Part shown: positions 1 to 64,000 of the stretch, piece after piece | Layout of the letters: each line of letters starts with the position of its first letter | How positions within the stretch are numbered: the stretch's first letter is position 1 | Source of the DNA: Pristiophorus japonicus | Lineage: Eukaryota | Reading direction: 5' to 3' | Assembly (NCBI RefSeq): GCF_044704955.1 | Contig: NC_091989.1 | Span: forward strand, 46,500,001-46,564,000 | Length of the DNA stretch: 64,000 nt | Notes under the pieces: model-generated | The model's input: the letters and a program-made list of their open reading frames with translations, nothing else | The model's database searches: none | Told to the model about the DNA's origin: nothing | Made by a program: the position numbers and the translations under genes

Positions 1-800
1 TTATACATTTTGAACCCCTGATTTCTAACCGTGGTTTTAGTCACCAAAGGTGTAATTTGTCTTTGAACAGCCAGTCTCAGAACTATGAGTCGGGTAGGCG
101 CTGGGTTGAAGTTATTTGAACAGGGAATTTTTCAAGAGGTGAGTTGGGAGGTGACAACACATTGAAGGGAGTTGGGGACGGAAGTGGGGGAGGCTAGCAA
201 CGTGGTGGAATCAGAGAGGACAGGCAGATCAGGGGTATGCTGTTTGAAGAGGGCGTTTTGTCTTTCTAAAAAGTAGAGGGATGGTGTCTGGACAAAAGAA
301 GCCATTTACAATGTTAGCAATCCTAGAGTCCAGGAACAAGGATGAAGTGGTGTAGTATTGGGTGAGAAGCGCATCAAATAGACAAGACAAGGGTCTCATA
401 GAAGTGATGAGCTTGAAGAAGGCAGGCGGAGATGAAGCAGAAACTGTGAAGTAATGGGGATAAATGAGTGGGGGACTGGAGGCAGCCAGGAGATGGAGAG
501 AAGGAGAGAAAGATGGCAGCAGAAGCAAATGTGCTGTGGTCTTAAACTTAGAAATGATTACATGTATGAGCACTTTCTGCTTGCTGTTGGAGACGACGTT
601 AGAGAAGCCAGGCAAAATGCATTTGAAGAGGTGGCTCATCTTGGAGAAAAGAGGGATTGTCCTTGCTCTCTGATAATAAAATAATAGGATTTTGCTGATG
701 GGAAAGAAGCACAGCAGTACTTGACATGCTTGAGCTCGATATCGCAATGAATGAAAAGGTCATTTGTCAGCTTAAATTTGCAGGCCTCTGATTTGATAGC
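1..800 (-). mobile_element. Old degraded LINE ORF2 fragment (probably L2 clade)
   Basis: The minus strand is C/T-rich and resembles the L2 linker region between endonuclease and RT. No intact frame; family recognised by eye only. Confidence 0.4.
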
Positions 801-1109
801 TTGAAGAAGGTAACTACCGTGAAAACGGCATGGGTAGAAGGCAATAGATTTTGTGGAGAGCAGCGTAACTAAGGATTACGATGCCGGCATCCGAATGGAA
901 TGTGCACTTAGCTGCTGGGAATCCTCTTCCGAGAATTTGCTGCCACATGTTGCGGAGTTGAGCGCAGCATAGTGGCCCACAGATCCTGGGATGCTCCGTG
1001 TGCATAAGCATACCTGGGATCACGTGGGTTGGTGCCCCAATCAGGAATCAAAGTCTCATTCACCCTCATTATTCTATGACACTTGCATTCTTTAATTGAT
1101 TTACGGACG

Positions 1110-1359
1110 ATTTGAGTGTAATGAAAGTTGGATACATATTTGGATCAATTTAAAACTCAGGCTTTGATCTCCTGGATGGGTTTCAACTCTCTAAGTATTG
1201 GCCAAGTGAGCAAAATGGCAAGTTGGATCCAAAATTGGCTCAGAGGCAGGAAGAAAATGGTAATGGTTGATGGGTATTTTTGTGACTGGAAGGCTGTATC
1301 CAGCAGGGCTCAGTGCTGGGTCCCTTGCTTTTTGTGGTATATATCAATGACTTGGACTT
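1110..1359 (+). mobile_element. CR1 RT fragment
   Basis: Encodes WIQNWLRGRK..VMVDGYFCDWKAVSS, the CR1 RT motif region; similar to 56480-56630. Confidence 0.75.
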
Positions 1360-1742
1360 CAACGACTGTCTGTCCCACCTGTGACAGAGACTGTAATTCC
1401 CGTATTGGGCTGTTAAGTTACCTAAGAACTCACTTTTAGAGTGGAAGCAAGTCTTCCTCGATTTTGAGGGACTGCCTATGATGAAGATGATCCCCAGCAT
1501 TGAAGCACTGACCACACTTGATCAGCTCCGCTGGGCAGGCCACATTGTTCGCATGCCTGACACAAGACTCCCAAAGCAAGCGCTCTACTCAGAACTCCTT
1601 CACGGCAAACGAGCCAAAGGCGGACAGAGGAAACTTTTCAAGGACACCCTCAAAGCCTCCCTGATAAAGTGCAACATCCCCAATGACACCTGGGAGTCCC
1701 TGGCCAGAGACCGCCTTATGTGGAGGAAGTGCATCCGGGAGG
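1360..1742 (+). mobile_element. RTE-clade LINE 3' fragments in permuted order
   Basis: The CPTCDRDC..H zinc-finger end and the (ATG)n tail (1360-1490) come first. The more upstream DQLRWAGHIVRMPDTRLPKQ segment (1491-1742) follows. Confidence 0.8.
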
Positions 1743-2392
1743 TATAAGATTTCTAAATCTCCGGCATTAAATTGATAACGCGACTGATTCTTTTCTTTTA
1801 AAACAATTTGGAATAGTTTATTAAACACACACACACATGTACACCTATCAGCAGTCGTCAGCTATCCTACGGATCGACTTAGTTATAATAGATACAATGA
1901 GGTTACAATAAAAACAGTATACTTTACTTCCCTCTGGCAAAGCACACGGCCTGCTTCTTGGTCTGTAGAGGAAGGTCCTGCTTTTGCCATGTGCTTAAGA
2001 AAAGAGAGAGCGCGCGCAATCTTTGTTCCTCAGAATTGGATCTTGGTTCTAGCACAGTTCCTTGTTGGCTCTCCTCGCACATGTGTCTGTCTGGAGGACC
2101 CAGTGCCATCCCTTGATTTAGATCGTGGTTTTCCAATTAAGACAATATACAAACAGGACATGCTGGAAGTCTGTGAGCTTCCATTTTGTTTCAACACTGC
2201 AGCCTTTCCATATAATCTACACTTTTAACATTTATAATACACAGAATCAATTTTATCATTACTTAAACACTTTTATTCTTACAAACTCCCCACCTTGAGA
2301 GGGAAATATCCTTATTGACTCCTCATATGGTTTATCTCCTCAGGGCTCACATATCATAAACATGAGGGGGTTTTGATAGCTCTGCTCTTTAT
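1743..2392 (-). mobile_element. Probable 3' LTR (1743-2283) with polypurine tract and adjacent internal sequence of an LTR retroelement
   Basis: On the minus strand a purine tract AAGGTGGGGAG lies just before TGTAAG (2283). The far end is CTTATA (about CTTACA) at 1743, and AATAAA occurs near 1820. Confidence 0.5.
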
Positions 2393-3457
2393 GGGGTCAA
2401 GTTTCAGCTGCCCGCTGGAACGGCGCACATCGGAGAGGCCCGCCTAATTTATAAAACAAAAATTGCGCCGAATGCTTACTTCGCGATTCTCCGATAGCTG
2501 TAGGCCCATTTCCACCTCGGTGCTGCGCAGCAGGAGCTGCTGGGGGCGGAGCTACAGCCCTGCGCCGAAAACAGTGCCGGCAGCTTCTCAACGTGCGCAA
2601 TAGCTGCCGGCTTCCTGTCTCCGGGCGATGGCCCTATCCCAGGCCAAAGGGACATCGCCCCTATCCCCGGCCGAGTGGCCTGCGCGTCTTATCTCAGCGG
2701 CGGGGCCCACCCGCCTGGCCTCTCGCTGGGGGCAGGCCCCGCCCGAAGAGTTGGCGGCGGCAGTAGCCCGGCATCGGCTGCTTGCGGGCCCCGCCCGAAG
2801 TCCTCAGCGGGGCCCGGCTTCTTCATCGTTTTCTTTCCCCCCCTCCATCTTCCTCTCTTCTCCGCCCCCCCCCCATCTTCTCTTCTCACCCCCCCCCCCC
2901 CCCACAACCATCTTCTCTTCTCCCCCCCCATCATCTTCTCTCCACCCCCCCATCATCATCTTCACTTTTCCCCCCCTCCTTCTCCCTGGTGCTGTAGTAG
3001 GTGAGTGGAAATAATTTATTTATTGTGTGATTTTCAATTTTTAAAACATTTTTCATTTTTTAATTTATTTGGATTGATTTATTTATCATTTATTATTGAT
3101 GGCTCTTTATTTGTAAAAGTGAAGTGTTTAATGTTTGTAAACTCCTCCCCCCCCCCCCGCAATCTTTCATTCCATACGCCTGATTTCCAAGTGTAGACAA
3201 GGTTTTTCTGGGCGAACAAAAATCTACACTTACTCCATTCTAAGTTAGTTTGGAGTAAGTTTTTGCTGCCTAAACTTGCAAAGCAGGCGTAAGTGGCCAG
3301 ACACTTTTTGGAAAAAAAAATCTGTTTTAAAATTAAACTGTTCTAACTCACTAGAACTGGAGCAAACTAAAGGCCGAGAATTGCAATTTCTAATATACTC
3401 CATTCTAAACTAGTTGCTCCAAAAAACTAGGAGCAACTCAGGCAGAAACTTGACCCC
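2393..3457 (+). mobile_element. Non-autonomous PIF/Harbinger MITE
   Basis: TIRs GGGGTCAAGTTTC / GAAACTTGACCCC with 3-bp TSD TAT. The interior is GC-rich and the right end is related to the 15637 MITE family. Confidence 0.88.
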
Positions 3458-3484
3458 TATGTTTCTGTGAGGTGGATGACCGTT

Positions 3485-3684
3485 NNNNNNNNNNNNNNNN
3501 NNNNNNNNNNNNNNNNNNNNNNNNNNNNNNNNNNNNNNNNNNNNNNNNNNNNNNNNNNNNNNNNNNNNNNNNNNNNNNNNNNNNNNNNNNNNNNNNNNNN
3601 NNNNNNNNNNNNNNNNNNNNNNNNNNNNNNNNNNNNNNNNNNNNNNNNNNNNNNNNNNNNNNNNNNNNNNNNNNNNNNNNNNNN
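3485..3684. other. Assembly gap (200 N)
   Basis: Run of N. Confidence 1.
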
Positions 3685-5631
3685 AAACTACGAAATGTGA
3701 CTTATTATTGCAAGTTTTGCACAAATTAAGGTATCGCAGTGATTTATTTGCACCTGGCTCAAAAAATGAATTTGGCATCCTGGAACATTTGTACCACCCT
3801 GGAAAGTTTAAGTTGCTCCTTCAAGCACTGCATTCTGTTAAGGGAGACTTGACTATGGCTAATTTGCCCTTTATAACTGCTATCAAAATTATTTTTATGA
3901 TTACAAAAATGTTGTAATGAAAAAAAATGTAATTACGATATAATCTAACCTAGTTACAATATAATCTAAGATTTCAGATCCAAAGCATGGTGACAGACTG
4001 CCTTCAATAATGGCATCTGACCCAGAATGCCTCAACCATTGACAGTAAGAAAGGGTAGTCAGAAAATGGATATTTTGCCTCAAAGGACCAAAAGTATCAC
4101 AAATATTCAGAACAAATTAGTTGTGAACAGGATCTGCACTTTAAAAAAAAATCCAACATGAATTTATTGATCTTCATTCAGGATCCTTCACCTATCCTCC
4201 TGAATTTGGGGCAGTGGTGTGTAGTATTTTCTACCTTTTTGCAGAGCTAAGAAGGACTGCTCCTTTAACTTGTTCCCACAAGGTTACCATCTGGTGGACT
4301 AATGAAGTGAATCAAGACGCTCGGAGAAAAAAAAAAGCTTTTACCCAATTAGAATGCAAAACAACTGAAAGAACGAGTAGATTTACCAACCCTTCTGTAG
4401 ATCAGCATGAGGACACATTGTAGGTTATTGCTATCAAATTTAACATGTACCCTGTATATTTATTTACAACTGCTTTAATGTGATAGTTGAACTGAAGTAA
4501 CCCAATTTATGTAGGTACAGCTTGAAAAAATATCACCTAGGACAACATACTGTATAAAGATAATGCTCATTTAGGACTCGAATTATTATAGTTCTTACAG
4601 CAATACTTAACATTGTAACGTGATATGTAGAAATTTAAACCCTTCTTGCCAATTTGTGAAAAGCTGAATGGAGATTTAAGACACGAGTTTTCTATCAGCT
4701 TCAAAATCAAAATTTAGTACAAAATGAGCAATAGTGTTTTGATTACAAAGGTTTCAATCTATTTGGGAAGCTTATTACAAACTAGACAACTATCAAAAGG
4801 AAAATCAGTTTCTTTAATATACTTTTTAATTTTAGTTTCCAGAGCCTTTAACACGACTGACATGTGCTCAGTTATTTTGCCAGACAATTCAGCTGATAAA
4901 CAGTTCAATTCATTTATTGCAATAAATATCTGGAGAATATGTTTGAATGGGTTGCATTATCTGAAGTAAAGCAATTAATTAAAGCTAGTCACAGAACCAT
5001 GGAAATTAGCATTTCATGGAAGAATCTTTTTTTTTAAAAAAGGACAAGAGAGGCAACCTCAAAGCTCCCTGCCAGTGTCTGCAACAGTGAACTAAAATTG
5101 CCCTGTAAAATTATCATTTAGCTGAATTGTTAAAGATGGTATAATATTTTCAGAGTCCACAATTAATTAGATTTACCACACAAATGATTTCAGCACTCAT
5201 GATAGGGCTGGGATGCACAACGGCACAAAGCTGAATGCCAAAAGGCATCCATAAAGTCAACGTGACTTCCTGTAGAATTAAAACAACCATTGAATTTAAT
5301 TCAAACTGAATGCTGACTGGTTATCTTGTGCAGCCATTACTCTTCCAACAAAAAATTGCCTTGAAGTTTGATTATACTGCTTTAATAAAAAGTAATGAAA
5401 CTTGCTCATGCTCTAGCAGCTCCCCTTAAATGACACACAACACTGATCTTGCAAAGGGCACAATGCTCTAAGTTGATTGAGGATGACACTTCATTTCCAA
5501 AAGGCCACCAAGCTGTCATGGTGACTAGTCAACTTGATACTGGCCATTACATTTGCACAGGTTTTTTTACCAAGCAGTCTTAACACATTGTTGTTCTACT
5601 CAACGTGAATTCAAGAATGGATCAGACTTAC

Positions 5632-5707
5632 CATCGATCCGGCTAACAAGCTCCTGTAATGCTTTTACTTTCCTCTGAATCCCAGGCTGTGCAAAAGTGT
5701 AGTTGTC
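5632..5707 (-). CDS. TBC1D22B: Internal coding exon (76 bp) of TBC1 domain family member 22B-like Rab-GAP: DNYTFAQPGIQRKVKALQELVSRID+1 nt
   Basis: The peptide matches the recalled TBC1D22 TBC-domain segment; KVKAL is the 22B-type variant. It is flanked on the minus strand by a tttcaAG acceptor (5709-5708) and a GTAAGT donor (5631-5626). It starts in phase 0, matching the end of the 42385 exon. Confidence 0.93.
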
Positions 5708-6037
5708 CTTGAAAGCAAAGAGTTTTTCAATGAGACATGATTTATTTGGACTCGAAGCCCTTACAGAGATACAGGTTTCCATACATTCAACAAAAACTTG
5801 CTTTTCTATAACTTCTGTCACATGGAAGACCATTTCAAAGCACTTGACAAAAGAGAGAAGATGTCATTGATCAGGAAAAGGAAAAAAAAGTAGGGTCAGG
5901 ATTTTTAAAGGAAGAAAAAGTGCTATCAAGAGAAGGTGGCATTCATCGGAGTTCCAAAGAGTAGGGACTTGGTTAGTAAAAGAGTTACATATCTATGGCA
6001 AAGTAGAGGGAGCAGGGATTGAGCAGTAACCTAGTAC

Positions 6038-6938
6038 GCTTAACATCCGTAAGACAAAGGTCCTCCACCAGCCTACCCTACGTCGCACAGCACTGCCCCC
6101 ATTCATCAAGATTCATGGCGCGGCCCTCAAAAACGTGGACCACTTCCATACCTCGGGAGCCCCTTGTCAACAAAGGCAGACATTGATGCGGAGATTCATC
6201 AGCGCCTCCAGTGCGCCAGTGCAGCCTTTGGCTGCCTGAGGAAAAGAGTGTTCAAAGACCAGGCCCTCAAACCTACCACCAAGCTCATGGTCTACATGTC
6301 TGTAGTAATTCCCGCCCTCCTGTATGGATCAGAGGCATAGGCCATGTACAGAAGACACCTCAAGTCGCTGGAGATATACCACCAACGATGTCTCCGCAAG
6401 ATCCTGCAAATCCCCTGGGAGGACAGATGCACCAACATCAGTGTCCTCGCCCAAGCTAGCATCCCCAGCATTGAAGCACGAACCACACTCGATCAGCTTC
6501 GCTGGGCAGGCCACTTAGTTCGATGCCAGACACAAGACTCCCCAAGCAATTGCGCTACGCAGAGTTCCTTCGTGGCAACTGAGTCAAAGGTGGGCAGCGG
6601 AAACATTACAAGATCACTCTCAAAGCCTCCCTGGTGAAGTGCAACATCACCACTGACACCTGGGAGACCTTGGCCGAAGACCGCCCTAGGTGGAGAAAGT
6701 GCATCCGGAGGGCGCTGAGCTCTTTGAATCTCAACGCTGCGAGCGTGAAGAAGTCAGGCGCAGGCAGCGGAAAGAGCGTGCGGCAAATCAGTCCCACCCC
6801 CACTTCCCCCGACGAATGTCTGTCCCACCTGTGACAGGTTCTGTGGCTCTCGTGTTGGACTGTTCAGCCACCAAAGAAACTCACTTTAGGAGTGGAAGCA
6901 AGTCTTCCTCGATTCCAAGGGACTGCCTATGATGATGA
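6038..6938 (+). mobile_element. 5'-truncated RTE-clade LINE (degenerate RT C-terminus plus 3' tail)
   Basis: Encodes YHQRCLRKILQIPWEDR..DQLRWAGH motifs and ends gactgcctATGATGATGA. Frameshifted. Confidence 0.88.
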
Positions 6939-7749
6939 GTGATACATGTGTATTTGTGTCAATATTGCTTACGAAGGAATATGTCATAAAGCATTCAGCT
7001 AATGAAGGAAAATAGCTATTGAAATGACTCATTAAAGAACTGGACAATTCAATTCTTCCTTTGCTGGCAGCTTCGAATTAAAAAAAAACTGATCTGAAGA
7101 TGCTATTATACACAATAATAGTTCCAAGCCTGAGCCATAAAAACAACAATGGAGTGGTCAAACATATTTTGGGATGGCCACTTCTTTTGTTATACTTAGA
7201 CTGAATGGTCGGCTGAAAGTTTGTCTGATGTGGGGAATCAGGCCCGAATCTGTTGAATCAAAGCTCATCACACCGCCACAATACAAAAATAATTTACAAT
7301 ATTAACTTTACAGTTAATTTTAGGAAGCATATCTTCTGAAGGAGATGAAAAGCACTCACTAAACCCCTATTACAACTGGCACTAGATAATTAGCACTGCA
7401 ATCACTCCAGTCAGTATATCTGATACCAACAGGGCAGAAACACCGTATCACTAAAGAGAAATGCATGTGAGAATGTGTACCGTTTTATTAATAATGGTGC
7501 CTGCTTATCTACAAGGATTATGCAAAATGCAATCCTTTAAATTGATGGTGTAGGTTAGTATACAATATAACAGGAAAAATAGCATAACACGTATCAATAT
7601 CTTTGTAGGATGAGAATGCATTCTATATAATAGAGCTGAACACATGGTTTATGTTAGGTAGTTAGGATTCCGCGGGGAATGCCAAGTAACCAGGAGGTGC
7701 CAGGTTAATGCAATTTACTTAGCATCAAAGGGTTTGTGCAAGAACTATA

Positions 7750-8118
7750 TATTTTTTTATTCATTCACGGGATATGGGTGTCGCTGGCCATCCATAATTG
7801 CCCAAGTGGCTTGCCACTTCAGAGGGCAGTTAAGAGTCAATCACATTGCTGTGGGTCTGGAGTCACATATAGGCCAACCCAGGAAAGAACTGCAGATTTC
7901 CTTCCATAAAGGACATTAGTGAACCAGATGGGTTTTTACAACGATCCGGTATTTTCATGGTCATCATTAGAGACTAGCTTTTTATTAATTCCAGATTTAT
8001 TTAACTGAATTTAAATTCCCCAGCTGCCATAGTCGAATTTGAACTCACGTCTCCGGATTACTAGTCCAGGTCTCTCGATTGCTAGTCCAGAAACATTACC
8101 ACTATGCTACAATTCCCC
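7750..8118 (-). mobile_element. tRNA-derived SINE with L2-like 3' tail
   Basis: The minus strand begins with A-box-like TAGCATAGTGG and B-box-like GAGTTCAAATT. It ends ..cccgtgaatgaataaaa. Confidence 0.65.
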
Positions 8119-8627
8119 CAGAAACTATAGCTAATTTGGAGCCAATATGTCTATGTTTCAACTGTTATCATTGCATTAAAGTGAGATATATATAACCATG
8201 CAAAATTGTATCGTTATAGCTACATAACCAAAGCCCACATTCCAGTGAGAATGGAGTGTATGTGGTGCGACATTGTCATGTACTATTGTAGTAGTTTAAT
8301 CTTAGAATTGGTAGGTTTAGAGCAAGTCATCTGGCATTGTCCATCAGGTGTATAATAAGCTCACTTTCAGTAGTTCTTTGTTATTCCATGTTGAGAACTC
8401 GCCTGGATTGTAATTAGAGTTAAAGGCAGACCCCGAAGAATATCTTACATGCAAGTGAAAAGATGTATAACTTGTACTTTGTTGATATTAATAAAACCAG
8501 CAAGTTGATTTATTCAACATCCAAAACTATATCATTTGGCTTAATCTACTCAGTTGATCTTGCAGATAGCTCTAACGCTGTTTAAAAAAAAACTTGCCAT
8601 TCAACATAATGGCCAAATATAACCCAT

Positions 8628-8752
8628 CATCTGACCAAGGGTCATTTGACTCGAAACGTTAACTGTTTCTCTCCACAGATGCTGCCTGACCCGCTGAGAT
8701 TTCCAGCATTTTCTGTTTTTATTTCAAATCTCAGCATCCGCAGTATTTTGCT
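8628..8752 (+). mobile_element. Penelope-like terminal-repeat fragment with degenerate hammerhead core
   Basis: Sequence ctgaccaagggtcatttgactcgaaacgttaac..cagatgctgcc..ccagcattttctgttttt. It is homologous to 17040-17135 and 19210-19282. Confidence 0.6.
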
Positions 8753-11259
8753 TTTTTATAAGGCGGTTATCGCCACTGCCTTCTCAAGAACAACTAGGAA
8801 TGGGCACTAAATGCTGGCCTTGCGAGCGATGCCCATATCCCAAGAATGAAGTTTTAAAAATCTCTAAGGAAGCACCTAATTGCCGTTCGGCAATTTCCCT
8901 GGGTGACTGAAACAATTCACTACATGGGGCAATTATAAGTTTGAGCACCTAGCCCACCACACCACGCCACAGCATATTGCAATGATAATAATAATAATAA
9001 ATAAAATACTGATGCAAAAGATTTTCAAAATTACAAAGAAAATTTTGTGTAAACAAAATATTCAAGCACAGGTGGAAGTGACTTTGTAAACAGTTTTGTT
9101 TGAGAGAACATGCATATGCATTTGGAAACATTAACCACGCAAACAATATGCAGTGGTAGAAGGTCGATATATTTGTAATAAATGGTAGTGTTTAAATTCT
9201 GTAAGAACAGGATCAAAATGTTTAACTGTTTTGGTGGAAAATATACTTCAAATGCATTTCAGCAACATGGCCATAATTTGTCATGAGATTGCCACTGCAA
9301 TAATAATCGACTGTCCAGAGTTAGATTCAGAACTTTACTGTTTAACATGTGAACATTAATCAAAATCAATAAGTGATCTAAATAAAGCATTAAATGTCCA
9401 AGTCATCTCTCCCAGAAAAAAATTTATTATCTCATGGAGGGTACATTTAAAAAAAAAATTACATTTCAAATTAAAGTCCGTTAAGTACATACTCTTAAAA
9501 TTTATAATTTTTTAGAACCCCAAATTTCCAGAATGTCAAAGCTTTATCTATTGAATAAATTCAGGATTATTTCCCGTACCTGTCATGCCACTCTTACCGA
9601 AGTAAATTCCAGATTACATCACAGCTTCAGGTTTCTAGAGAAGTGTGTTCAACTTTCTCCATCAGATTTTTTTTCTTTTACACAAGTAGTGTACAAGATG
9701 GACATGACATTTCAAACCCATCAATATTCTACACTGTAAAAGATTCCTTAACTTTGCACATCTTCAACAGTAAATATATTGGTTAAAATAGACTACATAA
9801 CGTGTGCATCTAAATATACAGAGATCGTTTTTTTGTCGTCAACTTCCTGGCAGGACAGTAATACAGCAGATAGTAACTTTCACATGTGGCACTATCCAAT
9901 TCAATCCCCAAGCATTCATATTCTTCACTGTAAGGTCACTAATTCCACCTGTCCATCATCACAGAGTTACAGATGTGATAAACTGCTCAGACAATTTTAT
10001 ATTATGTGGTGAAATACTATGACTTGCTTTGTCTACCAAAATAATTAGTACGCCAAAATTGATGTTAACTTCTTTAAAAGCACAATAAAAGACCACCAAA
10101 AAGCTCAATTTGTGATTACCACACTTACACAACATGAACATTAATGACTTAATTACTAGTATATCAGGAATGTTCCGTTTGAAGTCTTATATCATAGAGA
10201 TCAATGTGGTAACCACTGTTCTCAACCCTTTCCAATATTTTTGTACAAAGGATAGATTACTTTCTGGATTAAAGAAGGCTTCTGTGTATTCCTCACTCGA
10301 TATGCCTAATGAATATATCAAAATTGTGCAGAAATCATCTATAAATTTAAGATAATTACTTGGTGCAACTCACTTATTCCATTAAATCTGCTGTCCAAAT
10401 ATTGGACATTACACAGTAGTCACAGTTATTTTAAATCACTGTTCTCCTCTTAAGTTTTCACATGAAGCTAGAATACTTGGTAAACAAAACTCTCTTTTTA
10501 AATGTAATGAAATGCTGACAATTGCATAGTGTTCATCAAATGCTTTTTTTTGTGCGATAAAAAAAAAACTGAACTGAGGATTGAGCAACATTTAACACCA
10601 AGATTTTTTTTTAAACTGTTATGACTTTAAATGCTTGCACGGTAAACTACTCAGCCCATTGTGTCTCAATTCCTTCCAAGATAACATCTGCTCTACAATT
10701 GCCAATGAGCACAATTTTTATGCGATAAGCTGACATTATCAAACAGTATGGGTATGGATAGTGTCTGCCTAGAACAACTGAATTACAATAGCTCCAAGCT
10801 GTGCTTGGCTCATGAAAACAGTATTGAATGAGCTTTATTGCTAGCCGGCTGATAAAACAGAACATGGCCAGCACTGCTTTGGAATACAAACAGCAGTTGC
10901 TGACTGGCAAGTGAATATCATAATTACAAATTAGAGTTACTGAGAGTTAAGTATTCAATACAAGTCATATCAGAGTGAAAGTGAATGTCTAATCATGGAA
11001 GTACAGGAATGTTGTGCTTGAGATTGTTTGATGCAAGACAGAGGGGCTGGGGTGTAAGGTGTAATGGGCAACACAAAATGGAATGCTTATCATCACTGTT
11101 TCGCAAAGATCGTGAAGCGATTCCAATGAAATATAAAGAAGCACTTCTTCCTTTTAAATTTTTTGTTTGCTCCAATTGCAAGATATTCACCTGAGGGAAT
11201 TGACTGTATCAAGGAGCTTATCCAAGATTCCTTTCTTGCACATCTAATTTATTACGTTA

Positions 11260-11510
11260 CAACAATTTCTTCTATATAGCGTCTTTCATGCAAAAAAATG
11301 TCCCAAGGCACCTCACAGATGCAATCAAAAAGTAAATGTTCAGACAAAGAAGGCGATATTCGAAGAGGTGTGCAAAAGCTTGGTCAAAGAGACTTGTTTT
11401 AAGGAGTGTCTGAAAGGAGGAGACACAGAAGGTGGAGAGGCAGAGGGGCTTTTGGGAAGGAATTCCAGGGATTGGGACCTCAGGGGTTGAAGGCACAGCC
11501 ATCTACAGTG
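11260..11510 (-). mobile_element. L2-type LINE 3' end fragment
   Basis: Minus-strand frame FQTLLKTSLFDQAF, the typical L2 ORF2 end. Similar to 33330-33540 and 46500-46750. Confidence 0.6.
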
Positions 11511-11714
11511 GGCTAACGGGAGAAGGACTGCACAAGAGGCCAGAGTTGGAGGAATAGTGGGAGGGGAGGGGGGGGGGGGTGTGGCTGTACAGTTGGAGAA
11601 GGTTCTCTGAATACATACAAAATTACTTATTTCAAAAAAAGCAACAATCCACATCCTCAAAACACACACATCAGTGACCTTCCATGCATCATAAAGATCA
11701 GGAGTGTGACTATT

Positions 11715-12040
11715 CGCCATCCTTCAGAGCTGCTGTCTTTCGGATGAATCATTTAACCGAGGCTGCATCTATCCTCGCGGGTGGAGAAATAGATTCCATG
11801 GCACTAATCAAAGAAGAGCAGGTAAATTTTCCAGGTCAGTATTTATCCCACAACCAATATCATAAGATTACTTGGTCATGTATCTCACTGCAGTTTGTGG
11901 GACCCTGCTGAGTGCAAGTTGGCTGCCACATTCTGCTACATTACAACAGTACCTATATGTCAAAAAGTACTTCATCGGCTGTAAAGCACTTTTGGATGTC
12001 CTGCGGTCGTGACATGCGCTATTAAAAGCAAGTTATTTAT
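11715..12040 (+). mobile_element. Deu-domain SINE (SacSINE1/AmnSINE1-like)
   Basis: Core gtctttcggatga..ccatggcact..gaagagcagg..gtttgtggga..acattacaacagt..aaaagtacttcat..ctgtaaagc, recalled as the Deu domain. Confidence 0.65.
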
Positions 12041-12317
12041 TTATCTTCTAAGAAAATGGGCAATGAATGTAATCCACATCCCATAATTGAGTAAAAAGAC
12101 AAAAAGATGATACTTGATTATAAGAAAGCCATTAAAGATGAAGGCAAAAGTTAAATTAACTATGTGCCAATGGGGCACACATTTATCAAGTGTGGGAAGA
12201 AATGCTTATATGACTGCAGGATGCAAACTCTTCAATATGCAAATGTTGATTTCTCTGATATATAATTAAAACATATATATTTTGTTTTATTCAGAAAAGG
12301 GATACTTTTAACCAAAT

Positions 12318-13735
12318 AGTGGATGCATTGGTGGTCATTTTCCAACATTCTATAGACTCTGGATAAGTTCCTATAGACTGGAGGGTAGCTAATGTAACCC
12401 CACTTTTTAAAAAAGGAGGGAGAGAGAAAATAGGGAATTATAGACCGGTCAACCTGACATCGGTGGTGAGGAAAATGTTGGAATCAATTATTAAAGATGT
12501 AATAGCAGCGCATTTGGAAAGCAGTGACAGGATCGGACCAAGTCGGCATGGATTTCATGCTTGACAAATCTTCTCGAATTTTTTGAGAATGTAACTAGTA
12601 GAGTGGACAGGGGGAGCCAGTGGATGTGGTGTATTTAGACTTTCAAAAGGTTTTTGACAAGGTCCCACATAAGAGATTAGTGTGCAAAATTAAAACACAT
12701 GGTATTGGGGGTAATGTATTGGCGTGGATAGAGAACTGGTTGGCAGACAGGAAGCAAAGAGTAGGAATAAACGGGTCCTTTTCAGAATGGCAGGCAGTGA
12801 CAAGTGGGGTACCGCAAGGTTCAGTGCTGGGACCCCAGATATTTACAATATACATTAATGATGTAGACGAAGGAATTGAATGTAATATCTACAAGTTTGC
12901 AGATGACACTAAGCTGTTAGGCGGATGCCAAGAGGCTGCAGTGTGACTTGGACACGTTAGGTGCATGGGCAAATACATAGCAGATGCAGTAAAATGTAGA
13001 TAAATGTGAGGTTATCCACTTTGGTGGCAAAAACAGGAAGGCAGATTATCTGAATGGTGACAGATTAGGAAAAGGGGAGGTGCAACGAGACCTGGGTGTC
13101 ATGGTACATCAGTCATTGAAAGTTGGCATGCAGGTACAGCAGACGGTGAAGGCGGCAAATGGCATGTTGGCCTTCATAGCAAGAGGAACTGAGTATAGGA
13201 GCAGGGAGGTCTTACTGCAGTTGTCCAGGGCCTTGGTGAGGCCTCACCTGGAATATTGTGTTCAGTTTTGGTCTCATAATCTGAGGCAAGACTGAATAAA
13301 GGTTGGATCGACTCAGCTTATAGTCACTGGGATTTAGAAGAATGGGAGGGGATCTCATAAAAACATAAAATTCTGACAGGATTGGACAGGTTAGATGCAG
13401 GAAGAATGTTCCCGATTTTGGGGAAGTCCAGAACCAGGGGTCACAGTCTAAGGATAAGGGGTAAGCCATTTAGGACCGAGATGAGGAGAAACTTCTTCAC
13501 TCAAGAGAATTGCGAACCTGTGGAATTTTCGACCACAGAAAATTGTTGAGGCCAGTTCGTTAGATATATTCAAAATGGAGTTAGATGTGGCCCTTACAGC
13601 TAAGGGGATCAAGGGGTATGGAGAGAAAGCAGGAATGGGGCACTGAAGTTGCATGATCAGCCATGATCATATTGAATGGTGGTGCAGGCTCGGAGGACCG
13701 AATGGCCTAGTCCAGCACCTATTTTCTATGTTTCT
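12318..13735 (+). mobile_element. 5'-truncated degenerate CR1 LINE
   Basis: Encodes [22 protein letters not shown] and KFADDTK motifs with stops and frameshifts; ends in a ttctatgtttc tail. Related to the 19282 and 60897 copies. Confidence 0.93.
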
Positions 13736-14014
13736 CATCTTTCTGATAAAAACCAGGAGGAAGTTGAAACTCTAAGATGTGATATTTAAGAAGTTACTAA
13801 AGGACTGAAAAGCACGCCTGTCAATACCTTCCATAGAGTTACTCATATAGTATAAAACGCAATTATCTCTCATGACAAATGGATGAGAAAATATGACAGA
13901 CAGTAGAATGGACACTCTTGAATTAAAATAATACTGGTTTTCTGACCACTGCTGTTCCCTCCCCAGGACCACCACCCCATCCGCCAGTCCCACCACCTCC
14001 GCCACCACCTACTA

Positions 14015-14355
14015 CAGGTTAAACCTCCCTTATCTGGAACCCTCAGGACCTGGCTTGTTCTGGATAAGGGATTTTTCTGGACGAGGGGTGATCACATTAA
14101 ATTGGATGGTACAGGTATTGAGCAAGGGGATATCGGGGCTGGCTGGCTTGGGGCTTGGGGCTTGGAGTGCGGCAGGGAGATAATGGGGGCAGTGGATCGC
14201 GGGGTCAGGTCAGCGATTGTGGGAGTCGGCAGCGAGAAAGGACTTCAATTTATTCATGTCGGAGTTCTGCGCGTACGCCACCCGGTGGCCGGGAATGGTT
14301 CCGTATGAGGGGTGGTTCCGGATTAGGGAGTTCCGGATAAGGGAGGTTCAACCTG
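14015..14355. mobile_element. Tc1/mariner (Tigger/pogo-type) MITE
   Basis: TIRs of about 26 bp (CAGGTTAAACCTCCCTTATCTGGAAC / GTTCCGGATAAGGGAGGTTCAACCTG) with TA on both sides. Confidence 0.85.
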
Positions 14356-14594
14356 TAAAACCAAAACAATGTTACAAAGTCTATTTTTAATCGCAATTAT
14401 CACAAATTAGAAATTGCATATTAAGTTCAATTGTTTTATGTTTTCTATAGCATCATCCAAAACAGGAAAACTACTGCGAAAGATGGTTTTATACTTCATT
14501 TCCAATGCATTTATTCAAGAAAACAAAATATTGAGAATTCATGACATATTCAACTATTGGTTGCATTTGTATTGTACACCAAAGAACATTTTGA

Positions 14595-15062
14595 CCATTG
14601 TATTTGCAGGGGCAAGGCCATGGAAGGAGTTGAACACAAGGATGAGAACTTTAAAATTGTGGTGTTGCTGGACCAAGCGCAAATGTAGGTCAGAGCATGG
14701 GGTGATGGGTGAAAGGAACTTGGTGCAACATAGGATATGGCAGAAAGTTTTGGTTAAGATTCAGTTTAGAGGGTGGACTGTAGGAGGTTGGCTAATGAGG
14801 TTGGAATAGTCGAGTTTGGAGGTAACAAAGCCATAGATGAAGGTTTCAGCAGCAGATGGGCTGAGGCAGGGTCAGAGACGGACAATTTTACACAACTGGA
14901 TGCAAGCTGTCTTGGTGATCGGGAGGATATGGAGTCAGAAACTTTGCTTGGGGTCAAATAGGCTGCGAACCGTCTGGTTCAGCATCAGACAATGGCCAGG
15001 GAAGAGGGTTAAATTGGTGGCTAGAGAACAAAGGCAGTGACTGATCTTCCCAATATTTAATT
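14595..15062 (-). mobile_element. Degraded L2-like RT fragment
   Basis: Minus-strand remnant peptide HLLLKPSSMALLPPNST; similar to the plus-strand fragment at 32750-33540. Confidence 0.5.
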
Positions 15063-15589
15063 CATGCAATATGAACACAATTTCTCATCATGTAATATGA
15101 TATTCTATGATTCAAATTTGAGGATGGAGTAGTAAAAATAATTTTACAATGATATTTATTTAATTATTCTGATAACTGAACATGCAAATAATATCCTTTC
15201 ACCATAATTAGGTCCAAATTGTGCCTGAAGGAAATATTATTGCACCACTTAAGAAATAAAGCATATTCTCTATGTGCCAAAAATATTAGTTTTGCTCCAG
15301 AAGGTAACTCACTGGCAAGATTGATCAGCGTTGTACAAAGTTTCGGGAAGGAGCCAGCAACAAGAAAACTGTTCAGTTGTCCAATACATTGGCAGCAAAA
15401 TGTAGAATTGGATTGCATTGACATTTAGAGCATGCAATGGCATCATCAATGAATGTAATTGGGCTTGTTCTCATTTAGAAACTCAGACTCAAGTCAGATA
15501 TATACTCAATCACTCACGGCCATAACAATGAAGGGATGTCCATTAGCCAATGTGTAAAAAAGGAAAAGAACTGAAAGGAAAGTTATCAA

Positions 15590-17135
15590 TAAAGCAAGCT
15601 CGAAGAACAGCACCTCATCTTTCATTTAAGCACTTTGGGCCCAAGTTTCCACACGATAAAAAACGGGCGCCCCTCCGAGCTGGGCGCCCGTTTTTCGCGC
15701 CTAAAACGGCACCGGAAAAAAAACGCGCGATTCTGAAGCGCCCAGCAGCTCCTTGTCTGTTTGGCGCGGCGCCCAGGGGGGGGCGGAGCCTACACTCGCG
15801 CCGATTTTGTAAGTGGGAAGGGGCGGGTACCATTTAAATTAGTTTTTTTCCTGCCGGCAACGCTGCGCGTGCGCGTTGAAGCGTTCGCGCACGCGCAGTG
15901 TGAAGGAAATATTGGCACTCGGCCATTTTTGTAGTTCTTTGCAGCTGTTTAATTTTTGAACATTTTTTAATAAAAGCACATTGCCATCAGCACTGAGAAG
16001 GCTGCAGGAAGCCTCAGAAAGTTGAGGCAGCCGTTTCCCTCCCCCTCCCCGCCCGCCGTCGGGAACGAACGGCTTTCTCCTCCCCCCCCCCCCCCCCGCG
16101 GGAACGAGCGGCTTTCTCCTCCCCCCCCCCCCCCCCCGCGGGAACGAGCGGCTTTCTCCTCCCCCCCCCCCCCCCCGCGGGAACGAATGGCTTTCTCCTC
16201 CCCCCCCCCCCCCCCGCGGGAACGAACGCCTGCAGCATTCTCCCTGGCTGAAGCACTTTCACACAGGTAGGAAGATGGTTTATTTAATCTTTTCTTTGCT
16301 TATAAATGTTTATTCAGGTTGGATTTATTTGTATAATATTTGTAGAAGTATAAATAAGGATTTATTATAGAATTTAATGACTTCCCTTCCCCCCCCACCC
16401 CCCCCCCCACCTCGTTCTGGACGCCTAATTTGTAACCTGCGCCTGATTTTTTAATGTGTAGACAAGGTTTTTTCAGTTCTACAAAAATCTTCACTTGCTC
16501 CATTCTAACTTAGTTTGGAGTACGTTTTTCCTGTGGAAACTTTGAAATCAGGCGTCAGTGGCCGGACACGCCCCCTCTTGAAGAAAAAATTCTGTTCCAA
16601 AGTGGAACTGTTCTACCTGACTAGAACTGCAGAAAAAAAAATGTGGAGAATTGCGATTTCTAAGATAGTCCGTTCTCCACCAGTTGCTCCTAAAAATCAG
16701 GCGCAAATCATGTGGAAACTTGGGCCCTTTATTGCCTTCTGGACTCAACATCGAGTTCAACAATTTCAGTCTATAACCTCTGCCCATATTTGACTCCCTT
16801 CCCTCCTTTTTTTCTGTAAAACTCCCCCCCTGCTCCCCCAACCCCCACTATGTAATTTTGTTCTCTGTCTCCCATGGTAGCTGGTAATTATTCTGCCATT
16901 CACACCCGATCAAGACTAAACTTTTGTCTCTCTAATCTCTCCTATCTTCCACCCTTTCACAGACCTTCCTTTTTGTTCTATCTTCCCCTCCCCCTTTCAG
17001 TGCTCCTTAAGAATCTGTTCATTTCAAACATTCGACAGTTGTGATAAAGGGTCAACCACCTGAAATGTTAACTCTGTTTTTCTCTCCTGGCCCGCTGAGA
17101 TTTCAAGCATTTTCTGTTTTTATTTCAGATTCCAG
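15590..17135 (+). mobile_element. Penelope-like element 3' remnant (GIY-YIG C-terminus plus terminal repeat), interrupted by a MITE
   Basis: Removing the MITE joins KLEEQHLIFHLSTL (15595-15636) to LPSGLNIEFNNF (16732-16768), the typical end of the Penelope endonuclease. A pyrimidine-rich UTR and an HHR-like motif follow. Confidence 0.7.
15637..16727 (+). mobile_element. Harbinger MITE copy 1 (GGGCCCAAGTTTCCAC family)
   Basis: TIRs of about 21 bp (GGGCCCAAGTTTCCACACGAT / ATCATGTGGAAACTTGGGCCC) with TSD TTT. Contains an internal poly-C minisatellite. Confidence 0.92.
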
Positions 17136-17397
17136 TATTTTATAAGAACATAAGAATTAGGAACAGGAGTAGGCCATCTAGCCCCTCGAGCCTGCTCCGC
17201 CATTCAACAAGATCATGGCTGATCTGGCCGTGGACTCAGCTCCACTTACCCGCCCGATCCCCATTGTAAAGGGACGTAGGTAGACTAAGTGCGCAGAACC
17301 ATGGCGGAGGGAGTTCAATGTCGGGAAGTAAGAGGTCATCGACTTTGGATCTGAGAAAGACCAATCGGAATTTCTTCTTTAAACAGTGAGAGACTAT

Positions 17398-18896
17398 GGG
17401 CCCAAGTTTCCACATGATAAAAAACGGGCGCCCCTCCGAGCTGGGCGCCCGTTTTTCGCGCCTAAAATGGCGCCGGAAAAAAAGCTCGCGATTCTGGAGG
17501 ATTCTGGAGCATTCTGCAGCTCCTTGTCTGCTTGGCGCGGCGCCCAGGGGGGCGGAGCCTACACTCGCGCCGATTTTGTAAGTGGGAGGGGGCGGATACT
17601 ATTTAAATTAGTTTTTTCCTGCCGGCAACGCTGCACATGCGCGTTGGAGCGTTCGCGCATGCTCAGTGTGAAAAAAACATTGGCACTCGGCCATTTTTGT
17701 CGTTCTTTGTAGCTGTTTAGTTTTTGAACATTTTTTAATAAAAGTACATTGCCATCAGCACAGAGGCTTCTTGTAGCAGTGAGAAGGGTGAAGGAAGCCT
17801 CAAAGTTGAGGCAGCCGTTTCCCGACGACCTCCCCCTTTTGCCGTCGGGAAATGGCTCCTCAATTTCTGAGGCTTCCTGCAGCCTTCTCGCTTTCCCGCC
17901 AGCCGTCTGGAACGGCTCCATTCCCACCCCCCCACCCCCCGCGTTCGGTCGGCTCCTTCCCTTCCCGCCCCGCGTTCGGTAGGCTCCCTCCCTCCCGCCT
18001 GTGTTCGGTAGGCTCCCTCCCTCCCGCCCGCGTTCGGTCAGCTCCCCCCCCCAACCCGCGTTCAGTCGGCTCCTCCCCACCCCGCGTTCGGTCGGCTCCC
18101 TCCCCTCCCCCCCCCCACCCCGCGTTCGGTCGGCTCCCTTCCCTCCCCCCCCCCACCCCCCACCCCGCGTTCGGTCGGCTCCCTTCCCTCCCCCCCCACC
18201 CCCGCGTTCGGTAGGTTCCCACCCGTGTTCGGTCGGCTCCCTCCCGCCCGCGTTCGGTTGGCTCTCTCCCTCCCGCATTGGTCGGCTCCCTTCCCTTCCC
18301 TCTCCTCCTCTCTCCCCCCCCCACCTCCCCCGTTCGTCGGCTCCCTCTCTTTCTCCCCCCCCCGCCCCCCACCCCGCGTTCGGTCGGCTCCCTCGTTTTG
18401 TGAGGCTTGCTGCAGAATTCTTCCTGGCTGAAGCACTTTCACACAGGTAGGAAGATGGTTTATTTAATCTTTTCTTTGCTTATAAATGTTTATTCAGGTT
18501 GGATTTATTTGTATAAGTATAAATAAGGATTGATTGTAGAATTTAATGAGTTCCCTTCCCCCTCCCCCTCTCCCCCCACCTCGTTCTGGACGCCTGATTT
18601 GTAACCTGCGCCTGATTTTTTAATGTGTAGAACAGGTTTTTTCAGTTCTACAAAAATCTTCACTTGCTCCATTCTACTTTAGTTTGGAGTACATTTTCAC
18701 TGTGGAAACTTTCAAATCAGGCGTCAGTGGCCGGACACGCCCCCTTTTGAAGAAAAAATTCTGTTCCAAAGTAGAACTGTTCTACCTGACTAGAACTGCA
18801 GAAAAGAAAATGTGGAGAATTGCGATTTCTAAGATAGTCCGTTCTCCACCAGTTGCTCCTAAAAATCAGGCGCAAATCATGTGGAAACTTGGGCCC
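17398..18896 (+). mobile_element. Harbinger MITE copy 2 (chimeric; non-matching flanks)
   Basis: Same TIRs as copy 1, but the flanking triplets TAT/TTT do not match. The left flank is the inverted flank of copy 3 and the right flank is that of copy 1. Confidence 0.92.
17930..18395 (+). repeat. GC-rich minisatellite (unit about 25-35 bp: CCCCGCGTTCGGTCGGCTCCCTTCCCT + poly-C) within MITE
   Basis: More than ten visible units. The inverted counterpart is at 44125-44665. Confidence 0.9.
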
Positions 18897-19282
18897 TTTA
18901 TTGCCTTCTGGACTCAACATCGTGTTCAACAATTTCAGTCCATAACCTCTGCCCATATTTGACTCCCTTCCCTCCTTTTTTTCTGTAAAACTCCCCCCCT
19001 GCTCCCCCAACCCCCACTATGTAATTTTGTTCTCTGTCTCCCATGGTAGCTGGTAATTATTCCACCATTCACACCCGATCAAGACTAAACTTTTGTCTCT
19101 CTAATCTCTCCTATCTTCCACCCTTTCACAGACCATCCTTTTTGTTCTATCTTCCCCTCCCCCTTTCAGTGCTCCTTAAGAATCTGTTCATTTCAAACAT
19201 TCGACAGTTGTGATAAAGGGTCATCAACCTGAAATGTTAACTCTGTTTTTCTCTCCTGGCCGGCTGAGATTTCCAGCATTTT
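18897..19282 (+). repeat. Direct duplicate of 16728-17113 (continues at 21933-22085 as a duplicate of 17110-17262)
   Basis: Near-identical sequence with scattered substitutions, e.g. catcgagttc vs catcgtgttc and tctgccatt vs tccaccatt. Confidence 0.93.
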
Positions 19283-21932
19283 AGAAACATAGAAACATAG
19301 AAAATAGGTGCAGGAGCAGGCCATTCAGCCCTTCTAGCCTGCACCGCCATTCAATGAGTTCATGGCTGAACATGAAACTTCAGTACCCCCTTCCTGCTTT
19401 CTCGCCATAACCCTTGATCCCCCGAGTAGTAAGGACTTCATCTAACTCCCTTTTGAATATATTTAGTGAATTGGCCTCAACTACTTTCTGTGGTAGAGAA
19501 TTCCACAGGTTCACCACTCTCTGGGTGAAGAAGTTTCTCCTCATCTCGGTCCTAAATGGCTTACCCCTTATCCTCAGACTGTGACCCCTGGTTCTGGACT
19601 TCCCCAACATTGGGAACATTCTTTCTGCATCTAACCTGTCTAAACCCGTCAGAATTTTAAACGTTTCTATGAGGTCCCCTCTCATTCTTCTGAACTCCAG
19701 TGAATACAAGCCCAATTGATCCAATCTTTCTTGATAGGTCAGTCCCGCCATCCCGGGAATCAGTCTGGTGAACCTTCGCTGCACTCCCTCAATAGCAAGA
19801 ATGTCCTTCCTCAAGTTAGGAGACCAAAACTGTACACAATACTCCAGGTGTGGCCTCACCAAGGCCCTGTACAACTGTAGCAACACCTCCCTGCCCCTGT
19901 ATTCAAATCCCCTCGCTATGAAGGCCAACATGCCATTTGCTTTCTTAACCGCCTGCTGTACCTGCATGCCAACCTTCAATGACTGATGTACCATGACACC
20001 CAGGTCTCGTTGCACCTTCCCTTTTCCTAATCTGTCACCATTCAGATAATAGTCTGTCTCTCTGTTTTTACCACCAAAGTGGATAACCTCACATTTATCC
20101 ACATTATACTTCATCTGCCATGCATTTGCCCACTCACCTAACCTATCCAAGTCACTCTGCAGCCTAATAGCATCCTCCTCGCAGCTCACACTGCCACCCA
20201 ACTTAGTATCATCCGCAAATTTGGAGATACTGCATTTAATCCCCTCGTCTAAATCATTAATGTACAATGTAAACAGCTGGGGCCCCAGCACAGAACCTTG
20301 CGGCACTCCACTAGTCACTGCCTGCCATTCTGAAAAGTACCCGTTTACTCCTACTCTTTGCTTCCTGTCTGACAACCAGTTCTCAATCCACGTCAGCACA
20401 CTACCCCCAATCCCATGTGCTTTAACTTTGCACATTAATCTCTTGTGTGGGACCTTGTCGAAAGCCTTCTGAAAGTCCAAATATACCACATCAACTGGTT
20501 CTCCTTTGTCCACTTTACTGGAAACATCCTCAAAAAATTCCAGAAGATTTGTCAAGCATGATTTCCCTTTCACAAATCCATGCTGACTTGGACCTATCAT
20601 GTCACCATTTTCCAGATGCACTGCTATGACATCCTTAATAATTGATTCCATCATTTTACCCACTACTGAGGTCAGGCTGACCGGTCTATAATTCCCTGTT
20701 TTCTCTCTCCCTCCTTTTTTAAAAAGTGGGGTTACATTGGCTACCCTCCACTCCATAGGAACTGATCCAGAGTCAATGGAATGTTGGAAAATGACTGTCA
20801 ATGCATCCGCTATTTCCAAGGCCACCTCCTTAAGTACTCTAGGATGCAGGCCATCAGGCCCTGGGGATTTATCTGCCTTCAATCCCATCAATTTCCCCAA
20901 CACAATTTCCCGACTAATAAAGATTTCCCTCAGTTCCTCTTCCTTACTAGACCCTCTGACCCCTTTTATATCCGGAAGGTTGTTTGTATCCTCCTTAGTG
21001 AATACCGAACCAAAGTACTTGTTCAATTGATCCGCCATTTCTTTGTTCCCCGTTATGACTTCCCCTGATTCTGACTGCAGGGGACCTACGTTTGTCTTCA
21101 CCAACCTTTTTCTCTTTACATACCTATAGAAACTTTTGCAATCCGCCTTAATGTTCCCTGCAAGCTTCTTCTCGTACTCCATTTTCCCTGTCCTAATCAA
21201 ACCCTTTGTCCTCCTCTGCTGAGTTCTAAATTTCTCCCAGTCCCCAGGTTCGCTGCTATTTCTGGCCAATTTGTATGCCACTTCCTTGGCTTTAATACTA
21301 TCCCTGATTTCCCTAGATAGCCACGGTTGAGCCACCTTCCCCTTTTTATTTTTACGCCAGACAGGAATGTACAATTGTTGTACTTCATCCATGCGGTCTC
21401 TAAATGTCTGCCATTGCCCATCCACAGTCAACCCCCTAAGTATCATTCGCCAATCTATCCTAGCCAATTCTCGCCTCATACCTTCAAAGTTACCCTTCTT
21501 TAAGTTCTGGACCATGGTCTCTGAATTTACTGTTTCATTCTCCATCCTAATGCAGAATTCCACCATATTATGGTCACTCTTCCCCAAGGGGCCTCGCACA
21601 ATGAGATTGCTAATTAATCCTCTCTCATTACACAACACCCAGTCTAAGATGGCCTCCCCCCTAGTTGGTTCCTCAACATATTGGTCTAGAAAACCATCCC
21701 TTATGCACTCCAGGAAATCCTCCTCCACCGTATTGCTTCCAGTTTGGCTAGCCCAATCTATGTGCATATTAAAGTCACCCATTATAACTGCTACACCTTT
21801 ATTGCATGCACCCCTAATTTCCTGTTTGATGCCCTCCCCAACATCCCTATTACTGTTTGGAGGTCTGTACACAACTCCTACTAACGTTTTTTGCCCTTTG
21901 GTGTTCTGCAGCTCTACCCATATAGATTCCAC
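19282..21932 (-). mobile_element. Young 5'-truncated CR1 LINE with an uninterrupted 850-aa ORF2 portion (partial AP endonuclease plus RT)
   Basis: ORF 19380-21932 has [25 protein letters not shown] and FADD motifs. The 3' tail is (TTTCTATG)n. Confidence 0.97.
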
Positions 21933-21964
21933 ATTTCTGTTTTTATTTCAAATTCCAGTATTTT

Positions 21965-24900
21965 ATAAGAACATAAGAATTAGGAACAGGAGTAGGCCAT
22001 CTAGCCCCTCGAGCCTGCTCCGCCATTCAACAAGATCATGGCTGATCTGGCCGTGGACTCAGCTCCACTTACCCGCCCGATCCCCGTAACCCTTAATTCC
22101 CTTATTGGTTAAAAATCTATCTATCCGTGACTTGAATACATTCAATGAGCTAGCCTCAACTGCTTCCTTGGGCAGAGAATTCCACAGATTCACAACCCTC
22201 TGGGAGAAGAAATTCCTTCTCAACTCGGTTTTAAATTGGCTCCCCCGTATTTTGAGGCTGTGCCCCCTAGTTCTAGTCTCCCTGACCAGTGGAAACAACC
22301 TCTCTGCCTCTATCTTGTCTATCCCTTTCATTATTTTAAATGTTTGTATAAGATCACCCCTCATCCTTCTGGACTCCAACGAGTAAAGACCCAGTCTACT
22401 CAATCTATCATCATAAGGTAACCCCCTCATCTCTGGAATCAGCCTAGTGAATCGTCTCTGTACCCCCTCCAAAGCTAGTATATCCTTCCTTAAGTAAGGT
22501 GACCAAAACTGCACACAGTACTCCAGGTGCGGCCTCGCCAATACCCTATACAGTTGCAGCAGGACCTCCCTGATTTTGTACTCCATCCCTCTCGCAATGA
22601 AGGCCAACATTCCATTCGCCTTCCTGATTACCTGCTGCACCTGCAAACTAACTTTTTGGGATTCATGCACAAGGACCCCCAGTTCCCTCTGCACCGCAGC
22701 ATGTTGTAATTTCTCCCCATTCAAATAATATTCCCTTTTACTAGTTTTTTTTCCCCAAGGTGGATGACCTCACACTTTCCGACATTGTATTCCATCTGCC
22801 AAACATTAGCCCATTCGCTTAACCTATCCAAATCTCTTTGCAGCCTCTCTGTGTCCTCTACACAACCCACTTTCCCACTAATCTTTGTGTCATCTGCAAA
22901 TTTTGTTACACTACACTCTGTCCCCTCTTCCAGGTCATCTATATATATTGTAAACAGTTGTGGTCCCAGCACCGATCCCTTTGGCACACCACTAACCACC
23001 GATTTCCAACCCGAAAAGGACCCATTTATCCCGACTCTCTGCTTTCTGTTAGCCAGCCAATTCTCTATCCATGCTAATACATTTCCTCTGACTCTGCAAA
23101 CCTTCATCTTCTGCAGTAACCTTTTGTGTGGCACCTTATCGAATGCCTTTTGGAAATCTAAATACACCATATCCATCGGTACACCTCTATCCACCATGCT
23201 CGTTATATCCTCAAAGAATTCCAGTAAATTAGTTAAACATGATTTCCCCTTCATGAATCCATGTTGCGTCTGCTTGATTGCACTATTCCTATCTAGATGT
23301 CCCGCTATTTCTTCCTTAATGATAGTCTCAAGCATTTTCCCCACTACAGATGTTAAACTAACCGGCCTATAGTTACCTGCCTTTTGTCTGCCCCCTTTTT
23401 TTAAACAGAGGCGTTACATTAGCTGCTTTCCAATCCGCTGGTAACTCCCCAGAGTCCAGAGAATTTTGGTAGATTGTAACTAATGCATCTGTATAACTTC
23501 TGCCATCTCTTTTAATACCCTGGGATGCATTTCATTAGGACCAGGGTACTTGTCTACCTTGAGTCCCATTAGCCTGTCTAGCACTACACCCCTAGTGCTA
23601 GTGATTGTCTCAAGGTCCTCCCTTCCCACATTCCTGTGACCAGCAATTTTTGGCATGGTTTTTGTGTCTTCCACTGTGAAGACCGAAACAAAATAATTGT
23701 TTAAGGTCGCAGCCATTTCCACATTTCCCATTATTAAATCCCCCTTCTCATCTTCTAAGGGACCAACATTTACTTTAGTTTTATATATCTGTAAAAGCTT
23801 TTCCGTTTTATATATCTGTAAAAGCTTTTACTATCTGTTTTTATGTTTTGTGCAAGTTTACCCTCATAATCTATCTTTCCTTTCTTTATTGCTTTCTTAG
23901 TCATTCTTTGCTGTCGTTTAAAATTTTCCCAATCTTCTAGTTTCCCACTAACTTTGGCCTCCTTATACGCATTGGTTTTTAATTTGATACTCTCCTTTAT
24001 TTCCTTGGTTATCCACGGCTGATTATCCCTTCTCTTACCGCCCTTCTTTTTCACTGGAATATATTTTTGTTGAGCACTGTGAAAGAGCTCCTTAAAAGTC
24101 CTCCACTGTTCCTCAATTGTGCCACCGTTTAGTCTGTGTTTCCAGTCTACTTTAGCCAACTCTGCCCTCATCCCACTGTAGTCCCCTTTGTTTAAGTATA
24201 GTACGCTCGTTTGAGACACTACTTCCTCACCCTCAATCTGTATTACAAATTCAACCATACTGTGATCACTCATTCCGAGAGGATCTTTTACTAGGAGATC
24301 GTTTATTATTCCTGTCTCATTACACAGGACCAGATCTAAGATAGCTTGCTCCCTTGTAGGTTCTGTAACATACTGTTCTAAGAAACAATCCCGTATGCAT
24401 TCTATGAATTCCTCCTCCAGGCTACCCCGTGCGATTTGATTTGACCAATCGATATGTAGGTTAAAATCCCCCATGACTACTGCCGTTCCTTTTTCACATG
24501 CCTCCATTATTCCCTTGATTATTACCCGCCCCACCGTGAAGTTATTATTTGGGGGCCTATAAACTACACCCACCAGTGACTTTTTCCCCTTACTATCTCT
24601 AATCTCCACCCACAATGATTCAACATTTTGTTCATTAGAGCCAATATCGTCTCTCACAACTGCCCTGATATCATCCTTTATTAACAGAACTACCCCACCT
24701 CCTTTCCCTTCTTGTCTATCTTTCCGAATCGTCAGATACCCCTGTATGTTTAATTCACAGTCTTGGCCACCCTGCAACCACGTTTCTGTAATGGCCACCA
24801 AATCATACCCATTTGTAATGATTTGTGCCGTCAACTCATTTACTTTATTTCGAATGCTGCGTACGTTTAGGTAGAGTGTTTTAATACTAGTTTTTAAACC

Positions 24901-25741
24901 ATCATTTTTAGTTTTGACCCCTCCTGCAGTCCCTTTACATTCAGTGGCCCTTTTTGTTTTTTGCCTTGGGTTTCTCTGCTCTCCACTTTTACTCATCTCC
25001 TTTCTGTCTTTTGCTTTCGTCTCCTTTTTGTTTCCCTCTGTCTCCCTGCATTGGTTCCCATCCCCCTGCCATATTAGTTTAACTCCTCCCCAACAGCACT
25101 AGCAAACACTCCCCCAAGGACATTGGTTCCGGTCCTGCCTCGGTGCAGACCGTCCGGTTTGTACTGGTCCCACCTCCCCCAGAACTGGTTCCAATGCCCC
25201 AGGAATTTGAATCCCTCCCTGCTGCACCACTGCTCAAGCCACGTATTCATCTGAGCTATCCTGCGATTCCTACTCTGACTAGCATGTGGCACTGGTAGCA
25301 ATCCTGAGATTACTACTTTTGAGGTCCTACGTTTTAATTTTGCTCCTAGCTCCTTAAATTCGTTTCGTAGGACTTCATCCCTTTTTTTACCTATATCGTT
25401 GGTACCAATGTGCACCACGACAACTGGCTGTTCACCCTCCCTTTTCAGAATGTCCTGCACCCGCTCCGAGACATCCTTGACATACCATTCTGCGGCCGCA
25501 GAAACGGCCATCTATTCCCCTTACAATCGAATCTCCCATCACTATTGCTCTCCCACTCTTTTTCCTGCCCTCCTGTGCAGCAGAGCCAGCCACGGTGCCA
25601 TGAACTTGGCTGCTGCTGCCCTCCCCTAATGAGTCATCCCTCTCAACAGTACTCAAAACGGTGTATCTGTTTTGCAGGGGGATGACCGCAGGGGACTCCT
25701 GCACTACCTTCCTTGCACTGCTCTTCCTGCTGGTCTTCCAT
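21965..25741 (-). mobile_element. Long CR1 LINE with ORF1 esterase (SGNH) remnant and frameshifted ORF2 (EN-RT)
   Basis: ORF1 pieces: GDSIVRG, VVVHIGTND, PDGLH (25074-25704). ORF2 pieces: YLNVRS, ITETW, GDFN, SDH, FADD (22059-24996). The 3' tail is (TTCTTAT). Confidence 0.96.
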
Positions 25742-25749
25742 TCCCTTTT

Positions 25750-26210
25750 GTATAAGGCTGATTATGTGTTGGGATGGTGTTCTAGAGGGGATTTGACTAC
25801 AAATCAAAGTAAGTTATTCTAGCCATGTTGCAACTGTTTTGTGCATCCTACCTTTCAGGAAATATTGATGCATTGCAGGGAGCTCAGAGAATTTAGCCCA
25901 GGATGATCCAAAGTCATAAAGACAGTCTCATAGCATTAACCTTGTTTTCACTCGAGGAAAGACTCAGACGAATCATGATCCAGAATTAGCATGGTGAGAG
26001 GAACACATATTATCGATTCCTGGAAGTTTTTAAAACTTGGTCTGTGAGCACAGTATTAGGGGACACAAGTACAAAATTGTGAGCCTGAAACAAGAATTGA
26101 GATTGCATCTCCCTCACCAACCCACAGGTTTGTGATGTTAAGTAAAATTGCAAAAGTAGTTCATGTTGCATCACTTAAAATCCTTAGAAAAAGAGGAATG
26201 AGAGCATTAT
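25750..26210 (+). mobile_element. Very old CR1 3' fragment
   Basis: Degenerate HLEY/KDI..L/GH..K-type segment recognisable at the nucleotide level. Confidence 0.45.
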
Positions 26211-26239
26211 AAGGATAAGAGATGGAAATAAGTAAAATA

Positions 26240-26745
26240 AAAGAACTTACATTTATATAGTGCCTTCCATGATCTCCAGAGATTTCAAATCATTTCACAA
26301 TTAATAGTGTTTTTGAATTCTTGTTAGTTGTAATGTATGAAACATAGCAGACTATCCGCACAGCAAGGTCCCACAAACAGCACTGAGTTAAATGACCAGA
26401 TGATCTGTTTTTTTTCGTGATGTTGGTTGAGGGATAAACGTTCACCAGCACCGGGTGAACTCACTGCTCTCTTTCAAATAATACTATGGAACTTTTAGTG
26501 TCCAGCTTAAAGGACAATTTAACATCTCATCTGAGAGGGCACCTCCGAGAGCACCACTGAAGTATTAGGCGACATCTTAAGGACAATTAGGGATGAGCAA
26601 TAAATGCTGGACTTGCCAGCAATGCCCACAAACCCTGAATGAATAAATTTTTTTTTTAAATTAAAAACATAAAAATTATATGCTCTAATCTCTCAAGTGT
26701 GACTTAAACTCCCAACCTTCTGTTTCAGAGACAAGGCTGCTGACA
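26240..26745 (-). mobile_element. Deu-domain SINE, with an L2-type tail fragment inside
   Basis: Reverse complement of the 11715-12040 core (cacagcaaggtcccacaaacagc..gttggttgagggataaa). Confidence 0.6.
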
Positions 26746-28011
26746 CTGACACCTTGAACGTGACAGTGCTGGAACTACCCAGAGGCAGCAACTGATTCAT
26801 ATTTGCAATGCAAGATTACATAGGTATGTCAGACTTAGGTTTAATTTGTCTTCAAAACCATTATTCGCAATTTTTTTTCCCTCCAGTGAAGGTTTTGATT
26901 TTGGAAATGGAACATGCTCTCAATGTTGAGGCAAGCAATATTAGGTTTAATATCAAACTTACACAATACTTTGTTCTCATCTTTTTAAGCACTCTTGTAC
27001 AGTTAAGTAGATATTGCAGTACAGCAGGTTTTTTCCTAAAAAGTCATCACTTGTTTGCCTTATCTTAGGCAATGTTTCTTCTTTGGCTTAGAAATTATCT
27101 TTTCCATTCATCTTTAGAAAACACAGTTTCCATTAGTGTCAGCAATACTTTTAAACATAAATGAACTGCCATAAAAAACAAACACATTAACAATCGAAAC
27201 ACTTCTATATTCTATTTTATTTTATATACTATAATGATGGAAACATACTTATCTGACTGAAATTAAGTTTTACAGTAGCTGTATTCTCAAGCCACTGAAT
27301 CACACAGATGTCTGTTCATGTTCTATTCAGAATTGTCGTAAAAAATACATTAATCTATCTTAAACTTCAACCACTCCTCTTGGGTAACATGATTTGGCAT
27401 GCTCCAGATACTTCTATTCCACAGACAAGTCCACTTTGCAAGGTAAGCCCATACTCTCTGCGATCCAAAACGTAACCTGATACAGTAAATAATCTTGGAT
27501 AGTAGGTCCAGAGGTGGGACAATGAACCCTACACACTAAAAATAGTGCACATCATCACCATATATTCTTGGGACCCGAAATTGGTCATTACATAAGGTCC
27601 GCCCATTTCTATGTCGTTTCAAACCACCAGCATACCGCCGAGATCGAAGAGCGCAATTTTTGGCAGTATGCAGCGGGCGGTAAATAACATTGTAGCCGAT
27701 CCAGATTGGCTTTGTCAATGGACGGTGCGGCACTGAACTGCGCATGCGCTATTTTTTTTCTTCGTTTTTTTCAGTAAAGCTTTTTACCCGTGATTTCGGA
27801 GGTCAAGCGTCACCCACGCATGCGCTGTGAGTTGAAGTCGAGGGAGAGAGAGTGTGAGAAGGAGCAGCAAGCTCGTCGAACGTCAGTTGGTTTAATAACA
27901 GATTGCAGAGTTAAAAAAATATTCATAACAAATAATAATTATGCAGCATCACCAATAAGACGACATATTTTACAAATCAAAAATCATAACAATATAAGTA
28001 TAATGGAAATG

Positions 28012-30200
28012 CTCAAAAACAAGTCGAAGTGCAGGAACATCAAGAAGGACGGGAGGTTGAGGGCGTCCGCCTTTGAAGAGATGGAGTTACCTGCCCTTCT
28101 GGAGAATATAACAGAGAGGTACTCCGACCTAACGAAGGGCAGTCGTGGAAAAATAACAAAATATGGTACGAGGTGTGCGCGCGAGAGGTGTGCGAGTGCA
28201 TGAGCGTGATATTTAAATGGAGTGAAGATTTTAACTTTAATTTACTTCACTTTCTGCAGAAGACATCTGCAATAACAGCAGATCAGCAGCGTACAGTGGG
28301 AGGACCCACAACCCAAAAGCCATTGCCAGAAATAGAGGTCCGTGCCCTGTCCCTGGTCGAGGATAGCAACCATTCCACCACCGGCGTTGGAGCTGATGCA
28401 CTAATTTGAATATGTAATGTAATGTAACTGTGACGAATGTTGGCCTGATGTGAAGTACTGCAATGTTGGGGACATGTAACGCAATCCATATATGTATTGT
28501 CTGTCTGCGATATGTAATGCAGTAATGCAGCAGTGGTGGACATTCATGTCATCATCATAGGCAGTCTCTCGAAATCAAGGAAGACTTGCTTCCACTCGAA
28601 AACTGAGTTCTCAGGTGACTGTACAGTCCAATACGGGAATTACAGTCTCAGTCACAGGTGGGACAGACAGTCATTGAAGGAAAGGGTGGGTGGGGAGTCT
28701 GGTTTGCCGCACACTCCTTCCGCTGTATGTGCTTGTTTTCTGCATGCTCTCGGCGACGAGACTCGAGGTGTTGAACGCCCTCCCGGATGCTCTTTGTCCA
28801 CTTCGGGCGGTCTTTGACCAGGGATTCCCAAGCATCGGTGGGGATGTTGTACTTTATCACGGAGGTTTTGAGGGTCCAAGCTTATGGTCAAGAGGGCTGT
28901 GGTGATACCCGCCCTCCTGTATGGTTCAGAGACGTGGACCATATACAGTCGACACCTCAAATGGCTGGAAAAATACCACCAATGATGTCTCTGCAAGATC
29001 CTGCAAATCCCAAGAAGATAGACGCACCGTCAGTGTTCTCCATCAGGCCAACATCCCCAGCATCGAAGCACTAACCACACTCAACCAGCTCCGTTGGGTG
29101 GGCCGCATTGTCCGCATGCCCGACACAAGACTCCCAAAGCAAGCGCTCTACTCGGAACTCCTACATGGCAGGCGATACCCAGGTGGGCAGAGGAAACGTT
29201 TCAAGGACACCCTCAGAGCCTCCTTGATTAAGTGCAACATTTAAGAAAGACGGCGCTCAGTCACTGTACTCTGTACTCATGCAACCCTGACCCCTCCCCG
29301 TGTGCCAAGCATTTGTAAATGTTGCTTTGCACTTCCAAATTCAGACAACACCTCCACAAAGAGACCAGATGACAGACCCACTGCCTCTACCTCTGGCGTC
29401 ACCCAGCTCTCTCCCGACTTCACCACTGACAGAGATGATAAAGACGAAGAGGAAGCGGAAGAGCCGCTGATCCTGGAGCCAATGGAGGTGGAGACCAGTT
29501 TTATGTGGGACAGCTGGAACATCCTCCACCACCGAGTCTATATTCAGGGGATTCTCCCATGGCTCCTCTGATTCTGCGGGACCAAGTGGGGTGCAACAAG
29601 GCACCCCCAGCGTTGCAGCGCCTTTGCCGCAGCGACGGAAGTTGGTGCAGAAAATGTCGGTTGCTGCATGACAGATAGGTGCGTACCAGGACATGGTGCA
29701 TCTGTCAAAGGCCAGTGTTGACATAGATCGAAAGCTGCTCAAGACCATGGCTATGATAGCCGCAAACATTGCGGCTCTATCAGAACGACAGTCGGAGGGT
29801 ATGTCGCATTCGATCACCACGATGAAGTGAACTACCGACTCTATCGATGCCATGCAGCAATCGATGGGATCGGGACATGGCGCATAATCCCCCCGTGCCA
29901 TAGTAGTCAGGTCGACAGCACCCGAGGGTGGGGAGCTACCAGCAATTTCCAACCCTGAAGTCGTGCCTTCCGGATTACGAGCTTCTCCTGAGGCCCCATT
30001 TATTGCGCCTGCAATGTCTGACCCCCGACAGCAACAGCACTCGGGGTGCAGTGCTGCACACCGGCTTGGTACCATTACGGGGAGGTCCGGGCTCAGGGCT
30101 CAGGGGCAGTGGGAAAGGGAAGGGCGAGAGTAAGAAGTGGGGGGGCGGGGGGGGACTTAGTCCCAAGGGTGGTGGAGCACGTGGTCGAGGTCAAGGACAG
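28012..30200 (+). pseudogene. Myb/SANT-like DNA-binding protein gene remnant of Harbinger 1 (multi-exon)
   Basis: RASAFEEMELPALLENITERYSDL is a Myb/SANT-like N-terminus. It is followed by a tttctgcAG acceptor (28259), TVGGP..LPEIEVRAL, and acidic and basic RG-rich later segments. Confidence 0.65.
28548..29240. mobile_element. RTE LINE insertion with inverted 5' segment
   Basis: The minus-strand 3' end with (CAT)n tail (28548-28875) is joined to a plus-strand upstream segment (28876-29240). Confidence 0.85.
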
Positions 30201-30461
30201 TAATGGGTCTTTTGTTGTAGTTGTTCATTTAATAATTGAAGTGTGATTTTAAAAGTTTATTCAAGTTGTTAAAGTTTTGTTAAAGCTGTTAAAGTTGTTA
30301 AAGTTGTTTTATAGTTCGGTTTTAAAATTGTTGTATACGTTTTACATTTTTACATTAATGTTTGAATTGAATTTAAGCACTCTTGTACAGTGTCAAATTT
30401 TTGGGGTAACAGTCATCAAGTTCCCAAAGAGCAACTCTCCACATTCAAGCAAAGCGTTCAT

Positions 30462-31500
30462 TTATGAGTTGCTGACGTAACAATTTTGCAGTAGCATACG
30501 CTCCACGTATCCTCGGGGGGGGGGGGGGGGGGGGCATGGGTTCATCTGCAAGCTCCTCCTCATCCTTTCCCCCCAATCCCTCTCCTCATTTTCCTCTTCC
30601 GTCTCCTGCGCACGCTGCTCAGGTGGTCTCGCAGTCCCCTGTGGCAATTCATGTCCCTGCACGATGGCTAAATTATGCAACATGCAGCACACCACTGTGA
30701 ACTGAGCAACCTGCTCAGGGTGGTATTGCAGCCTGCCTCCCGAGTGGTCCAAGCATCGAAAGCGCTGCTTCAGCACTCCAATTGTCTTTTCGATAATATT
30801 ATGTGTGGCTATATGATTCATTGTATCGTTGCTCGGCTTCTGTCTGAGGGTTCCGCAGGGGAGTCAAGAGCCAGTTGGCGAAGTCGTACCCTTTGTCCCC
30901 CAGCATCCAGCATTTACCGTGTGGCTCAGATAACAACAGATCAGATACAGTGCTCTCTCGCAAGATGTGCGCATCATGGATGTTCCCTGGAAAGTAGGCA
31001 TTCACTGCCATTATGCACTGTGTATAGTCGCATTCAAAGTGCACGTTGAGGGAGTGGAATCCCTTATGTTTTCAGTACACTTCCGCCTCCTGTAATGGTG
31101 CTCGCAGGGCAATATGGGTACAGTCAATAGCACCCTGCATCTTAGGAAAGCTGGCAATGCGTCCAAATCCCAAAGCCCTGTCACTCTGTGCCTCCCTGGT
31201 CATTGGGAAGTTAATAAATTCCATCCAGCGTGTATACAGTGATTCGGTTACCTGTCGAATGCACCAATGAGTAGCGTACTGCAAAGTGCAGCATATGTCC
31301 CCAGCTGATACCTGAAAAGAGCCACATGCATACAAAGGAAAGTGCCGCAGTCACCTTCATCTCGACAGTGCAGTAATGTTGGTGGTACTGGCTGCAGGTC
31401 TGCCTTAATGAGCTGGCAAATCTCATTGATCACCTCTTTTCGGAAGCGCATCCTTCGAACACACTGTCGATTTGCATCCTGCATTAGACAGGCTGAGATA
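30462..31500 (-). pseudogene. Harbinger (HARBI1-like DDE) transposase pseudogene
   Basis: Encodes FPKMQGAIDCTHI, GNIHDAHIL, LGDKGY, IEKTIGVLKQRFRCL and CCMLHN across several frames. Confidence 0.93.
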
Positions 31501-32079
31501 GTAGAGGCTCCCTTCTTTTTAAATCTCTAGAAGATTTTTCAATGAAAAAAGTATAACTAAATTGTCTTTGATCGTAATAATTTACTCAGTACCAATGAAA
31601 ATACCTTTCCCACTGTAAATCGTACTGTAAAGTCACTTTTCACCTCAGAAATAGAGGTGCTGCTTTAGCTGACTGCTCACAATTTCAAAATGGCGGCTCC
31701 GTGCACTATTACCCATTCCCACCCACTTAACGTCGCGCAAAACCACCTTTTCCAGAACGGTATGCAGCTCCGGTGGTATTTCGGCAGTATGCCATGAAAA
31801 TTGGACTTTTTGGGCGGCATGCGGGCGGTTCTGCACGGCGTGCATACCGCTCGGTGGTATGTCAATGATGAATATCCTGCCGGGCAGTATGTCGGCGATA
31901 TGTAGATATTTTTTCACCAAAATTTCATTTTTGGGCGGTAAGTCGATGAATTTCGGGCCCTTGGTCTCACTGTCTAAAAGAATAACAGTGACAATATACC
32001 TCAGTTTACAATTATGAAATTTAAGAGATTAAACAACAGCATGAGCAAGTGTAGCAAATTTCTCTATAATATAATTAAT

Positions 32080-32660
32080 TTGGAGAAACTTGTGCCTTCA
32101 TTTTCGGCGCTTTTCTCGTCGGTACAGCTGTTTTTTGATGAAAAACCGCCCGTGAAAATTTCCTTTTTTTTTATAAAAAAGAGTTCTGCCCACATTTTGA
32201 AAATACCGCCGGGGAGCAAACCGCTCACGTGCACCTGCATACACCGCCGAGAAAACCACCAGGATCTAAGTTTTGCCTCAATGGGGACCCATACAGACCG
32301 CCGAGGTAACTGCCCATGAAAAGCTGCCTGAAACAGCACGGTAGGACGAGTACCCTGCAAAGAAAGGTAAGTTCATGGTTTTTAAATAATTATTTTTAAA
32401 ATTCTAAAATGACGACTATGTTAAAAAGTGTCTTGAGAATGTGTTGTAACTTTCTGTTTTTTGTTCAAGTGGAAAAAATATTTTTTGAGTTTTCCTCCCT
32501 CCCTCGGCAGCCTCGGACTAAATTTTAAGTACTTACCGTCCATTCCGGGCGATATTTTTTTTACTTTTATTACGGAAATTTTCACCGGCGTTAGTTGCAG
32601 AACGTTAGCGGTGTTTCTGAGCGGCAATCGGGCGGTGAGGGGCTTTAGGGAAAGTCTAGC
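32080..32660. mobile_element. Degraded Harbinger-type MITE
   Basis: CpG-rich, with repeated ACCGCC motifs like the Harbinger 1 subtermini. Termini are eroded. Confidence 0.5.
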
Positions 32661-32749
32661 TCATCAAATGAAACTCATGCATATCTGAGAAGCAATGGTT
32701 TTATAGTTTGAGCAAGCATTTGTGAATGAGAGCACAAAGCATTGCTAAG

Positions 32750-33540
32750 ACTGAAGCTATCACCTCGCCAGCCGCCACAAACTCCGTACCCATTTAACCA
32801 ATTACATCTCCTCCCCGACCACTTTCTCAGGCTGAACTTGGCTTTTCATAACCTCAGCATCCTACTGAACCTCAGGCTGAGTTTCTGAACCCATACTTTC
32901 CATCATAAAAATCACTTCCTGCTAGCTCTATAATAATCGCCAGCCTCCACCTTGTCTCAGTCCATGTACTTTTGAAACCATCATTAGATTTCGTCATCTC
33001 CAGACTTGGCTATTCCAATGGTCTGCAGGCCAGCCTCCCATCCTCCACCCTCGAAACTTCAGGTTATCCAAAACTCTCCTGCCCACATCCTATCCCACAC
33101 CAAATCCTCTCCCATCAACCCTGACCTCACTGACCTATATTGGTAGCCAGTCCTACAATGCTTCACATTTACAATTTTCAACTTAGTGTTTGAATCCCTT
33201 CTTGCTGTCGCTCCTCCCAAACTCTGTAACCTCTGGCTGTCCAACACTCTCCCAAAACGCTTCATTAATATGACTCGAGCTCTTGTGCATTATCTTTCAC
33301 CCATTATTGGCTGCCATGCCTTCAGCCACCTAGGTCCTACACGTTGTAACTCCCTCCCTAAACTCTTCCATCTCTCATACTCCCTCTCCTCCTTGAAAAC
33401 CCTCCTTAAAACCCACCCCTTCAATCAAGCTCTTGTTCACCTCATCTAATATCTCCTCTTTTGGCTTGGCTTTCATTTTCTCCTATGCCTCAGGACTCTT
33501 TTTTTTTTTCTATATTAAAGACACTATATAAATACATTGT
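32750..33540 (+). mobile_element. L2-type LINE 3' fragment
   Basis: ISRLGYSN-like segment and LSSLKTLLKTHPFNQA terminal motif. Confidence 0.65.
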
Positions 33541-34609
33541 TGAAATACTTTATTCAATTCAAATACTCTGCAGCACTGTACTAGCCCAAAGTTCTTTGCC
33601 GCCCCGAGAAGTAGAAATGCGTAAAGAATCACTGCGACCAGCCAAAGTTATTCCTCTCAATGGGTCTGCACTGAGACAAAGGAAGATCCAAGATGTATTG
33701 ATTATGATTAAATAAAGCTATCAATCACAAAAAGACTTAAAAGACAGAGACTGCCTGAGTGATAGGAGCTTAGCAAACCACATTCCTTCAGGACAAATAA
33801 TGGACATCCTTTCAAAACAGAGCCAAATTGTGCATGCAAGATCCCCGCTGTAACAACTGCAAAGTTTATGGACAGATGTAGAAATGACCGATGGCCCAGT
33901 AGTCAAATGCTTACTGCTTCTATCACTTGGGTTGGCTTTGAGCCTTCTCACACTTTTTTTTTGGGGGGGGGTGGCGGGGGGAGGGGGAGGAAATACGGCC
34001 AGATAACCTCTATCCCACAGCAATTATGATGCATATTGCAATAAACAATATTCAAACTACAAACAAAAATAAAACAAAGTTACCCAAATGACACAGAGGA
34101 CTCCTGGTCCAGATTTGTCATCTGTCTATACTGACTGCAAGCAGCCATGCAGTAACAACTTTAAAGTGGTCACAATGCTGAAAAGCTATAAATTCCCATT
34201 AAGAATTATTCAAGAGTCTCATCAAATAAAATTGGATGTACCATTGATGAGTCACATCTAAGACGCAATTACTGTATTTCTTTTTAAAACAGTCCTTTGC
34301 TTCATTACTCTTACAAAGGCCATGTCCTAAGTATTACCAACAACATTAATGGTAATCATACAAAATTATGAACACAAAATCAAATCAATTAAAATAGTTA
34401 CTTTATGTAATTACTTCTACAAGATACAAAGCAGCTTAGCTTTAAATCACAATTCAAATGTTTACATCTGCCAGAAACTGCAAAATGCTTCAAGTTCTAA
34501 GTCACATACTGAAGGTACCGCCGGGAATCTATTGTTCTGTTTACAACAGAGAACAAGTCAATCTAGGTACTGTATGCAAAGACCGATGTACTCTGAGGAT
34601 AACAATATT

Positions 34610-34975
34610 ACTTTTATCAAGTTTGCAGCACAGAAGACCCATTGTGTCTGTGCCAGCTCAAAGAAAAACAAATTAATCCCAATGTCCAACTCTCTTCCCA
34701 TAGCCTCGTATCCATTCCTCAGTTTCAAATATTTTGCCATTTTTCTCTTAGAAGTTGCACTGGTCTCTGCCTTAGCCACTGCCTGTAACTAAGCATTCCA
34801 TGATCCAATAATCCGCTGTGTAAAGAAATGTCTTCTTTCCTCACTCAGTGACGATTTCCAATTGATAACCCACATCACCGACTCGCTAATGTGAGGAAAT
34901 AGACTTTCCATATTTACTGTATCAAAACCGTTCATGTCAAAAACCTCAAATCTCTTCTTGGTCTTCTCTGCTCCA
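34610..34975 (-). mobile_element. Old CR1 3' end
   Basis: Minus-strand RRHFFTQR..WNA motif and CR1 3' UTR remnants. Confidence 0.6.
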
Positions 34976-35269
34976 GTATCTTGTCGCTTCTCATGCAAGT
35001 CTTTTTCCTAACTTTGTTTAGATTTGGTTTGACAACAATAAATAAGGGGTGTGGCAGAGACTGGGGGTTGAGAGAGACTAATAAAATGTTTATTATAGTT
35101 CAGTAATGAAGGAGTAAATAAGGCTTTATTAGACCATTTAAATGATTGCCCAACACTAGAAAATACTATAATCCAGTTAAAAATACATCAAACTGTGGAG
35201 AACAATATCAAACAAACCTGTCAGCTCTGTGTACATACTGCCCACTTAAGATCTACTTAAAAGCACCTT

Positions 35270-35487
35270 CTCCAGCACTGCTTCCGGCGGTTGTCGTTGG
35301 TATATCATGAATTTTGCACTTTTGAGTATGCCGGCGGTCTGCATGGGCAGGCGGTGTGCATACCGCCCGGCGGTATACCACTGATGAATTTTCCGCCAAG
35401 CAGTATGTCGGCAGTATGTTGATGTTTTTTCACCAAAATTGCATTTTTGGGCGGTTAACGGGCGGTATGTCGATGAATTTCAGGCCC
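35270..35487. mobile_element. Harbinger right-end fragment related to 31780-31960
   Basis: Shares gtgcataccgc..gcagtatgtcggc..ttcaccaaaatt.catttttgggcggt..gtcgatgaatttc.ggccc. No left TIR was seen. Confidence 0.8.
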
Positions 35488-36409
35488 ATTGTATTTTTCA
35501 CAAATTTTAGTCCCAAAACTTTAAACCATGCATTTTACTTTAAAAAAAATGACGCCCTCTTTGTGCAGTGGCACATCTCTGCTTAGTTTTAGAATGCAGA
35601 GTTTGTACATTTAATCCATTCTATGAAATGGTTAAAAACTGCATTAATTAATCCCACTGGCTCATTTCAGATTGCCAACACGAACAGTGATTCGAGAAGA
35701 AATTATTTATTGCTTCAATACAGAGAAAGCACGAGTAACCCACAAAAGGAATAAGAACACTTTCGCACTCCAAGTGAAAACTAACACTGCACTGTTGATA
35801 TCCATCGCCCTGGACGTAAATCAAAAACGTGCAATATTTCTCCCCTGTCAGATGCAACAAACTGATTGGAAGTGAAAAGGAAATTTGGGAATGCTACAGG
35901 ATTTTCATAATGCTTCTGAATCTCCCCTTTACTCTGAGGGTTATTGCAATGTTGAAATTTGGAGCTGCAGACAAATAATTATGGGGTGAGGGAAAGACAC
36001 AAACTTCCGGGCAATAGTTGAGGGATTCAAAAGGTAAGAAAACGGGGAGAAAGTTAGATTAACTAATTTGTGGCACCTTCTTTAGGCTTGAATATACCAC
36101 AGTAAATTAGAGTGGACTCTTTGCCTAAAATATGATCTACCAAATACTAGATCTTCTCTGGCTGTAATTTTTTTTTTTAAAACAGCATTATCAGCAGATG
36201 GTCTGCTCCCCACTGGACAGTAGCCTTAAATCCTTGGCCAAGGATCACTAGAAAGCAGTATGCACATGTAACTTACAATACAGCCCCATATGTACAGGGT
36301 ATCAACAGTAGATTGTTGCAGAGTTTTTAGTCAAAATAATATTATGCACATTATTGTGTGCCCAAAAGAATGCCCGTCTCATTTGCAGCCTCCTTTGCCA
36401 GTCTCTTAC

Positions 36410-36963
36410 GGTTAGAATTTCCCCAGCCTAACGCACATTTTAAGTGCTTTTTTGTTCTTAAAATGAAGTGCACAAAATTCCCCAAATTTTAAGAATGGCA
36501 TTTTCAAAGTATCGCCCAAAAGCGGATTACCAATGCGCAACGCAAAATAAATCACACCGCCTAAGTTTGGCCATTTGGCGAACCCGTTTTGGGATTTTTT
36601 AAAAACGCACGAGAAAAGCAGGCGTTGCAGCCTCAGAAAGGTCAGTAAATAGAAAGATCTGCAAAAATGGTTAGTTAATTTTTAATTTTTTAAATCCTTT
36701 TGCAGTAATGACTTAGTTAAGGATCTTGTGAATGTTTTGTGATTTTTGCAATTGCCCCCCGCCCCCAGAGCCTGTATTTTTGCTGATGATAGGCCTCGGG
36801 CTAAAGTTGGCGAGCTCGCGGTTTTGTTGTGCAATGTCGTTTTTTAACGACAGGCGTACTTTGGTCAAATTTACCCCCTTAAAAAAAGTGCATTTTTATT
36901 CTTATCTTTTCACTAAAATGAAGTTATTTATCAAATAACAACAGGCTGGGGAATTTCTAGACC
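36410..36963. mobile_element. Harbinger-type MITE
   Basis: Imperfect TIRs GGTTAGAATTTCCCCAGCCT / AGGCTGGGGAATTTCTAGACC. Confidence 0.7.
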
Positions 36964-37059
36964 AAAGACTCTTTCTCCTAGTTTAGGAGCATTGTCATAC
37001 ATGGATGATTATCCACATTTACAGAATATGGAATAACACTGGGGGATTGACAATACTAT

Positions 37060-40000
37060 GGCCTGATTTTGCAGTGGTAATGAACTGTTCGCCGTCATTA
37101 CCCCTCTGAAACTGACCATAACTTCAGCACATGTGCAGCAAAAAGCAAAAATCCTGAAGTTGCTGTCAGTCATTCACTGCTCCGCCACAGGCTCTACTAT
37201 GGAATTCCTCCGAGCCAGCAATCAATGAAACCAGTCGAACTGACAAAAACCTAAGTTTTTCCTCTGTAATATCGCTGTTAAACACCTCATTAAAAGTTAA
37301 GCCTTGTTGAAATAGGTGTAATTAGGGTTTTAATGGCGCATTGACTGCTGAACAAGTCTGGTCCTGAAAAATTAATTTTATTTGTACAATGTCAAATTTC
37401 GCCATGATAGAAAATTACTAGGTTTTTAAAAATAACTTTTTTTTAAACATTTTTTTTAAGTTTATGATATTTCAGCTTCTACCTTAATCCCATATATATG
37501 TTTCAATCGTTATTTTGCTCTCTGTATAAATATTTTTAAAAATGAATTGAACTCATGCTTTTTATTTCCTGGTTTGCTGTCTGCTAGAATTCTTCAATGT
37601 GATTGGCTACTTATCATCATCACAGGCAGTCCCTAAAAATCGAGGAAGACTTGCTTCCACTCTAAAAGTGAGTTCTTATGTGACCGAATAGTCCAATACG
37701 GGAATTACAGCCTCTGTCACAGATGGGACAGACAGTCGTTGAAGGAAAGGGTTGGTGGGAAGACTGGTTTGCCACACGCTCCTTCCATTGCCTGCGCTTG
37801 CTTTCTGCATGCTCTCGGCGACGAGACTCGAGGTGCTCAGCGCCCTCCCGGATGCTCTTCCTCCACTTAAGACGGTCTTTGGCCAGGGACTCCCAGGTGT
37901 CGGTGAGGATGTTGCACTTTATCAAGGAGACTTTGAAGGCGTCCTCAAGACGTTTCCTCTGCCTACCTGGGGCTCGCTTGCCGTGTAGGAGTTCCGAGTT
38001 GAGTGCTTGCTTTGGGAGTCTTGTGTCAGGCATGTGAACAATGTGGTCCGCCCAACGGAACTGGTCGAGTGCGGCCAGTGCTTCGATGCTGGGGATGTTG
38101 GCCTGATCAAGGACGCCAACATTGGTGCGTCGGTCCTCCCAGGGGATTTGCATGATCTTGCGGAGACATCGTTGCTGGTATTTCTCCAGCGATTTGAGGT
38201 GTCTGCTATATATGGTCCATGTCTCTTAGCCATATAGGAGGGCGGGTATTACCAGATTTGAGGGCCTGATCCTCGAACACTCTCTTCCTCAGGCATCGAA
38301 GACTGCGCTAGCACACTGGAGGCAGTGGTGGACCTCGTTGTCGATGTCTGCCCTTGCTCCCGAGGTATGGAAAGTGGTCCATGTTGTCCAAGGCTGCGCC
38401 ATGGATTTTGATGACCAGGAGTCAGTGCTGTGTGGTGGGGTCAAGTTGTTTAGTATGTTTAGTGTAAGGTCCATGATTTCGTATGCCTCGGTTAAGATGT
38501 TGACGATGGCTTGGAGTTCAGCCTCTGAATGTGCGCAGACGCAAGCGTCGTCCGCGTACTGTAGTTCGACAGCAGAGGATGGGACAGGCTTGGATCTAGC
38601 CTGGAGGCAACGAAGGTTGAACAGGTTCCCACTGGTTCTATAGTTTAGTTCCACTCCAGCGGGGAGCTTGTTGAGCGTGAGATGGAGCACTGCAGCGTGT
38701 AAAGATCGAGAAGAGGGTTGGCGCAATGACGTCAAGGCCAGCTCTGAGCTGGCCGAAAGGACTTCAAAGGATGCCATCGGATCAGGAGAGGGAGGACAGA
38801 GTTCAGACCTGTTCCAAATTATATATTTATCCTCGTTAGATTATTTATAAATCTCCCTCAGCTGCTCCAGGCTCGCGCTGCCTCCGCTGTCAAGGAGACG
38901 CTTATTTAAGGACACGGACCTCTGGGGAGCCGTGATCGGCAGAGAGGGGTAGCGAAAACCATCTCCAGCGGTACCCTGCTCCTGACAAAATGCCTGGAAC
39001 ACGACCTTGTCATCACCAACACCTTGTTCCGCCAGAGGGAAAAGTACAAGGCATCGTGCAACACCCTCGCTCCAAACACTGCCATCTGCTCGACTCAGTC
39101 ATCGTTCGAGTGAGGGATCGCAAGGGCATGCGCATCACCCGCGCCATGACAGGAGCCGCGACTGCTGGACGGACTACCGCCTAATCCGTTCCATTATCAA
39201 TATTAATATAGTCCCAAAGCAACAATGGCATCAGAAGCAATGCCGCAGAAAAATCAATGCCAGGGCACTCAAAGACCTATACAGCCAGCGCCTCACTGCC
39301 AACCTGGCGACCCTCGGTGACCCCGAGACGCAGAGTGTCCACAGCACTTGGTCTGGCCTCCAGGCCACCATAACCAGTACCTGCGAAAAACGCTCGGCCA
39401 CTCGACCAGGAAACACAAGGATTGCTTTGATGGGAATGACCAGAAGATCCATGAGTTAATAAACCGCAAGTACAGGGCATTTCTGAACTTAAAGCAACAA
39501 CCCAACTCGGGTGCAGCAAAGCAGCTCTACAGATGGCTGAGTGCCGAGGTCCAACAAAAAACCCGCGACCTGAAGAATAGATGGTGGGTGGAGAAAGCAC
39601 AGGGGATTCAGCAGCTGGCCGACAGCCATGACGTGAGAGGATTCTTCACTGCAGTCAAGTCCACCTACGGTCCAAGCACATAAAGCCCCACCCCATTGCT
39701 GGCCAAGAATAGGGAGACACTCATCAAGGACACCGAGGCAGTCAGGGCCCACTGGAAGGAGCACTTCAAAGATCTCCTTAATCGAGACTCTGCCTTCGAC
39801 ACGAGTGTCCTCGACTCCATCCCGCAGCATGCTACCCGCCACCACCTTAGCAAAACCCCAGCCCTGCAAGAGGTAGAAAAGGCCATCCATCAGCTCAAGA
39901 GCAACAAGGTATCAGGAGCAGATGGAATCCTCGCTGAGGCACTAAAGTATGGCAGCGAGGCACTATTGGCTCGAATGCATGACCTCATCTCTCTCATCTG

Positions 40001-40710
40001 GAAGGAGGATTGCATGCCTGGAGATCTGAGAGATGCAGTAATCGTGACCATCTTTAAAAAAGGGGACAAGTCCGATTGCGGCAACTTCAGAGGAATCTCC
40101 GTTGTCGGCCACTGGGGAAGTCATTGCTCGAATCCTCCTCAACCATCTTCTCCCTGTGGCTGAGGAGCTCCTCCCGGAGTCACAGTGCAGAGTCCGTCCA
40201 TTACGGGGTACAACGGACATGATTTACGACGCGACAACTGCAAGAGAAATGTAGGGAACAGCACCAATCCTTGTACATGACCTTCTTTGACCTCACAAAG
40301 GCCTTTGACACTGTTAATCGGGAGGGACTCTGGAGTGTCCTCCTCCATTTCAGCTGCCCCCTAAAGTGTGTTACCATCCACTGCCTGCTCCGCGAAGACA
40401 TACAAGCCATGATCCTGACCAACGGATCCATCACAGACCCAATCCATGTCCGGACCGGGGTCAAGCAGAGCTGAGTCATTGAGCCAACCCTCTTCTCAAT
40501 CTTTCTCACTGGCAGCTTGATGACATGACTGCTGCTCGACGCTAAGGGTCCCCTTTCGACAGCGCTGCAATTAATTTAACATCAAGAAAGCTTAAGTTTT
40601 CACCAGAGATCGCAAGATCTTTGTGGGCAGTTCCCCACCCGCCCCCCTCCGCACCATGCAGAGGTCAACGGCAATTGCTGTCGCTTGGCCGCTGGCTGCA
40701 AATTCCGGGC
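37060..40710. mobile_element. Old Harbinger-type MITE split by an RTE insertion
   Basis: Imperfect TIRs GGCCTGATTTTGCAG / CTGCAAATTCCGGGC with TSD TAT on both sides. Confidence 0.7.
37613..40510. mobile_element. RTE-clade LINE with 5' inversion (minus-strand 3' part 37613-38732; plus-strand upstream part about 38908-40510)
   Basis: The minus piece has LQYADD, RWADH, the CPIC..H end and a (CAT)n tail. The plus piece has VITNT/LLD/DH endonuclease remnants, KKGDKSDC.N.RGIS, DLTKAFDTV and GVKQ. Confidence 0.9.
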
Positions 40711-40803
40711 TATGAAGTATTCTCCATTAGTAAACAAAGTGACCAAATTTCTCCCAAAATTTTTTTTAGCAGGATCTTTGGTGGGCAAAGAAACCTGAAA
40801 ATG

Positions 40804-41936
40804 TGTTAAAAATTAGGAATTCCTAAAAATATATAATTATGCAAATGAAACTGTGACGCGAATAATACTGTGTTTAAATGATTGTATTAGTGCTTGAGAC
40901 AAGTATGGGGTTAATGTATAAACTGTGACTTAGTTGAACTGTGTAAGTTTCTGTTTCCTGGAAAGTTTGTATTAGAATTCGAGACAAAATGATTTTTTAG
41001 CTAGTTAGATTAGGTGATGCACGATATTCCACATAGAGGCTCCACTGCATGACCTTGGCCTGCCAGGCTTAGCTGAAGGCCCAAACTATCTTTCTTCCAT
41101 TATTACTAATAACCATATTATAATGCTAAGGTAAAATTTGGAGTTTGTTTAACAAAACTGCTTGTGAAGATAATGAAAAGTAAATTAGTATAAAGGACTT
41201 AGAATTAAAGTAATTTATCGGAGGTAAGGTATCATCTCAATGATGGAATAGTCTGTTCAATTAAGAGGAGATAGTTTGATAGCGGTTGGTTGAACAGACA
41301 GTTCTAGCTCTGATTTAACGGCTTAAGGTTGTGCCTGAGACATGCACTGGCTGGGGACAGGGCCGGATGAGAGAAGGGGGAGGATCCAGATGCATTGGCT
41401 TCCAAAACGTATAAACAAGAAAGCATGTATAATGATTGTGAAGATGATCCCTTGAGGGAGGGGGTCTTCACCTGTAAGTTTAGACAAAGAACTCAACAAA
41501 GAACCTTGTTTTAAGGGAAATCTCCATAGGTTAAATGGTCCTGTCCATTATTCTACCTCAGGACTACCCCTAAAAAGAGAATAAAAGGAAGAGCTAAAGA
41601 ACCCTTAGCTCAGACATTGGAGCGAGGAGCTCCCAAGAGTGGATCAGGTGGTCTAACACTCTTCCGAGGGTGGACCCATGCTAACCCTAGTCCACCACTT
41701 TTTGGTAGTTCAAGAGACAGAGACTCATGTGAGACAAGGAGAACGAATAAGAAGAGCTGTTCGCACACGCCAGCTGTCTATCCAACTGTGTCCGGTACCA
41801 GCTACTTGTCACTGTCGTATGTTTTTTGCTGTATAACTATTGTCTTATATTCCATCCTATACTCCGATTAAACACAATATACACACCATATTGGTTTGCA
41901 CTCGATCCTGATTATTTGAAAGATGAGAGATCAACA
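40804..41936 (+). mobile_element. Solo LTR (1133 bp)
   Basis: TGTT...AACA termini with a perfect 4-bp TSD AATG. The 3' part is homologous to 53650-53810. Confidence 0.88.
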
Positions 41937-42384
41937 AATGTGGGCAAAACGCAGACAAATCATCTAACTGAAGGATTGAATTTCTGTAGCAGATTGCACA
42001 GAAACAAATTTTTCCAATAAAACAACTATTTCAAAAAAGTGATGCTCGACACACTCAATAGCTACTTTCAACTTCCGCCTCAATAAATTAAGTTTATAGA
42101 TACCTACTGTGCAGTGCTTCTGGAAAACAAAGTGTATATTTCAAACATAATGCCAGGGGAGAAGATGGAAATCCCTGCTCAGTTTCAGTTTTTCACTATA
42201 AAGTGACGACATGAATCGCCATCCAGAAAATCAAACATATTTATCATGCCCTTATTATATAGTGTACCAAATGACTAAGGAGCTAGGACCTCCCAATTTC
42301 TGCACACAGGTTAATTTCCTGCCATCCCCAATAAATTTTCAACAATGGAATTCATCAGTTACAGGACAGGAGGAATCAATTTAC

Positions 42385-42491
42385 CTGAATACCATCAAGT
42401 AATTTGCTCATACACCAGAAACTGTCAGCTTCAATGTTCTGCAGGACCTCATCAGGCAGGCTGGAAACATCAAAATTTTCCACTTCTCCTT
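42385..42491 (-). CDS. TBC1D22B: Internal coding exon (107 bp) of TBC1D22B-like gene: (E)GEVENFDVSSLPDEVLQNIEADSFWCMSKLLDGIQ
   Basis: Carries the IEADSFWCMSKLLDGIQ motif of TBC1D22; VENFDV and EADSFW favour 22B over 22A. It has a polypyrimidine tract plus ttgcAG acceptor (42493-42492) and a CAG|GTAAAT donor. It splices in frame to the 5707 exon (…DGIQ|DNYT…). Confidence 0.93.
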
Positions 42492-43634
42492 CTGCAAGAG
42501 GGCAAAAAGAAAAATAAATAAGAATATAACCCAAATTACAGGCGTGCTGTGAGCATTTTACCTTTGACAATGCACTCAAAAATTAAAGCACCCACACATG
42601 GTACAGTTACATTCTTTATAAAATTATTTAACGGTTGAATGGTCCAAAACTACTTAATTCAAGTGATACAGTTTTAATGGTGAAAGAGAGAAAATTGTGC
42701 AATATGTTTCGCAGTTAAGATACAAATTACTTCAACAACCTAATAGTCCCTTAATTAAGAAAGAATCTCAGTAATCTTCTTCAGAGTAAGCTCCATGAAA
42801 CCCCAAGGAGAGTTGTGAAATTCAATTCCTCAGCTCAATGCAGAAATGTTTGAATACTAATGATCAAAATACCACTTTGAAATGTCTCCAAAATCTATCC
42901 CAAAACCTACACTACTAACTTGAATCTGCGCTCTGATCAACTGAGGAGGATATATTACATGGCCAGCATGTGAAACACAACTTTTCCTGCTGCTCAGGAA
43001 TTTTACTTTCTTTACCTAAGTATTTAGCTGTTTAATCATGTGGGATTTTTTTTTAATTCAATTTCTACATTACATCTACATTCATTTTAAGATTATGCCC
43101 TCTTGATCTAGATTCCCCCACCAGTGGAAATAGTTTCTCTGTATCTACCCTATCAAATTCCTTTACCATTTTCAACACCTCGATTAGATCACCCCTCAAT
43201 CTTCTGAATTTAGTAAAAAACAAGCCATGTATCCTAAATTACAACAGTGACTACATTTCACAAGTCTTTCATTTACTGTAAAGCGCTTTGGGACATCCCG
43301 AGGTTGTGAATGGCACAATATAAATGCAAGTTTTTTTCTTTCTCAACTTTTCATCACAATTTAACCATTGGTATCATTCTGGTGAATCTGTGCTGAACCC
43401 ATTCCAAGGTCAAGAAATATTTCCTGAAGTTTGGCACCCAAAATTGAAAACAGTATTCCAGATGGGGTTGATCCAAGGCTCTGTACAACTGAAGCATCAT
43501 TTCCCCCCGCTTTGTATTCCAACCCCCTTAAGATGGCCAAAATTTGCCTTTTCGCTTACTTTTTGTACATGTACACCAGCTTTTAATGATTATGTACATG
43601 GGCACCCAAATCCCTCTTGCTCTGTCAGTTCCTA

Positions 43635-45181
43635 GGGCCCAAGTTTCCACATGATTTGCGCCTGATTTTTAGGAGCAACTGGTGGAGAACGGACTATCTT
43701 AGAATTCGCAATTCTTCACATTTTCTTTTCTGCAGTTCTAGTCAGGTAGAACAGTTCTACTTTGGAACAGAATTTTTTCTTCAAAAAGGGGGCGTGTCTG
43801 GCCACTGACACCTGATTTGAAAGTTTCCACAGTGAAAATGTACTCCAAACTAAAGTAGAATGGAGCAAGTGAAGATTTTTGTAGAACTGAAAAAACCTGT
43901 TCTACACATTAAAAAATCAGGCGCAGGTTACAAATCAGGCGTCCAGAACGAGGCGGGGGGGGAGGGGAACTCATTAAATTCTACAATCAATCCTTATTTA
44001 TACTTATACAAATAAATCCAACCTGAATAAACATTTATAAGCAAAGAAAAGATTAAATAAACCATCTTCCTACCTGTGTGAAAGTGCTTCAGCCAGGGAG
44101 AATTCTGCAGCAAGTCTCACAAAACGAGGGAGCCGACCGAATGAGGGCCGGGGGGTGGGGGGGGGGGAAGAAGAGAGGGAGCCAACCGAACGCGGGGAAG
44201 GGAGCCGACGAACGGGGGGGGGGGGGGGGGGGGGGGAGGAGAGAGGAGGGAAGGGAGCCGACGAATGCGGGAGGGAGAGAGCCAACCGAACGCGGGCGAG
44301 AGGGAGCCGATCGAACACGGGTGGGAGCCTACCGAACGCGGGGGTGGGGGGGGAGGGAAGGGAGCCGACCGAACGCGGGGTGGGGGGCGGGGGGGAGGGA
44401 AGGGAGCCGACCGAACGCGGGGTGGGGAGGGAAGGGAGCCGACCGAACGCGGGGTGGGGAGGGAAGGGAGCCGACCGAACGCGGGGTGGGGGGGGGAGGA
44501 GGGAAGGGAGCCGACCGAACGCGGGGTGGGGGGGAGCCGACTGAACGCGGGGTGGGGGGGGGGGGAGCCGACCGAACGCGGGCGGGAGGGAGGGAGCCTA
44601 CCGAACACAGGCGGGAAGGGAGGGAGCCGACCGAACGCGGGGGGGGGGGGGGGGGGGGGGGAGGGAATGGAGCCGTTCCAGACGGCTGGCGGGAAAGCGA
44701 GAAGGCTGCAGGAAGCCTCAGAAATTGAGGAGCCATTTCCCGACGGCAAAAGGGGGAGGTCGTCGGGAAACGGCTGCCTCAACTTTGAGGCTTCCTGCAG
44801 CCTTCTCACTGCTACAAGAAGCCTCTGTGCTGATGGCAATGTACTTTTATTAAAAAATGTTCAAAAACTAAACAGCTACAAAGAACGACAAAAATGGCCG
44901 AGTGCCAATGTTTTTTTCACACTGAGCATGCGCGAACGCTCCAACGCGCACGTGCAGCGTTGCCGGCAGGAAAAAAACTAATTTAAATAGTACCCGCCCC
45001 CTCCCACTTACAAAATTGGCGCGAGTGTAGGCTCCGCCCCCCTGGGCGCCGCGCCCAGCAGACAAGGAGCTGCAGAACGCTCCAGAATCGCGAGCTTTTC
45101 TTCCGGCGCCATTTTAGGCGCGAAAAACGGGCGCCCAGCTCGGAGGGGCGCCCGTTTTTTATCATGTGGAAACTTGGGCCC
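43635..45181 (-). mobile_element. Harbinger MITE copy 3
   Basis: 21-bp TIRs GGGCCCAAGTTTCCACATGAT with TSD CTA. Near-identical inverted match to 17398-18896. Confidence 0.93.
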
Positions 45182-45579
45182 CTAGTCTCTCACTGTTTAA
45201 AAAAGAAATTCCGATTGGTCTTTCTCAGATCCAAAGTCGATGACCTCTTACTTCCCGACATTGAACTCCCTCCGCCATGGTTCTGCGCACTTAGTCTACC
45301 TACGTCCTTTACAACTTCCTGCTCCCACTGACACAACTTACTGTGACTCCATTCCTCATGGAAGAAACTAAAATAAGCTTATACCCCAGTACAGATTCTG
45401 TCACATTCTGCCAATGTTGCTTTTATCCTTACTCTCTGTCTCCGACCTTTCCATCAATTAGCAATTCAGGTCACAAGGTTACGTCCAATACATTGCTGTT
45501 TCATTTTTGCTAATAATCTCTTGTGCCTTCTGAAGTCTATATAACAAATGGGCACTCCTTTGTCCACTATGCAGGCGAC

Positions 45580-45743
45580 CAATGTTCCCGCTAAGCTGCA
45601 CGGGCACAATCGTCTTCTAGGTCCCACGCAGGCCCGCTTACTGACTTTGATTGTAGATACCACGCATGCACAAAACTTTGAATGGGCCGCGAATTGAAGG
45701 AAGCAGGCCGCACAGGAGGCAATGCAGCTTACAGGGGACTTCG
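45580..45743. mobile_element. Short TIR element (possibly a hAT MITE)
   Basis: Imperfect inverted ends CAATGTTCCCGCTAAGCTGC / GCAGCTTACAGGGGAC. The TSD could not be resolved. Confidence 0.45.
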
Positions 45744-46499
45744 CTCCTGACCTACTCAAAAAAATTCAACTAGATTAGTCAGCTGTGATCTTCCCTTCAC
45801 AAATCCATGTTGACTCTCGTTGATCAGCTCATACTTATCCAAGTGCTCAGTTAGTCTATCTCTGATAAATTCCAGTAACTTCCCCGCAACTCAGGTTAAA
45901 ACTGATCGGTCTGTAGTAACCTGGTTTCTCCCATTAGCACTTCTCCAATCCAAAGCCACAATTCCAGAATCTAGAGTGAAACTTTGTACTTGATCTCTTA
46001 GAGTAGCACATTGTCTAAAACCACGATTAAAGAACTGATTAGGTTATTGTTGTTAGATAAAGGCCCATCTAACTGGCCTACAAGATCTGGGTGAAGATCT
46101 GGTTAGAAACAGAATTAAAATCTATAATGATAAGTTTAGTAAAAGATGATCAAATGCTGCATGAAACCTAGCAATTCCTGAGCTGCTGGGATCATAGGAA
46201 TGGGATCACAGGAATGGGATCATCGACACACAAGACAAATTTACGCATTCTCTTCTGAAAAGGAGTAACAAGAGAAATCTTCGCTCTCAAATCCGCACCA
46301 TGAAAAAAGGCACTTCTTAAAAAATCAGTCAAGGTGAAAAGTAATGTACACTGATATGTAAACAGCACTATAAATTGAATATATTAGTATGCAAAAATTG
46401 GAAAGTGAAGCATTTTTAAATTTACTGAAGTACTTACCCTCTGGGCTACGGTACTCTTTTAGGCATCGACTATCAATCTCGTGCCAGTATTTATATTGA

Positions 46500-46900
46500 G
46501 AATATACTGTAAATTTCTTCAAAATATCGAGCCTACATATTTTGCAAGTAAAACGTCCCAAGGTGCTTCACAGGAGCATTACACAAAATATGTTATCAAG
46601 CCACATAAGAGGATATTTGAGCAGATGACCAAAAGCTTGGTCAGAGTGGTAGATTTCAGGGAGTGTCTTGAAGGAGGAAAGAGAGACAGAGAGGCGGAGG
46701 GATTTAAGGAGGGAATTTCAGAGCTAAGGGCTTCGGCAGCTGAAAGCACCAAGGTTGCAAACAGTCTGGTTCAGTCTCAGATAGTTTCCAGGAAGAAGGA
46801 TGGAGTTTGTGATAGCGATCAGACAATAGCTTTGGAGGAAATTTCTGCTCCTCCATTACCTGATAGTGGACAAGCAGTTTGACAATAGAGACAGTGGAGG
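46500..46900 (-). mobile_element. L2-type LINE 3' fragment
   Basis: Similar to 11260-11510 (aaagcttggtca..ggagtgtct..gaggcggagg..gggaatttcaga). Confidence 0.6.
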
Positions 46901-47358
46901 TGTGGTGCAAGTCACCCAGGTTGCTGAAGGACACATGGGTAGAAATTGAGAGGTACTGGCCACAATCTTCCAATCTTCCTTAGATACAGGGAGGATGTCA
47001 AATGATTGGAGGATTGGAAATGTGACACCCTATTACAAAAAAGGGGAGAATGATAACCCTGGCAATTGCAGGCCAGTCAGTTTAACGCAGTGGTGGGGAA
47101 GATTTTAGCAACAATAATCCAGGAGAAAATTAATAGCCACTTAGACAAAGCATGGACTAATAAAGGAGAGCCAGCATGGTTCTGTTTAGGACAAGTAATG
47201 TTTGACTAACTTAACTGAGTTTTTTTGGTGAGGTAACAGGGAGGATGAGGGCAGTGCAGTTGATGTTGTGTATAGGACTTTCAACAGGCATTTGGTATCA
47301 CATATTAGGCTGGTTAGCAAAATTGAAGCCCGTGGGATTAAAAACTGCAGTATGTTAG

Positions 47359-48137
47359 TGTTAAGAAGCAACCCAGGGTATAGAGAGTTAATCCATTAAT
47401 ATAAATGTTTATTTTAGTTAGTTTCAAAGATCTTTATTCAACAATAAGGAGTCTGGCCACTTGGGATGGTTGTATCCTGACGATAGACGAAGCCAACCTA
47501 GTTAAGAAATAATGAGCGCAGAATAGGATAATGGATGACATAATTCAAGATAGCAAGGACAGCAATCACCTGTCCTTGTGTGAATGGACTCGGCTGCTAA
47601 ACACGTTTCTAGGGTCCGAGTGGCTCCCCTGGTCTCAAGGACACCTATTGCTTATGCTATATCAGTTCATTTATTCATAGGCAGTCCCTCCGAATCGAGA
47701 AGACTTGTTTTTACTCTTAGCATGAGTTCTTAGGTGGCTGTACAGTCCAATAAGAGAACCACAGTCTCTGTCACAGGTGGGACAGATAGTCGTTGAGGGA
47801 AAGGGTGGGCAGGGAGCCTGGTTTGCCGCACGCTCTTTCCGCTGCCTGCGCTTGATTTCTGCATGCTCTCGGAAACAATACTCGAGGAGCTCAGCGCCTT
47901 CCCGAATGCACTTCCTCCACTTAGGGCAGTCTATGGCCAGAGATTCCCAGGTGTCAGTGGGGATGTGTATCGGGCGGGGGGGGGGCGCTGTCTATGTACA
48001 CTATAAAAATAATGCCTAAGCTGTATGTGCTTTGAGATGGTGATAGCAGACAGCCATACCTCTCCCTTGCTAGCTTGTAATAAAGGATTGAACTAAACGC
48101 GATGATCGACTCTCGAGTGGTACTTTGAACCATAACA
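47359..48137 (+). mobile_element. Solo LTR B, containing a minus-strand RTE 3' fragment (47676-47966)
   Basis: TGTTA...TAACA termini with imperfect TSD GTTAG/ATTAG. TATAAAA occurs at about 48002 and AATAAA at about 48079. Confidence 0.7.
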
Positions 48138-49014
48138 ATTAGAAACTAAAGATGTCTAAAAATGCATAAAACTGGCACAGAACTGGAAACGAGGTGTCTC
48201 CTTAGATTGATAGGAAATGCTTCAAATTGCTAATTATCTGTGGTTTTCAAGTTAAAGCTTCAGGTTCTTTATGTATCTTTAAGACAATTTGTATGGAAAG
48301 GCTTAGAATGGAAGGAAGTTTGTAGGAATTAATGTAAACACAGGCAGTTTGCAATGTCGTAAAGAACGGTTGAGGTGAGAAAGCTCTGGTTTGGCTTCAT
48401 AAGTTCAAAGGATAGAGGAAGAATTGGAAGAGAGAGAGATGAAAGGAATTCTACAGAAAAGCATCTTTGAGAAGGTATGAACTATGACGTGACCAAATTC
48501 AGAAGACATCTTTAAGGTGGGTTTTTGAAACACGAATCGAGACAAAAAACTAGAAGCTTTAATGGATATTATGGGCTCAATTTTCCCCAATGCCGTTTTT
48601 TGGCATATTACAAGAGGTACGCCCGTTTTTTTTGCCCCGACTACTCCAAAAAAAACTTGCAAGTTTCCCTGTTCGAATTTTTGAAATTGGCGCCGCACAG
48701 CCTGTCCTTTAGTTTCGGCGGGGTGGAGCCTAATGTCTGCACCGAAAAAATGATGCTCCCCCCGCCTCTTCTGCGCATGTGCGAAAAAAAAATTATGTTT
48801 TTTTATGTGACTGTTATGGGCGTGCATTCGGCCATATTTAAAGAGCCAGTTATGAATGAGAACTTTAATTCTCAGTGGAAAAATCAAAACTGCAATATGC
48901 AACGCAGCTCAAGGACCAAAAATTTCTCAGAGGACGAAGTGGAGGCACTAGTTACTGTAATTGAGGCCAGATGGTACGAGCTGGACACCAGCAGAAGTCA
49001 CATAAAACTTTCAC

Positions 49015-49323
49015 AGAATCATAGACGTTTACAGCATGGAAGGAGGCCATTTCGGCCCACCGTGTCCATGCTGGCCAACAAGAGGCTATCCAGCCTAATC
49101 CCACAATCCAGCTCTAGGTCATTAACCCTGCAGGTTATGGCACTTCAGTTGCACATCCAAGTACTTTTTAAATGTGTGAGGGTTTCTGCCTCTACCACCC
49201 TTTCAGGCAGTGAGTTCCAGACCCCCACAACCCTCTGCGTGAAGACATTTCCCTTCAAATCTCCTCTAAACTGTCCACCAATTACCTTAAATTTATTCCC
49301 CCTGGTTGTTGACCCCTCTGCTA
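49015..49323 (-). mobile_element. Short CR1 3' end inserted in the Myb-like gene
   Basis: The minus strand encodes FTQRVVGVWNSLPERVVEA. It is flanked by the TSD-like pair aactttcac/agtttcac. Confidence 0.85.
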
Positions 49324-50674
49324 AGTTTCACCAAAAGAAAAGAAACGCTGGAACCAACATGCAGAAGATTACTGTGCAATGATGAGCACCCAGAGGTTTG
49401 GAGGCCAGTGCAAAAAGTGGCAGGATCTTGGTGAAGTAGTTAGTGCAAGTAATATTTTCATTTATTCACTGGAATTGCAATTGTAAATGTGACCAGCTGT
49501 ATGTCCCACCCAGCAGAAAGACCCCCTCTCTGAAAAGTTATATTTTCATCTTTGCAGGGGAAGGTGGCACACAACAAAAGGGAAAGAACTCCAACAGGAG
49601 GAGGCCCGGCAAATCTGCACCCGCTGGCCCCCTTGATAATAGAGGGTCGCTGCTTTAATGGGTCCTGCCTGAAGAAGAGAAACCACCACTGCACAAGCTG
49701 GGCCCACACTAGAGGGAGAGGGTAAGTCTTGCAAATTCAACAGACTGGCTTTGCTAAATGTTAAGTATTGCACGGGATAGCTATGCTTCGGTTCATGAGG
49801 ATGTCTCCGTCAGCCAGGCTTCGGTTGATACAATGTGCTATCATTCATCATGGTCCTTCAAATGAGCCTGTTGCCTGCGCTGTGTGTGCCTACTCATTCC
49901 ACCCTGCCCCCTCCTCTATTGCTAACCATTTGGCTGTTCTGTTATATTTTGCAGAACTTGAGGCCAGCCCTAACGAGGCTGATGCCGATGCAGACGAGCC
50001 TGAAGAGAACATCTTCCAATCCCACCTTCCAGAACAAGAGCATGGGGGTGAGGGGAGAGGATTAAGCCCCCACTGTTGAACTCGCTCTGGAGGAGGTGCA
50101 GGTGCCGCCCATTGAGGTGCCAGCCCCTTTCCTCAGTGGTACAAGTGTTGGGACATTCCATGGTTTCTCTCAGTCCGAGGCTGTGGGTCCCAGTGGGATG
50201 CAGTGAGCCACACCCAGGGTTTGATGGGGAATGAGAGCTCGACAGCGCTCTTCTGAGGTGCAGGATCCAACAGATATGGTTCAGATGATGGCAATGAATG
50301 CAACAGCATTGACGTTACGCTATCACTCCTGAACAACATCAGCGGGGTGGGTGATGAGATACCGGGACTATCGGGAGAAATAACAACACTATCACAAGAA
50401 ATTGAAACACCGTCCGGACACATGAGGGAGGGAATGTTGCAGATGGTTCAGACACTGTCAGGGCACGAGGGAGGGAATGTCGGAGGTAGCTGCTGAAATA
50501 AGGAAATACGCCCAGACCCCGTGGCCATTGACAGAATCAACTGCCACTCCCACTCCAATCCCCAGACCGGCTTCTGAAGAGGTCCAAGCCGAGCCCTCCA
50601 CATTACCGCCTGCCCACACCCCTCAACAAGAACTGCACATTACCAGAGTTGCTCAAAAGAATAAGCTTGGTACC

Positions 50675-51592
50675 ATAACAACATAAGAAATAGGAGCAGG
50701 AGTGGGCCATACGGCCCCTCACGCCTGCTCTGCGATCCGATCATGGACTCTGGTCTACTTCCCTGCCTGCTCCCCACTATCGGTCAAGAAACTGTCCATC
50801 TCGGTCTTAAATTTATTCAATGTCCCAGCTTCCACAGCTCTCTGAGGCAGCGAATGCCACAGATTTACAACCCTCAGAGAAGAAATGCCTCCTCATCTCT
50901 GTTTTAAATGGGCAGCCCCTTATTCTAAGATCATGTCCTCTAGTTCTAGTCTCCCCCATCAATGGAAACATTCTCTCTGCATCCACCTTGTCAAGCCCCC
51001 TCATAACCTTATCGTTTCAATAAGATCACATCTCATTCTTCTGAATTCCAATGAGTAGAGGCCCAACCTACTCAACCTTTCCTCAGAGGTCAACCCCCTC
51101 ACCCCCGGAATCAACCTAGTGAACCTTCTCTGAACTGCCTCCAAAGCAAGTATATCCTTTGATAAATATGGAAATACGCAGTATTCCAGGTGTGGCCTCA
51201 CCAATACCCTGTATAACTGTAGCAAGACTTCCCTGCTTTTATACTCCATCCCCTTTACAATAAAGGCCAAGATTCCATTGGCCTTCCTGATCACTTGCTG
51301 TACCTGCATACTAACCTTTTGTGTTTCATGCACAAGTACCCCCAGGTCCCGCTGTACTGCAGCACTCTGCAATTTTTCTCCATTTAAATAAATAACTTGC
51401 TCTCTGATTTTTTCTGCCAAAGTGCATGAACTTACACTTTCCAACATTATACTCCATCTGCCAAATTTTTGCCCACTTAGCCTGTCTATGTCCTTTTGCA
51501 GATTTTGCGTGTCCTCCTCACACATTGCTTTTCCTCCCATCTTTGTATCATCAGCAAACTTAGCTACATTACACTCGGTCCTTTCTTCCAAG
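50675..51592 (-). mobile_element. 5'-truncated CR1 inside Harbinger 2
   Basis: Encodes KFADDTK, RPHLEYC and RTRGH motifs; has a CR1 tail. Confidence 0.92.
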
Positions 51593-52053
51593 TCGTTGGA
51601 ACTCGGGAACCTAACCCGAGAAATGCTGCGCCACCGCCTGCGGACAGGGGTGAAGTCACCAAGACCAAGCGCAGTGAGTGGTCTTAGAATAAGGTGGAGG
51701 AGAGATGGGTGCAGCCTTTTTTGCTGCTGCTGTTGTTATTATTGTTGTTACTGTTGTAACTGTTCTCAAATTAAACGTTTTTTATAAGTTATGTAAATTT
51801 ACAAGTTTAAAAGTTTGTAAGTGTTCTGAACTAAAAACTAAAGTCTGACACAAATATTTTATTAAAGTTTAAACTTTTGAATAAAATATATTTTAAATTA
51901 TAACTGAATCATTTCCATTATTTGGTCCATTATTAACAAAACATTTTGAACTAAACAAGAATTTCCATTATTTATTCCATTAGCACAACACAACATTATG
52001 GAACAGGTCCAAACAGTAAACATGGTCCATTTGGAATAGTTGCCGCTGAGCCT

Positions 52054-53242
52054 TCAGGCAGCAAAGCGTTCACGGATGAGCTGCTGGCACAAGGCTCGAA
52101 CAATCGTTAGAGGGGCACGACGGCCCGCCCTCCTCCGCCGTCGTCGTGCTCCAGGTTCAGGTAGTCGTCCTCCTCCTCCTCGTCATCTGCATCTTCTTCC
52201 TCATCATCAGCCACTCTCGCCTCAGGTGTGTCTTTGACTAGCAGCTGCTGCTGCCTCATGATGGCTCAGTTATGCAGCACACAAGAGTGAACTGAGGACA
52301 ATCTCATGGGAGCATTGCAAGTAGCCTCCAGAATGGTCCAGGCATCGGAAACGCTGTTTGAAGATGCCAATGGTCCTCTCTGTTATGCTGCGCGACGCAA
52401 TGTGCGACATGTTGTATTCCCAGTCAGCTTCTGTCCGGGTTACGTGTAGGGAAATCATGAGTCAGGTGGTGAGGCCGTTCCCTTTGTCTCTCAGCAGGCA
52501 GCTCTGCCCCTCTGCCTGCTGCTGAAACATGGCAGATATAGCGCTCTTGCGTAGGATGAATGCATCATGGGTGCACCCAGGGTATTTCGCATTAACTGAC
52601 ATGATGCAATGCATGTCGTCACACACGAGCAGCACATTCACAGAGTGGAAGCCTTTTCTGTTCTTGTACATCTCGGAATCCTCCAAAGGTGCTCACAAGG
52701 CGATGTGGGTACAATCAATGCAGCCCTGTACCTTTGGGAAGCCAGCAATCCTAGAGAAGTCCACAGCCCTGTCATGCATTGCCTGGGTGGTCATGGGGAA
52801 CTTTATGTAGTCATTCCTCCTGGCATATAGTGCAGCAGTCACCTGCCGAATGCAGATGCGTTACATGTTGAGAAATGGCGCACACATCCTCAGTTATGGC
52901 CTGGAATGATCCGGATGCATAAAATGAAAGTGCAGCTGTAACCTTTACTTCAACTGACAAAGCAGTCTTCCTGATGCTTCTAGGTTGCAGGTTTGCTTTT
53001 ACTAACTCTCAGATCTCAGTTACAACTTCTTTGTGGAAACGCAACCTTCTCACACAGTCTGCATCACTCAGGTGCAGGTAGGAATGCCTGTCTTGATATA
53101 CTCGACGTGAGTAAGGCCTTCTGTCCATCATCCTCAGTGCTCTGAGGTCCCTCATGCGATGATGTCGAATCAATCGTCTCCTCTGTAGCACCATCATGCA
53201 GAAGGCTTGCACGAGGTATGGCATTGTCAATACTGCCCCCAT
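52054..53242 (-). pseudogene. Harbinger (HARBI1-like DDE) transposase pseudogene
   Basis: Encodes FPKVQGCIDCTHI, YKNRKGFHSVNV, GCTHDAFIL, RDKG and ERTIGIFKQRFRCL; frameshifted. Confidence 0.93.
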
Positions 53243-53534
53243 AATTAAATTGTAGCTTTGCAAGAAGCTCAAAACAGCAGAACAAAGGACCGAAAGCTTC
53301 TTTCCCCTTTCTCCCCCCCAAGGTCGATGCCCTAATATGGACCACACCCTGGTATGCGCATGCGCAACAACTTTGCTTAGAACGGGAAACTATGCATTCA
53401 ATTTTTATGGGGAAGCTCTATAGGTCAAAAGGTCTCGTCAATATTCAGGTTCAGGCCTACCCCTAAAAAACCTTAAAAGTGACCTACTAGAAGCTTGTAG
53501 TCACAGACGGGGGAGGGGGAGGGGTGGGGGGGGA

Positions 53535-53620
53535 AAGAGAGAGAGCGCAACAGAGAGAGAGAGAGCGCAAGAGAGAGAGAGAGCGAGAGAGCGCGAGAGG
53601 AAGAAGAAAGAGAGAGAGTG
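53535..53620 (+). repeat. Imperfect (GA)n microsatellite inside LTR A
   Basis: Visible gagagaga run. Confidence 0.9.
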
Positions 53621-55479
53621 AAGGAAGCCGTCGACGAAAGGAAGAACAGAATTGCTCACGTTTCTCAACTGTCTGTCCGAGGGGATTTATTTCAACTACT
53701 GTTACGGTCGTATGTTTTTACTGTATAAATAATGTGTTATATTCTATCTTAAACTCTGATTAAACACAATCATCCACCATATTGGTTTGCACTCTAACCT
53801 GATTATTTAAAGTGACCAAAGTTAGTCGTAAAGAGGCAATTTCTAACAAATAGCAGCATGGATACAAAATTGGTTATAGGATAGAAAACAGAGTTGTGAT
53901 GAACAGTTGTTTTTCGGACTGGAGGGAGGTATGCAGTGGAGTTCCCAAGGTTCAGTACAAGGACCATTGCCGTTTTTGAAAAACATTAATGACTTGGACT
54001 CGGGGGTACAGGGCACAATTTTGAAATTTGCAGGCAACACAAAACTTGAAGTGGAGTAAAGAGTGAGGAAGATAGTAATCGACTTCAAGAGGACGGACGC
54101 ATGGCAGACGAAATTCAATGCAGAAAAGTGGGGTGATGTATTTTGGTAGGAAGAATTAGGAGATGCAAGACATGCTGAACGGTACAATTTTAAAGGGGTT
54201 GCAGGAAAAGGGAGACCTGCGGATGCCTGTGCACAAATATTTGAAGGTGGCAGGACGGTTTAAAAAAGCAGTTAATAAAATGTATGGGATCCTGGGCTTT
54301 ATAAATTGAGGGATAAATATTAAAAAACAGGAAATGATACTAAATCTATATAAAACCTCATTTGGCCCGAGCTGGAGTATTGTGTCTACATCTGGGCACC
54401 AGAAGGGACATGAAGGCTTTGGATAGGGTACTAAAGAGATTTACTAGAATGGCTCCAGGGATAAGTGATTACAGTTACGTAAATAGACGGAGAAGCTGGG
54501 GCTGTGCTTCTTAGAGCCGAGAACATTAAGAGGAGATTTGACAGAGGTGTTCAAAATCATGAGGGCTTTAGATCGCGTAAATAAAGCGAAACTGTTCCCA
54601 ATGGCTGAAAGGTCGATAACCAGATTGACAAGAGATAACATGTTAAAACTTTATTTACGCAACGAGTGCTTAGGTTTGGAACTCACTGCCTGATAGGGTG
54701 ATGGAAACAGTTTCAATAGCAGCCTTCAAAAGGGAATTCGATAAATATTTAGGAGAATAAATTGCAGGGATATGGGGATAGAGCAAGAGAGTGGGACTAT
54801 GTGGACTGCTGTTTGAAAGAGCTGGCATCGACACGATGGGCCGAATGGCCGCTTTTTGTGCTGCACTATTCTATGATACTTTCATTTCATAACATCAAGG
54901 CAATTAGGCAAATTCTGTGTCTAGTGTGAAAGCAATGCTATCACAAGATTGCACTTGTTCAATAATGCCTCATACTACTATACAATAGCTTCATTTTCAG
55001 ATGTCAAAGAAAATCCCGATTCATTGCCAATGCAAAACTGTTGTGATGACCATGCAACACACTGACACAAGACTCTCTGTAGTCATTAGCTGCCGATTTT
55101 ATCCTCGAGAGCTCCCTCACTCGTGCTCAAATGTCAACGAGTACAATAGGTTCTTTCATGCAGCTCTCACCAGATACTGACGCCACATATAGTGCTAAAT
55201 CTTAAAGTCAGGATTATTAATTAGATCACATCCACTTTCACAAATCTAAATTTTGCATTGCTACTTCCTTTTGTATATTGCTGAGTTAGCGTGTGTAACA
55301 CTGTTTCTGTCTATCAGAACCACTCTATACCATACCTTCTCTTCGAGCCAGCAGGATCTAAGTATCATGGACCATAGAGAAAAGTTGAAGATGATAGTAT
55401 TTGTGCACTTTACAGAGGGTGGGGGGAAGATATGATCCTATAAATTTTGTTTGTTTCTTTGAAAACCCTCCACCAATTT

Positions 55480-57562
55480 TCAGAGTTGCAGCGGGCTCTG
55501 AAGTCCTGCAGGACTTGCTATGTGAGGCCGGCATCACTGCAGTGCATCCGCGAGGGTGAGATAGCATGTTTCAGGAGGTATTCACCCCGCAGCATAAGAT
55601 GGTGCAGGCAGAGAGGGAATGGGTGACTGCCAGACAGAGAAGGAGGACCAGACAGGTAGGGCAGGAGTCCCATGAGTGCATCTCGCTTGCTAACCAGTTT
55701 TCGGATATAGGTGAGGGCGATGGTTCCTCTGGTGAGTGCAGCAAGAGCCAAGTCCACGGCACCATGGGTGGCTCAGCTCCACGGGGGAAGGAAGAGGAGT
55801 GGAAGAGCAATAGCGGTAGTGGATTTAATAGTTAGGGAACCCAAATATGTTTTATAAATACATTAAGAACAAGAGGATAACTAAGAAAGATAAAGGCCTA
55901 TTAGGGACCATAAAGATAACCTGTGTGTGGAGGTCGGAGACGTAGGTATAGTTCTTAACGAATACTTTGCGTCTGTTTTTCACAAAAGCGAGGGACAATG
56001 CAGACATTGCAATAGGGAGGAGGAGTTTGAAATATTAGATGAAAAATAGGGCCTTAGCATCTTTGAAAGTGGATCAATCCCCAGGCGCAGATGAAATGTA
56101 GGCTGTTAAGAGAAGCAAGAGAGGAAATAGTAGAGGCTCTGACCATCATTTTCCAATCCTCTCCTGCTACAGGAGTGGTGCTGGAGGACTGCTAACGTCG
56201 CACCATTGTTTATAAAGGGAGAAAGGGATAGATCGAGTAATTACAGGCCAGTCAGCCTAACTTCAGTGGTGGGAAAATTATTGGAAAAAATTCTGAGGGA
56301 CAGGACAAATCTTTGTTTAGAAAGACATTGATTAATCAAGCAGGATTTGTTAAGGGAAGGTCGTGTCTGACTAACTTGATTGAATTTTTTAAGGAGGTAA
56401 GATTTTGGCAAAGCTTTTTATAAGGTCCCGCATGGCAGACTGGTCACGAAAGTAAAAGCCCATGGGATCGAAGGCAAAGTGGCAAGTTGGATCTAAAATT
56501 GGCTCAGAGGCAGGAAGCAAAGGGTAATGGTCGATGTGTATTTCTGTGACTGGAAGGCTGTTTCCAATGGGGTTCCGCAGGGCTCAGCACTATGCCCCTT
56601 GCCTTTTGTGGCATATATTAATGATTTGGACTTGAATGTAGGGAGTATGATTAAGAAGTTTGCAGATGATACAAAAATTGATCATGTGGTTGATAATGAA
56701 GAAGAAAGCTGTAGACTGCAGGAAGATATTAATGGACTGGTCAGGTGAGCAGAACAGTGGCAAATGGAATTCAATCCGGAGAGGTGTGAGGTAATGCATT
56801 TGGGGAAAACTAACAAGGCAAGGGAATACATAATAAATGGTATGACACTGAGAAGTGCAGAGGAACAGAGGGACCTTGGAGTGCATGTCCACAGATCCCT
56901 GAAAGTAGGATAGATAGATAGGTGGCTAAAAAGACACACTTGCTTTTATTAGCTGAGGCATAGAAAACAATAGCAGGGAGATTATGCTTGAACTGTATAA
57001 AACACTAGTTAGGCCACAGCTACAGTACTGCGTGCAGTTCTGGTCACCACGTTACAGGAAGGATGTGATTGCACTGGAGAGGGTACAGAGGAGATTTACG
57101 AGGATGTTACCTGGACTGGAGAATTTTAGCTACAAGGAAAGAAAGGCTGGGGTTGCTTTCTTTGGAACAGAGGAGGCCGAGGGTAGACTTACTTGAGGTA
57201 TATAAAATTATGAGGGGCCTAGATAAGTGGATAGGAAGGACCTATTCCCCTTAGCAGAGGGGTCAATAATCAGGGAGCATCAATTTAAGCTAAGTGGTAG
57301 GAGGTTTAGAGGGGATTTGAGGAGAAATCTTTTCACCCAGACGGTGGTGGGTGTCTGGAACTCACTGCCTGAAAGGGTGGTAGTGGCAGAAACCCTCATA
57401 GCATTTAAAAAGTACTTGGATACATACTTGAAATGCCGTAACCTGCAAGGTTACGGACCAAGAGCTGGAAAGTGGGATTAGGCTAGATAGCTTTTTGTCA
57501 GTCGGCACGGAGACGATGGGCTGAATGGCTTCCTTTTGTGCTGTAAATTTCTATGATTCTAT
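55480..57562 (+). mobile_element. Degenerate CR1 LINE with an ORF1 fragment and large internal deletion
   Basis: An ORF1-like piece (ISLANQFS, QVHGT) abuts the mid-ORF2 NPK.FYKYI region at about 55835. RT motifs and a (TTCTATGA)n tail follow. Confidence 0.9.
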
Positions 57563-58779
57563 GATTATTAAGTAATGATTTTCTACATTTGCACACATAA
57601 AGCAAACGGGCTTAATATCCCATTCATGAACCAGCAAAATATGAGGATGGCAAAAAAAGCTGCTGTCTTTATGAACCTTTATAATAATTTAGGTGCCTCA
57701 TACATGCAGAATGAATTATGCATTTTCCTTCAAGATATGGAGAAATCTAAAAAGCAAGAGATTTCAACCAATGTCTCAAAATAATTATTTAAATAAAATT
57801 TTAAATGATGCTAAAAACAAACTCACATCCTGTGTGCACCATGTGGCTGCATCATCAGAAAACTTAAAGTATTAAGTAAATGGACCTTATTACTGAACGC
57901 AAGAATGCTGACAGTGCAAGCACAGTGTGAGTGATTAAGAGCCTCTTACAGCATGAAAAATCACAGCAGCAGCACCCAGGTCTCACTATGATCCAACACT
58001 AGCCCAGATGATCTTTTGGAAATGTTGATTTTACTTTCTCCACTCCATTTAACAGTTAAGTTGCTGCTGTTAAAGACTGACGTTCCCTGCCTTGATTTGT
58101 ACTGTGTGCCTAATGGGTCTGTGGAAGGGTCACTGTCACTGACACAAACACTCCTATTGTCAGAATAAAATTCTCCAAGTGGATGCACAACTTCTAATTG
58201 TGGCATTGAAGAATAAAGTACTGAAAAGTACATAAATGATCACAGTTCTGTCAACTGCACTTAGCCTATTGTAGAGTGTTTTCCCTGAGATGGAGCTACA
58301 CCTCAGATATTTAATTTCAAATGAGCAAAGCTCTCAATACTTCCAATGATTAAGTTCAGTACTGTAAACACACCCAACATAAACTTACACTCTGCTAAAA
58401 AAATATATTCACAGCATAAAATCCATTCTAAGATAGCGCAGGTATGTCCAAGCGTAATTTATTCATATTTTATCCTTAGCACGATGAATAATAATACTAA
58501 AAGGGTTTGTGGCACAAGACATAAAGTCCTTTAAACTAATGCTACCAACAAGGGTGTCACTCATTTTATAAGGTACACTGATGTACATTGATAAATATCT
58601 GCCGAAATTTATTCCATGTGCTTATTCATTCGGAATAGCATTTGATAACAATTATAATTCAGCTCAGAAGAAAAGGGGAGGGAGGAAAGGGATTTTTTAA
58701 TATCTTTAAATGTGCTTCAAAATCAAAACCGAAAAATTTTATTTTGAACATACTGAAAAGGTAAAAAGTTGCCCCAAGA

Positions 58780-59400
58780 AAGGAAGAACTTGGATTTTTC
58801 TAGCAGTTTTCACAACCCCAGGATGTTCTGATGTGCTTCACACCCAATGAAATACTTCTGAATATGTGTAAAGTAAGGAAATGCATCAGCCAATTTGTTG
58901 TTTATGAGACCTTTACATGCGCAATGAAATAGTCATATTTGTTTTACGGTGGAGTATAATGTTTGCCAGATCACTGGCGAAGCTCCTGCTCTTCTTTAAA
59001 TAGTGTAACAGATCATATGATCTGAAATTCATTACCTACAAGGGTGGTGGAAGCAGATTAAACAGTAACTTTCGAAAGGGAATTGGATATAAACTTGAAG
59101 AGGAACATTTGCAGAGTTAGGGAGGGTCGAGCAGGGGAATGGGACTAATTGGAAAGCTCTTTCAAAGATCAAGCACAGGCATGATGGGCTGAACGGCTTC
59201 CTTCTGTGCTGTATGATCAATTATGTCAAGTTGAGAGAGTAGACAAGGCCTCATCTGAAACATGGCACCTGCAACAGCGCAGCACTCCCTTAGTGCTGTA
59301 CTGACTTGTCAGCCTAGATTCTGTGTTCAATTCTCTGGAGTGGAGCTTGAACCCATCGCTTTTTGAGTCAGAGGCAAGAGTGCAACTCCCTTAGGCTGAT
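58780..59400 (-). mobile_element. Degraded Deu-type SINE interrupted by a plus-strand CR1 3' end (about 59030-59217)
   Basis: SINE tail and head pieces similar to 26240-26745 flank a CR1 3' UTR. Confidence 0.55.
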
Positions 59401-60896
59401 AAGTGAGGTTCAATAGTGAGGCTTATATGCCATCATTGCAGCATCAACATTTGCGACGTTGTGTGAAAACTGTTTAAAAGGACTTTTCTAGCAGGTCACA
59501 AAGTGCTTTTCGTGCAACAGAAACAATCAACAACAAATCAGGCACCTAAGCACCCGATAAAAACACATTCATTTGAACCAAAATGTTACTGGTTTCTCAC
59601 CTTCCTACCATTAAAACATCAAGAGACATGCTCTGCAGTGGATTGTTACAATTTAAAATAAACAAAGCTAGAAAAATAAACCTGCAGCATACTTGTATAG
59701 GCTACTGCATTGCTTTCCAAAGTGGTAGAATGTGTTAAGCTTCAGGTGAGCAGGAACCAAGCACAAGTCGGAGAAGCGTCAAGAAGAGAGAAACTTAAAG
59801 GAGTACCATTGTCACTCACATGCTGCCAATGGCTTAGAGCAGCACAGGTGAAGCCAAGAAGGGAGAACATCGTATCTTAACATACTGGTGGATGGCAAAA
59901 TTTAACTCACAAATATGGCCAAAGTCAATGCAAAAACAAATCCAGCCACATTTGCCCACTGATATTGATAAGCATGTAAGCTCTGAAATACTAAGCACAA
60001 TAGTAATCTCCTAATAAAACATTTTTATGGATTGGCTACTAATGCTTTCTGCGGATCTTATTGCATAACTTTGGCTCGTGTCAGTAGTGGTTACATCTAT
60101 AAATACAGAATAAATAGTATCTGTAAATTAAAAGCACATTTCTTATAATAAGGATTTTTAAAACTTAGTTTTTCCTCAGAAATGCTTTCGCTTCAAAGTA
60201 TTCAAGTATTCAAATGCAAAGTGATAGTGTGATTCATGTTATGATATATTTACTTTGTTATAAAGTCTGACGATTCGATTAATTTCTATGGTGCCTCTCC
60301 GTACTTGGAGATTATCTCCCTGGGGCACTTGCTATTTAATGACAAGTGCTGCCACTAATTACCCATCATATCTCATCAGCAAAGCCTATATAATTACAAA
60401 AATTATCATGCTGACCTCATATGCGATTGCTGAACAGCTTTATAATGACCTAAAACTGTAATACTGTCTTATGACTATCGCCTTGGATGTAAAATGGTAT
60501 AGCAATCGTGGCCGAAGCGAATGCTCAAGTATTCCAGATGTCACTGTTACATTTAACTTTATTTTTTCCCAAATAATTAGCTTAAGAGGAGAAAAATCGG
60601 ATTTGTTTTTCCGTATTGTGCTGGCTGATTAAAAATAGGTCACAGGAAAACAGTGAGCAGAAAGGTAATCCAACAAACATTGTTCCTGCTTTATTCAGCC
60701 TTCACAAATAACTGAATTAAGCCACAGCAATACAGAAAACAGAAGTGGGAAATCCTAGGGATTTAAAAAAAAAAAGCTACATATGCAAACAAACCCAAAT
60801 ACTTGAGCCCTGCTTTTTGGAATACCCGTGTACAGACCTTGGACAGGTTTCCACTGATACTTCAGTACAGGAAGAAATTCCACATGAGCACATGAA

Positions 60897-62506
60897 GTGT
60901 TGGGGAAATTGATGGATTGAAGGCCGATAAATCCCCAGGGCCTGATGGACTGCATCCCAGAGTACTTAAGGAGGTGGCCTTGGAAATAGCGGATGCATTG
61001 ACAGTCATTTTCCAACATTCCATTGACTCTGGATCAGTTCCTATCGAGTGGAGGGTAGCCAATGTAACCCCACTTTTTAAAAAAGGAGGGAGAGAGAAAA
61101 CAGGGAATTATAGACCGGTCAGCCTGACCTCAGAAGTGGGTAAAATGATGGAATCAATTATTAAGGATGTCATAGCAGCGCATTTAGAAAGAGGTGACAT
61201 GATAGGTCCAAGTCAGCATGGATTTGTGAAAGGGAAATCATGCTTGACAAATCTTCTGGAATTTTTTGAGGATGTTTCCAGTAGAGTGGACAAGGGAGAA
61301 CCAGTTGATGTGGTATATTTGGACTTTCAGAAGGCTTTCGACAAGGTCCCACACAAGAGATTAATGTGCAAAGTTAAAGCACATGGGATTGGGGGTAGTG
61401 TGCTGACGTGGATTGAGAACTGGTTGTCAGACAGGAAGCAAAGAGTAGGAGTAAATGGGGACTTTTCAGAATGGCAGGCAGTGACTAGTGGGGTACTGCA
61501 AGGTTCTGTGCTGGGGCCCCAGCTGTTTACACTGTACATTAATGATTTAGACGAGGGGATTAAATGTAGTATCTTCAAATTTGCGGATGACACTAAGTTG
61601 GGTGGCAGTGTGAGCTGCGAGGAGGATGCTATGAGACTGCAGAGTGACTTGGATAGGTTAGGTGAGTGGGCAAATGCATGGCAGATGAAGTATAATGTGG
61701 ATAAATGTGAGGTTATCCACTTTGGTGGTAAAAACAGAGAGACAGACTATTATCTGAATGATGACAGATTAGGAAAAGGGGAGGTGCAAAGAGACCTGGG
61801 TGTCATGGTACATCAGTCATTGAAGGTTGGCATGCAGGTACAGCAGGCAGTTAAGAAAGCAAATGGCATGTTGGCCTTCATAGCGAGGGGATTTGAGTAC
61901 AGGGGCAGGGAGGTGTTGCTACAGTTGTACAGGGCCTTGGTGAGGCCACACCTGGAGTATTGTGTACAGTTTTGGTCTCCTAACTTGAGGAAGGACATTC
62001 TTGCTATTGAGGGAGTGCAGCGAAGGTTCACCAGACTGATTCCCAGGATGGCGGGACTGACCTATCAAGAAAGACTGGATCAACTGGGCTTGTATTCACT
62101 GGAGTTCAGAAGAATGAGAGGGGACCTCATAGAAACATTTAAAATTCTGATGGGTTCAGACAGGTTAGATGCAGGAAGAATGTTCCCAATGTTGGGGAAG
62201 TCCAGAACCAGGGGTCACAGTCTAAGGATAAGAGTTAAGCCATTTAGGACTGAGATGAGGAGAAACTTCTTCACCCAGAGAGTGGTGAACCTGTGGAATT
62301 CTCTACCACAGAAAGTTGTTGAGGCCAATTCACTAAATATACTCAAAAAGGAGTTAGATGAAGTCCTTACTACTCGAGGGATCAAGGGGTATGGCGAGAA
62401 AGCAGGAATGGGGTACTGAAGTTGCATGTTCAGCCATGAACTCATTGAATGGCGGTGCAGGCTAGAAGGGCCGAATGGCCTACTCCTATTTTCTATGTTT
62501 CTATGT
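60897..62506 (+). mobile_element. Young 5'-truncated CR1 LINE, open 500-aa RT frame
   Basis: ORF 60917-62419 is near-identical to the C-terminal 500 aa of ORF 19380-21932. The tail is (TTTCTATG)n. Confidence 0.97.
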
Positions 62507-64000
62507 AAGCTTTCATATACTTGTATCCTATAGTACAACTTCAGGGTCTTTATCCATTGAGCTATCAGATTAAAAGCAAGCATTATTACTCAACATAACA
62601 GCCCTGTAGATACAATAAGGACAAATTCTTGCACCCATGGATCATGCTGTGACTATAGCTGAAAAAAGGTTCAGATCCCTCCCTGACTGGTTAATGAGAT
62701 ATATTCTACCACTCAATCTACTGATCTGGTTAAAAAAAATATGCTGTTACCGTATAAAACAAAATACAACTGGCGAGATGGGCAAATGCCTTTTGTTTCA
62801 CCTACTTTATTGATTTTCAAACTAGTGTGCTTTTGGAGCCCCCTGCACATTTGATCCCACTTGCGGGCTCCAGAGATCCTTCCAATAGTACCATACACCC
62901 AGCAATTCCCTGTCCCGGCTTCTAAGACAGAGGTAGCTCTCCAAAAGAAAAGCAGTGAGAGATCATTGCTGGAAATTTTTATTAATTGCAAAATGCAACT
63001 GATGTAGTATGTAATATGTAGTAAGTGAAAAACAGAAAAAAAGGAATCTGATGACCTCTCATATCCCGTAGAATGTGGTGACTAGTTTGAATAACTAGGA
63101 CTTAAACAGGCAATGGCCCCAAAAGATCAATAGTCATTTCGATACAGAATGCAGTAATGGGAGGTAAGGTTTCAGCACATCAATTCCAGCAGAAGTGCAA
63201 TATCTTTGAAAATAAAACAATAGGTTCTAATGGATGGCTGAGGAACTAGATTCAAATCCCAGGTGATACAAAGAACCAAAATGGCATAATTTTCCTGATA
63301 CCTTTACTGAATCTAGATACAAAATAATCTCCAACTGAATTTCCCATAAGACGTTGCATGATTGCTACATATGCCGTCATAGGAAAATGACATGAGAGAT
63401 ACAGTAAAGAACTACATTTTTGACGGCCTTTTTTTTTATTCTCCCATCATTGTGAATAAATGCCATGTCTGTGTTTGGCCCTTGCTTCAAATAACTGGAG
63501 TAAAATTATTTACTTCTTGCAGAAGCCATATTCTACCTCCCACTCCATGACACATTATTGATACAGCAACACCATGTAGGTTGATCAACCTACATGAACA
63601 TTTTTTTCAAAGCCCCAATTATACAGAATAAAATAATAAGCTATTCATTCCTTCGTGATCTCTTTTAAAGCCTATTCTATTTCACTGCTAAACAAGACAT
63701 TTGCTTCATATTTCTAGGACAATTAGACAAAGCAATGGAAATCTATCACCTGAAAACTTTGCATTTCCCAGTTTCCAAACTTCAAACAATGATCACTCAC
63801 TGTTGGAAAGTTAGACAAAAATGTATTTACATGTATGCTAATTCATGTTGAAAGAAACAAGTATTTGAATCAAAGTTAATGAAATTATTTGCCACTACAT
63901 GCACTAGTTACAGTTTTAGTGCTGCATTAATCAATATCCCCACAAGAGGGTGCTCTTATCAGACTATCAGGAGAAGCCACAAGGTAATAATGGAATGCTG

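Follow-up and report, generated by a model that had tools for sequence, protein, structure and literature searches.

Duplications of the DUP-NML-INV/DUP type ('Dup-invDup') arise via oppositely oriented LINE or Alu pairs and, in the available part of their description (PMC6902434), have the same structure and the same junction types as the locus analysed here: a distal segment lies inverted between direct copies of a proximal one, distal end is joined to distal end and proximal end to proximal end, one junction falls within a chimeric copy of the inverted repeat pair (at our locus a probable one) and the other is formed by microhomology (at our locus of 0-2 bp). Local 2-jump 'Dup-invDup' events, or cycles of templated insertion, are likewise portrayed in the accessible text of two reports (PMC7025897, PMC12583596) as having two local junctions, two low-level gains and inverted joins, with a host segment re-replicated around a templated insert; our locus shares each of these traits. 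A third relative is the model of break-induced replication (BIR) followed by MMBIR or NHEJ for DUP-TRP/INV-DUP, in which, as far as the available portion of the source goes (PMC11293582), inverted-repeat homology serves one switch and microhomology or end joining the other, as would be the case here. A partial literature search found no report of such a pattern at a MITE or in cartilaginous fish.

Architecture of the locus

The sequence is a 64,000-nt stretch of the Pristiophorus japonicus assembly (GCF_044704955.1, contig NC_091989.1, positions 46,500,001-46,564,000, forward strand), referred to as the window, whose coordinates are used throughout. In the assembly, a segment termed B (16638/16728-17262) is present twice in direct orientation, and between the two copies sits an inverted copy of 43635/43725-45314, which comprises a transposon copy together with some 133-134 bp of its host flank. 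The features are as follows.

15637-16727, + strand: copy 1, a non-autonomous DNA transposon with a perfect 17-bp terminal inverted repeat (TIR) and target-site duplication (TSD) TTT/TTT; the site's original occupant
16638-17262, + strand: segment B, first copy, made up of an element tail no longer than 90 bp, a repeat-derived flank (16728-17141) and the 3' end of CR1-B
17142-17262, - strand: duplicated last ~120 bp of CR1-B, severed at junction J1; start taken from contig loose ends
17262-17264, no strand: junction J1, where the distal end of B meets the distal end of the inverted donor
17264-17397, + strand: inverted flank copy, from 45314-45182, a piece of an old CR1-like ORF2
17398-18896, + strand: copy 2, with a 21-bp TIR and flanking pair TAT/TTT, resembling copy 3 as far as 18806 or beyond, its tandem array among the copy-3-type parts, and bordered on the right by the site of copy 1
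18807-18896, + strand: interval of junction J2, over whose 90 bp copies 1 and 2 are identical
18897-19282, + strand: left part of the second copy, B', with nine substitutions in 386 columns against 16728-17113
19283-21933, - strand: young 5'-truncated CR1-type LINE within B', with a TTT duplication of about 3 bp
21934-22085, + strand: right part of B', with one substitution in 152 columns
21965-25098, - strand: CR1-B, a long LINE with frameshifts and a duplicated 3' end (self-BLAST, reading frames), its 5' boundary provisional
43635-45181, - strand: copy 3, the donor, with a 21-bp TIR and intact TSD TAG/TAG, inverted relative to copy 1
45182-45314, - strand: donor flank, part of the old CR1-like ORF2

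Self-BLAST of the window matches 17264-18897 to the reverse of 45314-43634, pairs 16230-17222 with 18410-19369, and aligns 17111-17262 with 21934-22085 (151/152 matching). The duplicated B amounts to 535-625 bp and the inverted donor insert to 1.54-1.63 kb, while the span between B and the donor shows no duplication (by self-BLAST, in the assembly only), so that two gains are separated by normal-copy DNA. The first-pass annotation had described a repeat of 16728-17262 at 18897-19282 plus 21933-22085, with which both self-BLAST and the B/B' alignment agree, and the structure as first described is confirmed in the assembly. Its template distance of 28 kb is a figure in derived coordinates, as against about 22-23 kb in the ancestral state.

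Copies 1 and 3 lie in opposite orientation (+ and -, respectively) and are 93-94% identical outside a tandem array, which is wholly different in the two. At 1.1-1.5 kb the elements are long for a MITE. A 3-bp TSD forms part of the definition of PIF/Harbinger transposons (PMC9179366) and is present in both of the two intact copies (TTT/TTT, TAG/TAG); the TIRs, perfect over 21 bp in copies 2 and 3 and over 17 bp in copy 1, are slightly short against the 25-50 bp quoted for that group. An autonomous partner in that group would carry the same TIRs along with a DDE transposase and a Myb-like gene; the TIR word occurs within the window only at the three copies, and decayed pieces of a DDE_Tnp_4 transposase lie at 30465-31071, any tie to their family being putative at most. 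At 16734, the loose-end consensus of one sequencing run (X2) indicates that a host repeat family continues from the left flank of copy 1 into its right flank. Because both parents keep intact TSDs, no inversion or excision has occurred in this haplotype, for which a simple copy-1/copy-3 inversion is thereby rejected. The pair flanking copy 2, TAT/TTT, mixes those of its parents (TAG of copy 3, TTT of copy 1), bearing out the initial contention that an element without a matching TSD is no product of normal transposition; the TSD mismatch, the 535-bp duplication and a donor entry unlike a TIR dispose of flank transduction as well.

A screen for host genes, covering 16 long frames and the 87 of 152 frames of at least 85 codons that lie outside known LINE and array regions (a screen that short exons escape), returned only reverse transcriptase (RT), endonuclease and DDE_Tnp_4 domains above Pfam cut-offs. 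G-quadruplex-like tracts are common in the region (16 motifs), and one of them overlaps the breakpoint equivalent at 22072-22101; they are too frequent to serve as evidence.

Junctions, ancestry and age

The letters at J1 consist of one unmatched A, or else of a 2-bp GT microhomology if a later CpG decay (an assumed G>A) altered them. Microhomology of at least 2 bp has a probability of 0.16 by chance and is too short to name a pathway. The inverted flank beyond J1 differs from the donor flank by two substitutions and one indel in 133 columns, and the copied sequence extends to 45314 or, with one G>A permitted, to 45315; the originally proposed jump into about 45313-45182 thus stands as an entry into the inverted flank of copy 3, with its end amended. 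The old ORF2 to which this sequence belongs continues beyond copy 3 in either direction, tblastn placing its codons 390-548 to one side of the element and codons 656-793 to the other, and the donor flank matches other CR1 copies at 66-69%. Read-contig depth is 4-33 in the flank bin 17270-17319 versus 1e5-1e6 in most element bins, the latter being that of a very high-copy family. Low depth and a host ORF2 that runs on across copy 3 rule out that the flank belongs to the element, and the earlier view of it as a neighbour of copy 3, outside the transposon, is upheld.

Junction J2 connects 43635-43724 to 16638-16727, that is, proximal end to proximal end. In a three-way alignment outside the array (783 columns, up to 18806), copy 2 agrees with copy 3 at 41 sites and with copy 1 at six, and has seven private bases, which supports the derivation of copy 2 from copy 3 up to 18806; all four words that the first-pass annotation had named as diagnostic of copy 3 (ctactttagt, tacattttcac, agtagaac and gaaaagaaaa) are present in copy 2, and the ancestry it proposed is sustained. 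The G at 18806, common to copies 2 and 3, is too rare in the family to reach the 5% at which variants are listed (the four A>G variants that are listed all lie at other positions). Throughout the last 90 alignment columns, by contrast with what precedes them, copy 2 equals copy 1, and copy 3 differs at two (the equivalents of 18815 and 18826). Copies 1 and 2 show no difference in the 90 bp of the J2 interval versus 12/228 just to its left (P=0.023), a value weakened by the lower variability of the terminal 90 bp across the family. The interval contains the second-longest exact tract shared by copies 1 and 2 (90 bp) and also the second-longest shared by copies 1 and 3 (70 bp; the longest is 100 bp). 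Neither of the two copy-1-like bases in these 90 bp is diagnostic of copy 1, and at least one (16657) is the family majority. Because the interval contains no copy-1-diagnostic base, the argument for a crossover inside the element is solely the absence of differences between copies 1 and 2. A return through homology at about 18810-18896, as originally suggested, is consistent with 90 bp equal to copy 1, although the crossover cannot be placed within them.

The CR1 at 19283-21933, which retains an intact frame of 855 codons that encodes endonuclease and RT domains, is present in B' and absent from B. Compared with its nearest relative within the window, it has 22 changes of its own over 1422 columns (1.5%); this private divergence exceeds half of the B/B' distance and sets no more than a maximum for its age. 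The element was probably inserted into B' later than the duplication, an order that the age bound itself does not confirm. The ~120-bp CR1 end was considered as a new insertion, such as would produce a retrotransposon-made chimera, and was rejected, as its location is identical in both copies of B, with 151 of 152 positions matching.

The inserted segment has diverged at 16/1059 positions (1.5%) and B at 10/535 (1.9%), a difference without significance (Fisher P=0.68, or P=1.0 with the 90 bp included) in a comparison of low power, based on 26 substitutions. Of the changes in the inserted segment, 12/16 are transitions and 6/16 are of CpG type, and they are split about evenly between copies 2 and 3. 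They look like germline mutation, and no hypermutation of the copied tract was seen, the changes private to copy 2 being about as many as those private to copy 3. A single old event fits because both duplicated segments are equally diverged.

Mechanism and competing explanations

From the geometry of the segments, the ancestry of copy 2, the letters of the junctions and the equal divergence, we infer that one replication-repair event with two template switches produced the duplication around inverted copy 3 and its flank, and we place the probability of this reading at about two in three (0.68). A leftward-moving fork would likely have broken within the right-hand tail of copy 1, and the end so produced would then have invaded inverted copy 3, some 22 kb away, by way of about 90 near-identical terminal bases. 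Synthesis may have crossed the whole of copy 3 and 134 bp of its flank before disengaging, and the end would have rejoined at 17262 on the sister chromatid or homologue, with 0-2 bp of microhomology or by end joining. This point lies 0.5-0.6 kb behind the break, and B would in consequence have been re-replicated; insertion of the CR1 into B' would have followed. Such an account needs neither a transposase nor a function. The double template switch put forward by the first-pass annotation is supported. Its order, out by non-homology and back by homology, is unreadable from the sequence, and the reverse is more likely: a homology-first switch is preferred because it is more parsimonious and accords with the published model for inverted-repeat events, as outlined in the available text of PMC11293582.

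The same final sequence could have been reached in two steps, in which a tandem duplication of copy 1 and B, or else an inversion allele arising from crossover of copy 1 with copy 3, was followed by ectopic conversion from copy 3 or by a non-homologous rescue giving J1. Taken alone, J2 is the distal breakpoint of a copy-1/copy-3 inversion, and the divergence of B nominally exceeds that of the insert (1.9% versus 1.5%), but that difference is insignificant by either test given above, and the scheme calls for two independent events within 0.6 kb or for a 1.4-kb conversion across a wholly different tandem array. We regard it as unlikely.

An assembly artefact, in which two haplotypes, one with the copy-1/copy-3 inversion, were joined at a chimeric read and J1 is unreal, bears on read data. 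Contigs from four of the 24 listed sequencing runs were compared over 16420-17900, which covers the J1 side only; X1, X2 and X4 represent one sample, possibly the source of the assembly. Among the 32 pieces listed (235,846 more lie beyond the list), no contig bridges J1, but contigs drop branches and the junction may be present nonetheless. At least three contigs, one each from X1, X2 and X4, cover 17272-17417 and represent the donor locus, starting at 17272 among the matches listed; at 17377, among those matches, X1 and X4 show the copy-3 letter and no other, and X2 shows none. Run X5, from another organism, has zero cover over B and the flank, and entries with a small share in the run list were set aside. 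The window also contains an assembly gap at 3485-3684, and the CR1 in one copy and the 1.5-1.9% differences, initially taken as marks of a real and older event, could in principle be allelic and are on their own compatible with a join of two alleles; the age itself is borne out by the equal divergence and by the share of transitions and CpG-type changes. Against such a join, J1 offers no homology on which an assembler could act, and the differences are rich in substitutions, with a bias to CpG. In X1, X2 and X4 the depths in the bin 17270-17319 add up to 1.7-2.4 times the depth of the listed donor contig, and the X2 flank contig ends at 17376, the last base before a difference between copies 2 and 3, as would be expected if the reads hold both versions; both are weak pointers. 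Overall, an artefact appears distinctly improbable.

A transposase could instead have cut copy 1 and copy 3 at their right ends in S phase, the end of copy 3 then being joined to the flank of copy 1 exactly at the TIR and the re-replicated flanks fused at J1. The J2 interval includes the exact TIR end; 15637-18896 is element-ended, is bordered by TTT left and right and has a non-homologous flank join in its interior, resembling the composite insertions of maize Ac/Ds described in the accessible part of PMC4270019; and the DDE_Tnp_4 pieces at 30465-31071 could be a relic of the enzyme, though their link to the family of copies 1-3 is putative only. However, there is no new target site, since the TTT pair is the original one of copy 1; the duplication breakpoint lies 134 bp beyond any element end and the donor entry is unlike a TIR; and the tail of copy 2 lacks the differences from copy 1 that descent wholly from copy 3 would predict (P=0.023). 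This reading is very doubtful, and equally slim is the prospect that a Harbinger-type transposase acting on inverted copies in S phase left here a vertebrate counterpart of the maize composite insertions, as an old germline fossil. If true, and recurrent in so high-copy a family, it would give the genome a way to expand locally. A donor that is a third paralogue elsewhere (a segmental duplication), making the local 22-kb geometry incidental, is scarcely credible, given a flank at low-copy depth and listed contigs that match the letters of the donor locus.

Comparison with known systems

If the template-switch reading is real, less than 100 bp of near-identity between inverted DNA-transposon copies would suffice for a two-switch rearrangement of the human Alu/LINE type, and such an event would persist in the germline long enough for 1.5-2% divergence. 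Chimeric copies lacking a TSD, such as copy 2, would then inflate transposition counts. As a single event in repeat DNA in which no gene was detected, the locus opens no standing question.

The resemblance to transposable element-mediated rearrangements (TEMRs) holds at class level only, in that a structural-variant junction probably lies inside homologous transposon copies (PMC9675761, from its available text). The maize Ac/fAc reversed-ends composite insertions, as the accessible part of PMC4270019 presents them, likewise fuse the flanks of two elements internally beside a direct duplication; unlike them, our locus has no new target with its own TSD, and its breakpoint at 17262 lies off the element ends. 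In contrast to DUP-TRP/INV-DUP, in the portion of PMC11293582 available, there is no triplication, and the homologous stretch belongs to a dispersed element and does not exceed 90 bp, where that model has a large low-copy repeat. Local 2-jump events, in the available text of PMC7025897 and PMC12583596, are somatic or de novo and called versus a reference, whereas the ancestral state here was reconstructed from the sequence itself. Judged by its sequence, the pattern is the known DUP-NML-INV/DUP in miniature, with inverted DNA-transposon copies replacing inverted Alus or LINEs: segments of 0.6 and 1.6 kb lie about 22 kb apart, where the accessible part of PMC6902434 gives a normal-copy gap of megabases, and the mediating repeat is a non-autonomous DNA transposon in a non-human genome, in an old germline event with no gene-dosage effect seen.

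Arrangement of the duplicated locus

The proposed order, in which copy 1 of a non-autonomous terminal-inverted-repeat (TIR) transposon is followed by a jump into the inverted flank of copy 3, by copy 2 and by the flank of copy 1 again, is present in the assembly. Its parts, identified by self-BLAST of the window and alignments (copy 1 by alignments), are as follows. B denotes the duplicated flank, B' its second occurrence and CR1-B the long frameshifted LINE whose 3' end was duplicated.

15637-16727, copy 1, 3-bp target site duplication (TSD) TTT/TTT intact
After copy 1 and up to 17262, flank and CR1-B 3' end, then junction J1
17264-17397, inverted copy of 45314-45182
17398-18896, copy 2, TAT on the left and TTT on the right
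18897-19282, flank, second occurrence
19283-21933, CR1 inside B'
21934 onward, remaining flank, CR1-B continuing
43635-45181, minus strand, copy 3, TSD TAG intact

The target sites of copy 2 are unmatched, the left TAT being one change from the TAG of copy 3 and the right TTT that of copy 1. The 3-bp TSD suggests a PIF/Harbinger element, following the available text of PMC9179366; a partner transposase was not found in the window, nor was a host gene by Pfam in the frames tested there. A decayed Harbinger-type transposase (DDE_Tnp_4) occupies two frames at 30465-31071 (minus strand), with a related stretch, 67% identical, at 52272-53056. The frame at 48516-49379 (plus strand) has a stretch resembling by eye the Myb/SANT-like gene that Harbinger elements carry as their second, with no Pfam match. 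An old relative of the element's right arm (76-77%) at 3177-3458 adjoins an N gap (3485-3684).

The flank copied with copy 3 is host DNA and not, as would undo the first-pass annotation, part of the element. An old CR1-like ORF2 spans copy 3, with codons 390-548 to one side and 656-793 to the other. The flank is 66-69% identical to other CR1 copies, and its depth in run contigs is 4-33, most element bins reaching 1e5-1e6.

Ancestry of copy 2 and the proposed crossover

The claimed copy-3 ancestry of copy 2 is borne out. Over 783 columns up to 18806, excluding the mid-element G/C-rich array, copy 2 agrees with copy 3 at 41 sites and with copy 1 at 6, a further 7 being private (a few of these sites adjoin a poly-C tract, which aligns loosely), and its array is of copy-3 type. 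The G at 18806, common to copies 2 and 3, is rare in the family: all four A>G places counted per run, in contigs, lie elsewhere. In copy 1 (16034-16228) the array has a 39-bp unit; in copies 2 (17927-18394) and 3 (44176-44651) the unit measures 25-38 bp. Copies 2 (17778-17892) and 3 (44696-44810) also carry an imperfect internal inverted repeat of about 115 bp, mostly absent from copy 1, and a 10-bp tandem microduplication (17491-17510) is private to copy 2.

A return through MITE homology in the last ~90 bp holds in part. Copies 1 and 2 are identical across 18807-18896, and two bases set copy 3 apart. One of them, equivalent to 16657, falls below the 5% listing level for the family in run contigs, which makes it private to copy 3; at the second base, several G>A rows lie outside those listed. 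Because the former is private, the tail of copy 2 reads as family consensus, without positive copy-1 identity. A crossover within the element is supported by the fall in copy 1/copy 2 differences from 12/228 to 0/90 on entering the tail (P=0.023), although the family varies less towards the element's end, which weakens the argument. Such a crossover would lie somewhere in 18807-18896, TIR end included.

Junction, mechanism and alternatives

At J1, B terminates in CCCC; CR1-B continues with GT, the donor has GT at 45315-45314, and the junction itself reads AT. We infer either one untemplated base or a 2-bp microhomology that formed a CpG and later decayed. Microhomology of at least 2 bases has a chance probability of 0.16, so the repair pathway cannot be named.

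The direction of switching is symmetric in sequence alone. Against the suggested order, out by non-homology and back by homology, we favour homology first, because in the former a random jump would have to come down 134 bp short of another copy, in the right orientation, of the element traversed shortly before; for inverted-repeat events the model published in the available text of PMC11293582 likewise puts homology first. A leftward fork would break within the tail of copy 1. The broken end would invade copy 3, which is inverted and in ancestral coordinates lay about 22 kb off, copy 1.54-1.63 kb from that locus and rejoin, with no real homology, 0.5-0.6 kb behind the point of breakage.

Insert and donor differ at 16/1059 columns (array excluded) and B and B' at 10/535 (P=0.68); of the 16 insert/donor substitutions, 12 are transitions and 6 affect CpG sites, with private changes about evenly divided between both copies. 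This pattern fits, at low power, a single old event and subsequent neutral decay; a two-step history is unlikely. The CR1 in B' has an intact 855-codon frame with endonuclease and reverse transcriptase (RT) domains, and its insertion site is empty in B, so it most likely arrived after the duplication. Compared with the 61-kb copy over 1422 columns it carries 22 private changes, a figure that sets only an upper bound on its age. We take it to be a CR1 from its Pfam RT and endonuclease matches and its 3' tail. A second young CR1 of this subfamily, with an open frame of 507 codons and 50 differences over 1613 columns, lies at 60897-62506. Another LINE family, presumably RTE-like, has several decayed copies (37614-40160; pieces at 6086-6938, 28549-29240, 47675-47966 and 1357-1742), with a C2H2 finger at the end. 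The types of repeat point to a probable cartilaginous-fish host.

An assembly artefact is slightly less probable still. Much of the locus is present in four runs, all of one sample and possibly the assembly's source; three of these (X1, X2 and X4) and one of another organism were aligned to 16420-17900 as contigs, which show presence, not absence. No contig bridges J1 among the 32 pieces listed (235,846 further pieces), the flank-covering contigs listed are of donor-locus origin and start at 17272, and X1 and X4 have only the copy-3 letter at 17377. Contig builders, however, drop short branches hanging off high-copy repeats. Weakly against an artefact, the X2 flank contig ends at 17376, the last base common to both versions, and in all three runs the flank bin has a summed depth 1.7-2.4x that of the listed contig. 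Joining at the TIR by a transposase is improbable, and a third donor locus in place of copy 3 is scarcely credible.

Comparison with known systems

The available text of PMC6902434 lists three arrangements of DUP-NML-INV/DUP, the first being the structure here; one patient, in whom the inverted LINEs are 93% identical and the other junction shows microhomology, has the same junction pair. The structure is likewise the local 2-jump termed Dup-invDup in studies of cancer and of de novo events, as described in the portions available of PMC7025897 and PMC12583596. Maize composite insertions are alike in form but involve a new target, which this locus lacks (PMC4270019, available text). Within the literature searched, with partial coverage, no report describes this pattern at a MITE. 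Novelty here would be confined to a DNA transposon as the substrate, the small scale and the age of the event.
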